In this document: positions 1 to 64,000 of the stretch, piece after piece
Numbering within the stretch: position 1 is the stretch's first letter
Layout: the number at the start of each line of letters is the position of its first letter
DNA from: Actinomycetota bacterium
GTDB lineage: Bacteria > Actinomycetota > Acidimicrobiia > Acidimicrobiales > JAMDDE01
DNA: 64,000 nucleotides
Direction of reading: 5' to 3'
Assembly: GCA_023489235.1 (NCBI GenBank)
Contig: JAMDDE010000001.1
Location: 14,072-78,071 of the forward strand
Made by a program: the position numbers and the translations under genes
The notes under the pieces: generated by a model
Told to the model about the DNA's origin: nothing
Database searches by the model: none
The model's input: the letters and a program-made list of their open reading frames with translations, nothing else

Positions 1-1646
1 CTGGCGAGCTCATCCCTGGAGATGGAGAGGTGATCGAAGGGGTGGCTGCCGTAGACGAATCGGCTATCACCGGGGAGTCTGCTCCTGTGATCAGAGAGTC
101 AGGAGGAGATCGCAGTGCCGTCACTGGAGGGACCAAAGTGATATCCGACAGGTTGCGGATCAAGATCACTGCGGACCGCGGCGAAAGCTTTCTGGACAGG
201 ATGATATCCTTGATTGAAGCTGCAAAACGTCAAAAGACACCCAATGAGATAGCACTGGCGCTTTTGCTGGCAGGATTGACATTGATCTTCTTGGTCGTGG
301 TCATGACCCTTGCTCCGTTCTCCTCCTACTCCCACACCACTGTCTCGATAACCGTGCTGATTGCCCTACTCGTCGCTCTGGCTCCTACGACGATAGGTGG
401 ATTGCTATCCGCCATTGGTATATCCGGTATGAATCGCTTGTTCGAAGCCAACGTACTGGCTCTATCGGGTAGAGCAGTCGAGGCTGCCGGCGACGTCAAC
501 GTCATCATGTTGGACAAGACCGGTACGCTTACTCTAGGCAATAGGTACGCTACTGAGTTCGTACCAGCAAAAGGGGTGAGTGAGCAAAAGTTGGCAGAAG
601 CAGCTCAGCTCTCTTCGCTTGCCGACGAGACTCCCGAGGGACGTTCCATTGTGGTATTTGCCAAGGAACACTATGGGTTGCGAGAACAGACCATTGCCGA
701 TCGCAAGGCCACATTCGTGCCCTTCAGTGCTCAGACACGTATGAGTGGAGTCAACTATGACGGTCATGAGCTGCGGAAAGGCGCAGTTGATGCCGTAACG
801 GACTGGGTTGGCGGAGAGCTCCCACCAGATGTCTCGGATACAGTGGCTCGCATATCCAATGAAGGAGGAACTCCTCTGCTCGTTGGAGAGGACAGAAAGC
901 TGCTAGGGGTCATCTACTTAAAAGACGTGGTAAAAGAAGGGATCAAGGAGAGACTGGCTGCACTGCGACGCAGTGGCATCAAGACCGTTATGATCACTGG
1001 AGACAACCCAGTCACGGCTGCAGCAATTGCCAAAGAGGTGGGGGTAGACGACTTCTTGGCCGAAGCTACACCGGAGAAGAAGATGGAGTTCGTCAAGTCC
1101 ACTCGTGCCCAGGGATACATGGTGGGTATGGTAGGAGATGGAACCAACGATGCTCCTGCCTTAGCTAATGCAGACGTGGCTGTGGCCATGAACACCGGAA
1201 CCATGGCCGCTCGTGAAGCTGGTAATATGATAGACTTGGACTCGAACCCAACCAAGCTCATCGAGATCGTAGAAGTGGGGAAGCAAATACTAATCACTAG
1301 AGGTGCTCTTACCACCTTCTCGGTAGCTAATGACGTAGCCAAATACTTCGCTATCATTCCAGCCATGTTCATGGTAGCTTTTCCTGGATTGGCGGCACTC
1401 AACATCATGCATCTTACTTCTCCACGAAGCGCTATACTTTCTGCGATCATCTTCAATGCCCTGATTATTCCTGCCCTTATTCCTCTAGCATTGCGTGGGG
1501 TTAAATACAAGGCCGCTGAAGCAGCAGTTATCTTGAGAAAGAACTTGCTCGTCTATGGGCTAGGAGGGCTTGTCCTTCCTTTCATAGGCATCAAATTGAT
1601 CGACATGGTGGTAACCGTTCTGCATCTCGTCTCGGTGGCCCATTGA
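1..1646 (+). CDS. kdpB: Potassium-transporting P-type ATPase subunit B, 5' end cut by the window edge
   Basis: The frame is open from the window start ([13 protein letters not shown]...). DKTGTLT phosphorylation motif and [13 protein letters not shown] hinge motif are present. kdpC follows directly. Confidence 0.95.
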
Positions 1647-1677
1647 GGAAGAGCAAGAGTGAGGTAAGGAGTCAGCT

Positions 1678-2262
1678 ATGACCTTCAGAATGTTATGGGC
1701 TTCATTCAAGTTGATCATCTTAGCTACGTTGGTCATTGGACTTGGCTATACGTTTGCCATGACTGGCTTAGCAGAGGCACTCTTTCCCCATCAGGCCAAT
1801 GGCTCTCTCATCACTTATCATGGAAGGACAGTTGGGTCTAGCTTGGTTGGTCAACAGTTCACCTCGCTTAAGTTCTTCCAAGGACGTCCTTCGGCGACTA
1901 CTCCTCCTTACAACGCAGCAGACTCATCTCCCAGCAATTTTGGACCTACCAATCCAAAACTTCTTGAAGAAATAGATAGTAACTTGCATCGGTTTCTTCG
2001 AGAGAATCCAGGAGTTAAAGCTGATCAAGTTCCACCTGCTATGGTGGAGAGCTCAGGGAGTGGTCTGGACCCTGATATACCAGTGGAAGGAGCGATACTT
2101 CAAGCTCCTAGGGTGGCACGGATGAATCATTTGAGCATACAGGAGGTCGATCACTTGATTCATCAACATATCCATGGAAGATTTTTAGGTATATTTGGGC
2201 ATTCTTACGTCAATGTATTAAAGTTAAATCTTGCTTTAGAACAATTGAAAAATGATAAATAG
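1678..2262 (+). CDS. kdpC: Potassium-transporting ATPase subunit C
   Basis: 194 aa with one N-terminal TM helix and an SGSGLDPDI motif typical of KdpC. AAGGAG RBS upstream, and the gene sits directly after kdpB. Confidence 0.85.
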   Translation: MTFRMLWASFKLIILATLVIGLGYTFAMTGLAEALFPHQANGSLITYHGRTVGSSLVGQQFTSLKFFQGRPSATTPPYNAADSSPSNFGPTNPKLLEEIDSNLHRFLRENPGVKADQVPPAMVESSGSGLDPDIPVEGAILQAPRVARMNHLSIQEVDHLIHQHIHGRFLGIFGHSYVNVLKLNLALEQLKNDK

Positions 2263-2307
2263 CTACTATAACAATGCTTTTATTCTCTGCACTTTATTTG
2301 AGGTTGC

Positions 2308-2397
2308 ATGAACATGAGTTACGTGATAGGTATTTTATCAGTAGTAGTATTATTTTGGTTGTTCGTACTATATGTACGGGCTTGCGACAGACTGTGA
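2308..2397 (+). CDS. Candidate 29-aa hydrophobic peptide (MNMSYVIGILSVVVLFWLFVLYVRACDRL), possible KdpF-like paralogue
   Basis: Hand-translated short ORF in the AT-rich kdpC-kdpD spacer. It has one predicted TM helix and the same length and MN start as the neighbouring KdpF-like ORF. No clear RBS. Confidence 0.3.
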   Translation: MNMSYVIGILSVVVLFWLFVLYVRACDRL

Positions 2398-2504
2398 CTT
2401 ACTACCTTGACGTTGTATATTTACGGGGTTGTGGATAGAGAAGGCTATATGTTGCTCAAAGCATACTTAGATGAAAATAAGTATATTGCAAGGTGGATGT
2501 GGCG

Positions 2505-2594
2505 ATGAATATTATAGAGATAATCTCTTTCATAGTAGCTATTCTCTTAGCAATATTTATGTTCTTTGCTATGCTATTTCCTGAGAAGCTCTAA
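2505..2594 (+). CDS. kdpF: KdpF-like 29-aa membrane peptide (MNIIEIISFIVAILLAIFMFFAMLFPEKL)
   Basis: Hand-translated and absent from the ORF track (under 60 aa). AGGTGGA RBS-like motif upstream. Single TM helix, and the C-terminal LFPEKL resembles the LLFPEKF / PE(K/R)F ending I remember for KdpF peptides. Confidence 0.55.
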   Translation: MNIIEIISFIVAILLAIFMFFAMLFPEKL

Positions 2595-2734
2595 TATATT
2601 ATTCATAAGCAAAATACTTAGTAAATTCCTCTGATGATACTCCTCTTACTTTGGGGATTATCATGGGATAACATTGGATATATTGATACAATAAGCAAAG
2701 GTTATACTACGAGTCAGTTTGTTATCTGATAGCC

Positions 2735-2776
2735 GTTCATCGAATGAACCAAAAATGAACTAAAGTTTAAGTTCAT
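2735..2776. promoter_or_regulatory. Array of four GTTCAT/ATGAAC hexamers (two dyads) about 80-120 bp upstream of kdpD
   Basis: GTTCAT(2735-2740)-cga-ATGAAC(2744-2749)-caaaa-ATGAAC(2755-2760)-N10-GTTCAT(2771-2776), read directly. The function is inferred only. Confidence 0.35.
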
Positions 2777-2855
2777 AGATATGTTAATGAAGATGACGGC
2801 CTCCTATCTGCTGTAAACTGATGGTTGCTCATAGCAAACTGCAGGAGAATATGGA

Positions 2856-5537
2856 TTGACACGGGGTCAGTTGCGCATTTATCTAGGAGCTGCTCCAGGC
2901 GTAGGAAAAACCTATGCCATGCTAAACGAGGGATGGAGAAGGTTCAACAGAGGAACTGATGTCGTTGTTGGCGCTCTTCATACTCATAGCAGGCCTCACA
3001 CCATTGCTCAACTGAGAGATCTCGAGGTAGTTGGATCCAAGAAAGTCGTAAATGGAGTCCTCTCCGAGGTTGTAATGGACCTCGATGCCTTGCTCCTTCG
3101 GAGAGCACGGGTCATCTTGGTGGACGAGCTGGAGCAGTACAACCCTCCGGGGCATCCTCATCAGCGGAGGTGGCAAGACGTGGAGAGGCTTCTGCAAGAG
3201 GGCATGACGGTCATTACCACCTTGGACATCACCCATCTGGAATCGCTCAAGGATGTCGTGGAGTCTATAACCGATGTGGCGCAAATAGCCACTGTCCCAG
3301 ATGCCTTCGTGCGTACGGCCGATCAAATTGAACTGGTTGACATGACCCCTGAGGCTCTGTTGCGCAGATTTGCACACGGCAACATCTACCCCTCCGGCAA
3401 GGTTGATCCAGTTGCCTCCAGCTACTTCAAACCAGAGGTACTAGCTGGACTACGAGAACTATCACTGTACTGGTTGGCTGATCGCGTAGACGAGTACCTC
3501 AAGGCACGACTCTCGCCAGAGGATGTGCCTCGGCACTGGGAGACGAGAGAACGCATAGTGGTGGCTATGACTGGAGCCCCCAGTACGGAAGAGCTGATCA
3601 GACGTGGTGCAAGAATGGCTTCCAGGACGAAAGGGGAGCTAATTGGTGTCCATGTTCATAGGGTTGACGGACTGAGGGTGGACTACGAGGACTGTCCAGC
3701 TACCTTTCACAAAGAGCTCCTGTCGGCACTTGGAGGTACCTACCATGAGATCACCGGCGAGGACATAGGAAAAGCGCTTGTGGCGTTCGGTCAGTCGCAT
3801 CGAGCAACACGAATCGTCATAGGAGCAAGCAGGCGCTCCCGACTATTCGAGCTATTGCACGGGTCAATCATCTCCACAGTGGTTCATGGAGCAGGGCCGA
3901 TCGATGTACATGTCATTTCCAACCAACGTGATCAGCTCGACAAAGTAGATGGGTCACCCAGTAACTCCATCAAAAAACTGGGCAAGTCCTTGAGCTCCAA
4001 ATTATCGACTCACAACTGGCCCATGCTCAGAACCACTCGTCGCATGGGATGGTTGGCTGCCTTGATAGGCCTTGTACTGTTGTGGGCATGGATGAGTCGT
4101 GCTGGATCCACTGCGAGCGTGCAAACTGGACTCATAGCCTACGGCTTAGTGGTCGCCATGGTAGCTGCAGTGAGTGGTTTCGTGACAGCCATGGTAGCTG
4201 CAGTAGCAGCAAGCGCGCTCGCCGAGTGGAGGCCAATGCTGCCCTTTTTAACCAGAGTTCCTTCTGCACCAGCAGAAACAGGGTCGAGCCATGCTAGCGT
4301 TCTCGTGTTCATGGTCAGCGCTGGAGTGGTAGCTTGGTTGGTAACCTTATTCGCCAAGAAGTCTGCCTCGTATGCACGCTCTCGTCTTGAGGCTGAATCA
4401 CTGGCAAGGATGTCGGCTGCATTAGTAGGAGAACCTGATCCCATACCGCTCTTGCTGGATCAGCTTCGTACAACATTTTCCTTGGAGGGGGCCTCGCTTC
4501 TCTCTCCTAGCGACTCCGGATTCAATGTCTTGGCAACCGCAGGTAGTAAACCACCGTTAAATCCATCACAAGCGAGCGATACCATACTCCTTCCTACCGG
4601 ATCAATAGTAGCTCTTTCCGGTGAGGACCTCGATGCCTCGGATCAGCAGCTTTTGCAGGCATTCTGTGCTCAGCTAGGTGTTGCAGCCGATAGAAGACGA
4701 CTCCAAGCCGTAGCTGATAAAGCAAGTTCTCTAGCAGAGGCAGACAAGGTTCGAACTGCACTGTTAGCTGCAGTTTCACATGACCTCAGAACTCCTTTGG
4801 CCTCGATAAAAGCCAGCACGACTAGCTTGCTTCAAGAAGAGGTGGACTGGTCTATCGAGGAAAGGCGCATCTTCTTGGAGACGATTGATGCCGAGACGGA
4901 CAGGTTGAATCGACTCGTCTCCAATCTCTTGGATATGAGCCGCCTCCAGACAGGTAGTTGCAATGTCCAGTTGAGAGAGGTGGACTTAGAAGATGTTGTA
5001 TACCAAGCTATCCAAAGCATAGGGACAACAAGTGTGAACATCCAGCTTCAGCTGCCACCAGATCTGCCACCGTTACTGCTTGATCCTGCACTTGCCGAGA
5101 GAGCCATCGCCAATGCAGTGAGCAATGCCTGTGGATGGGCTCCACCGGCAAGTGTTGTTCGCCTCGGCGCAGAGTTGCTGGTGGATAGGGTAGTGCTGAG
5201 AGTTTCCGATAGTGGACCCGGTATCCCCGCTCATCAGCGAGACGATGTGTTCAAGCCATTTCAGCGCTTTGGAGACACCCCAGGCAGAAACGGAGTGGGG
5301 CTGGGACTAGCTGTAACCAAGGGGTTCATCGAGGCTATGGGTGGAAGCGTGCACATAGAAGAGACTCCGGGTGGGGGCTGCACAGTAGCCATGCATCTTC
5401 CTTCGGTGGCTCCCCACTCGGAGGAGGCCACTGCTGTAACTGCCTTGTACGAACAGAACAACCACCAACAGCTGACCACTGCTTTATCCAACTCGTCTTT
5501 ATCCAACTCTTCCAACTCGGACACAAATAGTTCGTAG
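2856..5537 (+). CDS. kdpD: Sensor histidine kinase KdpD
   Basis: TTG start with AGGAGA RBS. N-terminal KdpD domain with GAAPGVGKTYAML P-loop, a central TM block, HDLRTPL H-box and a C-terminal ATPase domain. kdpE follows. Confidence 0.93.
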   Translation: MTRGQLRIYLGAAPGVGKTYAMLNEGWRRFNRGTDVVVGALHTHSRPHTIAQLRDLEVVGSKKVVNGVLSEVVMDLDALLLRRARVILVDELEQYNPPGHPHQRRWQDVERLLQEGMTVITTLDITHLESLKDVVESITDVAQIATVPDAFVRTADQIELVDMTPEALLRRFAHGNIYPSGKVDPVASSYFKPEVLAGLRELSLYWLADRVDEYLKARLSPEDVPRHWETRERIVVAMTGAPSTEELIRRGARMASRTKGELIGVHVHRVDGLRVDYEDCPATFHKELLSALGGTYHEITGEDIGKALVAFGQSHRATRIVIGASRRSRLFELLHGSIISTVVHGAGPIDVHVISNQRDQLDKVDGSPSNSIKKLGKSLSSKLSTHNWPMLRTTRRMGWLAALIGLVLLWAWMSRAGSTASVQTGLIAYGLVVAMVAAVSGFVTAMVAAVAASALAEWRPMLPFLTRVPSAPAETGSSHASVLVFMVSAGVVAWLVTLFAKKSASYARSRLEAESLARMSAALVGEPDPIPLLLDQLRTTFSLEGASLLSPSDSGFNVLATAGSKPPLNPSQASDTILLPTGSIVALSGEDLDASDQQLLQAFCAQLGVAADRRRLQAVADKASSLAEADKVRTALLAAVSHDLRTPLASIKASTTSLLQEEVDWSIEERRIFLETIDAETDRLNRLVSNLLDMSRLQTGSCNVQLREVDLEDVVYQAIQSIGTTSVNIQLQLPPDLPPLLLDPALAERAIANAVSNACGWAPPASVVRLGAELLVDRVVLRVSDSGPGIPAHQRDDVFKPFQRFGDTPGRNGVGLGLAVTKGFIEAMGGSVHIEETPGGGCTVAMHLPSVAPHSEEATAVTALYEQNNHQQLTTALSNSSLSNSSNSDTNSS

Positions 5538-5539
5538 CC

Positions 5540-6223
5540 ATGAACGAAAAGCTCTTGTTAGTGGATGACGAAGCACCATTCGTAAGAGCAGTAACTCTCA
5601 ACTTACGTGCTCATGGTTACGACGTCGAGTGGGCCACTTCCGCAAAAGAAGCACTGGAGGCTGCAAGTCGCCTACATCCTGATGTCATCATCCTGGATCT
5701 TGGCCTCCCCGGTATGGATGGTTTCGATCTTCTGTCTGCATTCCGTGCCTGGTTGAAGGTGCCTATCATCATCCTCTCTGCTCGAGACGCAGAAGCTACG
5801 AAGATCGCTTGTCTAGACGCAGGTGCAGATGACTACGTAACCAAACCGTTCGCTATGGGTGAACTATTGGCGCGAGTTCGTGCTGTACTGAGACGAGCTA
5901 CGCCACTGGACGAGCGTCCAACTGTCGATGTAGGAGATTTGCATATAGATCTAGTTGCAAAACGAGTCCTGAGAGATGGCCAAGAGATTCGCTTAACCCC
6001 TACAGAGTGGCAACTAGTGTCCACGCTGGTACGCAATCGAGGTTGCCTGGTCTCGCAACGCCAACTGCTCCAAGAGGTATGGGGACCCAACTATAGTACC
6101 GAGACGAATTATTTGCGAGTCTACATGGCTCGTATCCGGCACAAGCTAGAGCCCGATCCAACTCGCGCACGCTATTTCATCACCGAGCCAGGTATGGGGT
6201 ACCGCTTCGCAGCTGAACAATGA
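5540..6223 (+). CDS. kdpE: OmpR-family response regulator KdpE
   Basis: Receiver domain (LLVDDE ... DLGLPGMDG) plus a winged-helix C-terminus (...GMGYRF). Starts 3 bp after the kdpD stop. Confidence 0.9.
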   Translation: MNEKLLLVDDEAPFVRAVTLNLRAHGYDVEWATSAKEALEAASRLHPDVIILDLGLPGMDGFDLLSAFRAWLKVPIIILSARDAEATKIACLDAGADDYVTKPFAMGELLARVRAVLRRATPLDERPTVDVGDLHIDLVAKRVLRDGQEIRLTPTEWQLVSTLVRNRGCLVSQRQLLQEVWGPNYSTETNYLRVYMARIRHKLEPDPTRARYFITEPGMGYRFAAEQ

Positions 6224-6377
6224 TTGCACGAGCTATCTATCTTCGACGGTAGATACTGAAAGTAAAATTCCAGATGCAACTGGTCGAATATGGGTCGGTC
6301 CGCTATCTTGACCAAACTGTGACTTCTCTCTACTTAGAGGACCAAGATTTTCGACGTGTTCTTGCTGAGGCAAAACT

Positions 6378-6956
6378 CTAAGGAACTGCTCTGAGCCGAG
6401 ATAGCTCTATCTCCTTTTCAGTGCTCGAGGTTGCCCTCGCCGCTAGCCGACCAGAGAAAGCAACCCCCTCTCCTTCCTCTGCTTGGTTGGCCGCCAGCTC
6501 CGAGGACTTTTCCTTCACTTGTTCAAGCTTGAGGATGGCAGCATCTATCTCCTCCATCACCCCTGACAAAGGCAGAACATTGAGCACTCCCTGACCACCC
6601 GCGAGCAAATCTATTACCTCCTCGCCGGATTTCGTCAGAACAGACCTGTTCCCAGAGAGAACTAGGTTGGTGCTGGCTAGGTCTTCCCCTAGCCCTTCTC
6701 TCAGACAATCAACAGCCCTCCGAGCAGATCGTAGACTGAGTCCTGCATCCAGCAAACTCTTTATTACCTTGAGCTGAAGGAGGTCCCGATACGAGTAGAG
6801 CCGTTGGCTCCCGCTTCCTCTCGCTTCCGCCAGCGAGGGTCGTAGTAAACCTGTTCTAGCCCAATAATCCAATTGGCGGTAGCTTATGCCTACTATAGAA
6901 CAGACTTGTGGGCCCCTAAACCCCTCTTCAGTCATTGAAGCGTCTCCTCCACTCAC
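6378..6956 (-). CDS. MerR-family transcriptional regulator
   Basis: N-terminal MerR helix-turn-helix (VCSIVGISYRQLDYWARTGLLRPS). It is divergent from the gcv genes, as in actinobacterial MerR-gcv neighbourhoods. Confidence 0.85.
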   Translation of the reverse strand: MSGGDASMTEEGFRGPQVCSIVGISYRQLDYWARTGLLRPSLAEARGSGSQRLYSYRDLLQLKVIKSLLDAGLSLRSARRAVDCLREGLGEDLASTNLVLSGNRSVLTKSGEEVIDLLAGGQGVLNVLPLSGVMEEIDAAILKLEQVKEKSSELAANQAEEGEGVAFSGRLAARATSSTEKEIELSRLRAVP

Positions 6957-7253
6957 ACCCTACACGCCCGATGGAACCACAACGAGTTTACACCAATCTG
7001 GTGGTATAGCTAAGTATAAGGTATAGGTTGGTTAAAGCAATACCTCCTCAACCTCCACTAGAGGAGCTAACCGAAGATCACCTCCCACGTCCCTGGCTTA
7101 TATCCCTGGGGAAGATGTCAGAAGATATGCCGAACAGCAGCGAGAGGTGTTCCTGCAAGTGAAGTGAGGCTAACCAACCATAGGCGGGACAAAAACGAAT
7201 GGACTATATGGTGTTAGCCGTAACCCACCAAGAGTTGCTAAGGTCGATACATA

Positions 7254-7361
7254 ATGAAACGAATAACCCGAATACTCAAATGGCCCTTGGCGGTTGCAGC
7301 GACCGGAGGAGCGATAGCCTCAGTCTGGTGGTTCGCTCTTCGACCAAGACGAAAAGGGTAA
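7254..7361 (+). CDS. Candidate 35-aa single-TM peptide (MKRITRILKWPLAVAATGGAIASVWWFALRPRRKG) just upstream of gcvT
   Basis: Hand-translated ATG ORF ending 10 nt before the gcvT start. No obvious RBS, so it may be non-coding leader sequence. Confidence 0.2.
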   Translation: MKRITRILKWPLAVAATGGAIASVWWFALRPRRKG

Positions 7362-7371
7362 GGACTACACA

Positions 7372-8469
7372 GTGACGGAGGGCATCACTTACGATCTTCA
7401 TCGTAGTGAGGCAACTGAGCTTCGCTCGTCCCCTTTGCTCTCCGAGCACAGGGACGCTGGTGCCAAAGTTACAGAGTTCGGAGGGTTCTTAGTCCCTTTG
7501 TCCTATCCTAGTGGGATAATTGCTGAACACCTAGCCTGCCGGAACGATGCTGCTGTATTCGATGTGAGTCACCTTGGCACGGTCTTGCTTACAGGGAGGG
7601 ATCTGCAAGAGCGTATACAAGTAACTTTGAGCAACGACTTGAGGAAGATACAGCCAGGTCGTACTCAATACAGTCATTTGCTGGACGACTCAGATGGGTC
7701 GGTCTTGGACGACGTAATCATATGGTGGATATCTCCCGAGGTAGCTCATGTCATGCCCAATGCGACCAACACTGAAAGGGTGTGCAAAGCACTCGGTGGC
7801 ACGGACATAACCAGTCAAAGAGCTGTACTGGCTGTACAAGGTCCTCATGCGCGAGACAAATTAGCCAAACTCTCACCACAAGCTGCTGCTGTTCCACACA
7901 ATCATGTAAAAGAGTTCGAGTGGCATGGGGTCACCGCTATCGCCTCTGGTACAGGATACACGGGGGAGGATGGAGTGGAATGCGCTATTGCATCCTCCGT
8001 CTGTAGGGAATTCTGGCGAGCTCTCCTGGATGTGGGAGTTACTCCAGCTGGTCTTGGTGCTCGGGATACCTTGAGGCTCGAAGCAGGTCTCCCCTTGTAT
8101 GGACATGAACTAGGACCAGGTATAACTCCGCTACAAGCAGGGCTTGATTGGGTGATTGGTTGGGAGAAGGGATACTTCATGGGCCGTAGAGCACTCGAAC
8201 TGGAGCGAGAACGAGGAGTGAACAGGCACCTTCGCGGTATCTTGTGCGAGGGGAGGCGTCCAGCGAGGGAGGGGTTTGCTGTACTTTTGGATGGCACTGA
8301 AGTCGGAGTAGTAACCAGTGGAAATTACTCGCCGATGCTCGAGAGGGGGATAGCGCTAGCCTTGTGTGGTAATTCGGTAAACCTTGGTGACAAGGTAAAG
8401 CTAGTCATGGATAAGAAAGTTGTCATGGGAACCATCGTCGACACACCCTTCTACAGGGCAAAGCGATAA
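7372..8469 (+). CDS. gcvT: Glycine cleavage system aminomethyltransferase (T protein)
   Basis: 365 aa with GcvT-like sequence throughout (AGAKVTEFGGFLVPLSY, DVSHLG, TGYTGEDG). Followed by gcvPA and gcvPB. Confidence 0.92.
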   Translation: MTEGITYDLHRSEATELRSSPLLSEHRDAGAKVTEFGGFLVPLSYPSGIIAEHLACRNDAAVFDVSHLGTVLLTGRDLQERIQVTLSNDLRKIQPGRTQYSHLLDDSDGSVLDDVIIWWISPEVAHVMPNATNTERVCKALGGTDITSQRAVLAVQGPHARDKLAKLSPQAAAVPHNHVKEFEWHGVTAIASGTGYTGEDGVECAIASSVCREFWRALLDVGVTPAGLGARDTLRLEAGLPLYGHELGPGITPLQAGLDWVIGWEKGYFMGRRALELERERGVNRHLRGILCEGRRPAREGFAVLLDGTEVGVVTSGNYSPMLERGIALALCGNSVNLGDKVKLVMDKKVVMGTIVDTPFYRAKR

Positions 8470-8476
8470 CAGGACG

Positions 8477-9895
8477 ATGTCCGACTTCGCCCCTCATACC
8501 GATGACGACGTCAACTCAATGTTGGAGTTCTTGAACCTTGACTCCATTGCCCAACTATTCGACTCCATACCTCGAGAACTCCGCAACTTCCGACCCCCCT
8601 ACCATCGCCAGGGAATCTCCGAAACTGATCTTATACGCCTATTCGTCGACATATCTGCCAAGAACAACTCCATCGAACAAGGCAAACTCGTGTGTTTTGC
8701 CGGGGGAGGGGCATACGACCATGTAATACCAGCAGTTACTCGATCGCTCTCCTCTCAGAGTGGATTCGTCACCTCGTACACGCCTTATCAAGCAGAGGTG
8801 TCTCAAGGGGTACTACAAGCGCTTTTCGAATTCCAGTCGCTGGTTTCTCGACTTGCAGGCCTGCCTGTGGCCAATGCATCACTTTACGACGGTGCCAGTG
8901 CATGTGCTGAAGCAGTCCGTATGGCTGCTGCCGTAACTGGACGACATGAAGTATGGGTATCAGACGGGCTCAACCCCAACTGGCGCCAGGTGCTGTCCAC
9001 CTACGCTCTTGGTGCGGACCTACATCTGATACGAGCACCACTTGAGGATGGGGTTACGGCTTGGGATCGAATCCTTCCCGATACTGCATATGGACTCGAG
9101 GATCAAGGAAGCACAGCAAGGAGCATGAAGCAATACGTTGATGGTTCCATTGACCCTCCCGCTGCCGTAGTGGTTGCTTACCCAAACTACTTAGGCAATT
9201 TGGAGGATATGGACACTCCGAGAATCATTGCTGATGCGACAGGGGCAGTACTCATAGTTGCATTCGACCCTATTGCTGCTGCGTTGTTGAGATCGGCAGG
9301 GGAGTGGGGGGCCGATGTGGCAGTTGCAGAGGGACAGTGCCTTGGTGTCCCGCTTAGCTACGGTGGCCCTTATCTGGGACTGTTTGCTTGCAAGCAAGAG
9401 TATATACGTAAAATACCAGGTAGAGTAGTAGGGAGAACAGTTGATACGGATGGCCGAGTCGCTTATACCATGACCTTGCGCACGCGCGAACAGGATATCC
9501 GTCGCGAGCGAGCAACATCGAATATATGTACCAACCAAGCACTCATGGCGGTAACTGCTGCCATCCAACTGTCATGGCTCGGCACCTATGGTTTACGCGA
9601 GGTGGCAATTAGATGTGTTAGAGGAGCCAGATACCTAAGAGAGCTGCTCTCCGGAGTGGAGGGTATTGGTTTCTTGAACAACAGGAATTACTTCAGGGAG
9701 TTTGCGGTTACAACCCCCCTCCCGGCACGGGAAGTGGTTGATCGAATGATCGATCATGGTTTTCTTGCTGGTATACCACTCGATCCAGAGCTCGCCAACG
9801 GTGATGATCACGCTCTTTTGATGTCGGTAACAGAGAAGAGAACAGCAGAGGAGATTCAGGCATTCGTCAGAGCCTTGCAAGAAGTCCTAGCTTGA
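8477..9895 (+). CDS. gcvPA: Glycine dehydrogenase (decarboxylating) subunit 1
   Basis: The N-terminal MSDFAPHTDDDVNSMLEFLN... is typical of GcvPA. I chose the ATG at 8477 rather than the track start at 8420, which overlaps gcvT. Confidence 0.92.
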   Translation: MSDFAPHTDDDVNSMLEFLNLDSIAQLFDSIPRELRNFRPPYHRQGISETDLIRLFVDISAKNNSIEQGKLVCFAGGGAYDHVIPAVTRSLSSQSGFVTSYTPYQAEVSQGVLQALFEFQSLVSRLAGLPVANASLYDGASACAEAVRMAAAVTGRHEVWVSDGLNPNWRQVLSTYALGADLHLIRAPLEDGVTAWDRILPDTAYGLEDQGSTARSMKQYVDGSIDPPAAVVVAYPNYLGNLEDMDTPRIIADATGAVLIVAFDPIAAALLRSAGEWGADVAVAEGQCLGVPLSYGGPYLGLFACKQEYIRKIPGRVVGRTVDTDGRVAYTMTLRTREQDIRRERATSNICTNQALMAVTAAIQLSWLGTYGLREVAIRCVRGARYLRELLSGVEGIGFLNNRNYFREFAVTTPLPAREVVDRMIDHGFLAGIPLDPELANGDDHALLMSVTEKRTAEEIQAFVRALQEVLA

Positions 9896-9929
9896 TAGAA
9901 CAAGGCTGGACAAAGCAGACGTCCAGGAG

Positions 9930-11537
9930 ATGACCGGGAACGGAGGAGAAGGCCAACTAGCCATGGATACCGTGGAAAGGAATTCCAACACTTACGACGA
10001 GGATGGGGTGGGTGCCAATGGAGCTGTGGGAGGTGGAAGAGCTTCGAGTGCACCTCTGCTAGGTTCATCATCTGAGCCAACCATCTTGGAGCTGTCCAGG
10101 GTTGGGAGACGGGCATGGTCGCTTCCTGAAACCAACATACCTGAATACCCTCTATCGGATCTGCTTCCTCCCGAGCATTTACGCGATAACCCACTTCCAC
10201 TGGTGGAGTTGTCCGAGAGGGACGTAGTAGCGCATTTCACTCGGTTAGCTCACCGACAGTACAGCATCGACCTCGGAGCATACCCTCTTGGCTCGTGCAC
10301 GATGAAATACAATCCTAAAGTGACGGACGAGATATCTTCTCTTGCCGGTCTTTCCCAAGTTCATCCTGCTGCTTCCGAGAGCATCTCACAAGGATGGCTG
10401 CAACTGCTCGTCGAGCTCGAAGAGGCTTTGTGCGAGATCACCGGGATGCATGCTGCCACGCTTCAACCTCCAGCTGGTGCTGCTGGTGAGCTATGCGGGC
10501 TGCTCCTCATGCGCGCGTGGCATGCCTCTAGAGGGGAGGACAGCACTCGACGCGTTATCGTGATACCCGACTCTGCTCATGGCACTAATCCTGCATCAGT
10601 GAGCATGGCCGGGTTCGAAGTTGCCACTGTTTCCTCCGGCAAAGATGGGTTGGTGGATGAAACCGAGCTCGACTCGGTGCTAAACGAGAATCTGGCTGGG
10701 ATGATGCTTACCAATCCCAATACGTTGGGCTTGTTCGAATCCAACATAGTGCATATCTCCCAGGCTGTTCATGAGGCCGGAGGACTAATGTACTACGACG
10801 GTGCCAACATGAATGCCATCATGGGGATAGCTACCCCTGCTGACATGGGATTCGATATCGTTCACATGAACATGCACAAGACATTCGCCACTCCTCATGG
10901 TGGGGGTGGCCCAGGTGCTGGCCCGGTAGCTGTTACAGAAGGGCTTGCTCCTTTCCTGCCTGGCCCACGCCCAGTAAGAAGTAACGATGATGGGGGACAG
11001 AAGTTCCATTGGGAGATGCCTCCTCGATCTATAGGCAGACTGCATAGCTGGTATGGGAATGCTCTAGTCCTAGCAAGAGCGTATGCATACATACGAATGA
11101 ACGGAGGGGAGGGACTACAAAGAGTTGCTCAGTTGGCAGTACTCAATGCCAACTGGCTGCGCAAGCGAATCTCTTCGACATTTGAGGTACCCTACGGTTC
11201 TGCCGCTATGCACGAGTTCGTCGTATCCCTTGCCAACTTTCACAAACTATATGGAATTCATGCCATGGATGTGGCCAAACGCCTCATAGACAAGGGGTTT
11301 CATCCACCTACTGTAGCCTTCCCACTTATCGTGGAGGAAGCACTCATGATCGAACCAACTGAAACAGAGAGCCCGGAGACCTTGGAGGCATTTGCACGGG
11401 CTTTGGAGGATATTGCCGAGGAACTAGCCTCTGTTGGTCCCGAACCGTTGAAGATGGCTCCACACCATGCTCCGGTAGGTCGTGTCGATGAAGCCCGTGC
11501 AGCACGTAATCCGGTCCTTACCTGGGACATGGAATGA
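9930..11537 (+). CDS. gcvPB: Glycine dehydrogenase (decarboxylating) subunit 2
   Basis: PLP-lysine region HMNMHKTFATPHGGGGPG and GcvPB-like sequence throughout. The start is uncertain because the ORF has an unusually long Gly/Ser-rich N-terminal extension. Confidence 0.9.
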   Translation: MTGNGGEGQLAMDTVERNSNTYDEDGVGANGAVGGGRASSAPLLGSSSEPTILELSRVGRRAWSLPETNIPEYPLSDLLPPEHLRDNPLPLVELSERDVVAHFTRLAHRQYSIDLGAYPLGSCTMKYNPKVTDEISSLAGLSQVHPAASESISQGWLQLLVELEEALCEITGMHAATLQPPAGAAGELCGLLLMRAWHASRGEDSTRRVIVIPDSAHGTNPASVSMAGFEVATVSSGKDGLVDETELDSVLNENLAGMMLTNPNTLGLFESNIVHISQAVHEAGGLMYYDGANMNAIMGIATPADMGFDIVHMNMHKTFATPHGGGGPGAGPVAVTEGLAPFLPGPRPVRSNDDGGQKFHWEMPPRSIGRLHSWYGNALVLARAYAYIRMNGGEGLQRVAQLAVLNANWLRKRISSTFEVPYGSAAMHEFVVSLANFHKLYGIHAMDVAKRLIDKGFHPPTVAFPLIVEEALMIEPTETESPETLEAFARALEDIAEELASVGPEPLKMAPHHAPVGRVDEARAARNPVLTWDME

Positions 11538-11579
11538 CCTGACTGGTCAGTGAATAAACGGCCTCGATTTCATGAAACC

Positions 11580-12131
11580 TCATGGGGTCCGGTTCTGATC
11601 AGGTAGTGCATCCACTACCACAGTAGAAGCAGCGTAGTCATGCCAGGCCAATCGTTTGGCATCGAACAACGGAGAGAAGGCATCGAGAATCAGTGGAACA
11701 AGGAAAAGCCAGTAAGCTACCAAAATGACCAAGTAGCGTATAACTGCCTTGTGCAATAGAACTCTGCCGCCAGTCCTGCGATCACGCACTTGGATGCCGA
11801 CCAATCGCTTGCCCAAGGTCTGACCTGAGTCTGAAGCCGTCAAGAGAGCAAAGTACCCGAGGAAGACCACGATGAACACTACGCCCAACACCCCTTCAGC
11901 GGCGGGTGAGAGCGGAGGCACTCCGGCGTTGGTACGAGCAAATGAATGAGCTGGTGATGTCGTCCTGACTACATGGTTTGTAAGTACTATCAAGTCAATT
12001 ATGAAGCACAGGATCGACACAATGACCATGTCAACTATGAAAGCTAGGAATCGTCGCCACCAACTTACAGGAGATACCACATAGTCAAAGCTTTCATAGG
12101 GTCTAGCTACATTGGGCATTGCAGTTGCCAT
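11580..12131 (-). CDS. RDD-family membrane protein
   Basis: WWRRFLAFIVDMVIVSI-type N-terminal segment, three or more TM helices and conserved R/D positions, consistent with the RDD family. Confidence 0.7.
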   Translation of the reverse strand: MATAMPNVARPYESFDYVVSPVSWWRRFLAFIVDMVIVSILCFIIDLIVLTNHVVRTTSPAHSFARTNAGVPPLSPAAEGVLGVVFIVVFLGYFALLTASDSGQTLGKRLVGIQVRDRRTGGRVLLHKAVIRYLVILVAYWLFLVPLILDAFSPLFDAKRLAWHDYAASTVVVDALPDQNRTP

Positions 12132-12425
12132 TGTACATACAGGAAAGATTAGCTATCTCGACACCGCTCGAGGACCTGTAAACGAGGACCTGCAAAACTC
12201 GAGGAAAGCCCCCTCGGAACCCTCTACCCTTTTACTTGACATAACGGATATTATCGGCGCAACTCAAGAAGCTCTTCACGCTGCTCTCGAAGCACATCCA
12301 AAGCATATCCCCGAAGTGGACTGTTCAATATCCCCGAACCTGGATCGCCAAACCTACTGGACATCAAACCTATTAGCACCCATGCAGTCTACGAACCCAC
12401 GAAGCGAACCGTCTTAGCTCAAGTG

Positions 12426-14063
12426 TTACGGTGCGGGTTTGGCACCAAGCGTCACAGTAACGGTCTTGTGTATTATTCCACGGTATATGCCAATGCTTAC
12501 CCGGTTCCCTGGCTGTTGATTGGCTAAATCAGCCACCAAGGAACTAGCCGAGGTGACTGGTTTGCCGTTGAAGGAGACGATGATATCACCAACCTCCAAC
12601 CCTGCTCGTGATGCTGGAGTGCCAGGCAGTACATCTACAATTACCGCTCCATGATTTGGCATGAAACCATACTGCTGACGTAGCTGGGGGGTCAAGGTGA
12701 CGATATCGACACCTATGTAGGCATTGCTTTGATGTACGCCGCCTCTCAAGAGCTGAGGAAGTAGGCTCTTTATGCGATCAACTGGGATAGCAAAGCCAAT
12801 ATTCTGCGCAGGAGCATTGCCCGCGCTACTGCCTGCGACTGCGGTATTCATGCCAATTACCTGTCCCGCGCTGTTGACCAATGGTCCCCCGGAGTTGCCG
12901 GAGTTAATTGCAGCATCCGTTTGGAGCATATCCGTCAAGGTCTCTGTTTGTCCGGTGACGGGATCAGAGGCCTGTACTGTGCGACCCATAGCTGAGATGA
13001 TTCCCTGGGTTACCGTCAATCCGCCAGGAAGTCCTAGAGCATTGCCTATGGCCACAACGGCATCGCCAACCTGAACGGTGGAGGAATTGCCCAAAGTGAC
13101 AGTGGGTAGATTGGAAACACCTTTGATCTTGAGCAAGGCAATGTCGTCAGCAGGATCAGTGCCTATCAAAGTAGCAGGCATGGAATGAGTGTGGCCCATC
13201 AAGGTGACCGATATAGAGGTAGCTCCTGCTATGACGTGATTGTTGGTTACCACCTCGCCAGATGGACTGATGATCATACCCGTTCCCTCGTCCTCCACTA
13301 CCGAACCATTGGTGGAGGAACCTCCGAATGGAAATATGTTGAACGGAAAATTATTTGGTGCAATCGTCGAGGACGACTGTGAAATGGCTTTTATGGAAAC
13401 CACGGCAGGCAAGACCTTATGGATTATGGAGGGAATAGATGCACTTTCGGTAAGCATGGCCGGACCAGAACTCCCACCGGTAACCTCTACCACCGTGTTG
13501 GACTTTCCGCTGGCAACCTCCTTGGAAACCCCAAAGCTCACTGCAGCGCCAACTAGAGCCGCAATTAATGCCACTACCACCAACGAGCGAAATGTCCTCT
13601 GTGCCGGCCTCGCTCTACCTCCGCCCCACTGCCCCCCTCCGGAGGAGCTGGCACCTCCCTCACCCGGTGGTATCGGTGGTATAGGCGCTCCTGGACCATA
13701 GTTGCCATGAGTTACATGGGGTGCTTCCGCAGAAGGCCCTGACTCGGCAGAGTAAGAAGGGCTGAAAGGAGCATTAATGCTACCAGTTATTGGTACATAG
13801 TAGCCTGAGGGCGACTCCTCCTCTACCCTTCCTGGAGAAGTAGGTTCCTCTGGCTGCATTGGACCCTCTTGTGAGCTGGCCCCTATTTTGCTCGGCTCAC
13901 TTGGTTGATTCGTACCTTCTTGTTGATTCGTACCTTCTCCTACAAAGGGAATTGGTTTGGTCGGTTGATCTTCACCTTGCCCTATTGGAGAGGTGAAGCT
14001 GCTGGAACCACTGGTTTCATCTCTGTCATCTCTGTGATTTTCGAACTCGTTATCAATTCCCAT
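12426..14063 (-). CDS. htrA: HtrA/DegP-family trypsin-like serine protease with PDZ domain
   Basis: Disordered Pro/Gly-rich N-terminus and one TM helix. Catalytic triad contexts are TNNHV, DIALLK and GNSGGPL, followed by a C-terminal PDZ-like region. Confidence 0.9.
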   Translation of the reverse strand: MGIDNEFENHRDDRDETSGSSSFTSPIGQGEDQPTKPIPFVGEGTNQQEGTNQPSEPSKIGASSQEGPMQPEEPTSPGRVEEESPSGYYVPITGSINAPFSPSYSAESGPSAEAPHVTHGNYGPGAPIPPIPPGEGGASSSGGGQWGGGRARPAQRTFRSLVVVALIAALVGAAVSFGVSKEVASGKSNTVVEVTGGSSGPAMLTESASIPSIIHKVLPAVVSIKAISQSSSTIAPNNFPFNIFPFGGSSTNGSVVEDEGTGMIISPSGEVVTNNHVIAGATSISVTLMGHTHSMPATLIGTDPADDIALLKIKGVSNLPTVTLGNSSTVQVGDAVVAIGNALGLPGGLTVTQGIISAMGRTVQASDPVTGQTETLTDMLQTDAAINSGNSGGPLVNSAGQVIGMNTAVAGSSAGNAPAQNIGFAIPVDRIKSLLPQLLRGGVHQSNAYIGVDIVTLTPQLRQQYGFMPNHGAVIVDVLPGTPASRAGLEVGDIIVSFNGKPVTSASSLVADLANQQPGNRVSIGIYRGIIHKTVTVTLGAKPAP

Positions 14064-14358
14064 GACGACTTCCCTCTATTCGACCTTAACTGAGGAACTC
14101 CCCTCACGAAGCTTCAGCCTTGTCAACTATCCTTCCAAGTATTTATTAATACCCTCTCAATCTAAGAGGATGTTTAATGTTTCCCAAGAATGCCTTAGAA
14201 ATATTGGACTACAACACCCTGCCAGTTGCACAAGGCAGTATTCCCTCTTTTGAAAAGTTTAGCGTTCCTAGCTATCCTCAGAACTTCGGTTGGTTAATAT
14301 ACCTGCAGGGCCAGGATGTTCGTATGCTGTCTGTTCAGGCTGTAAGTTAAAGTTTGTA

Positions 14359-15645
14359 ATGAGTTACCGGATCGACATAGAGCTTACTAGCGCGCGCGAT
14401 GATGGCATGTGGACATGGCGAGCGGCTGGGGCACGCCAACCTAAGGGTCTTCTTGACGCGCGTCTCTTATACGAGGGTGCTGGGGTAGGAGATGTCGTCA
14501 AGGCAGAGGTGGAGTCCGGCTTGGACGGTATTGAGGTGATAACCGTACTGCCACCGAAACCCAAACGCGACGAACCCGAGAAAATAATCTTGCTCAGCCC
14601 GAAGCGAGATGGGGTATCGCGCTCCAAATCTCGAGATACCTCTTACAGGGAGGAGGGTGGAACTTCAAGCAAGGTTCTCGAACACTCCAAACCGGAAGCA
14701 ACCTCCCCACCCCGTAGAGGCGACTCCAAGGGTCCTCGCAAGGATCGCCTGGCAGCAAGGGGAAAGTCACGCCCGAAAGTTCATGCAGAGGAATCTACAA
14801 CGACGGCTCCCACTGACGAGGTTGCCGGATCAGAGGATACTCAGAGTGTGCAGTCAACCAGTACAGCAACTCGCCGTCAGCCGCGACGGGTTGTTCCTGG
14901 TCGTCGCCACCGTAAAGAACTTCTGAACAAATTACCGGTTGAACAACGACCAATAGCTGAGCAGTTGCTAAGAGGTGGAATACCAGCAGTCAGACAAGCT
15001 ATTGAGCAACAGAACGAAGCACTACGCAAAGAAGGTAGACCGGAGATCTCTCCAGAGCCTTTGCTGGCCATGGCAGAAACCCTTTGGCCCCAGGTCAACT
15101 CTGCTACCTGGCTTGATCGAGCTGAAGCAGTGCTGCGAGATCCTTCATCAGTTGGCATGAGAGATCTGCGAGCTATAGTAGCTAGCGCGGGAACCGTCAT
15201 CCTGAACGAAACAGGGAGAAAGCTCGCCTCAGAGCTTCGCTCCATGCTGGAGGAGAGAGTTTCCCAACGTAGGCAGAGGTGGCTCGAGGATATCTCCCAT
15301 GATCTAGAGGAAGGGGCAGTGCTACGCGCCCTGAAACGTTCTTCCAGACCTCCTGATGGAGGAGCTCGTTTCCCAGCAGAGCTGGCCTTGAGATTGGCAG
15401 AGGCAGCCGGTCAGGCAATGAATGAAACTACTCCTGCTCCAGTTTGGCGCGAGCTTCTCGAGGCTGTCTTGACCTCACCTGTCCGGCGAACCGTCAAACC
15501 GGTCGGACTACCCGTAGATGCGGATCAAGATCTCAAAGTAGCTGCTCGCGGAGCCTCTGGCCAGATTCCGGCCCTTGCTTCTTTGTTAGGGATTGCCATG
15601 CCTCCCCCACCTCATCCTCCCAAGATATCCAGAACCTCGAAATAA
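14359..15645 (+). CDS. Conserved hypothetical protein (small N-terminal domain, basic disordered centre, helical C-terminal domain)
   Basis: Long ORF with window-typical composition. I prefer the ATG at 14359 (MSYRIDIELTS...) to the track start at 14290. I recognise no family. Confidence 0.55.
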   Translation: MSYRIDIELTSARDDGMWTWRAAGARQPKGLLDARLLYEGAGVGDVVKAEVESGLDGIEVITVLPPKPKRDEPEKIILLSPKRDGVSRSKSRDTSYREEGGTSSKVLEHSKPEATSPPRRGDSKGPRKDRLAARGKSRPKVHAEESTTTAPTDEVAGSEDTQSVQSTSTATRRQPRRVVPGRRHRKELLNKLPVEQRPIAEQLLRGGIPAVRQAIEQQNEALRKEGRPEISPEPLLAMAETLWPQVNSATWLDRAEAVLRDPSSVGMRDLRAIVASAGTVILNETGRKLASELRSMLEERVSQRRQRWLEDISHDLEEGAVLRALKRSSRPPDGGARFPAELALRLAEAAGQAMNETTPAPVWRELLEAVLTSPVRRTVKPVGLPVDADQDLKVAARGASGQIPALASLLGIAMPPPPHPPKISRTSK

Positions 15646-15674
15646 TTAAATAATTATTAAAGATAATTAGGGAG

Positions 15675-16109
15675 TCAAGATAGGCCGTCGTACAAGCGTA
15701 CAGATTCCTCGTGCTTGAGTACGGTATCGTTGAGAAAGTCCATCAACCCATCGGTCATGTCTGGATACGGAAGTGCATTCAACTCAACCCACTTCAGATC
15801 TGAAGCATCATCAGCTGCAATGGCCTGTTCAGTAATGGGCGCATCCACATTGAAATCAAATATTGCAAAGTTGTGCCCCTCTCCTCTGCGCTCGACAAAG
15901 CCCACCAGGGAGCCGCACCGAACATTCAAGCCGGTCTCTTCGGCTATCTCACGCTCCAACGCCCTTTGCAAGCTCTCTCCTGGTTTGACCTTTCCACCCG
16001 GTAGGGACCACCTGCCCTTTTGAGGCTCATGTCCTCTCTGAACAAGAAGAATGTGCCCTTGTCGTATTACGACTCCCCCAACCGCTATCTCGAAGCAATC
16101 AATGCTCAT
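15675..16109 (-). CDS. NUDIX hydrolase
   Basis: Nudix box GGKVKPGESLQRALEREIAEETGL. Confidence 0.85.
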   Translation of the reverse strand: MSIDCFEIAVGGVVIRQGHILLVQRGHEPQKGRWSLPGGKVKPGESLQRALEREIAEETGLNVRCGSLVGFVERRGEGHNFAIFDFNVDAPITEQAIAADDASDLKWVELNALPYPDMTDGLMDFLNDTVLKHEESVRLYDGLS

Positions 16110-16704
16110 CTAGCAACTGGCTGGCCTTGTTCAGGATCGTACGTCTTGCTCGATGAGTCATCTCGTACTCTTTGACCGTCCTGAGCTCCTCCATGGACAA
16201 TCCCTCCAAGCGTTGCACTACCTGCGAAGCAGAGAGCGCATCATAACCTGGAATAGCTAGATCCTTCTCCTCAACGCCTCCTTCGCTTACGTCCACTTTG
16301 TACCTGTTGCTGGCCTCACCTTCTTTATCGACTGACTTGACCTCTGTCGTAGGGTTATCGCTAACCTTGTGTTGGTCCACAGGAGTCGATGTGGAAGCAT
16401 CGTCATGATGCTGGTCGGGCTGACGTTGCTCAGCGCGTTGGTTCGGATATTTGAAGCCCAGATAGCGATCTAATCCAGCAGAAAGTACCTGCTTGATGTG
16501 TTTGTCTACTCGCTGGATCCCATAGTTGGCAGCCAGTTCACCTACTGTCCTGGCTGTGGCTAGCTGTGCTTCGATACGAGTGCGACCCTTGGATGCAAGC
16601 TTAGGCACCTCTTCGGAGGTAGCAATAGCTAGCCCAATAGGAGCATATACGAGTACATCTAGTACTCTTTCCACAGTTGAACGTTCATTTGAAGCGCTAG
16701 TCAA
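16099..16704 (-). CDS. Conserved hypothetical protein
   Basis: 201-aa ORF overlapping the Nudix start by 11 nt. The C-terminal IPGYDALSASQVVQRLEGLSMEELRTVKEYE...RRTIL segment resembles a motif seen in actinobacterial proteins of unknown function. Confidence 0.55.
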   Translation of the reverse strand: MTSASNERSTVERVLDVLVYAPIGLAIATSEEVPKLASKGRTRIEAQLATARTVGELAANYGIQRVDKHIKQVLSAGLDRYLGFKYPNQRAEQRQPDQHHDDASTSTPVDQHKVSDNPTTEVKSVDKEGEASNRYKVDVSEGGVEEKDLAIPGYDALSASQVVQRLEGLSMEELRTVKEYEMTHRARRTILNKASQLLDEH

Positions 16705-16777
16705 GAAGTATCCTCCTTATTCAACTAGACTAGCTTCATCCTAGGTGATACCGTCATCATCCTAATGGAGCCGTTGT

Positions 16778-17293
16778 TCAAACGCAGTCGCGACACAATC
16801 CTCGCTCCGGGTCGGCCAACTGACTCATCCTCTTGACCAAGAAACAAGACTGGCAGACGAACTCACCTGGTTGCTTCGGCAACACTTTCCTGATTCCTTC
16901 TCCCCTATCCTCGTCTAGCTCGACGTCCTCTTCGTCATCTATGAGCTCTTCATCCTCATCAATCAGTCTTTCCTTCAATATGACGTCCAGACTTGCCTCT
17001 ACGTCATCCTCGTCGAGCTCGTCGTCCTCATCCTCTTCTGGCTCTTCTTCACTGAGTGAACGCAGGCCTGTTGGAGTGACCACCTCCTCGATCTCTGTGT
17101 CGTCGACGATGTCTTCGTCGGTCAAGTCTTCCAAGTCATCGTCCATGTCGACGATGTCTTCGTCGGTCAAGTCTTCCAAGTCATCGTCCATGTCGACGAT
17201 GTCTTCGTCGGTCAAGTCTTCCAAGTCATCGTCCAACTCAGATGGTTTAGATCCCTTGTTCGACTTGTCTTTGCCATTAGTTCGTCTTGCCAT
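16778..17293 (-). CDS. DUF4193-family protein with an expanded acidic repeat N-terminus
   Basis: The C-terminal VLPKQPGEFVCQSCFLVKRMSQLA...CRDC matches the remembered DUF4193 signature (PKQxDEFxCxSCFLVxxxSQLA...CRDC). The N-terminus is extremely acidic. Confidence 0.75.
   Translation of the reverse strand: MARRTNGKDKSNKGSKPSELDDDLEDLTDEDIVDMDDDLEDLTDEDIVDMDDDLEDLTDEDIVDDTEIEEVVTPTGLRSLSEEEPEEDEDDELDEDDVEASLDVILKERLIDEDEELIDDEEDVELDEDRGEGIRKVLPKQPGEFVCQSCFLVKRMSQLADPERGLCRDCV
17102..17235. repeat. Perfect 45-bp tandem repeat, about 3 copies, inside the DUF4193 gene
   Basis: Unit gtcgacgatgtcttcgtcggtcaagtcttccaagtcatcgtccat starts at 17102, 17147 and 17192. It encodes (D)DLEDLTDEDIVDMD three times. 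Confidence 0.95.
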
Positions 17294-17562
17294 GTACTCC
17301 TCCGGTATTTCGTCTGCCGGATCATATACGAATCAAAGTCGTACTGCTACACGATATACCACAAATATCAAAATACGCTCTTTACCAGCAGTAATATATC
17401 AATGAAGTCTTGTCCACCTTAAGTAGATGATATGCGGTTGATGATACGCTTGAGAACAAGTAGCCGTCACGGAAGATCCAAGTATATGCAGTGCCTTAAA
17501 GATCAAAACTACCGAAGAACATTCTCGAGGCTTGATTCGCCAAGGAAGAGGTAATTGCTTCG

Positions 17563-18204
17563 ATGGACAGCACCCGTCACCTCACCGACGCGGCTAGAAG
17601 CGGAGCGTCGTTGAAACGCGCCCTGATAGTACCATTGGCAATAGTCATCGTCCTCCTCATTGCCTTTGTCGGTATGGCCATTACGACATCACCAGTCAAA
17701 TCAGTTGGGTTACCCCAGCGGAAAGTACTTGCTGGGTTGCCCACTACTCCTATTGTCAACTATTTGAAGACTCTGTCCAAAGACGGTGAACCTCCTCTGC
17801 CAAATGACGTAGCTCATGCTCTTTTGGTGCCGGAAGGGTCTCATCTCCTTCGCGCAACGAGCATTGGAGCAGGGGTTACCCAGTACGATGTCAAAGAGAT
17901 CCTATATGTCCCCTATCCGTACTACAAAGTATCTCAGTTCTTTCAAGACATTATCTCCGATTATCATTGGTCGAGATTAGAAAACCGAGTATCCGATGCC
18001 ACTGGTGCACTACAGCTCCTTGCGCAACGGCCCAGCAGTGACGGATATTACTGGGAAGTACATATTACAGTAGTATCGACAACATCCTCTGCTAACCTCG
18101 TCCCACTCTCTGAGCTCCCCAGTTATGTTCTACAAAATACTCGGAAAGGAGAGCATGCTAGTGAAGTTGGCTTGCACCTGTTGGAGGTAACTGTAGAGTC
18201 CTGA
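17563..18204 (+). CDS. Membrane-anchored hypothetical protein
   Basis: 213-aa ORF with one N-terminal TM helix (ALIVPLAIVIVLLIAFVGMAI). I recognise no family. Confidence 0.5.
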   Translation: MDSTRHLTDAARSGASLKRALIVPLAIVIVLLIAFVGMAITTSPVKSVGLPQRKVLAGLPTTPIVNYLKTLSKDGEPPLPNDVAHALLVPEGSHLLRATSIGAGVTQYDVKEILYVPYPYYKVSQFFQDIISDYHWSRLENRVSDATGALQLLAQRPSSDGYYWEVHITVVSTTSSANLVPLSELPSYVLQNTRKGEHASEVGLHLLEVTVES

Positions 18205-18215
18205 TCCTTCACTCC

Positions 18216-18235
18216 CTGTTCTTTCAGAGGAACAG
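18216..18235. terminator. Weak hairpin between convergent genes
   Basis: ctgttc-tttcagag-gaacag gives a 6-bp stem with an 8-nt loop. There is no clear U-tract. Confidence 0.25.
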
Positions 18236-18274
18236 TTACGACTATGTTCCGGGTGAACTGTACAAATTGACAAC

Positions 18275-19894
18275 TCATACTTGTTGTGCTTGCTGACTAA
18301 CTGTCTCAGCTCTCAGCTCTGCATCCAGGCGTTCCAGATCGTAGTCTGTGTAGTCTACGAAGTACATGGCTTCAGCCACCAACCTGTGCCCAGCTTCTTC
18401 ACCAATCAAGCGGTGCATCTCTTGCACGATTCTACGGTATGCCGGATGCCCTTGAGGCTGACTGCGCAGCTCTATGACATGCATAGCTTCTCTGGCATTC
18501 ATCTCCAACACGTAACGAATGTTATAAGCAAGTGCTACAGCATATGCCGCTTGCTCTGGGAAGTCATTGAAGAGCGAAGTATAAAGCTTCCTAGAGCGCT
18601 CCAATGACTCAACATACTGATCCGCTAACCCGGCCTCTACGACACCACTTGGTACTTCATATCCCAGATCGGTGGTGAGCGGTTGCCACTCGATGGTCAT
18701 GAGTCGATGACGTTGCAAATCTCTGAAGGATCCATAGTCGGAGACCACTTCGAATCTGTAGGAGGATGCCTCGAAGGCGCGTCCTGGCTTGTGTCGACGA
18801 TTCCGTCTATCCCCTATGTACTTTCTGAATACCGCTTTTCTTTGTTCGTAGCTCATAGCAGCTACTACCCTTGACAACTCTTCTTCGGAGCACTTGGCAT
18901 AAGGGAAGAGCATGGCGGCCAAGATTTTTTCTTCTCCCTTGGGATCGAAGCTCAACAAACGCACATAAGGTTCGCTTGCAGACGCCTCCCCCTCTCCTGC
19001 CAGCAGTTCCTCGGCCAATCCCTCCATGGCTAGGTGGTTGTCGGATAAGTACTTTATCCATGCCTCTCCCCTATTGGGTTGATCCACTCGCGAAAGAAAG
19101 GCAGGGATAACTTTTCGCAACTCAGTGAGGAGCATACTGGCATATGCCTGGACTTCAGGCAGAGGATGACTGCGCATCCGCATCACGAGCATCTCGAATG
19201 ATTGACCGTCTCCGTAAATTCCTACATTGGAAAGAGTAGCTGCGGGCAAGATCCCTCTCAACAGATCTAGAGCCTTGGCGTTGATTGCTCGTCTGTGGGC
19301 AAGCACGGACAGATTGCCCGAAGGGGGATAGCGCTCAGTGAGATAGCGACGCATCTTGGGCAAGAGATCGGCATATGTATCGAACATTCGATCTAACTCG
19401 CCCACATACCTAGCACCGAGAGGCGACTCTAGGATCATTGGATCACGCCAGTAACGGTATAACCCGTTCTCCAGTCTCGTATCATAGTTTATGTACCTGG
19501 TTGACTGCTCCAGGTAGGACATGAGCCTTCCTCGCTCCAATACTTTGGTAAGCAAGTTAGACGCTTGTTCGCAAGCAACGTGCACTCCTCCCAGTTGAGC
19601 TATGGAGTCGTCACCGTATTCAACGAAAACACGATCGTACAGTTGCTTCGCCCGTTGCCAGGAACTCTCGGCGAATTGATTCGCAACCTCTTCCTTCGGG
19701 AGGTCTTCGACGAACTCATCCAGGAACAACCTCCTCAAGCTCTTGGGGGAACGCGAATACCTAGCGAACAGAGCGCCCTTGACTACCTCAGGTAGGTTGA
19801 CCAGTGCAAATACTGGCTTGTCCGTATTGGTGAAGTAACGGCTCAACAACTGCCGTTCCTCGTGACTGAACTGTTCGGTGTAGTAAGGATACAT
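18275..19894 (-). CDS. ThyX-like protein with two fused ThyX-type domains (FAD-dependent thymidylate synthase family)
   Basis: Residues 121-134 read RGRLMSYLEQSTRY, which has the exact spacing of the ThyX signature RHRxxSxxxxSxRY. Residues 395-400 read RHRLMT in a second ThyX-like half. At 539 aa the protein is about twice the size of a normal ThyX. Confidence 0.7.
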   Translation of the reverse strand: MYPYYTEQFSHEERQLLSRYFTNTDKPVFALVNLPEVVKGALFARYSRSPKSLRRLFLDEFVEDLPKEEVANQFAESSWQRAKQLYDRVFVEYGDDSIAQLGGVHVACEQASNLLTKVLERGRLMSYLEQSTRYINYDTRLENGLYRYWRDPMILESPLGARYVGELDRMFDTYADLLPKMRRYLTERYPPSGNLSVLAHRRAINAKALDLLRGILPAATLSNVGIYGDGQSFEMLVMRMRSHPLPEVQAYASMLLTELRKVIPAFLSRVDQPNRGEAWIKYLSDNHLAMEGLAEELLAGEGEASASEPYVRLLSFDPKGEEKILAAMLFPYAKCSEEELSRVVAAMSYEQRKAVFRKYIGDRRNRRHKPGRAFEASSYRFEVVSDYGSFRDLQRHRLMTIEWQPLTTDLGYEVPSGVVEAGLADQYVESLERSRKLYTSLFNDFPEQAAYAVALAYNIRYVLEMNAREAMHVIELRSQPQGHPAYRRIVQEMHRLIGEEAGHRLVAEAMYFVDYTDYDLERLDAELRAETVSQQAQQV

Positions 19895-19950
19895 GCGAGA
19901 TATAACTTTAAGCGCTTTGACACTTCGAGCGGTGGACTATGATCAACCAG

Positions 19951-22056
19951 CTATTTGAGGACAGAATTGATGAAATTGACCGGCTGAAACTGCCCGTCCA
20001 TTGTCTCCAGGTCAGCATCCACAACATCGGAATAGGAGGCTACCACTCCTCTGTCCATTGCAGCAGCGGCCTCAGCAGCACTTTTGCAAAGTAGTTCAGT
20101 CGGAGCAACATCGGCGATCTGACGAAGTAAATCTACCGTTTGCTTTACGTAGCGTACGAAGTCTCCAGGAGCGCTTTCGATGGCAAACAAAGCCTTTTTG
20201 AGCGGCCTACCCTTTGCCCAGGATAAGGCAGCAGTCATGAGACCCGCCTGAGGAAGGCGAGCTTGATCCAAGCCCAGCTCCCTTTCCTTGAAGATGATCT
20301 TGCTTGCTATATCGACGAGAAGTTCGAAACGGTCGGTGAGTATCCTGCTAGGGATAGATGGTTTACTTTGACCTCGATGACCTCGTGGTTCATAACAAAA
20401 TGCAGAGACCAACGCCCCCAGCTCTTCAGGCCTCAAATCGTCGAACACGCCTTGATGCATAGCCTCGGCCACCACGAGGCCCATTTCATGATAGATCCTG
20501 GCTAGGCGATCTCCTTTCTCGCTCAGCGACCAACCACTTTCCATGGTCACATACCCCAACGACTCCAGAAGAGTTATTGCTGCAGACATGTGCGAGGAAA
20601 GGGCATCCCTGGATATTTCAAGAACCCCTGCATTGGCTTGCCATTGAGCAAAGGATCTCTCAAGGATTGCAGCTGCTTCTTCAGGGGTATAGCGCTTTAC
20701 CATATTGGCAGCTGTGTTATATGTGGGACGGAATGACGAGAGCACATCTGGTGGGGGGGAAGCAGCCAATGAGGTGATGCGACGGAAGGAAACATAAGGA
20801 TTCCAGAGAACCACAGCATTGCCTATGGCATCTTTCCCACGCCTGCCAGCTCGACCGACCAACTGAGCATACTCTCCTGCGCTCAAAGGTGTGTGATTCT
20901 TCCCATCGTACTTGCTCAGCTTTTCTATGACCACGGTGCGAGCCGGCATGTCAATTCCCAAAGCTAAAGTCTCCGTCGCAAAGGTAACTTTTATAAGTCC
21001 CTCATTGAAGCAGGTCTCCACTGCCTCACGAAAAGCCCTTACCATACCTGCATGGTGAGAGGCAACTCCAGCTGATAGTGCAGTGATGAACTCTCCATAA
21101 CCAAGAGCAGAGAGATCATCATCGCTCAGTGATTCCACCTTGGACTCGACTATCTCTTCGATGCGAGCACGTTCCAGGTCATTGGTGAGCCGGATTCCTT
21201 CTTCCAAACAGATGCGCACCGCCCGATCGCATCCTGACCTGCTGAAGATGAATACTATAGCAGGTAGCATAGCGTTCGAAGCGAGAAAGTCCAGTACTTC
21301 CATCTTTTTCGGCACAGTAAGCCTTCTTGCTCCTCGTCTGGCAGCAGTGGAATCCAGATAGAACCCTTCTGGATTAGGCTTCCCATTCACCAAGGTAGGA
21401 GTAAGGATCATTTTCCCAGTTCGTCGTTCTCTACTCAAACAATAGTGTTGCAACTGCACAGGTCGATTGGTTTCAGTTATGACTGCAGCACTTCCACGTA
21501 CGCTCTTGATCCAAGCGGCAAGATCTTGAGCATTGGAAATAGTTGCGGATAGACAAATGAGTTGCAAGGATGGAGGAGTCAGGACTATCACTTCCTCCCA
21601 CACCGATCCCCTCTCCCGATCCTGCAAGAAATGCACCTCGTCGAGGATCACGCACCCAGACTTCGGAAGGTCTTCCTCGGATTCGTAGATCATGTTCCTC
21701 AATACTTCTGTGGTCATAACGATGATTCGGGCATCCGGGTTGATCGAGCGATCGCCAGTCAACAGCCCAACTTGTTCAACTCCATAGGTCTGACAGAGCT
21801 GAAGATATTGTTGATTGGAGAGGGCCTTCAAAGGTGTGGTGTAGAATGCATGTCCATTGGCACTGATCGCTCTTGCCACGGCATATTCGGCAATCAGCGT
21901 CTTGCCAGATCCTGTGGGTGCAGAAACTACTACGCATCCGCCACTGTCAACAGCGTCAAAAGATTCTAGCTGAAAAGGATCGGGCACCAACCCTCTAGCA
22001 GCAATGAACTGTTCCCTCAGAGTATTTTCTTCTGCTATCGTCGTATCCATCCACAC
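19951..22056 (-). CDS. helY: Ski2-like DEVH-box RNA helicase (HelY-like)
   Basis: APTGSGKT Walker A, DEVH box and helicase C motifs. It sits adjacent to tatC, as in mycobacterial helY-tatC synteny. At 701 aa it is shorter than the remembered HelY (about 900 aa). Confidence 0.85.
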   Translation of the reverse strand: MWMDTTIAEENTLREQFIAARGLVPDPFQLESFDAVDSGGCVVVSAPTGSGKTLIAEYAVARAISANGHAFYTTPLKALSNQQYLQLCQTYGVEQVGLLTGDRSINPDARIIVMTTEVLRNMIYESEEDLPKSGCVILDEVHFLQDRERGSVWEEVIVLTPPSLQLICLSATISNAQDLAAWIKSVRGSAAVITETNRPVQLQHYCLSRERRTGKMILTPTLVNGKPNPEGFYLDSTAARRGARRLTVPKKMEVLDFLASNAMLPAIVFIFSRSGCDRAVRICLEEGIRLTNDLERARIEEIVESKVESLSDDDLSALGYGEFITALSAGVASHHAGMVRAFREAVETCFNEGLIKVTFATETLALGIDMPARTVVIEKLSKYDGKNHTPLSAGEYAQLVGRAGRRGKDAIGNAVVLWNPYVSFRRITSLAASPPPDVLSSFRPTYNTAANMVKRYTPEEAAAILERSFAQWQANAGVLEISRDALSSHMSAAITLLESLGYVTMESGWSLSEKGDRLARIYHEMGLVVAEAMHQGVFDDLRPEELGALVSAFCYEPRGHRGQSKPSIPSRILTDRFELLVDIASKIIFKERELGLDQARLPQAGLMTAALSWAKGRPLKKALFAIESAPGDFVRYVKQTVDLLRQIADVAPTELLCKSAAEAAAAMDRGVVASYSDVVDADLETMDGQFQPVNFINSVLK

Positions 22057-22112
22057 GCCATATCTTGTTCCAAGGTTACAGGAACTTTAAAGTAAGACCT
22101 TGATCTTGGCGT

Positions 22113-22877
22113 TTACCGTCTTCTCAATATTCTACCAGCTATAATCGAAAGCTCATAGAACACGTACATGGGTACGGCCATGGCAATCATAGAGAACGGG
22201 TCTGAGCTTGGAGTTATCACAGCTGCAACTATGGCTATTGCTAGTATCGCCCACCTTCGCCAAGCCGATAATTTGGCTGGTGTAAGGATTCCTGCTAGCT
22301 CCAAAGAGATGAGCACAACAGGAAATTCAAAAGTCAGCCCGAAGGCTACGATCATTAATACCACTAAATTCAAGTACTTGGTAGGGCTGTAGATCTCGGC
22401 CAAGGTAGGCCCACCGATGGAGCGCAACCAGGAAAGAGCGTGGGTGAGAACCAACATAGCGATTAATCCGCCGAAGGAGAAAAGAAGTATCGAGGAGATG
22501 ACGAAGGGAACTGCATAGCGTTTTTCATTGGGGTTCAACCCTGGCGTGATGAACCGCCACAACTCCCACAGTATCACTGGAGAGGCAAAGAACACTCCCC
22601 CGTACAAGGAAAGCTTAACCCTCAAAGTCAGGCCGTCCAACGGACCTGTAACCCAAAGCTTGCATGATTGGTGCGCCGCCCTTGCCACCTCGCAATAGGG
22701 GTGCTCCAGCAAGGAAAGAAGCTGATTGTAGATCATAAAGGCTACTACACCAGCGATGGCCAGAGCAACGATCGACACGATGAGTCTCCTACGTAACTCG
22801 GCCAGGTGTTCGACCAGGGTCATCTCGTCTGGGGAAGGTCTCTGTCTTCCTTGACGGTGGAGAACGGACAGTGCCAT
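22113..22877 (-). CDS. tatC: Twin-arginine translocase subunit TatC
   Basis: 254 aa with six TM helices, an N-terminal MTLVEHLAELRRRL motif, and a position next to tatA/B. Confidence 0.92.
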   Translation of the reverse strand: MALSVLHRQGRQRPSPDEMTLVEHLAELRRRLIVSIVALAIAGVVAFMIYNQLLSLLEHPYCEVARAAHQSCKLWVTGPLDGLTLRVKLSLYGGVFFASPVILWELWRFITPGLNPNEKRYAVPFVISSILLFSFGGLIAMLVLTHALSWLRSIGGPTLAEIYSPTKYLNLVVLMIVAFGLTFEFPVVLISLELAGILTPAKLSAWRRWAILAIAIVAAVITPSSDPFSMIAMAVPMYVFYELSIIAGRILRRR

Positions 22878-22926
22878 GGTTCAGGAATTCATTTGGAGTT
22901 GCAGTCGAAACCTTCTGTTCATGTGC

Positions 22927-23619
22927 CTAGTTCATGCTCGGATCACCGTCGGATATTAACGGCAGATCTGAGATTGTAGAGTATCCCGGCACGCGTAGAG
23001 GAAGACTTGCTTGATGATCATACGATCTCTCATTGTTGTCATTGTGGTTACCATTGTGTCTCTCGTTGTTACGTTCACTAGGCATCCGTGGCTCGTCGTG
23101 GACAGGAAGTCTCTCACTGTTCCCGCTACGTCTCTCGTCGTTGCTCTGGCCGCTGCCGTTACTACCTCTATCGTCCAGCTCGCCCACCTCTGCACCTATC
23201 CCATTCTCTGTGTCGCTGGACAAGGAGTGGGCAGTGACCATGGAGCCCATGCTGCCATGATCCATGACAGAGGCTTGGATCATTCTCTCTTCGCCACCTG
23301 ATGAACCATTGCTCTCTTTTGCATCTGCAGAACTCGGGCTTGATCCTTGATCCCCTGCTTCTTCACTGCTTACAACTTGACTGAGCTTGGGAATGGTAAG
23401 GTCGTTCAGAAACGCCAAGGGCGATTTCACCATTGCCGGATCAACTGGCAGGTCTGGTATGGCGTTTCGTACCTCGGATTCAATTCGTTCACGAAAGCGA
23501 CGTATATCACCCCATGCAGCACCTATGTGTCGTGCAACTTTGGGCAGCTTCTCCGGTCCTAGAACCAGAAGCGCTACAACGAGGATGATGAGCAGCTTTT
23601 CCGGCCCTATGTCGAACAT
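22927..23619 (-). CDS. TatA/TatB-family translocase component with a long disordered C-terminal tail
   Basis: The N-terminus MFDIGPEKLLIILVVALLVLGPEKLPKVARHIG is the canonical TatA/B TM helix plus amphipathic helix. About 170 further residues are low-complexity (S/G/N/D/E/R/H rich). Confidence 0.8.
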   Translation of the reverse strand: MFDIGPEKLLIILVVALLVLGPEKLPKVARHIGAAWGDIRRFRERIESEVRNAIPDLPVDPAMVKSPLAFLNDLTIPKLSQVVSSEEAGDQGSSPSSADAKESNGSSGGEERMIQASVMDHGSMGSMVTAHSLSSDTENGIGAEVGELDDRGSNGSGQSNDERRSGNSERLPVHDEPRMPSERNNERHNGNHNDNNERSYDHQASLPLRVPGYSTISDLPLISDGDPSMN

Positions 23620-23631
23620 GAATCTACTGTA

Positions 23632-24132
23632 TCACCGAGCAGTCAAAGTGGCTATGAGCACCATCGCTATCAACATCAGAGTGATCAGAGCCATGGTATA
23701 TCTACTACGACTCTTGGCACGGAAGGAGTTCTCCTTCCAAGTACTGGCAGGCGGATAAGGGCTGAACGGGAAATCGACATCATCTCTATACATGTCCATG
23801 GTTTGTGCCTCCGCTATGCTAGCCTCGGACTGCAAAGGTTCGAAGTATGGGGCATCGGGTTCCATCTCGAGGAAGGGGGTGCCTGATCCAAATGGATCTC
23901 GAGAAAGGTCAGCATAAACAGCGTCGACAGCATCTGCCAGAAGAATTTCAGAAGCTTGACGAGCTTGATCGGCATGCACGTAGATGTCTATCACTCCTCC
24001 GAGAGGATAGGTATCCCCTATCGCTCCGACGAGTTCTGTGACTATACCCTCTGCTCCAAGTCGAGCTGCAATGACTCGAGCATGGAACAACCCGCTCACC
24101 GTGGTGAGATGAACCATTGAACGAAAGGCCAT
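23632..24132 (-). CDS. Hypothetical protein: DUF2007-like N-terminal domain plus a C-terminal TM anchor
   Basis: The N-terminal ~65 aa (VHLTTVSGLFHARVIAARLGAEGIVTEL...IYVHADQARQASEILL) resembles the small DUF2007 fold. The C-terminal segment ALITLMLIAMVLIATL is hydrophobic. Confidence 0.5.
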   Translation of the reverse strand: MAFRSMVHLTTVSGLFHARVIAARLGAEGIVTELVGAIGDTYPLGGVIDIYVHADQARQASEILLADAVDAVYADLSRDPFGSGTPFLEMEPDAPYFEPLQSEASIAEAQTMDMYRDDVDFPFSPYPPASTWKENSFRAKSRSRYTMALITLMLIAMVLIATLTAR

Positions 24133-24165
24133 ACTTGAACGCTAGCGTTTCAGTTGGGCTGATGT

Positions 24166-25527
24166 GTGATGAAAAAAAGAATATTTGGAATCGAGAACGA
24201 ATACGGGGTCACTTGTACCCTGCACGGACAGAGACGACTCAGCCCTGACGAGGTAGCTCGATACCTGTTCAGGAGAGTGGTCAGTTGGGGACGTTCCAGC
24301 AACGTCTTCTTGGAGAATGGGGCAAGGCTGTATTTGGATGTAGGTAGTCATCCCGAGTACGCAACTCCCGAATGTGATTCGATAGTAGACCTCGTGGCTC
24401 ACGACAAAGCAGGTGAGCGTATCCTTGAAGAACTGGTCAGTTCTGCTGAAAGTCGTCTCGGTGAAGAAGGTATTAGAGGAGTGGTGTACCTCTTCAAGAA
24501 CAATACTGATTCAGCGGGTAACTCCTATGGATGTCACGAGAACTACCTAACGGACCGACGGGATGACTTCAGCCACTTTGCCGAGGTTCTCATACCCTTC
24601 CTCGTGACTCGTCAGATATATGCTGGTGCAGGCAAGATCCTCCAAACTGCGCGAGGAGCCATGTACTGCATCAGCCAACGGGCGGAGCACATATGGGAGG
24701 GTGTTTCCTCGGCAACCACAAGGAGCAGGCCCATAATAAATACCAGGGACGAGCCTCATGCTGATGCAGAACGATTCCGTCGGCTGCACGTGATCGTCGG
24801 GGACTCCAATATGAGTGAGTACGCTTCTTTTCTGAAAGTAGGTGCAACCAGCATCATCTTGCGTATGCTGGAAGAACCTTCAGTAGTGCTGAGAGATCTG
24901 ACATTGGAAAATCCCATTCGTGCCATCCGGGAGATAAGTCACGATGTAACCTGTAGAAAGCTGATCCGCTTGGCCAATGGTCGTGAACTGAGCGCTCTAG
25001 ATATTCAATCCGAGTACCTTACCAGAGCTCTACGGTACCGCGAACGTGTGGGTCTCAATGCTGAGGAGGAAAAAGCTTTAGGCATGTGGGAACACTGCCT
25101 CAAAGGCTTGGAAGCAGACCCATTAAGTCTCGATCACCAGTGCGATTGGGTAATAAAGTACAAGTTGATCGAGGCCTACCAGAGAAGGCATGGATTGAGC
25201 CTCAGTGATCCTCGGGTTGCACTTCTCGATCTCCAATACCATGATGTCAAGCGAGAACGAAGCCTTTACTATAAACTTCAATCTGCCCGTTTGGTCGAGA
25301 GGGTAATCGATGACGATGCCATAGAAGAAGCCATCCAAAGGCCGCCTCAAACTACCCGTGCCAAGCTACGCGGCGAGTTCATTGCCAAAGCGAAGGAGCG
25401 TAAGCGAGACTATACCGTAGATTGGGTGCATCTTAAACTCAACGATCAAGCTCAACGGACAATCTTGCTCAAGGATCCGTTCAAATCGCATGATGAACGA
25501 GTAGAGCGACTCATAGCTAGCCTATAG
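24166..25527 (+). CDS. pafA: Pup--protein ligase PafA
   Basis: The N-terminus [15 protein letters not shown]...[49 protein letters not shown] is near-identical in pattern to remembered PafA. Its 453 aa is the PafA size class. Confidence 0.93.
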
Positions 25528-25534
25528 AGATCGA

Positions 25535-26380
25535 TTGCTGTCGAGCACCACATCCACGGATTGGACTAGCGTGGCTTTGGTGAGCACAGAAAGACCAAGC
25601 AACTCAGGATTTACGGATGCTGATACCACCGACCCTCACAGTAACGAGAATGGTATCGACGGTACGAGACCGAGAAGCGAAGGAATGACCAAGAGCGCCC
25701 CGCAAGCCCCTAGCGTTGGTCATGAGGAGGATGCCAACCCCTCGGATATCACAAATCATGCTGAAACTGTTGAAACCTCCGTAACCTCGAAGGATGATCG
25801 AGAAGATGGACAGGAAGTAATCAAACTCTCCTCACGAAGGACCGAGAAAGACAAAGAGAGAAGAGGGAGGAGGTGGCTGCTGCAGTGGGGTGTAGTGATC
25901 GTAGTTGCCGTCATCGCATCGATCCTCGTCCGAAGCTTCTTGTTGGAGGTATTCTACATACCATCAGGTTCTATGGAGCCGACTCTTGATATCGGCAACC
26001 GTATCTTGGTGGACAAGCTCTCTAGATCGCCGGGAAGATTCAACATAGTTGTCTTCAAACGACCACCAACGGACACGGTTGGACCGAAGAACATAAAATA
26101 CCTAGTCAAGCGAGTAATTGGTCTTCCTGGAAATGTAATATCCTCCCAGCACTGTCAAGTGTTCATCAACGGCAAAGCTTTACCTGAACCCTTCCTTCCC
26201 AAGGGCACCTGCACAAAGAACATAGCTCCGCAACGCGTACCTCGAGGTACTTACTTCGTCATGGGCGACAACCGATCGGACTCCTACGATTCGAGGTACT
26301 TCGGGCCTATCAAAGCATCCTCGATAGTGGGGAGGGTAATAATGCGCATCTGGCCTTTAGGAAGGTTAAAAGTTTTTTGA
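25535..26380 (+). CDS. lepB: Signal peptidase I
   Basis: SGSMEPTL (Ser box), KRVIGLPG (Lys box) and GDNRSDSYDSRYFG are present. A long disordered N-terminal extension makes the true start uncertain. Confidence 0.88.
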   Translation: MLSSTTSTDWTSVALVSTERPSNSGFTDADTTDPHSNENGIDGTRPRSEGMTKSAPQAPSVGHEEDANPSDITNHAETVETSVTSKDDREDGQEVIKLSSRRTEKDKERRGRRWLLQWGVVIVVAVIASILVRSFLLEVFYIPSGSMEPTLDIGNRILVDKLSRSPGRFNIVVFKRPPTDTVGPKNIKYLVKRVIGLPGNVISSQHCQVFINGKALPEPFLPKGTCTKNIAPQRVPRGTYFVMGDNRSDSYDSRYFGPIKASSIVGRVIMRIWPLGRLKVF

Positions 26381-26478
26381 GCCACTTAGAACTGTCCTCA
26401 TGAGCACCATTCCGTGTGTCTAGTTGCAAGGCTTTCTATCAGCTCTAAGAGATGACCCAAGCTAACTGTGCATTTTGT

Positions 26479-26568
26479 GCCTGGTATGGCCTGCAGTGCA
26501 ACAGCTCTAGCGATCACAAGATCGTCTGCAATGCGGTAGCTCAACCTGCGCCTAGTATGGCCTGCAGT
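26479..26568. repeat. 19-nt direct repeat (1 mismatch): the last codons of prcA and a copy 71 bp downstream of them
   Basis: gcctGgtatggcctgcagt at 26479-26497 and gcctAgtatggcctgcagt at 26550-26568. The second copy encodes ...LQAILG at the PrcA C-terminus. Confidence 0.9.
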
Positions 26569-27224
26569 TCAGCCTCTCCTATGCGCCGAAATGCTCGTCG
26601 ACCGCCACTACGTGCCAGGGCAGCAACCTCGAGTTCGCTAGGAGCTATGGTCTTTCTCGGACCGGCCAATGCAGCTACCATCTCAGAAATAGCCTGTTCC
26701 AAGCTATGATCCCTCGACCAAGAAGACTCCATTCTCTCCATGATCGGCTCGGCATCTCCCCCTAGTACGGTGAAGCGCTCCTCGTCCATGATGGTTCCCT
26801 CGTAAGCAATGTGATAGAGCTGGTCACCACTACTTTCAATGCCCAGTTCGGCCACGAGTATCTCTACCTCCATGGGCTTCATCTCATGAGTGAACACTTG
26901 GCCCAGGTATTGGGCGTACAAGTTCGCCAATGAACGAGCATCTACATCTTCACGACTGTAAGCATACCCTTTCGTGTCCGCGTGACGGATCCCTGCCACC
27001 CGCAACTGATCGAACTCGTTGTACTTGCCCACCCCGGCAAATGCTATACGGTCATATATCTCGCTTATCTTGTGCAACGACCTAGAAGGGTTCTCAGCCA
27101 CTATCAGGATTCCGTCGGAGAAAGTAGAGGCAATGAGAGAACGCCCCCGGGCAATACCTTTCTGGGCATACTCTGCCCTGTCCTTCATCACTTGTTCGGG
27201 GGCTACGTAAAAGGGCATGGTCAT
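26541..27224 (-). CDS. prcA: 20S proteasome alpha subunit
   Basis: The N-terminus [29 protein letters not shown] is typical of actinobacterial PrcA. There is a 4-nt overlap with prcB. Confidence 0.93.
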
Positions 27225-28066
27225 GGGAGCTGTCCTCCCTGCTGCTTGGCTGCAATCAGTTCCCGGAACGACAAAGCCACCCTCTCATCAGTCACGCGTT
27301 CGAAGCCCGCTTCAGTGATTACCGCCACTGTGGGATATATACCTCTCACCATGTCCGGTCCACCAGTTGCAGAGTCTTCGTCAGCAGCTTGATATAGTGC
27401 TTCGACGACCAGCGTTATAGCCTCGTCTACACTCATATTGTCTTTGTATCCAAGCTTGATAGCAGTTCTAGCATCTCTTCCGCCGGATCCAGTGGCATGG
27501 AAATCACTCTCTTCATAATGTCCACCGGTGACATCATAAGTGAATATTCGTCCCGTATTGCGACGCATGTCATATCCGGCAAAGAGAGGTATGACCACCA
27601 GTCCTTGCATGGCCATAGGTAGATGGCCTCTTACCATCATGGCCAACTGATTGGCCTTCCCCTCGAGACTGAGCGCAGCTCCTTCTACCTTCTCGTAGTG
27701 CTCCAGCTGCGTCTGAAATAGTTTCACCATTTCTACTGCTGGTCCTGCAGTGCCAGCAATAGCAACCCCAGAGTGACTATCTGCCGGGAATACCTTCTCC
27801 ATGGTCCTGTTGGCAATGGAGTAACCCTCCGTGGCACGACGATCACCCGCCATCACCACACCACCTGCACAGCGCACAGCCACGATGGTAGTACCATGCC
27901 TCAACGGTTGGATATTGGGTGAAGGATCTTGGAAGCCATGGATAGCTGAGGGAAGATTGGCTTGCGTCATATGGCCCCATCCCAGGTGGCCCATCTGCTC
28001 CAATAGACGAATGAAGCTAGGACCAGGGTCCTCTGGTGGAGAAAACAAGGGAAGGTTTGGCGCCAC
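27221..28066 (-). CDS. prcB: 20S proteasome beta subunit with propeptide
   Basis: Processing and active-site context HG|TTIVAV after a ~58-aa propeptide, with beta-subunit sequence throughout. Confidence 0.93.
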
Positions 28067-28071
28067 CGCAG

Positions 28072-28266
28072 CTACTCTCCACCTTTTTGGACGTAGTTAC
28101 GGACGAACTCTTCAGCATTGTCCTCGAGTACTTCGTCTATCTCGTCAAGAAGATCGTCCATCTCGGCCTTCAGTTTCTCCGCTCGATCGGACGGAGTTAT
28201 AACCTCTTCCTCTGTATCGTCAGTCTTCGGCGAAGAAACTCGCTTCCTCAACTCACGTTCTGCCAT
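28072..28266 (-). CDS. pup: Prokaryotic ubiquitin-like protein Pup (C-terminal GGE form)
   Basis: 64 aa, with [28 protein letters not shown] matching the Pup consensus. The terminal codon is GAG (Glu). Confidence 0.93.
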
Positions 28267-28289
28267 CTCGTAATCCCCTACTTCCCTCG

Positions 28290-29798
28290 TTAAGCGCTCA
28301 GTCGTTCAAGTAGTTCTGCTGGGTCATTGCACCCTTCCAACAAGCTTTCCACGTGCTCAGCAGTCCCCTTCAAGGGATCCATCATAGGCACTCGCCTCAA
28401 AGGATCCTTGCCAAGATCGAATACTATAGAGTCCCAGTTAGCAGCCTGCACATACGGTGCCCAACGCCGCAAACAAGTCCCTCTGAAATATGCTCTAGTA
28501 CTCCTGGGTGGATTGTCGACAGCTTCGACCACCTCCTTTGGATCACAAAGCTTAACCATATCCAGCCTCTGGAACAGAGAACGTCCCGGTCGTACATCGT
28601 GATACTGGAGATCCAAGAGCGCTAGCCTCCGATCGCTCCAATCCAAACCATGGCGATCCTTGTACGCCTCGATCAACCTCAGCTTCGCTACCCAGTCTAG
28701 TTGTTTGTCCAAACTCATAGGATCAGTCTCCAAGGCCTGCAATACCTCTTCCCAACTGCTTAGCACTGCTCGACCAACACCTTCATCACCAAAACAAGCA
28801 AGCCCACCGACCTGAGCATACTTGCTTGCCACCTCGAACAGTACCCACTGTATCTGCACGGCTGACATTCGTCGGCCATCTGCCATTTCCAGCGGTTGGT
28901 TGAGCTCGAGATCCCGGGAAACTTGACGAATTGCCCGTACGGGATTTGCCAAGGTTAGATCGACCTTGCTCAAGTAATCATCTTCGATCATGGCCAGCAC
29001 CAAAGCGGTAGTACCCACTTTCAAGAATGTTGCCGTCTCGGCCAAGTTGGCATCCCCTACGATTACATGGAATCGGCGGAAACGCCGTGGGTCAGCATGA
29101 GGCTCGTCACGAGTGTTGACAATAGGGCGTTTGACGGTGGTCTCCAATCCAACCTCCTCCTCGAAGAAGTCGGCACGCTGAGAAAGTTGATATCTAACCA
29201 CTTCGTCGTTGGCACCGGGTCCCTCGGAGCCTAGTTTCCCAGCTCCAGTAAAGATCTGCCGAGAAACGAAGTGAGGAACCACATGACGAACTATGCGAGA
29301 AAAAGGAGTCGCCCGATCCATCAGGTAGTTCTCATGACATCCATATGAGTTCCCCTTGCCATCCGAGTTGTTCTTGTATACGGCTATCCCTTCACCATCG
29401 CGGAAAACCCTGTTAGCTGCCTCTATGGATGCAGCCAAGACCAACTCGCCCGCTTTGTCGGCGCAAACCAATTCTATAGGGTTGGAGCACTCAGGTGTCG
29501 AGTACTCTGGATGCGCATGGTCTACGTAGTAACGAGCTCCATTGGTAAGTACGGAGTTGACGAGGCGGGTGTCTATCTCAGGAGGACTGCCTTCTCGGGC
29601 AAATCCTCTGGCATCACGACCTGGGCTCTCGTCTTCGAAATCCCACCCGACCAGCTTGTCCACCCTCGCTACGTAGGCATTCACTAGCATAGATGCTAGT
29701 GCCATGGCATTCGGTTCTCCCGAGGGATGGTCCGCAGAACTCCCCAACAACCGAATACCATATTCGGTCTCTGTGCCGCATACCTTAGCTATCGCCAC
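28290..29798 (-). CDS. dop: Pup deamidase/depupylase Dop
   Basis: PafA/Dop-family fold ([31 protein letters not shown]) in the larger 502-aa size class with an internal loop. It lies immediately upstream of pup, as dop does in mycobacteria. Confidence 0.92.
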   Translation of the reverse strand: MAIAKVCGTETEYGIRLLGSSADHPSGEPNAMALASMLVNAYVARVDKLVGWDFEDESPGRDARGFAREGSPPEIDTRLVNSVLTNGARYYVDHAHPEYSTPECSNPIELVCADKAGELVLAASIEAANRVFRDGEGIAVYKNNSDGKGNSYGCHENYLMDRATPFSRIVRHVVPHFVSRQIFTGAGKLGSEGPGANDEVVRYQLSQRADFFEEEVGLETTVKRPIVNTRDEPHADPRRFRRFHVIVGDANLAETATFLKVGTTALVLAMIEDDYLSKVDLTLANPVRAIRQVSRDLELNQPLEMADGRRMSAVQIQWVLFEVASKYAQVGGLACFGDEGVGRAVLSSWEEVLQALETDPMSLDKQLDWVAKLRLIEAYKDRHGLDWSDRRLALLDLQYHDVRPGRSLFQRLDMVKLCDPKEVVEAVDNPPRSTRAYFRGTCLRRWAPYVQAANWDSIVFDLGKDPLRRVPMMDPLKGTAEHVESLLEGCNDPAELLERLSA

Positions 29799-29856
29799 GA
29801 CTCAACCCCAGTTCTTGATGACCGCCTCAGTTGCTCCATCCACAGAACAATTGCTC

Positions 29857-31623
29857 TCACAGATACTGCCCAGTCCCAACTCGCTCGATGGAGCGCCCTC
29901 CTCTCGATTCATCTGCCTCGGTAAGGAGGGTACGCACATAGACGATCCTTTCACCCTTCTTGCCGGATATCCTCGCCCAGTCATCCGGATTGGTGGTGTT
30001 GGGTAGATCTTCGTTTTCTCTGTACTCTTGCCGAATGGACTCGAGCAGGTCAGCGAGGCGTATGCCCTTCCCTTGCTGACGAATCGCTCTCTTTATGGCT
30101 AACAACTTCGCTCTTCGCACTATGCTCTCGATCATCGCTCCCGAGGCGAAGTCCTTGAAATAAAGGACTTCTTTGTCGCCGTTCTGATAGGTAACTTCGA
30201 GGAAACGATTGTCGTCATCACTACGGTACATCTCCTCAACAGTGGACTCGATCATCACTGTCAAAGCCTTGTGCACATCCCCTTGTCCTAGAGTCTCTAT
30301 CTCCTCAGCGTCTATGGGGAGATCGGGTACCAGGTACCGTGAGAAGATCTCCGCAGCCGCTTGCGCGTCCGGACGTTCGATCTTGATCTTCACATCGAGT
30401 CGACCAGGTCGGAGAATAGCCGGATCAATGAGGTCCTCTCGGTTGGAGGCACCAATGACTATCACGTTACGCAACGCCTCTACCCCATCTATCTCAGCGA
30501 GCAGTTGAGGGACGACGGTGGATTCCATGTCAGAGCTGATGCCACTGCCTCGAGTCCTGAACAGTGAATCCATCTCATCGAAGAAGACGATGACGGGCAC
30601 ACCCTCTTCTGCTTTTTCACGAGCACGTTGAAAGACGAGCCTGATCTGGCGTTCGGTCTCCCCTACATACTTGTTGAGAAGCTCTGGTCCTTTCACGTTC
30701 AAGAAGTAGCTCTTGGCCTTGCCATCTCCGACGGAATCGGCAACTTTGCTAGCCAAAGAGTTGGCAACCGCTTTAGCGATCAATGTCTTGCCGCAACCAG
30801 GTGGGCCATAGAGGAGAATACCCTTGGGAGCTGGGAGACGGTGTTCGGCAAAGAGATCCCTGTGCAAGAAGGGTAGCTCCACTGCATCTATGATTGCCTC
30901 AATTTGCTTGTCAAGCCCTCCGACATCTTCGTAGCTGACATCTGGCACTTCTTCCAGTATCAACTCATCCACCTCGGGCCGAGGAAGCTTCTCTAGCAAC
31001 AGCTGGGTGCGCGGATCCATGAGTAGAGAATCTCCAGCCCTGAGACGTACATCAAGGAGCCCATCGGACAAAGTGGCTACTTGTTCCTCATCGGCATGAC
31101 CTACTACTACCGCTCGCCTCCCGTCCTCCAAGACCTCTTTCAGTGTGACTACCTCCCCTGAACCGTCGTTCTCTCGAGCGAACAGTACGTTGAAAGAGTC
31201 GTTCAATGCAACCTCTTGGCCACGGTGCAAAGAGTTGACGTCTACACCGGGGTGAACCGCTACTCTCATCTTTCGACCACCGGAGAAGACGTCAACGGTC
31301 GCATCTTCGTTGGTCCTGAGGACTGTGCCATAAATGGATGGTGGCTGGGTTAACTTGTCCACCTCCTCTCGCAAGGCTGTTATGTGCTCGCGCGCTTGTT
31401 GCAAGGTGAAGGTCAATTTCTCGTTCTGAGAGAGCGCATGAGAAAGTTGTGCTTTGTACTCAACCACCTTGTCCTCGAAGGCATGTGCCCGCGAAGAAGC
31501 CTCGTCCAGCCTCCTGCGCAACATGGCAATCTCTTCTTCGGATACCTTGAGTTGCTCTTGAAGTCGATCAATCTGATGCTCGTAGTCTACGAGCCGCTTG
31601 AGGGACTCGTTAGAATCGGCCAT
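29857..31623 (-). CDS. mpa: Proteasome-associated AAA ATPase Mpa/ARC
   Basis: N-terminal coiled coil, Walker A GPPGCGKT, and the C-terminal GQYL proteasome-docking motif. I chose the start at 31623 because GGAGGGAGGTGG lies 5 nt upstream; the track start is 31653. Confidence 0.93.
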
Positions 31624-31919
31624 AGGTACCACCTCCCTCCTGACCGCGACCATACACCGCTTTTCGACCTAATGGAGCTTCTAGCTCATGCTCACCCATC
31701 AAGCTGCATTTTAAACGTTATTGAGCGTGCTAATGGACAGTTGAGTTGCAATAGAACTTTGCAGGCAATCAATATTTTTAATATTCTTTCCCGTATTAAT
31801 AGACATCGTTGGCCTTTTCTGCTATTTTAGACATCGGTTATCCCAATGTTGCGTACACTTTAGGGTTACCATGAGCATGAGCATGAGCATGTATGAAAGA
31901 GAGGCAGGCAGCTGATATC

Positions 31920-32156
31920 ATGAAAGTCTGGATCGACCAGGACCTATGTACAGGAGATGGACTGTGTGAAGAGATTTGTCCAGATGTGTTCGTACTTCTC
32001 GACGATGGACTGGCATATGTGAAAGAGAACGGTAAAGCGCTATCCGATCCAGGAGGCCAAGCATGCATGGCTGTGGTGCCAGAAGGATTGGAGGACGCAG
32101 TGCGCGAAGCATCTCAAGAGTGCCCTGGAGAGTGCATCTTCATCGAAGAGGACTAG
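31920..32156 (+). CDS. Small ferredoxin (3Fe-4S/4Fe-4S type)
   Basis: MKVWIDQDLCTGDGLCEEICPDVF ... ECPGECI is a typical single-cluster actinobacterial ferredoxin pattern. I chose the start at the second ATG of the track ORF. Confidence 0.8.
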   Translation: MKVWIDQDLCTGDGLCEEICPDVFVLLDDGLAYVKENGKALSDPGGQACMAVVPEGLEDAVREASQECPGECIFIEED

Positions 32157-32160
32157 GTTG

Positions 32161-32183
32161 GGCGGCTTCGCAGAGCCGCCTTT
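32161..32183. terminator. Candidate intrinsic terminator after the ferredoxin gene
   Basis: ggcggc-ttcgcaga-gccgcc followed by ttt, starting 5 nt after the stop codon. Confidence 0.4.
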
Positions 32184-32282
32184 ACCGTATCTTGTGGGCC
32201 CTGGTCGTAGGCAGAGGTGACAGACTCGGAGATGCTGAGATATCTGGTGCTCTGCAATAAAGCAATGCACTACAAAAACTAT

Positions 32283-33053
32283 TCAACCAATTAATCTGGC
32301 ATGGGTGATAAACCCAGTATGAGCAACCATCCGATGGTCGGGCCTGACCGAACGTTCGTCTATGTGCCAACTCCTCAAGAGGAGCTCGGTGGTCTCGGTG
32401 AGGACAAATTTGCTTGTCTTGAGGCGACCTCTTAGTTGAGCAGTTTGGTTGATGGTAGGGAGATAGCAAAGTAATATCCCGCCAGGATGTAATGCCGCTT
32501 CTGCCAGCTCGACTACACTCCAAGGTTCTGGAAGATCGAGAACCATTCGATCCATGTTGGATTCGTCGATGCCATCTCTTATGTCACGGAGCTTTACCTC
32601 GTAAGGCACGTTAGTGCCAAGGAATTCCTCAACATTTCTCCTAGCTATATTGGCAAAATCCTCACGTACTTCATATCCAGTGACTGTTGCTCCAGCCCGT
32701 AGCATGGCCATGGACAATGCTCCCGAGCCAACTCCCGACTCAACTACTTTGGCTCCAGGAAAGATGTCGCAGACAAGCAAGATCTGAGCTAGATCTTTCG
32801 GATAAATGATCTGCGCTCCTCTTGGCATTCTGAGCACTATGTCAGAGAGAGTAGGTCTGAAGACCATGAACCTCCTGCCAGAACTGGAGAGGAGGACAAA
32901 ACCTTCTGTATTGCCAATTATCTGATCGTGAGCGATCACTCCAGCATGGCTATGCAGTTGGCCACCGGAGCGTAGCTTTACCAACCGACGATGTCCCTTG
33001 TCATCTACCAACACGACATGATCGCCTGGAGAGAGAACTTCATTTGCAACCAT
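32283..33053 (-). CDS. trmI: tRNA (adenine58-N1)-methyltransferase TrmI
   Basis: GCD14/TrmI pattern (GAQIIYPKDLAQILLVCDIFPGAKVVESGVGSGALS). It lies close to mpa, as Rv2118c does in mycobacteria. Confidence 0.88.
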   Translation of the reverse strand: MVANEVLSPGDHVVLVDDKGHRRLVKLRSGGQLHSHAGVIAHDQIIGNTEGFVLLSSSGRRFMVFRPTLSDIVLRMPRGAQIIYPKDLAQILLVCDIFPGAKVVESGVGSGALSMAMLRAGATVTGYEVREDFANIARRNVEEFLGTNVPYEVKLRDIRDGIDESNMDRMVLDLPEPWSVVELAEAALHPGGILLCYLPTINQTAQLRGRLKTSKFVLTETTELLLRSWHIDERSVRPDHRMVAHTGFITHARLIG

Positions 33054-33139
33054 GCGTGCAACTGTCCTTGATGGTCAATGAGCAATCAACCCCCAGGGCC
33101 TGCGGAAAGAACTTATTTGCAACCATGCGTGCAACTGTC
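33042..33139. repeat. 25-nt perfect direct repeat (32/33 nt with flanks) duplicating the trmI start region 73 bp upstream
   Basis: atttgcaaccatgcgtgcaactgtc occurs at 33042-33066 (contains the trmI ATG) and at 33115-33139. The flanking agaactt is also shared, with a 1-nt indel. Confidence 0.92.
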
Positions 33140-33342
33140 TACAGCCCTTTCGATGGTTGGTGGTGGGAGACAGTAAGACTCTCGCCTACTCCCAAGGTTC
33201 CCCTGTAAAGCACCTCGTTGGATGAGCGCCTAGCCAACCAAACAAGCACAGAAACGACAAAAATAGCCACCCACCATGGATTCCCTTCCAGCAGGCCTCG
33301 CCATATTCCTTTTCGGATCATCGAGCCTATCAGCCAGTCCAC
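33139..33342 (-). CDS. Small membrane protein (67 aa), hypothetical
   Basis: ORF with one central TM helix (WWVAIFVVSVLVWLA). I recognise no family. Confidence 0.4.
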   Translation of the reverse strand: MDWLIGSMIRKGIWRGLLEGNPWWVAIFVVSVLVWLARRSSNEVLYRGTLGVGESLTVSHHQPSKGL

Positions 33343-33475
33343 TCCTTACCCCTCTTGCATCTCTACATCAAGCTCTTTTACACCTAGAAGCTGCACGGAT
33401 CCGAGCCTCGATATCATCCAAGTAAGCTGGTAGTGCCCCAAAGGATGAATATAGGCTTTATTTGCTTATTTTTTA

Positions 33476-33691
33476 TTAATTGCGCCGGATCTCTACAACT
33501 GTACCGTGTCGTTTCCCGCGGCGTCTGCCGAACAAATAAGCAAGAATAGCTACCAGCAACACTCCTCCGACAATGAATCCAGGTAGTAGCTCTAGTGCTT
33601 CTCCAGCAGTTCCACTTGCTTGGTGTCCTATTTCACGAAACTTCTTTTCGAGATCTTCTTTGGTGATTCTAGAACGCCTCTCTTCTGCCAT
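33476..33691 (-). CDS. Small membrane protein (~71 aa), hypothetical
   Basis: I chose the start at MAEERRS to avoid overlap with the upstream gene. Charged N-terminus and one TM helix (GFIVGGVLLVAILAYLF). Confidence 0.4.
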   Translation of the reverse strand: MAEERRSRITKEDLEKKFREIGHQASGTAGEALELLPGFIVGGVLLVAILAYLFGRRRGKRHGTVVEIRRN

Positions 33692-33704
33692 CACAAAGTC
33701 TCCC

Positions 33705-34100
33705 TCATGCCCTCTTTCGATCCTCTCTAGGCTTTCCCTTCGATTCCTTACCTTTCTCATCAGTTGAGAAAAGATGCTTGACCATCCAGAAAACGATAAT
33801 GCCCAATGCAGAGAGAGCTATGACCAAAGTAATGAGGTACGGCAGAAAAGATAGCTCACCCTTGAAGGATGATCCTGTTTCGCTTTGAAGAACACGCAGT
33901 ATGGCAAGGAGCCATAGAAGGAGTCCTACAGAAACAGCCACTGCGGCAATTACTCCTGTTACCAAGAGTCGACCGATACCTTGAAGTGGCTCTAACATCT
34001 CTTGTTTCGCATAGGCTACCGTTAGACGCCATGATTCATGCACTGACTCGAGCATCGACTCTCGTTCCGTGTTGTGTTTCCTCTGCGGCCAGCCACCCAT
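33705..34100 (-). CDS. Two-TM membrane protein resembling the actinobacterial Holin-X (holin superfamily III) family
   Basis: 131 aa with two long TM helices preceded by an AKQEMLEPLQG segment and followed by a charged C-terminus. The family assignment is from memory only. Confidence 0.45.
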   Translation of the reverse strand: MGGWPQRKHNTERESMLESVHESWRLTVAYAKQEMLEPLQGIGRLLVTGVIAAVAVSVGLLLWLLAILRVLQSETGSSFKGELSFLPYLITLVIALSALGIIVFWMVKHLFSTDEKGKESKGKPREDRKRA

Positions 34101-34370
34101 TCGTTCAACCTCCTGGATCGAGCATACTCAAACAAACGGTTGCTCACACTGTTCTCAGATGGTGACAGCTGTGAACAGTTGCTCTAGTTCAAGTCTCGAA
34201 CTGCTGAATACCTCGAACTGTTGAACTCCTCACTGCTCTTGCAACCATTAGATCGCACCGAGGAAACTGGCGATCGATGCGGCACATCTTGACCTCTATC
34301 CTTGCCAGTAGTGGCCCGACCAAGCTGTGCGAGCAGCAAGTGATTGCTTGACCAACTAGGGTCTTCATAT

Positions 34371-36404
34371 ATGGGAGAGATTGACGATAAGGAAGTAGAA
34401 CAACTTGCTATCAATGTAATACGAGGAATCGCCATGGATGCACCGCGGCGAGCCAATTCTGGCCATCCAGGCACTGCCATGGCGCTAGCTCCCCTAGCGC
34501 ATGTCCTATGGACCAAGATCATGAAGCACGACCCTCAGTCCCCTGAGTGGCCGGACCGAGACCGCTTCATACTCTCAGCCGGTCATGCCTCCATCCTCTT
34601 GTACACAATGCTCCATCTGAGTGGATACCCACTGAGTATCGAGGACTTGAAGGCTTTTAGACAGTGGGGCAGCTTGACTCCTGGTCATCCAGAAGCTCGT
34701 CACACAGTTGGCGTCGAGGTGACCACAGGTCCTCTCGGACAGGGACTGGGCAACTCCGTGGGCATGGCCATAGCGGAGGAGTGGCTGCGTGCTCGTTTCG
34801 GCGCTGCTGCTTTCAACCACTACACCTTCACCATTTGTTCAGACGGGGACTTCGAAGAAGGGCTGAGCCATGAAGCAGCCTCTCTTGCTGGCCATCTAGG
34901 CCTTGGTCATTTGATATGTGTATATGACGACAACCACATAACTATTGACGGTCCTACGGAGATCACCTACACAGATGTGGTAGCCGAAAGATTTCGTTCC
35001 TACAATTGGCATGTTGAAGACCTTGGGGATGTAGCCAACGACACTACAGCGATCGAAGAGGCACTGCGCGAGGCTATGAAGATAGAGGACCAGCCATCCC
35101 TGCTTATCCTACGAACTCATATCGGGTGGCCTTCCCCTCACCTAACTGACACCTCAGCCGCTCATGGGGAACCATTCCCGAAAGAGGAGATAGTAGAGAC
35201 CAAAAAGCTGCTAGGTCTTCCTATCGATCAAGAGTTCTACGTACCAAACAAGGTGATCGATCATTACAGGCAGTCAATAGAAGGGTTGGGCAGAAAAGCT
35301 CGACTGGAGTGGCAGGAACGCTCCATCAACAACTTTGGCCTCTCCCCTACTGACTCGGCTGAGCTCGAGGCATGTCTATCAGGTAAGCTTCCCCCTGGAT
35401 GGCATACTTTGTTGCCTACCTTCCAACCAGGGGAAAAAATAGCCACCAGGCAAAGCATAAACCGTGTGATCAATGCCTCACATAGCGCTATCCCGTGTAT
35501 GTTGGCAGGGTCAGCTGACCTAACCGGCAATACAGGAGTAAAGCTGGAGGGAGCCAAACTGTTCTCCAAGGAAGACAGGACTGGTACACAACTGGCCTAT
35601 GGGATAAGGGAGCATGCCATGGGAGCAGCCATGTGCGGCATGGCCATGCATGGTGGGATACTCCCTATAGGAGGAACTTTCTTCGTATTCAGCGACTACA
35701 TGCGCCCATCCGTACGTACAGCTGCTCTTTCTCAAGCACATGTCATTTACTTCTGGACTCACGACTCGATTGGTCTAGGTGAAGATGGACCTACTCATCA
35801 ACCAATTGAACAGCTGGCTGCTATGCGTGCTATGCCTGGTTTGATCGTCATTCGTCCAGCGGATGCAAACGAAAGTGCTCAGGCGTGGCGGTACGCGGTA
35901 GAAGCTCGAAACCCCGTAGCCCTGGTGCTCTCACGTCAGCCCATCGAGGTGCTGGCTCAGACGGCAAACAATGAAGGGCTCTTTTCGGGTGGCTATGTGT
36001 TGATCGACGAGGATCATCAAAGGGACCTGGATATCGTACTGGTGGCTACCGGGAGTGAGGTGGCTCCATGTGTCCACGCCCGAGAACTGCTCAGTTCGAA
36101 AGGGATAAACTGTCGTGTGGTCTCCATGCCCTCATTCGAGCTCTTCGAAATGAAGGACAAGGACTACCAACTAAGGATCCTTCCCGAAGGAGTGCCTAAA
36201 CTAGGTGTCGAAGCTGCTTCCTCGTTTGGTTGGGATCGTTATGTGGACGCCACGGTCTGTATAGACCAGTTTGGCGCCTCTGCCCCCGGAGAGATCAACA
36301 TGGAGAAGTTTGGCTTCAGTGCTGACAACATAGCAGCCAGGGCAGTACAGCTAATCGAACAGTACCACCACAGATCAAGCAGCAACACAAGAGTGCAGAG
36401 TTGA
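34371..36404 (+). CDS. tkt: Transketolase
   Basis: ANSGHPGTAMALAP ThDP motif and full-length Tkt-like sequence. An alternative TTG start lies at 34344. Confidence 0.93.
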   Translation: MGEIDDKEVEQLAINVIRGIAMDAPRRANSGHPGTAMALAPLAHVLWTKIMKHDPQSPEWPDRDRFILSAGHASILLYTMLHLSGYPLSIEDLKAFRQWGSLTPGHPEARHTVGVEVTTGPLGQGLGNSVGMAIAEEWLRARFGAAAFNHYTFTICSDGDFEEGLSHEAASLAGHLGLGHLICVYDDNHITIDGPTEITYTDVVAERFRSYNWHVEDLGDVANDTTAIEEALREAMKIEDQPSLLILRTHIGWPSPHLTDTSAAHGEPFPKEEIVETKKLLGLPIDQEFYVPNKVIDHYRQSIEGLGRKARLEWQERSINNFGLSPTDSAELEACLSGKLPPGWHTLLPTFQPGEKIATRQSINRVINASHSAIPCMLAGSADLTGNTGVKLEGAKLFSKEDRTGTQLAYGIREHAMGAAMCGMAMHGGILPIGGTFFVFSDYMRPSVRTAALSQAHVIYFWTHDSIGLGEDGPTHQPIEQLAAMRAMPGLIVIRPADANESAQAWRYAVEARNPVALVLSRQPIEVLAQTANNEGLFSGGYVLIDEDHQRDLDIVLVATGSEVAPCVHARELLSSKGINCRVVSMPSFELFEMKDKDYQLRILPEGVPKLGVEAASSFGWDRYVDATVCIDQFGASAPGEINMEKFGFSADNIAARAVQLIEQYHHRSSSNTRVQS

Positions 36405-36510
36405 GCGACATGGCTGATCGCGAAGGACTCAGGAAGGAAAGTTGGTCGGAAACAAGGGTTAGGACAAAGAGAATGAAGGAGCGATCAAATAACAAGGAGG
36501 AATCTCTGCA

Positions 36511-37629
36511 ATGACCAAACTGCATGAATTATTCAAGAACGAGGGACAGAGTCCGTGGCTGGACAATCTCAGAAGAGACTACCTTCGCTCCGGTCAGCTC
36601 GCTACCTACTTGAACGAGGGCATTCGGGGAGTGACCTCCAATCCGACTATCTTTGCCAAAGCCATCGAATCAGATGTCGACTACGACGAGCAATTCAGCT
36701 CCTTGGTCAAGAAGAACAAGGCGATAGAGGATGCCTACTGGGACATGGTCACAGACGACGTCATCCAAGCATGTGACCTATTGAGACCTGTCTACGAAGA
36801 AAACGGACACAATGATGGATTCGTCTCCATTGAGGTATCCCCCTCCCTCGCCCATGATGCTGCTACCACTATTGATGCAGCACGCAACCTCCATCAACGA
36901 ATAAACCGTCCCAACTTGCTGGTGAAGATCCCCGCTACCGTTGAAGGATTGACCGCCATAGAGACAATGATTGCCGAGGGGAGGAGCGTAAACGTAACCC
37001 TTATTTTTGGCTTGGACAGATATGAGCAAGTCATAGAGGCTTATATGAGTGGACTGGAAAAGCTGCTGGCTTCCGGTGACAAACCCCTGTCCGAGGTCCA
37101 CAGTGTTGCTTCGTTCTTTGTGAGCAGGGTGGATACAGAGGTGGACAAACGTCTAGATCAACTCATTGCTCAGGGGGGCAATTCAAGCTTGAGTGAGCTA
37201 CAAGGGAAGGCTGCTGTATCTCAAGCAAAGTTAGCTTATCAACTGTTCTCCTCTCGTTTCACAGACGAGCGCTTTTTGACCCTGGCCAAAAAGGGAGCAT
37301 CCCTGCAAAAGCCTTTATGGGCATCTACCTCCACCAAGAACCCGAACTATCCTGATCTCGCCTATGTGGATCCCCTGATTGGGCCTGACACGATCAATAC
37401 CATGCCAGAGGTAACTATAGAGGCCTTCTTGAATCACGGAACGGTTGAACGAACGGTGGACAAGGGTATCGAAGATGCTCGCTTACACATCGACAAACTC
37501 TCCAGCATAGGGATATCCATGGCTGAGGTTTCTGCTGTCCTCGAAGCAGAAGGAGTTGCTTTGTTCAAGCAATCATTCGACGATCTCATCAAGGTCCTCA
37601 CCGACAAAGCAGAGCGCATGAGAGCATGA
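36511..37629 (+). CDS. tal: Transaldolase (actinobacterial long type)
   Basis: 372 aa, with GQSPWLDNLRRDYL and GVTSNPTIF motifs, positioned after tkt. Confidence 0.92.
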   Translation: MTKLHELFKNEGQSPWLDNLRRDYLRSGQLATYLNEGIRGVTSNPTIFAKAIESDVDYDEQFSSLVKKNKAIEDAYWDMVTDDVIQACDLLRPVYEENGHNDGFVSIEVSPSLAHDAATTIDAARNLHQRINRPNLLVKIPATVEGLTAIETMIAEGRSVNVTLIFGLDRYEQVIEAYMSGLEKLLASGDKPLSEVHSVASFFVSRVDTEVDKRLDQLIAQGGNSSLSELQGKAAVSQAKLAYQLFSSRFTDERFLTLAKKGASLQKPLWASTSTKNPNYPDLAYVDPLIGPDTINTMPEVTIEAFLNHGTVERTVDKGIEDARLHIDKLSSIGISMAEVSAVLEAEGVALFKQSFDDLIKVLTDKAERMRA

Positions 37630-37689
37630 TGGCATCCAAGGGGTCGGTTTCTAATGAGGGTAATATCCCCTGAGCGCATGAGAGCATGA
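37612..37689. repeat. 18-nt perfect direct repeat: the last 5 codons plus stop of tal, repeated exactly 60 nt downstream
   Basis: gagcgcatgagagcatga occurs at 37612-37629 and at 37672-37689. Confidence 0.92.
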
Positions 37690-37823
37690 AGAGACTGGCT
37701 GCAGAGCACGCTTTGGATGCCATTGCAAGGCCATCTCGAACAAGTACTCGAACAAAGAGAGTAACTAGATGACTATCGAGAATCATTGGGTAAGTAGTAC
37801 TGGGTAGAAGGATGGAGTTGAGG

Positions 37824-38735
37824 ATGAAGATTGCAATGATTGGTTTGGGCAAGATGGGAGCCAATATGACCAAGCGCCTCTTGGTCAAAGGACACTCCGT
37901 AGTGGCCTACGATATCTCCGAGGAGGCTCGTGCAGCTGCTCGAGCTGACGGAGCCTATACTGCAGACAGTTTGAGCGCCATCGTCGACCAGTTGGAACCG
38001 CCTCGAATAGCTTGGGTAATGCTGCCCGCAGGGGAGGTGACCATCTCTACCATCGAACAACTATCGAAGTTGCTCTCCTCTGGCGACATCATCATCGACG
38101 GAGGTAACTCCCACTACACCGAGGCAGCCCCTTTGGCAGGTAAGTTAGCCTCCCAGGGCATCGATTTCATCGATGCTGGCGTATCTGGAGGGGTATGGGG
38201 TCTAGAGAACGGCTACTGCCTAATGGTGGGTGGCTCGACCGAGGCGGTGAGGACAGCAGAACCCATCTTCCTCGCCTTGGCTCCGGAAGGAGGATATGCC
38301 CATGTAGGACCCGTTGGATCAGGTCATTTCGTGAAGATGGTCCACAATGGTATCGAATATGGGATGATGCAGGCATACGCGGAGGGGTTCGAGATAATGG
38401 CAGCAGCCAAGGAGTTCTCCTTGGACTTGCACGAGATAGCCTCCATATGGAGGTATGGATCCGTGGTGAGATCATGGCTCTTGGAGCTCACCGAGAGAGC
38501 TCTTGCCCCTGGATCTGGATTCGAGGAAATAAAGGGGGTGGTAGCCGACTCAGGAGAGGGCCGCTGGACCGTTCAGGAAGCTATCGACCGGTCAATTCCA
38601 GCACCGGTCATCTCCGCTGCCCTGTATGCACGGTTCGCATCCCGGCAAGTCGACTCGTTTGCAGGTAAGCTACTTGCTGCCCTGAGAAACCAATTCGGCG
38701 GTCACGCGGTGGTCACTGAAAAGAAAGGGCGTTAG
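37824..38735 (+). CDS. gnd: 6-phosphogluconate dehydrogenase, short (decarboxylating, Gnd-like/YqeC) form
   Basis: MKIAMIGLGKMGANM Rossmann motif, and ~300 aa with 6PGDH-like sequence (GHFVKMVHNGIEYG). An alternative ATG lies at 37812. Confidence 0.88.
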   Translation: MKIAMIGLGKMGANMTKRLLVKGHSVVAYDISEEARAAARADGAYTADSLSAIVDQLEPPRIAWVMLPAGEVTISTIEQLSKLLSSGDIIIDGGNSHYTEAAPLAGKLASQGIDFIDAGVSGGVWGLENGYCLMVGGSTEAVRTAEPIFLALAPEGGYAHVGPVGSGHFVKMVHNGIEYGMMQAYAEGFEIMAAAKEFSLDLHEIASIWRYGSVVRSWLLELTERALAPGSGFEEIKGVVADSGEGRWTVQEAIDRSIPAPVISAALYARFASRQVDSFAGKLLAALRNQFGGHAVVTEKKGR

Positions 38736-38736
38736 C

Positions 38737-40281
38737 GTGGCAGAACCCGAGAACTCCCTTTCTGGCATAGCAGAGCTCGAGAATCCGCTATCGGCAGGAC
38801 TCGAGTCCGAACGCATGGTTCCCTCCTTGGTGATGGTGATATTCGGAGCCTCAGGTGACCTAGCCAAGAGAAAGATCCTTCCTGCCCTGGAGAGCCTGGC
38901 CTCTCGCCATATACTGCCTCATTCCTTCTGTGTCGTGGGAGTGGCGAGGTCTTCCTGGAGTGACGAGGATTTTCGCAAGGTAGCCATTGAGGCAACGGAT
39001 AATCCTTGCCCGACGTGGAGACGCCTAGTGGAGAATTTCCGTTACGTACCAGGGGATTACAGTGACTCGACAACCTTCGAGCGTTTGCGAACGGTTCTGG
39101 AAGAGGTTGATCGTACCATTGGGACCAGGGGGAACAGGCTTTACTATCTTGCCACACTGCCAGATCTATTCGGTGTGGTAGCCAAAGCCTTGGCCAATGA
39201 AGGGCTTTCCAAACCTCAGAACGACGAGTCGTTCGTGCGGGTCGTCGTGGAGAAGCCTTACGGTCGCGATATAGACTCCGCTAGAAAGCTGGACAAAGAG
39301 ATGCACTCCGTCTTCTCCGAGGAAAACATATTCCGAATAGATCACTACATGGGCAAGGAAACCGTCCAGAACGTCCTCGCTCTGCGATTCGCCAACGCTA
39401 TCTTCGAACCCATATGGAATAGACGTTATGTCGACCATGTGCAGGTAACCGTAGCCGAAAGTATAGGAGTGGAGCATCGAGGCGGTTTCTACGAAACTGC
39501 TGGTGCATTGCGCGACATAGTCCAAAACCACCTGATGCAAGTCTTGTCCCTAGTCTTGTTGGAGCCTCCCTCCTCCGTCGATGCCGAGGGAATTCGCAAC
39601 GAGAAGGTCAAGGCACTCTCCGCTGTACTCATCCCCACCGTCGATGAGGTGGCTAGCCAAGCCGTCCGTGGTCAGTACGGTCCAGGATGGATAGAAGGCA
39701 AGGAGGTCGCTGGGTACAGGGAGGAACCGGGAGTGGATCCAGAGTCCAAGACAGAAACCTACGTAGCCATGGAACTGCGCGTAGACAACTGGCGTTGGGC
39801 TGGCGTACCCATATACTTGCGAACAGGCAAACGATTGCCTAAAAGAGCCACTGAGGTGGTCATGCAGTTTCAACGGGTTCCCCATCTGCCCTTCGCCCGC
39901 TCCTTGGCAAGGAATTTGGAGCCAAATGCATTAGTGGTACGTGTACAACCTGACGAAGGGGTTACCTTACGCTTTGGAGCCAAAATACCAGGTGGAGAGT
40001 TCAGACTGCGCAGCGTATCCATGGATTTCTCTTACGGAAGCTCTTTTTTGGAACACACGCCAGAAGCGTATGAGCGCCTGCTAGGAGATGCCATGTCCGG
40101 TGATGCCACGCTTTTCATACGGACAGACGAAGTAGACCGGGCTTGGCAGATCGTGGATCCTTTCTTGGAGGCATGGGCAGAGGACATAGTGCCCATAAAG
40201 CCATATCCGGCTGGCACTTGGGGTCCAAAGGACGCTGACCTCCTCCTGCAACGGGCTGGACGAAGATGGAGAACGCCATGA
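38737..40281 (+). CDS. zwf: Glucose-6-phosphate 1-dehydrogenase
   Basis: GTG start. IFGASGDLAKRK dinucleotide motif and RIDHYMGKE active-site signature. Confidence 0.93.
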   Translation: MAEPENSLSGIAELENPLSAGLESERMVPSLVMVIFGASGDLAKRKILPALESLASRHILPHSFCVVGVARSSWSDEDFRKVAIEATDNPCPTWRRLVENFRYVPGDYSDSTTFERLRTVLEEVDRTIGTRGNRLYYLATLPDLFGVVAKALANEGLSKPQNDESFVRVVVEKPYGRDIDSARKLDKEMHSVFSEENIFRIDHYMGKETVQNVLALRFANAIFEPIWNRRYVDHVQVTVAESIGVEHRGGFYETAGALRDIVQNHLMQVLSLVLLEPPSSVDAEGIRNEKVKALSAVLIPTVDEVASQAVRGQYGPGWIEGKEVAGYREEPGVDPESKTETYVAMELRVDNWRWAGVPIYLRTGKRLPKRATEVVMQFQRVPHLPFARSLARNLEPNALVVRVQPDEGVTLRFGAKIPGGEFRLRSVSMDFSYGSSFLEHTPEAYERLLGDAMSGDATLFIRTDEVDRAWQIVDPFLEAWAEDIVPIKPYPAGTWGPKDADLLLQRAGRRWRTP

Positions 40282-41354
40282 GCAGAACTGAGATATGGAG
40301 CGTCAAGGACACAAGCCTTCCGGAGATATATACGGCAGTCCAGAACCTGAGAGCTCGAGCTGGTCATGACGCCATCCGTACGAGTGTGATGACTTTGGTC
40401 GTGGTGGCAGCCAATGAACGAGCAGCTATCCGCGCGAAAGAAGCAATGACCAATCTGGGAGTACGCCATCCAGGTCGCACCATTATTCTCTCCTGTCATC
40501 CAAAGATGGTCACAGAGTTGGACGCGGAGGTTAGCTTGTGCGAAGCAGATTCAGATATGAAGAAGCTCTGGTGGGACGAGATATTCATATCGGTGGGCAA
40601 GAATACCTGTGAACATATAGGTTCTGTAGTAGAGCCTTTGCTCTTGCCCGATCTTCCTATAGCTATATGGTTCACCCCCATTCCTCCACCTTCGGATCAC
40701 CCACTCATAGATATGGCCAATACGGTGATAGTAGATGGGATCGGACACAAACAAGAGTTGGCAGGGATTGAACCTCCTCTGGCGGGAGTGGTTCCCGCCG
40801 ACCAGCTAGACATGCTCGTTCAGCTGTGTAGAGCAAAACCTGTATTGGATCTCTCTTGGATAGCCTGGTCCCACCTTCGAGAACTCGTAGCTTCTTTGTT
40901 CGATCCACCAGAGGTACGAAAATTTGTCAAGCACATTCAATCTGCTTCAGTTGAAGCACCTCATCCATCTGCCTTGCTGCTGGCTGGTTGGCTATGGGAT
41001 AGGCTCAACCTCGAGTTGAACTCTATACATGTAGCTGACGCACCTGAAGCCGTGGTAGTTCTGGAATCAATGTACGCTGGTCAATCAGCTCAGTTCAAGG
41101 TCACTTCGGATCCGAGCGGTCACGAGCTATACGGTGAAGTGCGCGTTCGTGGGCAGCAAGTCATATCCGACAAAGTATACTTCCCACCACAATCCTTGTC
41201 CTGGACCTTAACTAAAGCTTTATCCTTGTCCGATCATGATCGGATATACGAGAGAGCGCTCATACAAGCTAGAGACCTGAGCATAGCCATGGGAAGAGTA
41301 TGGGGGACGTTCACAGGGGCGCAAAGAAACCAAGCGGCTTACACTTCTTCTTGA
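40278..41354 (+). CDS. opcA: Glucose-6-phosphate dehydrogenase assembly protein OpcA
   Basis: Its size and its position between zwf and pgl match the actinobacterial zwf-opcA-pgl arrangement. ATGA start/stop overlap with zwf; the track start at 40266 is also possible. Confidence 0.75.
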   Translation: MSRTEIWSVKDTSLPEIYTAVQNLRARAGHDAIRTSVMTLVVVAANERAAIRAKEAMTNLGVRHPGRTIILSCHPKMVTELDAEVSLCEADSDMKKLWWDEIFISVGKNTCEHIGSVVEPLLLPDLPIAIWFTPIPPPSDHPLIDMANTVIVDGIGHKQELAGIEPPLAGVVPADQLDMLVQLCRAKPVLDLSWIAWSHLRELVASLFDPPEVRKFVKHIQSASVEAPHPSALLLAGWLWDRLNLELNSIHVADAPEAVVVLESMYAGQSAQFKVTSDPSGHELYGEVRVRGQQVISDKVYFPPQSLSWTLTKALSLSDHDRIYERALIQARDLSIAMGRVWGTFTGAQRNQAAYTSS

Positions 41355-41395
41355 ACTTTATATCTTTACTAGTTAAATATAAATGAAAGGTATAT

Positions 41396-42106
41396 ATGAA
41401 GCTAAATGGAACGGTTAAAGTTGTAAATGACGTACCTGCTGCATTCGCCGAGGTAGTCAATCAAGCGTTCATTACTCGACTGAACAAGCGTTTTAGTTTC
41501 ATGCTTTCCGGAGGGGATACGGCAAGAGCATGTTATGAGAGACTGGCTGAGACCCATCGTTCCAGTATTGACTGGGGGCTAGTCGATTTTTACTGGGGAG
41601 ACGAACGCTGTGTGCCTTTTGGCCATCCTGACTCCAACTACGGGATGGCCAAACACGCTCTGCTCGATCGATTGGGTCAGTTCGGTTCTGCACATCCAAT
41701 GCAGTGCAAACCGAACAACGCTCAAGCGTCGGCAGATAGCTATGCTGAGATCATTTCCCAGCTTGCTCAAGTAGATCTTATCCATTTGGGGATGGGACCA
41801 GATGGACACACAGCATCGCTTTTCGAGGGAACTCCGCTTGTCGATCCAGATAGTGTGGAGAGCCAGGCTTTGGTTGCATGCACCGAAGATCCTTCAGGCA
41901 AGAATCCTCATCTACGTCTGACGGTTACCCTGAGTACAATTGCCAAAGCCAGATTGGTGGTGTTCACCGTAGCAGGTGAGTCGAAGCGTGCTGGGTTCGC
42001 GGATTTACTCGCGGGCAAGCCCTTGCCGGCAGCGGTCGTAAAAGCTCCGGAGATCATCTGGCTGGTGGACAAGCAAGCCGCTCCGAGTCTGTCTGAAAAG
42101 CGCTAG
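41396..42106 (+). CDS. pgl: 6-phosphogluconolactonase
   Basis: GMGPDGHTASLF motif, 236 aa, positioned after opcA. Confidence 0.85.
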   Translation: MKLNGTVKVVNDVPAAFAEVVNQAFITRLNKRFSFMLSGGDTARACYERLAETHRSSIDWGLVDFYWGDERCVPFGHPDSNYGMAKHALLDRLGQFGSAHPMQCKPNNAQASADSYAEIISQLAQVDLIHLGMGPDGHTASLFEGTPLVDPDSVESQALVACTEDPSGKNPHLRLTVTLSTIAKARLVVFTVAGESKRAGFADLLAGKPLPAAVVKAPEIIWLVDKQAAPSLSEKR

Positions 42107-42109
42107 TGT

Positions 42110-44440
42110 GTGGCTATGCCCACTTTGCTAGATAGGTCCTTTGCCGAGCTGCAACTACAGGCAGCTCGAATTCGCCAACAAGCTCATGGCAATCGTATTA
42201 CCTATTCACCAAAGGTTTTCGTTCCCCTGACCCAACTGTGTCGTGATCACTGTGGGTACTGTACCTTCGCCAAGGCTCCGAAAAATCTGGCTAGTCCCTA
42301 TCTCGAGTTGGATGAAGTGCTGGCAATAGCTGCCTCTGGTGCGAAAGCAGGATGCAAGGAGGTCCTCCTCACCCTGGGGGAGTCTCCAGAGAGCCGTTAC
42401 CCTGCTGCAGCTGAATGGCTGTCTTCCAGGGGCTACAGGACGACAATAGACTACCTGGTGGAAGCGGCACGCCTCATCACCAAGGAGACTGGGCTGCTAT
42501 GCCACAGCAATGCCGGAGCCATTGGAGCTGAGGAGTTGGATCGTCTCCGTAAGGTGACGGCCAGTCAAGGTATGATGCTGGAGTCTTTGCGACCGGATCT
42601 TGTCGCTCATCGTGGATCACCGGACAAGAGTCCCGAAAGGCGGTTGGCTACCTTGACTGCCGCTGGCGAACTTCACATTCCCTTCACCACCGGTATCCTC
42701 GTGGGCATCGGGGAACAACGCGAGGACCGGGTTGTTGCTTTGGAGGCCATTGCCGAACTTCACCGTCGTTATGGCCACATTCAAGAGGTCATAGTTCAGA
42801 ACTTCCTGCCCAAGCCGGGTACAGCCATGCAAAACCACCCAGCCTGTCCATCTTCAGAACTGGCTTGGACCATAGCAGTGGCACGCATAATCCTCCCTCC
42901 GGAAGTGCATGTACAGGCCCCACCCAACCTCTCCGATGACCTCAACCCCCTGCTCGACTCTGGACTGGATGACTGGGGTGGTGTATCTCCCGTCACTGTC
43001 GATCACATCAACCCAGAACGACCATGGCCAGCTATGGAGATCCTGCGAGCGGTAACCGAAGGGGCTGGATTCACCTTGGCTCCTCGGTTGACCATCTACC
43101 CGGAGTTTGCCTTGGACCCAGAGCAGTGGCTCGATCCCGAGATGCGCTTCTACGTTCTGGATCTCTCCGATGCTGAAGGTCTTGCCCGAGAGGATCCTTG
43201 GTCTCCAGGGGTAGATCATGATCCACCTGCTCTCATACCAATCGAAGAAAAGTCGGAACAAAGGTACTTGGAGGCCATCTCAAGGGGTCCTTCTCGTCCC
43301 TCGGCGAACGGAGCAATCAAAATGAGGGGTCGTGTAGCCGAGGTGCTCCAAGGGGTATTGGCCGGTCAAGAGGTCGACGAGGACGAAATTGTCACCTTGT
43401 TCTCTGCCCGTGGTCCTGAAGTAAGAGCAGTTGCTGAGCTAGCCGATCAGCTTCGTAGGGAAACGGTTGGCGATGCAGTCACTTGGGTGGCCAACAGGAA
43501 TATCAACTACACCAACATATGCACCTTCAAGTGCCGATTCTGCGCCTTTTCGAAAGGACCTCTCTCCTTGAACTTACGGGGCAACCCTTACCTGATGGAT
43601 CTGGAGGAGATCACCAGACGCGTAGTGGAGGCAGAAGAACTGGGTGCTACTGAAGTATGTCTCCAAGGAGGCATTCATCCTGACTTCGATGCCAGCTACT
43701 ACATAGAGATCCTTCGTGCAGTCCGGCAAGGATCCCAGCGCATCCACATCCATGGGTTCACCGCTCTAGAGGTATACGAAGCTGCCCGTCGCTCCGGAAT
43801 CTCTCTGGAAGAGTACTTGCGCACTCTCAAAGCTGAGGGACTACGCACCCTTCCAGGAACTGCCGCGGAAATACTCGATGACGAGATCCGAGCCATCCTG
43901 TGCCCAGACAAGGTAACGACCGAGCAGTGGCTGGAGGTCCACAGAGTAGCTCACTCAATAGGGCTCAACTCCAACGTCACCATCATGTTCGGTGCCGTGG
44001 AAACACCTCGTTCATGGGCCCGGCACTTGGTGCGTACACGAGAGCTGCAGAAGCAAACTGGAGGATTCACTGAACTCGTTCCACTTCCTTACGTCCACAT
44101 GGCTGCCCCTCTGTACCTCTCCAAGAGATCCCGGAGGGGGCCAACATTCAGAGAGGCCTTGTTGATGCATGCAGTTGGGCGCATCACATACCATAACTGG
44201 ATCCCCAACATACAGGTCAGTTGGCCCAAGATGGGGGTGAAAGGAGTCCAACAGATTCTTCGAGCGGGAGCCAACGACATCGGAGGCAGCTTGATAGACG
44301 AGAACATATCCAGAGCAGCAGGGGCTAGACACGGCCAAGCAATGGATGAAGAGGGATTCAGAGCCATAGTTGAACCCCTGGGGCGTTCTCTCGAGCAGAG
44401 AACCACCCTTTACGGTCGTGTCGTTTCCACGGTGACTTGA
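42110..44440 (+). CDS. fbiC: Bifunctional FO synthase (CofG/CofH fusion) for F420 biosynthesis
   Basis: Two radical-SAM cysteine motifs (CRDHCGYCTF and CTFKCRFCAF) in one 776-aa protein. Starts 3 nt after the pgl stop. Confidence 0.92.
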   Translation: MAMPTLLDRSFAELQLQAARIRQQAHGNRITYSPKVFVPLTQLCRDHCGYCTFAKAPKNLASPYLELDEVLAIAASGAKAGCKEVLLTLGESPESRYPAAAEWLSSRGYRTTIDYLVEAARLITKETGLLCHSNAGAIGAEELDRLRKVTASQGMMLESLRPDLVAHRGSPDKSPERRLATLTAAGELHIPFTTGILVGIGEQREDRVVALEAIAELHRRYGHIQEVIVQNFLPKPGTAMQNHPACPSSELAWTIAVARIILPPEVHVQAPPNLSDDLNPLLDSGLDDWGGVSPVTVDHINPERPWPAMEILRAVTEGAGFTLAPRLTIYPEFALDPEQWLDPEMRFYVLDLSDAEGLAREDPWSPGVDHDPPALIPIEEKSEQRYLEAISRGPSRPSANGAIKMRGRVAEVLQGVLAGQEVDEDEIVTLFSARGPEVRAVAELADQLRRETVGDAVTWVANRNINYTNICTFKCRFCAFSKGPLSLNLRGNPYLMDLEEITRRVVEAEELGATEVCLQGGIHPDFDASYYIEILRAVRQGSQRIHIHGFTALEVYEAARRSGISLEEYLRTLKAEGLRTLPGTAAEILDDEIRAILCPDKVTTEQWLEVHRVAHSIGLNSNVTIMFGAVETPRSWARHLVRTRELQKQTGGFTELVPLPYVHMAAPLYLSKRSRRGPTFREALLMHAVGRITYHNWIPNIQVSWPKMGVKGVQQILRAGANDIGGSLIDENISRAAGARHGQAMDEEGFRAIVEPLGRSLEQRTTLYGRVVSTVT

Positions 44441-45516
44441 ATCCTATGACCACCTCCTTGGAGCCGTCGACAAGTTATGAGCTAATTGAAGAACTCCTCA
44501 ACCGCTCAGGTGTGATAACCAATCGTGATCTCTGCTCAGCCATGATCACCACTGCCTTGAACATGGGAGCTTCCCAGAGCGAGAGGTTGGACCTCAAGAT
44601 CGCTGGTGCCGCTTTGGAAGAGATGGCCGAGGCGTTCAAGTTGTTCCAACCTTTTCGCTCCTACCCCAAGGTGACCTTTTTTGGCTCAGCCCGCACCAAG
44701 AACGATGATCCTCTCTATGCCCGTGCTCGCTCTCTTGCTGGAATAATGGCTTCTCATGGATGGATGGTGGTCACTGGCGCTGGCCCTGGAATCATGGCTG
44801 CAGCCACAGAAGGAGCTGGCAGGGACATGTCCATCGGGGTCAATATTCGCCTGCCCTTCGAGCAAGGAGCCAACCAGTTCATCGCAGCGGACAGCAAGCT
44901 CGTTGAGATGCGCTACTTCTTCACCAGAAAGCTGATGCTGATGAAGGAGTCAAATGCTTACGTGGTAATGCCTGGCGGGTTCGGAACTTTGGATGAGTCC
45001 TTCGAACTGCTTACCCTCCTGCAAACTGGAAAAGCTCAACCGGCACCGGTTGTCTTCCTGGATACAGATGAGTCAGGGTACTGGGACGGTTGGAGGCATT
45101 TCTTGGACAAGCACGTAATAGCTGATAAAAACTATGTGGACGAGGAAGACACTAACTTGTTCACGATTACCTCCTCAGTAGAGGAGGCAGCCTCCAACTT
45201 GCTCGGCTTCTACCGCAACTACCACTCCTTGAGATGGGTTGGAGACTTGTTGGTGCTACGCATGAAGATTCTACCCACCCAGGAGGAGCTGCACAGGTTG
45301 AACGACTCCTTCGGTGACATCTGCATACAAGGGCGCATTCATGTCACCAAACCACTCCCCCCTGAGCGACACGACCAAGACTGCCTTGACCTACCTAGGT
45401 TGGCTTTCAAGTTCGACCGTCTCCACTACGGCCGCCTTCGCCTGCTCATAGATGCACTGAACAACATATCGGCGTTGCAAGAGCTCTCTCCTTCCGAGAT
45501 GTCCCGAGATCAATGA
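44437..45516 (+). CDS. LOG-family (TIGR00730-type) nucleotide 5'-monophosphate nucleosidase-like protein with N- and C-terminal extensions
   Basis: TGAGPGIMAAA and PGGFGTLDE LOG motifs. At 359 aa it is larger than minimal LOG proteins. It overlaps the fbiC stop. Confidence 0.8.
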   Translation: MNPMTTSLEPSTSYELIEELLNRSGVITNRDLCSAMITTALNMGASQSERLDLKIAGAALEEMAEAFKLFQPFRSYPKVTFFGSARTKNDDPLYARARSLAGIMASHGWMVVTGAGPGIMAAATEGAGRDMSIGVNIRLPFEQGANQFIAADSKLVEMRYFFTRKLMLMKESNAYVVMPGGFGTLDESFELLTLLQTGKAQPAPVVFLDTDESGYWDGWRHFLDKHVIADKNYVDEEDTNLFTITSSVEEAASNLLGFYRNYHSLRWVGDLLVLRMKILPTQEELHRLNDSFGDICIQGRIHVTKPLPPERHDQDCLDLPRLAFKFDRLHYGRLRLLIDALNNISALQELSPSEMSRDQ

Positions 45517-46184
45517 GTACCCCCCTCAAAGCTGTGATATTCGACCTCGACGGTCTTGCAGTTGACTCCGAGCCCTACCACGTCCAGGCATGGTATCAAG
45601 CTGTGGCAGAACTTGGAGGAGAACTCAAAGAAGAGCTCCTGGCCTATGGATTTGGGAGATCGGTCAAAGAGACCGCAGAGATGATAGCCAAAGAGTATGG
45701 AGTTGATGCTGAGGCACTGGTAGAACTACGAAACAAGTTGTTCGATGCTCTCACGGAGGGAGGAATCCCTCCGCGAGAAGGACTTGTTGCGGCAGTTGAG
45801 TCATTGCGCAAGATGGGTATGGCAGTAGCACTGGCCTCCTCTGGCACCAGTCAGTACGTGAGCAAGGTAACAAAGCAACTGTCGGTTCATTACGGGATCA
45901 GCTTCGACTACATAGTAACCCGAGACGATGTAACAAGGGGCAAACCTGATCCAGAACCGTTCTTGGCCGCCGCAAGAGGCGTTGGTATCGAAGCTGCATA
46001 CTGCGCGGTGCTAGAGGACGCTCCAACAGGAGCTCTAGCAGCACGTCGAGCAGCGATGACCTGCATAGTCGTACCCAATGAGCACACAAGGAATCTGGAG
46101 TTCCCTGGAGGATGCATCATAGTGAGCACCCTCACCGAAGCTGTGAGCTATATAGCAACGATTAACGCTACCGCCGCCCAATAA
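45513..46184 (+). CDS. HAD-superfamily hydrolase (beta-phosphoglucomutase-like subfamily IA)
   Basis: VIFDLDGLAVDSE motif I and KPDPEPF motif. ATGA overlap with the upstream gene. Confidence 0.8.
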   Translation: MSTPLKAVIFDLDGLAVDSEPYHVQAWYQAVAELGGELKEELLAYGFGRSVKETAEMIAKEYGVDAEALVELRNKLFDALTEGGIPPREGLVAAVESLRKMGMAVALASSGTSQYVSKVTKQLSVHYGISFDYIVTRDDVTRGKPDPEPFLAAARGVGIEAAYCAVLEDAPTGALAARRAAMTCIVVPNEHTRNLEFPGGCIIVSTLTEAVSYIATINATAAQ

Positions 46185-46209
46185 GCTCGGTCCACCTCTG
46201 TTCTGGAGC

Positions 46210-47232
46210 TCATTTCCGTTCTGGCGAGAGTGGGCCTCTCCCTGCGCCTGTTCGGGTTATCGCCTCCCCTATCGCATCGAGATCTTCAATGTCCAGAGTC
46301 ACCGTACCTCCAGGCAACCACCCATCCACCTGCTCGGGACTACGCGCTCCAACTATCGCGCCAGTCACTCCTGGCCATGCTAGAACCCAGGCTATTGCTA
46401 TAGCTGCCACTGTGGTCTCGTGTTTTCTAGCTAGGGGGACGAGAGCATCTCGTAATGCCAAATTTGCCGATAACCCTGGCTCCGTGAAGTTACGGTCCCT
46501 CCTCCGCCAATCGTCCTCCGCCATTGCCGCAACCCGTTGGCGGCTGAATGAATCGGTCAACAATCCTGACTGCATCGGACTGTAGCAGATCACCCCAGTG
46601 GAGTGATCTCTACACCAAGGTATTTGCGATCCGCCAACCGAACGCTCGATCAAGGAAAAGGGAGGCTGCAGGGAATCCACATGATGAATGGCCTCACAGC
46701 GTTCCAGTAGCCCGACATCGAAGTTCGATACCCCACCAGCTCGTACTTTGCCCTGTTCGATCAGCTCCACCATGACCTCCCAGGAGTCTTCCACTGGAGT
46801 ACCGGTCTCATCTGGCCAATGGAACTGATACAAGTCAATTCTCTCTACGCCTAGGCGCCGTAGCGAGTTGTCGCACTCCTCGCGAATACGCTCAGGACGC
46901 AAGTCCCGAAGAGGGGGAAGCATACGGTTAGAGCTGTTCCAGTTCAAGCCACATTTCGTAAAAATATAGGGTCGGTCAGGCTCAGGGATTGCCCGTACCG
47001 TTCGTCCTACGACCTCCTCGGAGTGTCCCAGCCCATAGACTGCAGCAGTGTCGATCCAGTTGATCCCCGCATCAAGAGCATGACGAATGGCATACTCCGA
47101 TGCCCGATCGTCCTGGGGTCCCCAGGAAAAGGCCCATCCCCCACCTCCCATTGCCCAGGAGCCTATCCCTACGACGGTTATGTCCATGCCCGACTTGCCT
47201 AATGACCTCTTGGGAAGCTGAATCTCTGCCAT
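46210..47232 (-). CDS. Aldo/keto reductase
   Basis: 340 aa with AKR pattern (LGKSGMDITVVGIGSWAMGG, INWIDTAAVYGLGHSEEVVG). Confidence 0.88.
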   Translation of the reverse strand: MAEIQLPKRSLGKSGMDITVVGIGSWAMGGGGWAFSWGPQDDRASEYAIRHALDAGINWIDTAAVYGLGHSEEVVGRTVRAIPEPDRPYIFTKCGLNWNSSNRMLPPLRDLRPERIREECDNSLRRLGVERIDLYQFHWPDETGTPVEDSWEVMVELIEQGKVRAGGVSNFDVGLLERCEAIHHVDSLQPPFSLIERSVGGSQIPWCRDHSTGVICYSPMQSGLLTDSFSRQRVAAMAEDDWRRRDRNFTEPGLSANLALRDALVPLARKHETTVAAIAIAWVLAWPGVTGAIVGARSPEQVDGWLPGGTVTLDIEDLDAIGEAITRTGAGRGPLSPERK

Positions 47233-47345
47233 GAGTCCAAGTCTACTAACCTGACCGCAAGCGGAGTTCCGAATAAGGCTGCTCGCTCGATGATCAAGTC
47301 CCCGATGTTGCGAACCGGCTAGTCACAACTCTCTAGGTTCAACGC

Positions 47346-48155
47346 TTAAACATTTGTTCCCTTGATCGAGTCTTGCAAGTTAGAGTCGTGCAACCCTCGT
47401 GCCGTACTGAACTCCTTGGCCATAATCTGAGAGAGCAGACCTCCATCGGTGCCAACAGTAATGAGTCGAAAACCCATCTCTGCGTAGCGTGCTGCCCACA
47501 CCCCGCTACTGCATTGAATACCAGGTATCTTGCCTTCCTCGTTGCATATGGACCTAACTCGTTCAGCCACGGAAAGCAACGCGTCGTCACCTAGCTCCCC
47601 CGGTATCCTTCCCAAGTTGATGGCCAGATCCCAAGGTCCTATGTAAACCCCATCGATCGACTTCGTCCGGCATATCTCCTCGAGGTGATCGACCCCCGTC
47701 TTTGTCTCGATCATGACAAAACAGAGGGCTTGCTCCAAATCTCTGGGGTCATCGCTTCCAAATACGGAAACTGCTCCTGAAGGACCGTAGGAGCGATGCC
47801 CGTTCGGGGGATAACGACATGCTGCCGCTGCCCTGTTAGCCTCTTCAGCTGACTCGATGCCAGGTACTATCACCCCGACGGCGCCTAGATCCAAACTACG
47901 ACCTATTTCCAGCTCGTTGTTGGCACCTACTCTGACCAATACCCCTATTGATTCAGCGTATCTTGATGTAGCTATTGCAAATATAGTTTCCTCACTATGA
48001 GCCAACCCGTGTTGCATATCGATGCATATGTAGTCCACCCCAGGGGTTCGAGAAATCGAGTCGGCCAACGACACACTGCCTGAGGTGAGCCATACTCCAA
48101 AGACAGTCTCTCCCTCTCTGACGCGAGATAAAAAACTACCGTTATTAGTGGTCAT
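47346..48155 (-). CDS. HpcH/HpaI-family (class II, pyruvate-type) aldolase
   Basis: 269 aa. VDYICIDMQHG and overall similarity to 2-keto-3-deoxy-acid aldolases (HpaI/RhmA-like), from memory. Confidence 0.78.
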   Translation of the reverse strand: MTTNNGSFLSRVREGETVFGVWLTSGSVSLADSISRTPGVDYICIDMQHGLAHSEETIFAIATSRYAESIGVLVRVGANNELEIGRSLDLGAVGVIVPGIESAEEANRAAAACRYPPNGHRSYGPSGAVSVFGSDDPRDLEQALCFVMIETKTGVDHLEEICRTKSIDGVYIGPWDLAINLGRIPGELGDDALLSVAERVRSICNEEGKIPGIQCSSGVWAARYAEMGFRLITVGTDGGLLSQIMAKEFSTARGLHDSNLQDSIKGTNV

Positions 48156-48242
48156 ATACTACCATCCTTTATTTGTAGAATTGTTCACCTGTCCATAGCC
48201 TACTTGTCTAATTAGACTCTCCCTGGGTCTCGTCCGGACGCT

Positions 48243-49340
48243 TCATTGCCAACCGTTAGCAACTGAACTATGATGCATAGATACTAGCCACTCTTGCTCC
48301 TCGACAAAGCTTTGAGAACCTCCATCGGTAGAAGGAAGAGCATGCTCCCCCTGCAGCCAGGCCAGCTTGATCACTACCCTGGAGTGCTGATATCCAACTC
48401 CTAGATCCCCACGCGAAGTGATCACTATCCAAGGGTATCCGTACTCGCCAGTACCATACGCTAGGTCGCCCCTGAGCTCCCTGGGCCAACTGAGGGCACC
48501 ATCAAGAGAACGAGCTACGCGAAGTATCTCGCGACCACTGCAGAGTTGACCGGGGCCGAAGCGAATCACCCCGGAACGTAGAGGGTTGTAAGCCATGACT
48601 ATCTCACCTGAGCCAAGGGAGGCAACGGCTATGCGGGAGTTCGGATTGGGGATATCTGTGGATAGCGCTTGCTCCCAGGTTCTTCCACGATCAGTTGACT
48701 TCGACTTGAACAAGTACCCTGACCTACTGCGCAGGAAGCCGAGAAGCTCACCGTGCCATTCCACGATAGCTGGCTGAATCAGCCAGCTATCGGAGGAGAT
48801 GACACCGGATAGAACCGTTGGCCCTGCTTCCATGTTGCCAACGGAGAATATTGCAAAACGTCCAATCCCTGCTCGTTCATGGTAAAGGGGAAGGATCAGC
48901 TCGTTCCAGGACGTGGTCAAAGCGGCGGTTCCAACCATCCAACCCGGAGGCAGGTCTAGAACGTGTCGCTCAGACCAGCTAAGACCATTGTCATCGGAGA
49001 CCAGGGTCCTTATACGGCTCTTTTCCCAATTGGTTCCAGATCCCGTGACAAAGAACAGCCAGAGCTTGCCACCATCCTCTACTGGAACCGAGTTGCCTTG
49101 AAAGACATCATCCTCCAAGACGAGAGGCTCTATGTTCCAATGTTGATCAGCAAAGCCGTGCGGTAGTAGCTCGCCTGAACTAGGGAACGGTCTCCATGCA
49201 TGCCAGAGCGCAGTCCGAGGAGCGCATTCGTAGTCGCCACCGAAGAAGAAGCAGTGTAGCCGATCCTGATGCTGAATGAACGAGGGAGCGTTCAGCATCA
49301 GGGAGACCTGCGAAGGATAGTTAATTGTTTCGACGATCAT
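48243..49340 (-). CDS. BNR/Asp-box repeat (sialidase-fold) protein with no signal peptide
   Basis: Three Asp-box motifs (SDDNGLSWSE, STDRGRTWEQ, SLDGALSWP). The N-terminus lacks a hydrophobic leader. Confidence 0.75.
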   Translation of the reverse strand: MIVETINYPSQVSLMLNAPSFIQHQDRLHCFFFGGDYECAPRTALWHAWRPFPSSGELLPHGFADQHWNIEPLVLEDDVFQGNSVPVEDGGKLWLFFVTGSGTNWEKSRIRTLVSDDNGLSWSERHVLDLPPGWMVGTAALTTSWNELILPLYHERAGIGRFAIFSVGNMEAGPTVLSGVISSDSWLIQPAIVEWHGELLGFLRSRSGYLFKSKSTDRGRTWEQALSTDIPNPNSRIAVASLGSGEIVMAYNPLRSGVIRFGPGQLCSGREILRVARSLDGALSWPRELRGDLAYGTGEYGYPWIVITSRGDLGVGYQHSRVVIKLAWLQGEHALPSTDGGSQSFVEEQEWLVSMHHSSVANGWQ

Positions 49341-49392
49341 GTAATATCTAATACCATAGTATAAGGAGAATCAGTATAAAGAGAATCCATTC

Positions 49393-50268
49393 CTAGCCTT
49401 TTAGAGCACCGCCTTCCAATGCTTTGACGAAGCGCTTCTGCACCAAGAGGTATACAACCATCGGTACCACAGAAACCAAGCTAAGTATTGCGAACAATTG
49501 TCCCGGCTCGGCCAGGAATGGCCCTTCATAGTACAGGGGAGCTAAGGGCATGGTTTCCTTGCTGAGGTTGGTCATGATCACAAGTGCCAAGTAGAACTCA
49601 TTCCACGAGAACAAGAACTGCCATACGGCGACAACAAACAGTGCAGGAATGATCATTGGGACTATGACCCTGGTCAATACGCTCAGCCAACTTGCGCCGT
49701 CCAATCTGGCTGCTTCTTCCAGCTCGGTGGGGAAACTATCCAGAGCTCCTTTTATTATCAAAATGGCAAAGGCAATACCAATCGCAGTGTAAGGACCGAT
49801 CAATCCCCAATATGTATTGAGTCCACCAATATTCTTCAAGAGCAATACGATAGGAACTAGTACGGACGCCAAGGGAATAAATAAAGCTGTAGAAATAATT
49901 AAAAATAATACACGACCACCAATGATATGAAGTCTAGAAATTGCAAAACTAGCTAACAATGCAAGGATAATAGTCAGGGTCACGGTACTGAGGGCGACAA
50001 TTGTGCTGTTAATAAAAAAATGAGGTAAATCAGGGTTCTTCAAAACTGAAGTATAATTAGATAAAGTGGAGCCGCTGAATACTATTAGAGATGGATCAAA
50101 TGCAGTTACAGCATTACGAAAAGATATATCAATCATGTATATAGTAGGAGATATGCTAAGTATTACAGCAATAATCAAAACGAGATGTGCCCCAATACGA
50201 CTAAGCCCATGACTTCTTGTAACCGCGGGAAGTTTGTCTGACTTTGCTTTGAAGATGTGCCTAACCAT
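49393..50268 (-). CDS. Carbohydrate ABC transporter permease (second)
   Basis: Six TM helices and EAA loop EEAARLDGASWLSVLTRVIVP. Confidence 0.88.
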   Translation of the reverse strand: MVRHIFKAKSDKLPAVTRSHGLSRIGAHLVLIIAVILSISPTIYMIDISFRNAVTAFDPSLIVFSGSTLSNYTSVLKNPDLPHFFINSTIVALSTVTLTIILALLASFAISRLHIIGGRVLFLIISTALFIPLASVLVPIVLLLKNIGGLNTYWGLIGPYTAIGIAFAILIIKGALDSFPTELEEAARLDGASWLSVLTRVIVPMIIPALFVVAVWQFLFSWNEFYLALVIMTNLSKETMPLAPLYYEGPFLAEPGQLFAILSLVSVVPMVVYLLVQKRFVKALEGGALKG

Positions 50269-50274
50269 ATAATT

Positions 50275-51144
50275 TTACTCCGCAGTTCCCGTAGAGATAG
50301 TAAAACGACCTTTAGCCAATACAAATACAAAGCCTACTAAGATGAAGGATAACCCAAACAATAATGTTGCAAGCGATGCAGATATCGATACTCTATTGTC
50401 GACAAAGGCAAGTTTATAAACATAGCTTCCCATAACCTGGCTAGAGTTACCTGGTCCACCATTAGTAGCAATATATACAATTGCGAACTGTTGTAATGCT
50501 TGGATAATTGCAAAGATAGTTAGTGTGTATGTCATCGGACGTACCATAGGAATTATTAGTTGCGTCCACAAGCGCCTGCCTGAGGCACCATCAATAGCAG
50601 CAGCATCTATTATTCCACGATCTATCTGGGAAATTGCTACTGAGTACAAGAGCACAAACCATCCAAGCCACTGCCATACGTTTACTGCAATTAATGCATA
50701 GGTAACTGTATCAGGATTACTAAGTAAAGCAGGAAAATGCGTCCCTAGCCCAATGGCACGTACTAGCCCATAAACTGCCCCATAATCTGGTGCATATAGA
50801 GTAGTAAACACAAGAGCGATAACTGTAGGAGTAACTACCATTGGCAGAAAAAGTATAGCTCTATAGAATGCTCGCCCTCGCACAATGTAAAACTCAATCA
50901 ACATTGCTAGTATGAAACCAATAACTATTTCAAATATTCCTGAAAAAACTACCCATCTGAGCGTATTTGCAAATGAACTTTCAAATGCTGGACGAGCAAA
51001 TAATGCACTGTAATTGGCAAATATTGATTTGGAATTACTGAAGCTACGAATAATGTTGTATAGAATTGGATAAAGCATAAATAGGAGAAATAACCCCAAT
51101 GCTGGAACAGCGTAAATCCAGCCAATCCTATGTGGTCTATCCAT
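50275..51144 (-). CDS. Carbohydrate ABC transporter permease (first)
   Basis: Six TM helices and EAA-type loop DAAAIDGASGRRLWTQLIIP. Confidence 0.88.
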   Translation of the reverse strand: MDRPHRIGWIYAVPALGLFLLFMLYPILYNIIRSFSNSKSIFANYSALFARPAFESSFANTLRWVVFSGIFEIVIGFILAMLIEFYIVRGRAFYRAILFLPMVVTPTVIALVFTTLYAPDYGAVYGLVRAIGLGTHFPALLSNPDTVTYALIAVNVWQWLGWFVLLYSVAISQIDRGIIDAAAIDGASGRRLWTQLIIPMVRPMTYTLTIFAIIQALQQFAIVYIATNGGPGNSSQVMGSYVYKLAFVDNRVSISASLATLLFGLSFILVGFVFVLAKGRFTISTGTAE

Positions 51145-51191
51145 ACTCCGAGCTCACCTGCCTAAATAGGTCTTTGAATGCTTCGAGCTGT

Positions 51192-51258
51192 ACGCAGCTG
51201 CTCCTCGAGTAGGACAGAGGCTGACCGCCTTTCTTGTCCTCCCGAGTAACAGCTGCGT
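51192..51258. promoter_or_regulatory. Long imperfect stem-loop between the binding-protein and permease genes
   Basis: Hand-paired: acgcagctg (51192-51200) with cagctgcgt (51250-51258); ctcgag with cccgag (5 of 6 pairs); aggacag with ttgtcct; and an apical aggc/gcct stem. Confidence 0.5.
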
Positions 51259-51298
51259 CATTAGCATAATACTATATTATTAGTTTAAGTAGCTAATC

Positions 51299-52621
51299 TC
51301 AGGAGTTGGAGGCAGCTACTTTGGCTACTGCAGCCATAGCGGCAGAAGAAGACTCCTTCCCGGTCGCTATGTCCTGCAAATTCTGCACCAAGGCGTTGTA
51401 CACGGCTGTACTGCCAATGGTATGGGGATAGGCCTTGGTAACATCCTGGCTGAGCGAGTTGAACAAGCTCATCACATTGGCGGGGAAGGAAACCGTTGGT
51501 TTGATTCCTTCAAAAGCAGGCAGGTCGTTAAGAGTATTGACTGCCTGGGTCTCGCCAACTCCACTGACAAAGCTCTTGAGCACTGCCTCGGTAGCGGCAA
51601 GTTGCTGAGGAGACTTGTCTGCGTTCTTGGTTATGCCCCACCCAAAGTCAACTCCTCCGAGAATTGGGCTTGGTGAACCACCACTGGTAATTGCTGGGAA
51701 ATTGAAATAACCAAAGTCCATCTGCTTGGCAAGCGGAGGAGCACCTGGAAGTTTGACCTCCTGCAGCCACCAGGAGCCAAGGGACATCATCCCTACCCGA
51801 CCAGCCGCGAACAAGTCTGCTCCAGTTGGATATTGCAACGCGCTCATGGCTCCAGATTGGAACACTTGCTGGGAAAGTTCTTTCCAGACATGGGCTGCTT
51901 CGATCATCCCTGGTTGAGTCCAAGTATTGCCGCCTGTCTCGGCTGCAAGCAGGCCTTGTAAGTCCGTTTGAGCAGCAATTTGCATGTATACCCATTCATC
52001 GAACAACCCCGTACCACCTCCCTGGAAGAAGGGAATATACCCAGCCGCGGAGATGGTATGGGCATCGCTGATCAGTTGAGAGAGCGTCTTGGGGGGTGTT
52101 AAATGCAGCTTGGCGAATATGGATTTGTTGTACCAGATGCCAATGGTCTCCGCTTCCTGCGGAATGATGTAGGTATTCGTGTTGCCTGGAGGATTTCCGA
52201 AGAGAGCTTCCTTGAGCAACGCTGGAGGGAAGTCAGACTTCCAGTTGGAACCCCACAACTTTGCTGCAATTGGGTTGAGTGGCAGAAGATCTGATCTGTA
52301 CTCTTGCGTTTTTGCACCAGGGGATAGGCCAATCAAATCTGGCAACGTACCACTTGCGGCCGCAGCTGCAAGTGAAGTGTAGAAGGCTGTATGGGGTTCA
52401 ATCTTGTAACTTATGGTGATGCCAGGATGCCTAGCCTCGAATGATGAGGCCATGAGCTTCATCGTAGGAGATACTGGCGTCCAGGACAGCACGCTCACGG
52501 TTGTGGTCTTGCTGGACGAAGGAACCTTCGTCGTCTTGCTCGGCGATGAGCTACATGCCGCAGCGACCACGGCAAGCACTACCAAGAGCGCACTCAACCG
52601 TATCTTTCCGCTAATTCGCAT
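51299..52621 (-). CDS. Carbohydrate ABC transporter substrate-binding lipoprotein
   Basis: Signal peptide with lipobox (VAAAC|SSS), 440 aa family-1 SBP-like. AAGGAG RBS 6 nt upstream. Confidence 0.88.
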   Translation of the reverse strand: MRISGKIRLSALLVVLAVVAAACSSSPSKTTKVPSSSKTTTVSVLSWTPVSPTMKLMASSFEARHPGITISYKIEPHTAFYTSLAAAAASGTLPDLIGLSPGAKTQEYRSDLLPLNPIAAKLWGSNWKSDFPPALLKEALFGNPPGNTNTYIIPQEAETIGIWYNKSIFAKLHLTPPKTLSQLISDAHTISAAGYIPFFQGGGTGLFDEWVYMQIAAQTDLQGLLAAETGGNTWTQPGMIEAAHVWKELSQQVFQSGAMSALQYPTGADLFAAGRVGMMSLGSWWLQEVKLPGAPPLAKQMDFGYFNFPAITSGGSPSPILGGVDFGWGITKNADKSPQQLAATEAVLKSFVSGVGETQAVNTLNDLPAFEGIKPTVSFPANVMSLFNSLSQDVTKAYPHTIGSTAVYNALVQNLQDIATGKESSSAAMAAVAKVAASNS

Positions 52622-52911
52622 TGCTACTCCTTATTTTTATTTTGTTTTATTTTGCTATTCATAGATAATTTCTTATTTGGAAATATCTAAATGATAGAGG
52701 TACTGTCTTGCATTTATGTATTTATATATTCCACACCTCCTTTAAATAAATTAAGGCACTTACGAAATCATCTTTAATATAAAGAGTTCTTTTAGAATAA
52801 ATCATCTTTTATCTATACTATCATATTATCTTATTTTCAAAATTAATAAATTATGCAAACATATATCGAATAATTGGTAATTAAATGCAGACGATGTTTA
52901 CTGCATACTAT

Positions 52912-54420
52912 CTAGAAAGAGGGCGTACTATCTCTTCCTATTTCTCTTCCTATTTCAGCTAATGTATGGTTGACATCTACAGTGACTGCATACAGTAATT
53001 TGTACAAAGAAAACAATTGATCATACCTCCTAGTTGTAGAAGTATCTGGCATGATGGTCTTAGATATTCTTGTCCAATCTGTCGAAAGATCGAACTTTTC
53101 CGTAGCCAATCCAGCTAAGTATGCATCCCCGTATGCAGCTCCTATCCCTACCGTAGGCAGGTGCTGCATCTGTCCAGTGACATCAGAGACTATCTGTGGC
53201 CATAGATCTCCGCTCGTACCGCCACCAACGGCAACCAACCTGGAAATCTTGGCTCCTGCATTGGTAAAGGCCTCCAAATTGTTTCGTACCCCGTAAGCAG
53301 TCCCTTCGAGAAGTGCCCGAGTCAACGCTCCCCTGCTATGTCCCAAGGTCAATCCAGCTATGACTCCTCTGGCCTCCGGGTCGAACAGAGGGGTACGTTC
53401 TCCGGAGAAGTAAGGAAGTACCAACAAACCATCCGAACCAGGAGGTACAGCACTGGCCTCCTGCAGCAGCTCGTTTATGTCGGTGGCGGTTAATTCCTCG
53501 AACCAACTGATGATTGCCCCGGAGGTGGCCATGCCGCCAGCCAATGTCCATGTTCCGGGGAACGTACCGACGGTATTCCACAAATGTCTGTCGCGATAGG
53601 GTCTATCGACCACATCTACGAAGAACATAGTCGTGCCGTACATAACCATTGCATCGCCTATGTTCCTCACCCCAGCCCCAAGGGCCTCACTCCATGCGTC
53701 TATGGTTCCGACTGCAACAGGAGTGCCTGACGGAATTCCTGTCTCCTGCGATACCGAATCCAGAACAGTACCAGCTATTTCCTGAGGCCACAGCAGAGCG
53801 GGGTATTCAAGGTGTTTACCTACCTCTTCCGCCCAGTCCTCTGCCCAGGTAGTCCTCTCTATGTCGTAGAGAGGGTCGCATTGACTCGCCGAAGAGTGAT
53901 CCAGAACATATTCGCCAGTCAAGCGCCACACTATGTAGCTATTGGCCATGAAGAATCGTCTGACTCGGCTCCAAGTACTCGGCTCATGTCTTTGCACCCA
54001 AAGAATCTTGGGACCAACCGCCTGAGTGGTTAACGGAGATCCGCAACGAGCAAGAATTGCGTCTTCACCATAGCGTTCATTGAGTTCTTTTATCTCCTCG
54101 GTAGAGCGAGTATCAACGCCGTACAGTATTGCAGGACGCAATGGAACGCCTGCTTCATCGGCAACGAGCAAACAGGGACCCAGACCACTAATGCATATTC
54201 CAGCAAGCGAACTAGGATTTCTATCTCTTAAAAGCTTATTTGACAATGCCTTGAAGTCAGCCCACCAAATTTCGTCTGCATCTTGTTCGAACCACCCTGG
54301 TTGAGGCATAGATACGCTATGTGTCCGAACGGCAGAATCGATGACCTCGCCTTCTGAGGTAACCAAAACAGCCTTCGTACTAGATGTTCCTATATCAATA
54401 CCTAGCAACATACAGCTCAC
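52912..54420 (-). CDS. FGGY-family carbohydrate kinase
   Basis: GIDIGTSSTKAV N-terminal motif and 502 aa of FGGY-like sequence. Starts immediately after the isomerase stop. Confidence 0.88.
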   Translation of the reverse strand: MSCMLLGIDIGTSSTKAVLVTSEGEVIDSAVRTHSVSMPQPGWFEQDADEIWWADFKALSNKLLRDRNPSSLAGICISGLGPCLLVADEAGVPLRPAILYGVDTRSTEEIKELNERYGEDAILARCGSPLTTQAVGPKILWVQRHEPSTWSRVRRFFMANSYIVWRLTGEYVLDHSSASQCDPLYDIERTTWAEDWAEEVGKHLEYPALLWPQEIAGTVLDSVSQETGIPSGTPVAVGTIDAWSEALGAGVRNIGDAMVMYGTTMFFVDVVDRPYRDRHLWNTVGTFPGTWTLAGGMATSGAIISWFEELTATDINELLQEASAVPPGSDGLLVLPYFSGERTPLFDPEARGVIAGLTLGHSRGALTRALLEGTAYGVRNNLEAFTNAGAKISRLVAVGGGTSGDLWPQIVSDVTGQMQHLPTVGIGAAYGDAYLAGLATEKFDLSTDWTRISKTIMPDTSTTRRYDQLFSLYKLLYAVTVDVNHTLAEIGREIGRDSTPSF

Positions 54421-55839
54421 CTAGTCACGTGAGTCGAAATTATCTACTTCGATCCCCAAGAATTTACAAGCAATCTTCATGGATATCGAGACATCTCCTG
54501 GCACTGCGTGAATGTGATTTGCTCCAAATCTTGATAAAAATATCTCTGGAGAAGTATTCATTCTTGTGAAAGCATGAGGCCAGGTATATGTGCTCTGTTT
54601 CATCAAATTCTCGTTAGTTGCTTCATCGAATTCAAGGAATTCTCCGGAAACGATCTGCAGACGATACCTACCTTCTATCCTGCTCAATCTTGCCAGAGTC
54701 ACCTCTCCAGGAGCCGCTAGAAAATGAACCGAAGCTCCACCCGCAGGGAAGTAGAAATCTGCGGGGTATAGATGCACCTTCCTCAAATTCTCCGCAGGAT
54801 CATCGCTTCGTGAAGCAAACCAAGTTGCATGTTGTCCGCTATTCACTAAGTCCCATAGATCCTTATCTGCAAAGTAATGCCTGACATCGGCAAATAGAAC
54901 GGGACCGCCTGTGACCCCTTTGAACAACTGCATGGTCAAGGCACCGTCCATGTCGTCCTCGGTGGCACATACGAATGGCTCTTTAGGTCCGTCCCAATCA
55001 TACGGATCGTTCAGGAAGGCCTCCAAGATATCCGTAGTGGCGAAGTATGTAGTCAGTTCTGGCTGACCTTTGATGCCACAAAAGGATAGGTTTGCTTCCT
55101 CGATAATGTCACGCATGGCATAATAAGAGCGTATTTGCCGTTCAAGCGTACCCTCGGTCAGAGCCTTGCCATCATAGTGGACAGTAGCGCAGTGTTTTTC
55201 CAACCACTGACGCGCAGACCTGACCAATGAAGCTTCTACTAGTTCCGAACGCCTGACGATCTCCCATTGGTCTATCTCCTCGACATCTATGCCGAACTTG
55301 GACATCCATTCATCGGTACGGCCCACCGCAGTGTACATACCCATTGACCTACCGCCTATCCGCCCAAAAGTTGTTCCTTTGAGGGCGCTTGCAGCATGTG
55401 CCCCAAGACAAATAGCCGAGAGACGTGCACGAACTGCACTGTCATTCATATCGCCCCACAGGCGTTCATGAACCCGTCCCAGCTGATCCAGCCCTCCAGC
55501 TGCTGCCAACATACCTACCATGCCCGGGTACTTGGGATCGATGGTGGACAACAGCAACAACGGGGTAGAGGTCATGCTGGCTGCAATCATTGAAAAATTG
55601 GGGAAAGCCCAAACTGGATAGTTGAAAATAGTGAGATCTGGATAGCTAGAAGCTACTAGTTGGGCCTCACTAGCCGCCAATGCATTGGAGGTGATTGCGG
55701 AGCGCGCTCTGATCACGGTATGACCCATACCCTCGAGAGCACGTACGACACTCTCTTCATTGCTCTGGACGAAGTCACCGACGTCCCTGTTGACAAAGTC
55801 TCGACCATCGCTAAATGTCAGCAGCCCGACGAGCGCCAT
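54421..55839 (-). CDS. L-fucose/L-arabinose isomerase-family sugar isomerase
   Basis: 472 aa. The N-terminal LLTFSDGRDFV pattern and overall resemblance to the FucI-like family are from memory. It is the first gene of the operon divergent from lacI. Confidence 0.72.
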   Translation of the reverse strand: MALVGLLTFSDGRDFVNRDVGDFVQSNEESVVRALEGMGHTVIRARSAITSNALAASEAQLVASSYPDLTIFNYPVWAFPNFSMIAASMTSTPLLLLSTIDPKYPGMVGMLAAAGGLDQLGRVHERLWGDMNDSAVRARLSAICLGAHAASALKGTTFGRIGGRSMGMYTAVGRTDEWMSKFGIDVEEIDQWEIVRRSELVEASLVRSARQWLEKHCATVHYDGKALTEGTLERQIRSYYAMRDIIEEANLSFCGIKGQPELTTYFATTDILEAFLNDPYDWDGPKEPFVCATEDDMDGALTMQLFKGVTGGPVLFADVRHYFADKDLWDLVNSGQHATWFASRSDDPAENLRKVHLYPADFYFPAGGASVHFLAAPGEVTLARLSRIEGRYRLQIVSGEFLEFDEATNENLMKQSTYTWPHAFTRMNTSPEIFLSRFGANHIHAVPGDVSISMKIACKFLGIEVDNFDSRD

Positions 55840-55934
55840 CGCCCCTCCTTTGGCCTTGAAGGATAGTTCCTTCGTCCTGTTGTCTAGTGTTCGCTCTTAC
55901 GACCTCAGTACTTCACTACTGTGATCACTCAGTT

Positions 55935-55962
55935 GTAACACTAATGTTATGTAATCGTTTAC
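55935..55962. promoter_or_regulatory. Candidate LacI-family operator(s) in the divergent promoter region
   Basis: TAACA-ctaa-TGTTA dyad (55935-55948) is followed directly by tGTAATCGTTTACc (55949-55962). That is 5 of 6 palindromic pairs around a central CG, like the TGNAANCGNTTNCA consensus. Confidence 0.4.
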
Positions 55963-56069
55963 CTTTCAGTTTAGTTACGAGATCGAACATTGTCAACGCT
56001 CATCTACTATGGAATCGTTGAGCTATACAACCATTTCGAGCTGAACGCCACTGAAAGGAGCCCCTATAG

Positions 56070-57080
56070 ATGACCACGATCACCGATGTAGCTAGAGCTG
56101 CTGGCGTATCCACTGCTACGGTATCGCGGGTCATCAACAACACCGGCAAGGTGAACGAGTTATTGGCAGAACGCGTCCGTGGAGTCATTGACGAACTCGG
56201 GTATCAGCCCAGTCGACTCGCTCGTAGTCTCAGAACCAGGAGAAGTCGTACCTGGGCGGTGATCATCTCGGATATTCGTAATCCTTTCTTCACCGATATG
56301 ATCAGGGGAATAGAGGACGTTGCCTACAAGAACAACTACGCCGTCGTATTGTGCAATGCCGAGGAGGACGACTCAAAGGTTGCCTCTTACATCCACTTGG
56401 CTCTCTCTGAACACATGTCTGGCCTGGTGGTCACCCCAACTTACACTCATCGCATAGACCTAAGCCCTGTACTTGAAGAAGAAGTCCCACTCGTGATGGT
56501 CGACCGCAAAGTCGAAGGATACGATTTCGACAGCGTACTGGTGGACAACGTCTGGGGCGCAGAGGAGGCAGTAGAGCACCTTATCGAGGGGGGATACCGA
56601 CGGATTGCAACTATCGGAGGACCCGTGGAGACAACTACTGGATACGAGCGACTGCTAGGGTATAAAAAAGCTCTTCAGGTACATGGGATCGATATCGAAG
56701 AGCAATTTGTTCGAATAAGTACATTTCGCGAAAAAGGTGGCTACGAGGAGATGAGGTTCTTGATCAACCTGGAGCAACGACCCGATGCTGTTTTCGTAGC
56801 CAATAATTTGATGACGATTGGCGCGCTCAGGGCACTTCACGAAGCAAATGTAGCAGTTCCTGATGAGATAGCCATCATTGGCTTCGACGACATGTCGTGG
56901 TCCTCGCTGCTCCGACCCCCGCTCACTGCAGTAGCGCAGCCCACCTATGAGCTGGGAGCTGAGACCGCTAAACTACTCCTCTCACGAATCGATGGTTACA
57001 CTGGTCCCGGTCGTCAAGTGGTGTTGTCGCCCACCCTCATGGTTAGGGAGAGCTCCAAACCAAAGCTGAAAAGCCGGTAA
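56070..57080 (+). CDS. LacI-family transcriptional regulator
   Basis: N-terminal HTH TITDVARAAGVSTATVSRVIN plus a periplasmic-binding-protein-like effector domain. Confidence 0.92.
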   Translation: MTTITDVARAAGVSTATVSRVINNTGKVNELLAERVRGVIDELGYQPSRLARSLRTRRSRTWAVIISDIRNPFFTDMIRGIEDVAYKNNYAVVLCNAEEDDSKVASYIHLALSEHMSGLVVTPTYTHRIDLSPVLEEEVPLVMVDRKVEGYDFDSVLVDNVWGAEEAVEHLIEGGYRRIATIGGPVETTTGYERLLGYKKALQVHGIDIEEQFVRISTFREKGGYEEMRFLINLEQRPDAVFVANNLMTIGALRALHEANVAVPDEIAIIGFDDMSWSSLLRPPLTAVAQPTYELGAETAKLLLSRIDGYTGPGRQVVLSPTLMVRESSKPKLKSR

Positions 57081-57093
57081 GCACCTCGATAGT

Positions 57094-57145
57094 TTTGTTG
57101 CCTGACTTTGTTGCTTTACTTTGTTGCCTGATTTGTGTTGTCCGT
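57094..57145. repeat. 13-bp-period tandem array (3 good copies plus 1 degenerate) of a TTTGTTGC-containing unit
   Basis: tttgttgc occurs at 57094, 57107 and 57120, with a degenerate ttgtgttg at about 57133. It lies between convergent genes. Confidence 0.85.
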
Positions 57146-57202
57146 AGCAGTATCATCGGTCATCATCAGTCACCACTCGGGGGTGCTCAGAGGTACCGAC
57201 TA

Positions 57203-57631
57203 TTACTCAGCGAAACCATTTGGTTGCAAAGAGTCCGAGAGATCTGAAAGTATCGACACAGCCTTTTCCACAGCATGACGTGCGCGAGTGACCTTTTTCT
57301 CGAACAGCACCATCGGATCCTTGCCTGGTGCAATAGCCCTTCCTCTCATCATAAAAGAGGTTTTTCTTTCCATCATGGAAGGAGTTTGTTCGAATGAGGG
57401 TAGGCGACCTTGTTCTTCTTCGTTGTCTTGCTCCTCTCCGCTGGCTGATATGATCTTTTCGCTCTCGTCAATGGCATCATCGCTGTCATGCAAGCGGCTC
57501 CGTGCACTGGTTCTAGAACTCCGAGATATAGCTTCCTCGAGTAACTCTATGGCAATACCGGCAAGTTCGTCTGCCAATCGTTCGAGGTCATCTCTTATCT
57601 GCTCAATTCGTTCGATTCTTTGTTCACCCAT
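57203..57631 (-). CDS. Acidic hypothetical protein (142 aa)
   Basis: The ORF overlaps the glcF stop by 8 nt. Predicted helical N-terminus and an acidic low-complexity centre. I recognise no family. Confidence 0.45.
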   Translation of the reverse strand: MGEQRIERIEQIRDDLERLADELAGIAIELLEEAISRSSRTSARSRLHDSDDAIDESEKIISASGEEQDNEEEQGRLPSFEQTPSMMERKTSFMMRGRAIAPGKDPMVLFEKKVTRARHAVEKAVSILSDLSDSLQPNGFAE

Positions 57632-58949
57632 TGAGGGTCATGTCCACGATCTCGATCGGATGACGTACATCAATCCCCGCTGCCTTCAAGTGCATGATGC
57701 ACCCAGGATTAGCACTGGCCACCAGGGTAGCTCCACTGCGTTGTATCGATGCCAGTTTGAGCGATCGAATGGCCTGTGCCATTCGAGGATGTTCGGCCAT
57801 GTAAGCGCCGCCAGCACCACAACACATGCCATCGTCGTCGAGCTCGACCAGATCCGCATATCTGCTGAGAACAGCTCTTACGCTCATATGGGATTGCTGG
57901 ACATTTCGTAGATGACATGGGTCTTGAACAGCTATTACTTTTTCCATACGCCTCCTCGGCTCTGGCAGTTCATCAATTCGTTGCTCGAGCCATTCATGGA
58001 TGTCTTGGACCCGTGCAGAGAAACGGTGTGCTTCGGGAGTCCCCAACAACCTGCCATACTCCTTCATTGCTGCTCCACAACCAGCGGAGTTAACCACTAC
58101 AGGTGCGGTCCCTGGCATTGAATCCATGGTTCTTCTCGCTAGCTCCACAGCATGATCCTTCAACCCTCGGTGAAGATGCAAGGCCCCACAGCAAGCCCCC
58201 TCGGATTCCGACAGAGTGACCCCTGCCCCAGTTGCTTGCATCACTCGTAGCGTTGACTGATGGATCTCTCTCATCCAGGCATCCATGACACAACCAGTGA
58301 ACAGCCACGCATCACTTCCGCTTGATCGAAGCGGTTCGCGATGAATAGGCAGGTCGTCCGGGATGAACCCCTCCGTAAGTTGCTTGGGCAAAAGATGGAG
58401 TCGTTGTGCTAGGGCAATACCAGTCGAGGCTCCTAATAACAACCTATGATGAGCAAGCACAGCTAGCCCAAGTTTCTCCATCCGACCAACAGAACCAGGC
58501 ATCCCCTTGCCAACAGGCATTACTCCCTTCGGTTGAGTTGCCAACGAATAGCGCACCTGCTCCATTAGGCTTCCAAAAGGCACGGAAGATGGACATGCTC
58601 GTTCGCAAGCTCTGCACTGTACGCACGTCTCCATATCTGCAACGAATTCAGTAAAGAATTCGAGTTCGTCCTCATCCTTGGAGGACAATTCTCGTGAGAC
58701 CGACCCCTGTGAAGCCGTTTTCTGCGAAGGAGACTCCTGTGGGACCGATCTCTGTTGTGAAAATCGTGATTCAGCCATCCTCATTGCTGCTATCCGACCT
58801 CTTGGAGAAGCACTTTCCTCGCCAGTCACTCGATACGTCGGACAGAAAGGTAGGCATAATCCGCAACCTACACAGGCAGAAAGCTCTTCGTCGTTTATGA
58901 CCAAGGATTGAATCATCCTGCAGATGCCTTTCTTGCTGACTCGTTGCAT
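57624..58949 (-). CDS. glcF: Glycolate oxidase iron-sulfur subunit GlcF-like (Fe-S) oxidoreductase
   Basis: Two ferredoxin-type motifs (CVGCGLCLPFCP, CVQCRACERACP) and two C-terminal CCG-type cysteine-rich regions. It follows glcD and glcE. Confidence 0.85.
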   Translation of the reverse strand: MQRVSKKGICRMIQSLVINDEELSACVGCGLCLPFCPTYRVTGEESASPRGRIAAMRMAESRFSQQRSVPQESPSQKTASQGSVSRELSSKDEDELEFFTEFVADMETCVQCRACERACPSSVPFGSLMEQVRYSLATQPKGVMPVGKGMPGSVGRMEKLGLAVLAHHRLLLGASTGIALAQRLHLLPKQLTEGFIPDDLPIHREPLRSSGSDAWLFTGCVMDAWMREIHQSTLRVMQATGAGVTLSESEGACCGALHLHRGLKDHAVELARRTMDSMPGTAPVVVNSAGCGAAMKEYGRLLGTPEAHRFSARVQDIHEWLEQRIDELPEPRRRMEKVIAVQDPCHLRNVQQSHMSVRAVLSRYADLVELDDDGMCCGAGGAYMAEHPRMAQAIRSLKLASIQRSGATLVASANPGCIMHLKAAGIDVRHPIEIVDMTLNG

Positions 58950-58974
58950 CCCTTATTCACAAAACGCCCCCTGT

Positions 58975-60027
58975 TCACAGAAGGCTCCTACCCGGATTAA
59001 GTCTGCCCATAGGGTCAAAGAAATCTTTGAGTCGCTTGTGCACTGCCAAGGTAGGGGTAGGTAAGGATGCTCCTAGAGTTGGTTCGGCGGTTGAAGTGGT
59101 TCTCATCGTATCTGAGCCGCCATCCTGTAGGGCCGGGTCAACAATCGATCCTGGAGGAAGAGGTGATAAGGCCATACCGGGTGGAGTCGACTGCACATTT
59201 GAATCCAGGTGGACCAAACCCACTCCTATCTCGGCTACATAAGAGGATGGGGCAAGAGAAGTTGCATACTGTTTTATAGCTGAAGGTCGCAAGGAAACTC
59301 TTTTCCCTTTGGGAAGGTGTGGTGGGGCATCGACCTCCTCGAAGTGCTCCCTCAAACAGGCCAACTCTGCCTGTACCTCTCTCCCGCTACCCTCTAATAG
59401 CACCCAAGTCTTGATCCCATCCCACAATATGCTAGAGGGACGGAATAGTTGTTTGCGTATCTCGAATGGATTACCTTCGGTGACGATCCATTTGGCCACA
59501 CGAGGCCTTGGTTGGGTGCGAAGTACTACTTCAGCTAGGCACCCAAGAGTGCCCAGCGACCCGACGAATACTTTGGGTAGATCGAATCCACTGACATTCT
59601 TCACAACTGGAGCCCCACCTTTGATCAGCTTCCCTGCAGCATTAACGTAACGGATCTCCAATACGAGATCGCGAATAGGTCCCCACCGTAATCTCCGTAT
59701 GCTGCTCCACCCAACAGAAAGGGCACCGCCAATGGTAGGGCTACCCTGCTGATCCACATCGACAGGAATCATCTGCCCCTTCTCTTCCAGGGCAATGATC
59801 AGTTCCCGTAACGGCGTACCTGCCCTTACTCTTACCATCATCTCATCAGGAAGAACTTGCACTATACCAGAGGGAGCCCTGACCTCCCTGGCAGATGGGT
59901 CAGGTAATCCTCCTACCTCCCAGTGTGTACGACCTCCTACAATACAGACAGGACCCTCAGGTCCAACCTCTTCGGCAAATAGCTCCAGCTCAGAACGAGA
60001 CACCGACCCAGATTCCTTCATGCCCAA
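58975..60027 (-). CDS. glcE: Glycolate oxidase FAD-binding subunit GlcE-like
   Basis: FAD-binding PCMH-type domain, 350 aa, with a 10-nt overlap with glcD. Confidence 0.8.
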   Translation of the reverse strand: MGMKESGSVSRSELELFAEEVGPEGPVCIVGGRTHWEVGGLPDPSAREVRAPSGIVQVLPDEMMVRVRAGTPLRELIIALEEKGQMIPVDVDQQGSPTIGGALSVGWSSIRRLRWGPIRDLVLEIRYVNAAGKLIKGGAPVVKNVSGFDLPKVFVGSLGTLGCLAEVVLRTQPRPRVAKWIVTEGNPFEIRKQLFRPSSILWDGIKTWVLLEGSGREVQAELACLREHFEEVDAPPHLPKGKRVSLRPSAIKQYATSLAPSSYVAEIGVGLVHLDSNVQSTPPGMALSPLPPGSIVDPALQDGGSDTMRTTSTAEPTLGASLPTPTLAVHKRLKDFFDPMGRLNPGRSLL

Positions 60028-61481
60028 GCTTTACCTGCCCTTGCCAACAATTGCGCCACCTCGCTGCAGCGTGATCCCTCCGGCAGGACCTTATGAGGGT
60101 TCATGATGCGTTCTGGGTCGAACACCAAACGGAGTCGGTCCTGTTCAACTAGATCGTCATCCCCGAACAACACTCCCATGAGGTCACGCTTCTCCAAACC
60201 TATGCCATGCTCACCCGAGAGAGCACCACCGTTGGCTACACATAGCTGGGCAATCTTGTTCCCAGCCTCATGCACTCTCTCGTTTTGGTCTTGGTCACGA
60301 CCATCATAAGGAATGATGGGGTGCAAGTTGCCGTCTCCGGCATGAGCAACATTGACTACAGTCACATCGAAGCTATCAGCAATATCGCACACGCTGCGCA
60401 AAGTTTCAGTCAGTCGTGTACGGGGCACCACCCCGTCATGAAGATAATAGTTCGGAGCTATTCTTGCCAAAGCACCAAACGCCGACTTCCTGGCTTTCCA
60501 CCAAATTGCACGGGTCGCCTCATCCTGAGCTATCTGACTCGAGATGGCACTCTCGTCGTGTGCTATCTCTGCTACAACTCGAGCTGCTTCCTCGACCGCT
60601 GCTTCAGTACCGTCAACCTCCACCAGCAAGATGGCAGCAGCATCAACGGGTAAGCCAGCGTGAACGAATTCCTCGACCGCCTCGGTGATGCGCTGATCCA
60701 TGAGTTCCATTGCTGCAGGAACATATCCAGTAGCGATAATTCTCGAAACCGTGTTGGCTGCACTGTCAAGAGTAGGAAATCCTAACAGTACGGTCTTCAC
60801 GGCAGGGGGTAATGGAGTCAACCTCACTGCAATTCGGGTAGCTATACCCATAGTCCCCTCGCTCCCGACGAACGCAGCTCGCAGATCATAGCCGACTGGT
60901 TCTGGATCAAGACCACCTAGAACCAATACCGAACCATCTGGGGCCACTACTTCTACGGCTAACACATGAGAACTGGTAACTCCATAGGAAAGACAGTGTG
61001 GGCCCCCGGAGTTGTTGGCTACGTTCCCTCCGATCGTACAAGCCTGCTGACTGGAGGGATCTGGGGCAAAGTGCAATCCAAGATGGGCAACCTTACGAGA
61101 GAGGTCCAAATTGAGCACTCCCGGCTGCACCCAAGCAATCCGTTCGTCCTCGTCTACCTCTATAACTCTGTTCATCTTGGTAGTTACTATGACAACTGGA
61201 GCAAGCCCTTCGTCAGGAACCGGAACTGCCCCACCAGAAAGTCCTGTGCCAGAACCACGAGGTATCACCGGATGACCGTACCTCCCAGCGATCCGGACGC
61301 ACTCCTGTACCTCTTCAGTAGTCAGCGGAAAGCAGACAACTCCCGCGCTCCCACCAGCACTTCCCAGTGCATCTCGCCCGTAGAGCACGTTCTCGATCGG
61401 AGTTGACCTGACCCTCGAGGGATCCAGAGCACTTTGCAGAGCACCTACGAGAGAAGCAAATCCGTCACTTGCTAGCTGCAT
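60018..61481 (-). CDS. glcD: FAD-linked oxidase, glycolate oxidase subunit GlcD-like
   Basis: 487 aa with an FAD-binding domain (PRGSGTGLSGGAVP) and a C-terminal FAD-oxidase domain (GEHGIGLEKR). Confidence 0.9.
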   Translation of the reverse strand: MQLASDGFASLVGALQSALDPSRVRSTPIENVLYGRDALGSAGGSAGVVCFPLTTEEVQECVRIAGRYGHPVIPRGSGTGLSGGAVPVPDEGLAPVVIVTTKMNRVIEVDEDERIAWVQPGVLNLDLSRKVAHLGLHFAPDPSSQQACTIGGNVANNSGGPHCLSYGVTSSHVLAVEVVAPDGSVLVLGGLDPEPVGYDLRAAFVGSEGTMGIATRIAVRLTPLPPAVKTVLLGFPTLDSAANTVSRIIATGYVPAAMELMDQRITEAVEEFVHAGLPVDAAAILLVEVDGTEAAVEEAARVVAEIAHDESAISSQIAQDEATRAIWWKARKSAFGALARIAPNYYLHDGVVPRTRLTETLRSVCDIADSFDVTVVNVAHAGDGNLHPIIPYDGRDQDQNERVHEAGNKIAQLCVANGGALSGEHGIGLEKRDLMGVLFGDDDLVEQDRLRLVFDPERIMNPHKVLPEGSRCSEVAQLLARAGKAWA

Positions 61482-61538
61482 GGTTAATTACCTGCATGAT
61501 AATCGCTCCTGTTTAGAGGAATCGACAGTTGACACCGT

Positions 61539-63182
61539 TCAGCCCTGTTGATTCACCTCATGTACCTTTATCTCACCCTCTGCATACTTGGCGCGCAATA
61601 CTTTCTTGTCAAACTTCCCTACGCTGGTCTTGGGAATGTCGTCCAGAAATGCCCAGCGTTCTGGCAGCCACCAATTAGCCACCTTGCCCTTCAAGTAGCT
61701 GGTCAACTCCTCAGGAGATGGTGATGCTCCGGCCACCGGAACTATACAAGCCAGTGGCCGCTCCTCCCACCGGCTATCAGGAACTGCCACAACAGCAGCC
61801 TCGAATACCTGAGGATGACCCATCAAGGCATTCTCTAGATCCACTGAAGATATCCACTCGCCACCAGACTTGATCACGTCCTTCGTACGGTCGGTTATCT
61901 GGAGGAAGCCCTTCTCGTCCAAGGTGCCAACATCACCAGTACGGAGCCAGCCATCATGAAAGCGTTCATCCGAAGGATCCTTGTAGTACGCACCGGTAAT
62001 CCAAGGGCCTCGCACTTCGATCTCTCCAACCGACTGACCGTCGGCAGGCAACACGCTGTCGTCCAATCCCACAATCCTGGCTTCTACTCCAGGGACTACC
62101 CTGCCTGCCTTCACCCGATAGGAGATTTCTTCTTCTGCTGGCGTACCCCTCGGAGGGATAGCCAGCGACGCTACGGGACTGGTCTCGGTCATCCCCCAGC
62201 CTTGTACGATAGGAACTCCGTATCGCTCCTCGAAACGCTCGATCAACGCTTGGGGAACTGCTGACCCTCCAGCCAACAACCCGCGGAGTGAAGATAGGTC
62301 GAGAGCATGATCCTCTCCGAAGCGAAGCAGGTCATTCCAGATGGTTGGTACACCAGCAGATATAGTGGGACGATCGTTGGCGATCATATCTGCAAGATGG
62401 GCAGCTTGCAGATATTGCTGAGGCATGAGCAGATCACATCCAACCATCCAAGCAGCGTATGGCACTCCCCAAGCATTGGCATGGAACATAGGGACAACGA
62501 TGAGGGCTTTGTCGGCCTCCGAGAGCCCGAGAAGAGCAGCCGAAGTAACTGCCAAAGAATGCAGGTAAGTGGAGCGATGACTATAAACCACCCCTTTGGG
62601 ATTACCGGTAGTACCAGTCGTATAACAAATAATTGCTCCAGCACGTTCATCGAGATCTGGCCAGCTGTAGCCAGTGCTCTCGTTAGCCAGCAGCTCTTCG
62701 TAGTTGATCGTGTCTCCTAGCGCTCCTGAGTTGTCGTCCCCGATAAGCACGATATGCTGTACTGTTTTCAGTTCGTTGACCACTTTGGCAAGGACAGGAG
62801 CCAAGGCGGCCTGTACCAGCAGCACTTTGTCTTCAGCATGATTGATTACATAAACAAGCTGATCAGCGAAGAGCCGTATGTTGATGGTATGGAGAACTGC
62901 TCCCATGCTTGGGATGCCCAAGTAGGCTTCCAAGTGCTCTTGGTTGTTGAAGCAAAAAGTTCCTACTCTATCGCCAAGCCCTACCCCCAACCGAGCAAGA
63001 CCAGCTGCCAACTGCTCTGCTCGGTCGCCTACCTCGCCGAAACTAGCTCGTCGCCTATTGCCAGGCTCGAAAGTCGTCACTTCACTGGTCGAGTAAATTG
63101 TCTTTCCTCGCCGCAAGATATCAGTGATTAACAAAGGTGCTTCCTGCATGGTGCTAACCATGGGCACAAGCCGTCCTGTCAT
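61539..63182 (-). CDS. AMP-dependent acyl-CoA synthetase (fatty-acid--CoA ligase family)
   Basis: AMP-binding motif [12 protein letters not shown] and C-terminal [10 protein letters not shown] chose the start at 63182 because AAGGAGGTGGGAGGT lies directly upstream; the track start is 63236. Confidence 0.88.
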
Positions 63183-63436
63183 ACCTCCCACCTCCTTGAG
63201 CTCCCCCTGAATGATGAGCATATAGCTGGTAACCAATGTTAGCAGGGCATGGCTGCCCTCAGCGATACTACATAAGCATCACGAGCAAGCACATCGTAAA
63301 ACGGTTTCCGAGTAGGTGTCTGCTCGTTAATCAGAGGTTGGATGCATTCACACAAGCAAGCGCTTTCAAGATAGAGTGGCTCTCCCCTTGCACTCTCCCG
63401 ACCTGGAGACCGGGGCACTGCGCTGCTTTGTTGTTT

Positions 63437-63460
63437 GTTGGTAACTACTGTTGGTAACTA
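63437..63460. repeat. Tandem direct repeat gttggtaacta x2 (13-bp period) upstream of the lipoprotein gene
   Basis: Copies at 63437-63447 and 63450-63460, preceded by tttgttgtttgttg. Confidence 0.85.
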
Positions 63461-63522
63461 TAAACTATTTGTGCATTTTTCATGTATTTTGATTATATCT
63501 AAATGTACCTCATACAATATAA

Positions 63523-64000
63523 CATGATCAAAATAGCAATGGCTTTGTTGTTGGGAATTTGTTTATCCGTCCTCGTTGGTGCATGCAGTGTTCTACTGTT
63601 GCCCTCTATCGGTGGCCAGGGTGGAATTGGTGGGGACGGATCGGTTATGACGATCAATGCCGAGGCAATATCCGTAAAGATGTTGTCCCTGTATCATGCT
63701 GCGGCCAAGACCTGTCCAGGACTGAGTTGGAGCATCTTGGCCGCCATAGGGAGCATAGAGAGCGACAACGGTATGTCGAGCTTGCCAGGGGTCAACTCCG
63801 GCAGCAATTACATGGGGGCCGAGGGACCCATGCAGTTCGAACCTGCCACCTTCTTGGCCTATGCTACCGTTGGTCCAGGCGGTGCCGTGCCCCCAAACCC
63901 CTATAATCCCGTCGATGCCGTATACACAGCAGCAACCATGCTTTGTGCAAATGGGGCATCCAACCCGAGCGGTCTCGAGGCTGCTGTATACGACTATAAT
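63523..64000 (+). CDS. Lytic transglycosylase-domain lipoprotein, 3' end beyond the window
   Basis: Hand-translated frame with no stop before the window end, so it is absent from the ORF track. It reads MIKIAMALLLGICLSVLVGAC|S (lipobox) ... WSILAAIGSIESDNG ... GAEGPMQFEPATF, an SLT-like catalytic pattern. It replaces the track ORF 63559-63906, which is in another frame. Confidence 0.75.

Follow-up and report, generated by a model that had tools for sequence, protein, structure and literature searches.

Canonical flavin-dependent thymidylate synthases (ThyX or FDTS, EC 2.1.1.148) are proteins of ~220-260 aa that form homotetramers with four identical active sites, each subunit carrying the full RHRxxSxxxxSxR(Y) motif. 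The enzyme serves as a target for antibacterials, and its active site, shared between three subunits, is textbook knowledge. In the M. tuberculosis enzyme, subunit A supplies the RHR residues, which contact FAD at its phosphates, ribityl chain and isoalloxazine ring, and a dUMP contact, R199 (T. maritima R174); subunit B reaches this FAD with S71 and R190 (T. maritima R165), FAD-A and FAD-B being reciprocal and facing each other; and subunit C provides Q103, S105, R107 and Y108 of the Ser loop together with R87, with dUMP-C stacked on FAD-A (PMC6514825). The residues that hydrogen-bond dUMP in ThyX are R78, R80, S88 and R90 (PMC3498832). Here, we describe a tandem ThyX in which two divergent copies of this fold are joined in one polypeptide, and in which the residues of the shared site are sorted between them.

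Two Thy1 domains in a single reading frame

We identified two Thy1 domains, far above chance, in one complete ORF of the window, i.e. the whole 64-kb stretch of DNA that was analysed (Table 1). The Pfam Thy1 profile (PF02511, gathering cut-off 24.8 bits) matched the whole 539-aa protein in two stretches with 123.4 bits (E = 1.3e-35). When scanned alone, each half lay above the cut-off, the N half with 62.2 bits (E = 7.5e-17, residues 78-265) and the C half with 65.9 bits (E = 5.4e-18, residues 312-499, profile positions 1-187). A preliminary description of this DNA, made from the sequence alone, had proposed two ThyX-like halves in this ORF and named an HMM search for two Thy1 matches as the check; both matches were obtained. 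Full-length homologues of the protein are ~520-570 aa long.

Table 1. Coordinates of the tandem ThyX gene, its domains and motifs, and the adjacent helicase gene (positions in the window)
Feature	Coordinates	Strand	Basis
Complete ORF, fused tandem ThyX (Thy1-Thy1)	18275..19894	(-)	ATG start, 539 aa
N-terminal ThyX-fold half, ~residues 20-270	19085..19837	(-)	Pfam Thy1, hhalign, AF2
N-half ThyX motif RGRLMSYLEQSTRY, residues 121-134	19493..19534	(-)	Translation
N-half DLLRGILP, residues 210-217, with R213	19244..19267	(-)	Translation
Inter-domain linker, residues 271-309, mainly one long helix	18968..19084	(-)	AF2
C-terminal ThyX-fold half, residues 310-515	18350..18967	(-)	Pfam Thy1, hhalign
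C-half RDLQRHRLMTIEWQ, residues 391-404, RHR = 395-397	18683..18724	(-)	Translation
C-half NAREAMHVIELRSQPQGH, residues 466-483; later helix NAREAMHVIELR	18446..18499	(-)	Translation
helY-type helicase gene, directly upstream, 56-nt gap	19951..22056	(-)	Pfam DEAD + DSHCT

The ThyX fold is present in both halves. In a single-chain AlphaFold2 (AF2) model, built with 70 homologues (pLDDT 94.0, pTM 0.91), the order of strands and helices occurs twice, and the two halves are connected by a long helix at residues 276-297. The top Foldseek matches in the PDB were all ThyX, with TM-scores of 0.72-0.77 on the target; T. maritima ThyX came first, and the matches spanned ~225 columns, corresponding to one half each. 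By hhalign, the C half aligned to T. maritima ThyX with a probability of 94.7% (E = 5.8e-8, 193 columns) and the N half with E = 4.5e-4 over 187 columns, and a profile comparison aligned the two halves to one another (E = 5.1e-5, 209 columns).

At the sequence level the family is divergent, since a sequence search of solved structures retrieved no ThyX, either with the protein itself or with a 22-sequence family profile, and since the protein scored 52 bits on the NCBIfam thyX equivalog model TIGR02170, under its cut-off of 87.9. Among solved structures, none has the double-length ThyX design. As no solved ThyX could be matched directly by sequence, residues were mapped by profile alignment to T. 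maritima ThyX, using a reference sequence 100% identical to PDB 1KQ4/1O26. The mapping was made on a diverse 70-sequence alignment (A2); a low-diversity alignment (A1) aligned the N half poorly. In the hhalign comparison, H53, T55 and Q75 of T. maritima align to P370, R372 and D392, so that these canonical residues are absent from the set that would form the live sites.

Complementary conservation of the active-site residues

We counted the residues at the mapped positions, in T. maritima numbering, across 70 tandem homologues with identities as low as 34%. The motif RHRxxSxxxxSxR(Y) is complete in neither half, and becomes complete only when both halves are combined. In the N half, the R78 position is occupied by Arg in 23, Asp in 23 and Trp in 18 of the homologues, and the H79 position (G122 in the ORF) by Gly in 32, Ser in 11 and Ala in 8, and never by His. 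The preliminary description had given the N-half motif RGRLMSYLEQSTRY at residues 121-134 and its nucleotide position, both of which the translation reproduces, and had read RHR as changed to RGR. This is correct for the ORF but does not hold as a family motif, which is instead [R/D/W]-[G/S/A]-R, with only the last Arg kept (R123 at the R80 position, 68/70). In the C half, by contrast, RHR is conserved from residue 395 as had been described, RDLQRHRLMTIEWQ being read in the translation, with Arg, His and Arg in 69, 67 and 67 of the 70 homologues.

The Ser loop has the opposite distribution. Residues E129, S131, R133 and Y134 of the N half, equivalent to E86, S88, R90 and Y91, are conserved in 66, 69, 68 and 66 of the homologues, respectively. 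In the C half, the positions N85 to G89 are gone through a five-residue deletion, R90 and Y91 are replaced by E402 and W403, and the segment reads RHRLMTIEWQ; the deletion is visible in the hhalign alignment, and the loss of both serines and of the RY from this half had been noted earlier from the letters.

Three further arginines are sorted in the same manner. R147 corresponds to R213 in the N half, which is present in all 70 homologues, and the equivalent C-half position is variable (Gln in 41, Ala in 8 and Arg in 6); L216 and P217 of the same N-half segment, DLLRGILP, are invariant in the family, like R213. N163 and R165 align to N466 and R468 in the C half (Asn in 63, Arg in 69), with Ser (29) or Asn (28) and Gln (47) or Arg (20) at the equivalent N-half positions. 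R174 aligns to C-half R477 (Arg in 68), the N-half equivalent being Arg in 33 and Lys in 25. A His in the C-half segment NAREAMHVIELRSQPQGH was also counted, in 68 of the 70. The equivalents of R165, a contact to the FAD phosphate, of R174, a contact to uracil, and of R147 are all present as a composite (R468, R477 and R213); neither half alone has all three. The complementary degeneration of the ThyX signature that had been proposed from this single sequence therefore extends, across 70 homologues, to the retained residues of all three subunit roles.

The two halves are equally conserved, with a mean top-residue frequency of 0.53 versus 0.52 (range 0.52-0.54), indicating that neither of them is a decaying relic; the linker is the least conserved part of the protein (0.32). 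Residues conserved in the N half only are R45, S47, R48, R54, E60, F61 and a YGDDS motif at residues 93-97.

Distribution and gene neighbourhood

Of the 8000 matches returned by a word-indexed search, the top 120 are almost without exception 530-570 aa long and 61-85% identical to the query; they derive from Acidimicrobiales metagenome-assembled genomes, where they are named 'FAD-dependent thymidylate synthase' or 'ThyX'. HMMER, run exhaustively on representatives at 50% identity, identified 1009 clusters at E <= 1e-30, with full-length coverage down to ~36% identity. In a scan of one genome per species, we found confirmed tandem thyX loci in at least 597 species; of the best 80 of these loci, nearly all come under the names of Acidimicrobiia or of unclassified actinobacteria, and three have Bifidobacteriaceae names. 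Among the more distant tandem members, the names Dormibacteria, Woesebacteria (Candidate Phyla Radiation) and Ferrimicrobium occur. A merger of two neighbouring genes by frameshift can be excluded, as the architecture is shared by thousands of full-length homologues at identities as low as 34%. A fused ThyX is more commonplace than the preliminary description had implied, given that thousands of full-length homologues are already named ThyX.

In the literature searched, a partial set of ThyX papers, we found no description of a tandem, double or two-Thy1 ThyX, and in the literature searched no paper treated thyX together with Acidimicrobiia. The tandem ThyX is a known enzyme in a seemingly undescribed architecture; no new function is implied, and the members of this large family already bear the ThyX annotation.

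We identified a conserved gene order of tatA-tatC-helY-thyX-(DUF4193)-...-NUDIX. As had been observed for the window, the gene lies beside helY, the upstream gene encoding Pfam DEAD and DSHCT domains, and in 65 of 80 related loci helY is likewise directly upstream in the same orientation. The adjacency is class-wide, and is therefore a housekeeping arrangement that carries no hint of a special role. Scanning for promoters and terminators around the tandem thyX gene, including the 56-nt gap to helY, revealed nothing above background, and helY and the tandem thyX are probably co-transcribed. The bacterial gene has no adjoining genes of nucleotide metabolism. Searches of the 64-kb window and of 0.92 Mb of related loci yielded no thyA, folA or single-domain thyX, and no dut, glyA or tmk was found in the window or the related loci. 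Separately, in one homologue the reading frame continues from the C-terminal domain of HelY into the tandem ThyX.

Fusions and phage neighbourhoods indicative of function

The composite site of the tandem ThyX contains the equivalents of all four dUMP hydrogen-bonding residues, R78, R80, S88 and R90, along with those of R174 and Y91. We additionally identified fusions of tandem homologues to other enzymes of the pathway. In three clusters (P0205, P0202 and P0210; 40-41% identity) a thymidylate kinase domain is fused at the N terminus, and in one further cluster (P0216; 36% identity) a dUTPase is fused to the tandem homologue. All of these fusion proteins retain the same asymmetric motifs, and one of the thymidylate kinase fusions is a named Dormibacteraeota protein found on independent contigs. 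The enzymes concerned flank the ThyX reaction, as dUTPase produces its dUMP substrate and thymidylate kinase uses up its dTMP product. In the jumbo phage Tunturi_5, the tandem gene lies directly after dCMP deaminase and two genes from dUTPase. The composite contacts, the pathway fusions and the phage neighbourhood together suggest that the ORF product converts dUMP to dTMP, a function also supported by the occurrence of the gene in at least 597 species and by its conserved order after tatC and helY. It may be the main source of thymidylate in the cell.

A predicted dimer with two complete and two degenerate sites

On the published three-subunit map, roles A and B fall to the C half of the tandem ThyX and role C to the N half. 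The C half would accordingly be the FAD-binding half, and the N half the dUMP-binding half and donor of the Ser loop. R147 and R74 we take to belong to the Ser-loop subunit in the T. maritima structure; we infer this placement from that structure and from the sorting itself. A tetramer with 222 symmetry has the sites (A,B,C), (B,A,D), (C,D,A) and (D,C,B). With A and B as C halves and C and D as N halves, the first pair of sites is complete and, in the second pair, each of the three contributions is degenerate; judged from its residues, the dimer would probably have two working sites and two dead ones. That the sorting is coherent across all three roles is our strongest argument for functional sub-functionalisation of the halves. 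A covalent pseudo-dimer with sub-functionalised halves, as the preliminary description had suggested, is likewise favoured by the presence of both folds, by the equal conservation of the halves and by their complementary residues.

We propose that an ancestral thyX gene underwent tandem duplication followed by fusion and that, because the active site is built from three subunits, this fusion let one class of site decay. The C half would have retained the residues for FAD binding and for contact with uracil O4 (RHR 395-397, N466/R468 and R477), and the N half R213, K117 and the dUMP-clamping loop (E129, S131, R133 and Y134). Two such chains may then assemble into a pseudo-222 'tetramer of domains', in which, according to the predicted geometry, the C halves would pair across the true two-fold axis and bind two FAD molecules reciprocally, the RHR of one acting with R468 of the other, and each N half would place its Ser loop and dUMP on one flavin. 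Every site would thereby draw on both polypeptides, with a presumed stoichiometry of one FAD per chain. Overall, we consider it likely (with a probability of roughly 0.7) that the ORF encodes the flavin-dependent thymidylate synthase of an Acidimicrobiia bacterium, converting dUMP to dTMP as a fused and asymmetric enzyme with two complete and two dead sites per dimer.

The dead N-N side, which would carry the residues conserved in the N half only, could conceivably have taken on a new role in docking or regulation, for instance as a pocket that accepts NAD(P)H or some other reductant; the enzyme would then be obligately asymmetric, and its two decayed sites more than relics. We regard this extension as speculative and unlikely. 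No domain of ThyX is known to be dedicated to NAD(P)H or any other reductant. Were such a pocket present, the half-of-sites architecture would explain the replacement of the canonical tetramer in whole lineages, namely Acidimicrobiia, Dormibacteraeota, some Candidate Phyla Radiation bacteria and some phages. Even apart from such a pocket, the division of labour into two live and two dead sites would be a first natural example in ThyX.

Alternative explanations

The divergence of the family might instead reflect a changed substrate, if the protein were a ThyX-fold flavoenzyme acting on another nucleotide or yielding another product, for example through methylation or hydroxymethylation of UMP, dCMP or CMP. 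Nucleoside-antibiotic pathways contain ThyX-like enzymes with other substrates, and the TIGR02170 score under the equivalog cut-off, the failure of sequence-level searches to reach a solved ThyX, the altered positions aligned to H53, T55 and Q75, and the location of the bacterial gene away from nucleotide-metabolism neighbours are all consistent with such a shift. However, the contacts to uracil and phosphate made by E86, S88, R90, Y91, R78, R174 and R147 are kept as a composite at 94-100%, the thymidylate kinase and dUTPase fusions and the phage dCMP deaminase neighbour bracket precisely the step from dUMP to dTMP, and the gene is single, class-wide and of housekeeping type, outside any biosynthetic cluster. 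We therefore consider a different substrate unlikely, and less likely than a thymidylate synthase with half the active sites, the two possibilities between which the preliminary description had left the choice.

Two other explanations concern the number of working sites. A genuine thymidylate synthase could keep all four of them active, with substitute residues in the N-type sites and no division of labour, and this would fit the retention of R123, the R80 equivalent, in 68/70 N halves, the basic residue at the R174 position in 58/70 and the Arg at the R165 position in 20/70, as well as the equal conservation of the two halves and the presence in the N half of motifs of its own (YGDDS and RxSR). 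An N-flavin site would nevertheless need the Ser loop of the C half, which is deleted in the family with R90/Y91 changed to E/W, and the His position of the N-half RHR is never His, so that this site is degenerate in all three of its contributions; four working sites are quite improbable on these grounds. At the other extreme, a catalytically dead ThyX derivative might serve a binding or regulatory role tied to HelY, such as the sensing of nucleotide or flavin. The absence of a full ThyX motif from each half could be read in this way, as could the conserved adjacency of helY and the single homologue that is continuous with the HelY C-terminal domain, but the composite catalytic set is conserved at 94-100% across phyla and phages, the pathway fusions indicate catalysis, and the phage copies sit in nucleotide-metabolism modules, all of which render a dead protein highly improbable.

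Implications of a proposed division of labour

If the halves of the tandem ThyX do divide the labour, one serving FAD and the other dUMP, the family would provide independent evolutionary support for the three-subunit map of the site, and would offer a simpler, two-site scaffold for studies of mechanism and for asymmetric mutagenesis. The same division would explain why these proteins fail on the standard thyX equivalog model despite being named ThyX by annotation pipelines. For metabolic reconstruction, the consequence is that genomes of Acidimicrobiia, Dormibacteraeota and some members of the Candidate Phyla Radiation would score as having no strict-model thyX. The practical outcome is a refined annotation for a large family that already has a name.

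Comparison with known ThyX systems

Both halves of the tandem ThyX share the fold of canonical ThyX, as known from T. maritima (TM0449, PDB 1O26) and M. tuberculosis (PDB 2AF6/3GWC), and the canonical catalytic residues are those of the two halves combined. The active site presumably lies, as in canonical ThyX, at the junction of three ThyX-fold units (PMC6514825). The differences lie in the architecture, with two domains in one 539-aa chain, a predicted dimer and two sites in place of the homotetramer with four. Because the full motif is absent from either single domain and the TIGR02170 cut-off is missed, we treat the tandem ThyX, a member of the Thy1 superfamily by profile and by fold, as an architectural variant.

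Among the phages, Microcystis phage Ma-LMM01 gp020 and Tunturiibacter phage Tunturi_5 gp50 are double-length proteins annotated as 'thymidylate synthase', and both align to the tandem ThyX over the full length of the two domains (Foldseek against the viral structures of BFVD; tblastn, 88% of the query). They share its asymmetry, the N half having the ERSTRY loop and R213, and the C half RHR and ELR. In contrast to the cellular housekeeping gene, however, they are auxiliary genes, they are only 24-27% identical to the query, and they have lost the R165 equivalent, which is Ala in Tunturi_5 and Lys in Ma-LMM01.

The ThyX of Chlamydia trachomatis (CT632), which we take to be ~529 aa long and thus twice the usual size, may also belong to the tandem class. 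It is reported to be biochemically characterised (Griffin et al. 2005), and is an active FDTS (PMC3498832); classical chlamydial ThyX has been described as too divergent for alignment with other ThyX (PMC6171736). Should the chlamydial enzyme fall within the tandem class, the function would already be experimentally established, and only the reading of two live and two dead sites would be new.

Leduc et al. reportedly engineered ThyX heterotetramers by mixing differently inactivated subunits, and obtained partial activity, with sites shared between the subunits. The tandem ThyX looks like a natural and fixed counterpart of these heterotetramers, differing in that they are a laboratory construct of separate chains, whereas the tandem ThyX is a single polypeptide, conserved across phyla.

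Domain fusions in homologues of the tandem ThyX

We identified homologues of the tandem ThyX that carry additional domains. A thymidylate kinase domain (PF02223) is found at the N-terminus of P0205, P0202 and P0210 (764-781 aa), the last of these from Candidatus Dormibacteraeota, and a dUTPase domain (PF00692) occupies the N-terminus of P0216 (703 aa). Within the single ORF of P0196 (644 aa), a Thy1 domain comes after DSHCT, the domain with which HelY ends at its C-terminus. Here helY and thyX may truly be fused by read-through, or the join may be an artefact of a frameshift or of assembly; both readings are consistent with the conserved adjacency of the two genes. Further extensions of approximately 120-220 aa were found at the N-termini of P0178, P0217 and P0149 and at the C-terminus of P0137, and a Pfam scan of these regions identified no family.

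Gene order around the tandem thyX

Two ORFs without a Pfam family are kept close to the tandem thyX in related Acidimicrobiia loci: among the 80 best of at least 597 listed, the 451-aa ORF is retained in 51 and the 201-aa ORF, which overlaps the NUDIX gene by 11 nt, in 57. The 213-aa ORF matched none of the same 80 loci by tblastn, and a Pfam scan of it returned no family; from this sequence evidence, it looks like a lineage-specific insertion within an otherwise conserved gene order.

The DUF4193 gene contains a tandem repeat, consisting of 3.0 perfect copies (100% matches) of a 45 bp unit that encodes three copies of the acidic peptide DDLEDLTDEDIVDMD. Upstream of the tandem thyX, the order pafA (Pup ligase), tatA/B, tatC and helY is typical of actinobacteria, and the TatA/B-like protein ends in an extended C-terminal tail (about 180 aa) of low sequence complexity. 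Elsewhere in the window, GC content falls to 0.44-0.48, compared to approximately 0.51-0.53 in the remainder, across a segment with five ORFs (289-502 aa), all on the minus strand, which could have been horizontally acquired.

Coordinates of the features discussed, in the window or in the phage locus named
Feature	Position	Strand	Remark
451-aa ORF	14290-15645	+	TTG start; no Pfam family
NUDIX gene	15675-16109
201-aa ORF	16099-16704	-	no Pfam family
DUF4193 gene	16778-17293	-
Repeat in DUF4193 gene	17102-17235
213-aa ORF	17563-18204	+	flanked by tandem thyX and DUF4193 gene
pafA to helY gene order	22113-25527		includes tatA/B
Low-GC segment	50001-54000		five minus-strand ORFs
Tunturiibacter phage Tunturi_5 gp50	L081 3977-5533		double-length ThyX
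Microcystis phage Ma-LMM01 gp020	L082 2942-4417		double-length ThyX

Comparison with phage proteins

In Tunturi_5, thyX lies in the gene row dUTPase, helicase, dCMP deaminase and thyX. Both Tunturi_5 gp50 and Ma-LMM01 gp020 show the same asymmetric motif pattern as the tandem ThyX of the window, with the Ser loop (ERSTRY) and R213 in the N-terminal half and RHR and ELR in the C-terminal half. In contrast, the residue equivalent to R165 of Thermotoga maritima ThyX, R468 in the tandem ThyX, is Ala or Lys in these phage proteins.

Follow-up and report, generated by a model that had tools for sequence, protein, structure and literature searches.

Which sugar does a LacI-linked locus serve when it combines a fucose isomerase-like enzyme, an FGGY kinase, a sialidase-fold protein that lacks a leader, an HpcH/HpaI-family aldolase and an aldo/keto reductase (AKR)? 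The locus occupies part of a 64,000-nucleotide stretch of DNA from an Actinomycetota bacterium (hereafter the window), for which a preliminary description had called nine genes and assigned them to protein families. Both sets of calls were borne out, with open reading frames lying at exactly the coordinates given and Pfam and NCBIfam profiles in agreement, and the features are as follows (positions counted from the first base of the window):

46210-47232, minus strand: AKR, 340 aa; Pfam Aldo_ket_red, 216 bits
47346-48155, minus strand: HpcH/HpaI aldolase, 269 aa; Pfam HpcH_HpaI (PF03328), 85.5 bits against a cut-off of 25
48243-49340, minus strand: sialidase-fold protein, 365 aa; Pfam BNR_2, 128.7 bits against a cut-off of 31.4
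49393-50268, minus strand: ABC permease, 291 aa; Pfam BPD_transp_1
50275-51144, minus strand: ABC permease, 289 aa; Pfam BPD_transp_1
51299-52621, minus strand: CUT1-type solute-binding lipoprotein, 440 aa; Pfam SBP_bac_1 and SBP_bac_8
52622-52911, no strand: spacer between the kinase and binding-protein genes, 290 bp, 23% GC
52912-54420, minus strand: FGGY kinase, 502 aa; Pfam FGGY_N and FGGY_C
54421-55839, minus strand: isomerase of the FucI superfamily, 472 aa; Pfam Fucose_iso_N1, N2 and C
55950-55963, no strand: candidate LacI operator, TGTAATCGTTTACC, an imperfect palindrome with a central CG
56070-57080, plus strand: LacI-family regulator, 336 aa; Pfam LacI (67 bits) and Peripla_BP_3 (132 bits)

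The remaining structural claims of that description also agree with the sequence: the 290-bp, 23% GC gap and the 113-bp gap between the aldolase and AKR genes are present, the binding protein carries the N-terminal signal peptide and lipobox Cys of a lipoprotein, the BNR_2 protein has no leader, and the locus contains no ATPase gene. We likewise uphold the view of a single LacI-linked sugar locus of accessory nature, as a survey of 400 genomes of the same order recovered the clade of its BNR_2 protein nowhere else and the GC content of the permease genes, 39-43% versus 51% across the window, counts in the same direction. Literature searches found no described pathway with this gene set, as the description had also suspected.

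We propose, with belief somewhat outweighing doubt, that the genes serve to break down glycosides of a 3-deoxy-2-ulosonic acid, with 3-deoxy-D-manno-octulosonate (Kdo), an eight-carbon sugar acid found in bacterial LPS and plant pectin, as the likeliest candidate; the proposal draws on sequence and on comparison across genomes. We chose Kdo as the substrate because its retro-aldol cleavage gives pyruvate and D-arabinose, Kdo being the known ulosonic acid that yields this pair. In the proposed route, the binding lipoprotein and the two permeases would import a small Kdo-containing glycoside or oligosaccharide, powered by an unlinked MsiK-like ATPase, and the leaderless BNR_2 protein would liberate Kdo in the cytoplasm. 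There the class II aldolase of the HpcH family would split it into pyruvate and D-arabinose (the reaction of EC 4.1.2.23), the short FucI-family isomerase would convert D-arabinose to D-ribulose, and the XylB-like FGGY kinase would produce D-ribulose 5-phosphate for the pentose-phosphate pathway, an operon for which adjoins the locus. The divergent LacI repressor would act through the palindrome at 55950-55963 on at least the isomerase-kinase promoter. This ulosonic-acid reading would explain both features that the preliminary description had found unusual, namely a sialidase-fold protein without a leader within a transporter operon and an HpcH aldolase that shares its locus with an isomerase and a kinase.

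Comparison across genomes bears on the order of these steps. The binding protein, two permeases and BNR_2 protein form a module that recurs in four genomes of a Bacillota class. In locus L003 the order is binding protein, permease, permease, DHDPS-type aldolase, BNR_2 protein, ATPase, ribulokinase and FucI; loci L023 and L025 run LacI, BNR_2 protein, binding protein, permease, permease, FucI, ribulokinase and DHDPS-type aldolase; and the incomplete L004 shows the transporter, BNR_2 protein and an ATPase before its contig ends. Every complete copy, counting the window with its relative L005/L006, L003, L023 and L025, joins the module to a pyruvate aldolase, a FucI-type isomerase and an FGGY pentulose kinase, the set that we propose to lead from an ulosonic acid to D-arabinose. 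The combination of isomerase, kinase, BNR protein and aldolase singled out earlier for a neighborhood study is recurrent, with the qualification that HpcH is replaced outside the window's lineage: the window has a class II HpcH enzyme, whereas L003, L023 and L025 have class I enzymes of the DHDPS/NanA type (29-42 bits with NanA models), and the two families have in common only the pyruvate-dependent cleavage of 2-keto-3-deoxy acids. By their profile scores, the kinases here and in the Bacillota loci appear to be XylB-like or AraB-type pentulose kinases rather than C1 kinases. Given this exchange, and given that what a pentulose kinase makes requires no aldol cleavage, the aldolase step most likely precedes the isomerase, with the sugar acid freed by the sialidase-fold protein as its substrate. 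From one phylum to the other the gene set recurs, its enzymes exchanged and its logic retained.

The Bacillota loci also indicate which sugar leaves the aldolase. Their isomerases are true FucI proteins (960-1037 bits against a cut-off of 775) and their kinases AraB-type ribulokinases (583-730 bits against 428), a pair that fits the conversion of D-arabinose through D-ribulose to D-ribulose 5-phosphate known as the E. coli B route; neither fuculokinase nor FucA was found in these loci among the gene families queried. The window's kinase and isomerase, at 23-26% identity to them, represent different subfamilies. No Kdo-8-phosphate synthase scored above the cut-off in any of the five carrier genomes, so Kdo would be scavenged from outside.

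At the positions aligned with YfaU's catalytic and metal-binding residues, the window's aldolase retains His, Arg, Glu and Asp, as expected of the class II family. E. coli YfaU/RhmA, GarL and HpaI, its best matches in the PDB and among the NCBIfam models, have fold and catalytic residues in common with it. It falls below every NCBIfam equivalog cut-off in this group (GarL, HpaI and RhmA; 97-116 bits against 369-441), and none of the partners of these enzymes (rhamnonate dehydratase, glucarate dehydratase and the hpa genes) lies near the locus. From gene context, we propose that it is a Kdo aldolase that cleaves Kdo to pyruvate and D-arabinose. The reaction would be identical to that of EC 4.1.2.23, an enzyme reportedly going back to Ghalambor and Heath in 1966, with activity known from enterobacteria and Aureobacterium/Microbacterium. 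EC 4.1.2.23 denotes this cleavage (PMC10619137, PMC12199768); the enzyme was among the orphans listed in 2007 (PMC1940265), and as of 2023 the E. coli annotation contained 'no Kdo aldolase' (PMC10619137). Literature searches found no published gene assignment for a Kdo breakdown route. If our proposal is correct, class II HpcH and class I DHDPS-type proteins would both be named for this orphan activity.

Among the import proteins, the binding protein is 57%, 52%, 51% and 52% identical to its counterparts in L003, L004, L023 and L025, with the permeases 43-59% identical to those in the Bacillota loci. The proteins of known structure closest to the binding protein are binders of di- and oligosaccharides; CUT1 systems can transport monosaccharides as well. 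The permeases constitute the sole CUT1 pair in the 2.17-Mb genome (E<1e-15), and an unlinked MalK/MsiK-type ATPase gene lies at G000:C59:4761-5804, its product 48% identical to the ATPase of L003.

A structure search on the BNR_2 protein, as had been suggested, returned GH33 sialidases as the best matches. The predicted model (pLDDT 89.4) is a six-bladed beta-propeller, the GH33 fold, and aligns to sialidases 1eut/1eur with Z 37.0 and rmsd 2.2 A over 307 residues and to the A. fumigatus KDNase with Z 34; Foldseek recovered GH33 sialidases at E 3e-15. GH33 sialidases and KDNases act on 3-deoxy-2-ulosonic acid glycosides. As in GH33, Asp-box-like motifs (S-x-D-x-G-x-T-W) are present, three in number, starting at Ser115, Ser215 and Ser278. 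Tyr302 aligns with the sialidase nucleophile, Glu38 with the acid/base Asp (a conservative change), and Arg204 and Arg270, by profile alignment, with the second and third Arg of the sialidase triad; no variation is seen across the BNR_2 family at the Tyr and the two Arg, the acid/base position is always acidic, and Arg321, a candidate to complete the carboxylate site, is likewise invariant among the relatives. Two hallmarks of GH33 are missing. The first triad Arg (RIP motif) is replaced by Asn17 here and by His in most relatives, so that the arginine triad that binds the C1 carboxylate is incomplete, and the Glu partner of the nucleophile Tyr is replaced by an invariant Gln189, which breaks the Tyr/Glu/Asp set; Gln189 was assigned from a gapless NanC alignment, the Sialidase26 alignment being shifted by two residues. 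We propose, from the model, that the BNR_2 protein is an intracellular Kdo-glycoside hydrolase, which without these two residues may not be a classical retaining hydrolase, or may be no hydrolase at all.

Sialidase-like proteins that act on Kdo have precedent: KdhAB/KdoH1-KdoH2 of Francisella and Helicobacter remove Kdo from a glycoconjugate (PMC3573668), as does the C-terminal domain of BT1013 from a Bacteroides RG-II locus (PMC13501991). Judged from their descriptions, these enzymes resemble the BNR_2 protein at the level of fold. Unlike it, they work in the envelope or periplasm, on the organism's own LPS or on pectin, and are unlinked to Kdo catabolic genes.

The replacement of Glu by Gln189 and of the first Arg by Asn or His points to altered chemistry and leads to the best-surviving alternative, which we consider improbable though worth weighing: the same architecture would serve another 2-keto-3-deoxy acid or a modified Kdo (anhydro, unsaturated, methylated or lactone) that enters as a monosaccharide and is converted by the BNR_2 protein without glycoside hydrolysis, in the manner of NanOx or NanM in the use of sialic acid. 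CUT1/SAT-type ABC systems do take up sialic acid derivatives as monosaccharides in other bacteria, but the di- and oligosaccharide ligands of the binding protein's nearest solved relatives argue against such an import here. Similarly, the AKR in this locus, like the SDR and AKR-like genes that lie upstream in L004, could serve the conversion, yet no oxidoreductase is conserved across the loci, and the pairing of FucI with ribulokinase indicates a D-arabinose skeleton and hence a Kdo-type C8 acid.

The isomerase and kinase bring in a second alternative. The isomerase has the three Pfam domains of the FucI superfamily and, at positions aligned with the catalytic and Mn-binding residues of FucI, retains Glu, Asp and His, but it scores 106 bits against the FucI equivalog cut-off of 775 (NF008220) and is short, at 472 aa compared with about 590 aa for FucI with full N1 and N2 domains; its assignment is to the superfamily only. 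The best NCBIfam model for the kinase is XylB (TIGR01312), at 333 bits against a cut-off of 380, with fuculokinase (FucK, 83 bits) and rhamnulokinase (RhaB, 36 bits) far behind. The two genes abut without a gap (54421/54420), and in other actinobacteria kinase orthologs (57-59% identity) likewise follow short isomerases (59-66% identity). In one of the loci examined, L050, the isomerase-kinase module stands beside a CUT1 transporter and a GH172/DUF2961 gene; the GH172 family is described as including exo-alpha-D-arabinofuranosidases. We propose that the isomerase is a D-arabinose isomerase and the kinase a D-ribulokinase, a pentulose 5-kinase whose regiochemistry is predicted from a score below the equivalog cut-off.

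The D-arabinan loci of Microbacterium arabinogalactanolyticum combine GH183, GH172 and GH116 enzymes with an ABC importer, an isomerase and a kinase (PMC10509167). They resemble the window in having a CUT1 importer, a leaderless cytoplasmic exo-glycosidase, and a D-arabinose isomerase and kinase leading to D-ribulose 5-phosphate, and the isomerase and kinase of the window are 57-66% identical to those from loci of this type; the window differs in having a sialidase-fold protein and a pyruvate aldolase in place of GH172, GH183 and GH116. Given that its isomerase-kinase pair is orthologous to modules beside GH172 in such a locus (PMC10509167), the substrate might be D-arabinosides rather than Kdo, with the BNR_2 protein a new intracellular D-arabinosidase in place of GH172/GH116, the isomerase and kinase processing the D-arabinose released and the aldolase serving another purpose. 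The incomplete Arg triad and missing Glu would suit a substrate without a carboxylate, and the propeller fold is common to GH93 arabinanase; nevertheless, Z is 26.6 for GH93 and 31-37 for GH33, to which the model is far nearer, and the Tyr and two Arg aligned with sialidase catalytic residues do not vary. This alternative also leaves unexplained a pyruvate aldolase that accompanies BNR_2 in every complete locus, in two non-homologous forms, and is absent from the GH172-type loci examined. We rate it slightly below the modified-acid alternative.

The AKR appears to be a lineage-specific accessory addition with no role in the Kdo scheme. Its best NCBIfam model is YdjG, at 184 bits against a cut-off of 550; it is retained after the aldolase in the close relative L005 (89% identity) and absent from the complete Bacillota loci L003, L023 and L025, while L004 has a weak AKR-like ORF on the opposite strand. 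The preliminary description had placed it last in a fucose- or rhamnose-like route, in which an imported deoxy-sugar glycoside is deglycosylated, isomerized and phosphorylated before HpcH cleaves the ketose phosphate and the AKR reduces the aldehyde; its accessory LacI-linked locus stands, but this order of steps, although it follows the gene order and L-fucose is a substrate of FucI-family isomerases, is very improbable given an HpcH protein with pyruvate-specific class II residues and NanA/DHDPS-type substitutes in three Bacillota loci, kinases far from FucK and RhaB whose products need no aldolase, and an AKR confined to the window's lineage.

Among known systems, sialic acid (nan) clusters follow the same logic as the proposed Kdo route: cleavage by a pyruvate aldolase follows the release of a 3-deoxy-2-ulosonic acid by a sialidase-fold enzyme, and the leftover aldose is converted and phosphorylated, with a linked repressor and a dedicated importer. 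The Bacillota counterparts likewise use an aldolase of the DHDPS/NanA family. In contrast to the NanE/NanK (ManNAc) route of nan clusters, the loci described here have a FucI-type isomerase and a pentulose kinase (D-arabinose route), and the window further differs in its class II HpcH aldolase and in a cytoplasmic sialidase-fold protein without the first Arg and catalytic Glu. We advance more tentatively, at rather less than even confidence, the broader claim that this locus and its Bacillota counterparts give a gene-level account of Kdo catabolism, with two non-homologous Kdo aldolases and a GH33-like subfamily of Kdo-glycoside hydrolases. Such a subfamily, if real, would work inside the cell without the canonical first Arg and catalytic Glu.

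The regulator has the N-terminal HTH and the periplasmic-binding-protein-like effector domain of the LacI/GalR family and is 40-44% identical to LacI proteins whose genes head the isomerase-kinase module in other actinobacteria. The palindrome at 55950-55963, which has no second exact copy in the window, lies a short way downstream of the best minus-strand promoter-like site (-35 TTGACA at 55996, -10 ending at 55968), and we infer that it functions as an operator. No operator-like site was found in the 290-bp spacer, which has a counterpart of about 274 bp in L006 and probably marks a junction between two modules of different ancestry. As a whole the locus resembles a three-part mosaic, made up of an actinobacterial module for D-arabinose (LacI, isomerase and kinase), a transporter and sialidase-fold module in common with Bacillota-class genomes, and the aldolase and AKR genes. 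As the four Bacillota loci come from one class, the independent lineages are few, namely that of the window (with L005/L006) and the Bacillota class. One of the Bacillota-class loci belongs to a Sulfobacillus benefaciens MAG. A third lineage may be represented by a more distant Acidimicrobiales MAG, which has a BNR_2 protein with 51% identity and a binding protein with 75% identity, and the two genes are probably linked, since both matches report a longest contig of 20,991 bp.

The locus comprises nine genes at the positions assigned in the preliminary description, and Pfam bears out the family of each:

46210-47232, minus strand, aldo/keto reductase (AKR)
47346-48155, minus strand, HpcH/HpaI aldolase
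48243-49340, minus strand, BNR_2 sialidase-fold protein
49393-50268, minus strand, permease
50275-51144, minus strand, permease
51299-52621, minus strand, SBP_bac_1 binding protein
52912-54420, minus strand, FGGY kinase
54421-55839, minus strand, three-domain FucI-family isomerase
56070-57080, plus strand, divergent LacI regulator

The two spacers (290 bp, 23% GC, and 113 bp), the lipoprotein signal on the binding protein and the absence of a signal on the BNR_2 protein agree with that description, and its view of the parts as non-canonical holds, because no enzyme of the locus reaches an NCBIfam equivalog cut-off: the aldolase scores 97-116 bits against cut-offs of 369-441, the isomerase 106 against 775, the kinase 333 against 380 (XylB) and the AKR 184 against 550 (YdjG), and no NCBIfam model matches the BNR_2 protein. 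The host genome (2.17 Mb in 80 contigs, 93% complete; the window is G000:C58:14072-78071) is the sole member of its family among the genomes compared, and the DNA of the locus has no match in E. coli genomes.

A scan of species-representative genomes with an alignment of the close BNR_2 clade uncovered two loci in Bacillota metagenome-assembled genomes (L003 and L004), and a search of their class added two more (L023 and L025), all four representing one class; a scan of genome contigs with the single BNR_2 protein as query gave no match. Tblastn with all window proteins, together with family scans, gave the following arrangements.

Gene order in the Bacillota counterpart loci
L003: binding protein, permease, permease, DHDPS-family aldolase, BNR_2, ATPase, ribulokinase, FucI
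L023 and L025: LacI, BNR_2, binding protein, permease, permease, FucI, ribulokinase, DHDPS-family aldolase
L004: binding protein, permease, permease, BNR_2, ATPase, then contig end

Relative to the window, the binding proteins of these loci are 51-57% identical and the permeases 43-59%, with the BNR proteins lower at 27-37%. The kinases and isomerases, at 23-26%, belong to other subfamilies, the former being AraB-type ribulokinases (583-730 bits, cut-off 428) and the latter true FucI (960-1037 bits, cut-off 775), and the DHDPS-family aldolase comes from an entirely different superfamily from the HpcH protein of the window. Judged by these predicted gene contents, the transporter and the sialidase-fold protein stay linked across these loci, and in each case a putative pyruvate aldolase, a FucI-type isomerase and a pentulose kinase join them. 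Since function is kept while the protein family is swapped, we regard this as strong evidence that the four activities belong to one pathway. A metagenome scan matched only the close relative L005/L006, in which the locus of the window is complete and keeps its gene order, AKR included. In L004 the minus strand at 225-2566, upstream of the oppositely oriented transporter-BNR genes, encodes an SDR and an ORF resembling the window AKR (34% identity over 139 residues), which hints weakly that the module may at times come with a reductase.

FucI is the classical D-arabinose isomerase, known from the D-arabinose routes of E. coli, and in the Bacillota loci true FucI is paired with ribulokinase, not with fuculokinase and FucA. 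The short isomerase of the window type occurs in 12 of 400 sampled genomes of the phylum, ten of them at 59-66% identity and nine of these ten in one family; a LacI gene (39-44% identity) typically precedes it, and a kinase orthologue (57-59%) follows it in three of the seven loci examined within that identity range. One such actinobacterial locus, L050 (G1362:C1:3403400-3423300, about 7700-16000), reads LacI, CUT1 binding protein, two permeases, DUF2961, isomerase and FGGY kinase, and a second, L053, has this order by tblastn, with an intervening ORF at the place of DUF2961. DUF2961 is GH172, which includes exo-alpha-D-arabinofuranosidases, and the scheme published for D-arabinan utilisation ends in D-ribulose 5-phosphate (PMC10509167). 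L050 resembles the Microbacterium type of locus for D-arabino-oligosaccharide utilisation, and its GH172-linked module supports naming the predicted window pair D-arabinose isomerase and D-ribulokinase. In L050 a CUT2-type ABC set (ATPase, permease, Peripla_BP_4) follows the kinase. A Dahms-type oxidative D-arabinose route, prompted by glcDEF-like genes beside lacI, was rejected, as the locus holds no dehydrogenase, lactonase or dehydratase genes.

From this gene content we favour on balance, with modest confidence, the reading that the locus encodes a catabolic system for glycosides of 3-deoxy-D-manno-octulosonate (Kdo). The importer would bring in a Kdo-glycoside, the cytoplasmic sialidase-fold enzyme would act on 3-deoxy-2-ulosonic acid glycosides to release Kdo, the pyruvate aldolase would split the ulosonic acid into pyruvate and an aldose, and the isomerase and kinase would pass D-arabinose via a pentulose 5-phosphate to the pentose-phosphate pathway. 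Kdo is, we take it, the ulosonic acid that yields D-arabinose, by the activity of Kdo aldolase (EC 4.1.2.23: Kdo to pyruvate and D-arabinose). A Kdo-8-phosphate synthase scoring above cut-off is missing from all five carrier genomes, so Kdo would be taken up from outside.

The BNR_2 protein is rare, with only six clusters at E<1e-30 among 1.84 billion representative proteins; its clade has no other member among 400 genomes of the same order, and a single one of these (G058) has a distant BNR_2 match, in a region (L028) without a match to any other queried gene. Structure prediction from an alignment of 27 sequences gives a model of pLDDT 89.4 (38.8 from the single sequence), whose top matches in an exhaustive structural comparison are GH33 sialidases and KDNases (Z 37.0, rmsd 2.2 A, 307 residues). 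About twenty GH33 entries lie at Z 31-37, with Foldseek concurring, against Z 26.6 for a GH93 arabinanase, 24.9 for BT_1020 and 20-24 for viral neuraminidases. Known Kdo hydrolases are likewise sialidase-like, with roles in LPS trimming or pectin digestion (PMC3573668, PMC13501991). Six further Bacillota-class BNR_2 loci (L020-L022, L024, L026 and L027) hold no transporter, aldolase, isomerase or kinase, and the wider BNR_2 family is thus not uniformly tied to the pathway.

Sialidase residues were mapped from sequence, by profile alignments to solved sialidases and by family alignments. The nucleophile Tyr would correspond to Tyr302, the second and third Arg of the triad to Arg204 and Arg270, and the acid/base Asp to Glu38, with these residues invariant in the family; the first Arg, of the RIP motif, is apparently replaced by Asn17 (His in most relatives) and the Glu that partners the Tyr by an invariant Gln189, and an additional invariant Arg, Arg321, is found three residues past the site where sialidases have their canonical Glu after the Tyr. 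The protein thus appears to be a divergent sialidase-fold member with much, not all, of the catalytic apparatus, and a classical hydrolase only putatively. The unusual Gln189 and Asn17 keep alive a possible, if doubtful, alternative in which a modified Kdo or another ulosonic acid enters the cell as a monosaccharide for conversion by BNR_2. Were the locus instead to serve D-arabinosides, with BNR_2 as a new arabinosidase, the always-present aldolase would stay unexplained and the fold should not lie so much nearer GH33 than GH93; we consider this unlikely. The fucose/rhamnose-like route of the preliminary description, with the aldolase acting after the kinase and the AKR last, is very unlikely, since other loci carry a DHDPS-family aldolase beside a pentulose kinase, the HpcH protein retains the YfaU residues for catalysis and metal binding, and the AKR is kept only in the close relative (89% identity) and is absent from L003, L023 and L025. 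The AKR is assigned no step in the favoured scheme.

Nearly all Gram-negative bacteria produce Kdo, in the LPS inner core and some capsules, and it occurs also in the RG-II of plant pectin and in green-algal scales; dead biomass should therefore offer it widely as a carbon source. The Kdo breakdown enzyme, Kdo aldolase, was reportedly purified in 1966. EC 4.1.2.23 was an orphan activity in a 2007 listing (PMC1940265) and was still described as unannotated in 2023 (PMC10619137) and 2025 (PMC12199768). Our literature search found neither a gene assignment or catabolic gene set for Kdo nor, as had been maintained from the sequence, any described pathway with this gene set. A Kdo-glycoside system would supply candidate genes for each step, including a binding protein, a sialidase-fold enzyme whose active site is unusual and two unrelated aldolase candidates (HpcH and DHDPS-family) for EC 4.1.2.23, all open to simple assays on recombinant proteins. 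The locus also brings a variant with an HpcH aldolase of class II, a module of ABC transporter and BNR_2 common to different phyla, and a link to the actinobacterial D-arabinose module.

The permease pair and binding protein form the only CUT1-type set of the genome, and its only MalK/MsiK-type ATPase, 48% identical to that of L003, is encoded outside the window at C59:4761-5804; this unlinked ATPase is probably the missing energising subunit and accounts for the lack of an ATPase gene in the locus. The closest solved relatives of the binding protein are oligosaccharide binders, which fits Kdo-glycoside import followed by a cytoplasmic hydrolase. The permease genes (49393-51144) have 39-43% GC, compared with 51% for the window and 50-56% for their neighbours, and the transporter proteins are 94-96% identical to those of L005/L006. 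Nucleotide identity to that relative is even along the locus (74-81%), which rules out recent mosaic exchange of the transporter segment and indicates that the high protein identity reflects constraint and that the low permease GC is old and conserved rather than a recent insertion.

Relatives of the binding protein at identities of at least 50% greatly outnumber the close BNR clade, with 188 proteins at E<1e-60; those with a name include proteins from metagenome-assembled genomes labelled Alicyclobacillus, Sulfobacillus benefaciens, Acidisphaera, Acetobacteraceae, Rhodospirillales, Ktedonobacteraceae/Ktedonobacterales and Acidimicrobiales. Several of these groups are acidophilic, and Kdo ketosidic bonds are acid-labile; we speculate that this lability might make Kdo available in acidic habitats. 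More distant relatives belong to other systems: one in genome G964 (L031, 37-38% identity) is accompanied by a different FGGY kinase only, and those on Agrobacterium and Rhizobium plasmids (40-43%) adjoin an ADP-dependent kinase, with SDR genes in Agrobacterium. On Agrobacterium tumefaciens pAt1D1460 (L032, NZ_CP032928.1 383871-402986), the first gene of a cluster encodes a binding protein that shares 43% identity with that of the window; with it are a 338-aa hypothetical protein that falls in no Pfam family, a kinase of the ADP-dependent glucokinase/PFK family, two SDRs and a DeoR regulator, together a sugar-use system differing from the window locus; the 338-aa protein beside relatives of this type is not a BNR protein.

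The best minus-strand promoter-like site lies at 55996-55968 and is followed by a palindrome, TGTAATCGTTTACC, at 55950-55963, unique in the window and a candidate operator; the AT-rich spacer yielded no further operator. Just past the kinase stop, at 52880-52905 on the minus strand, a hairpin (ATGCAG, 10-nt loop, CTGCAT) includes GTAAAC, one half of the LacI operator-like palindrome, and is followed by a T-rich stretch; it might serve as a weak terminator or attenuator where the two modules meet.
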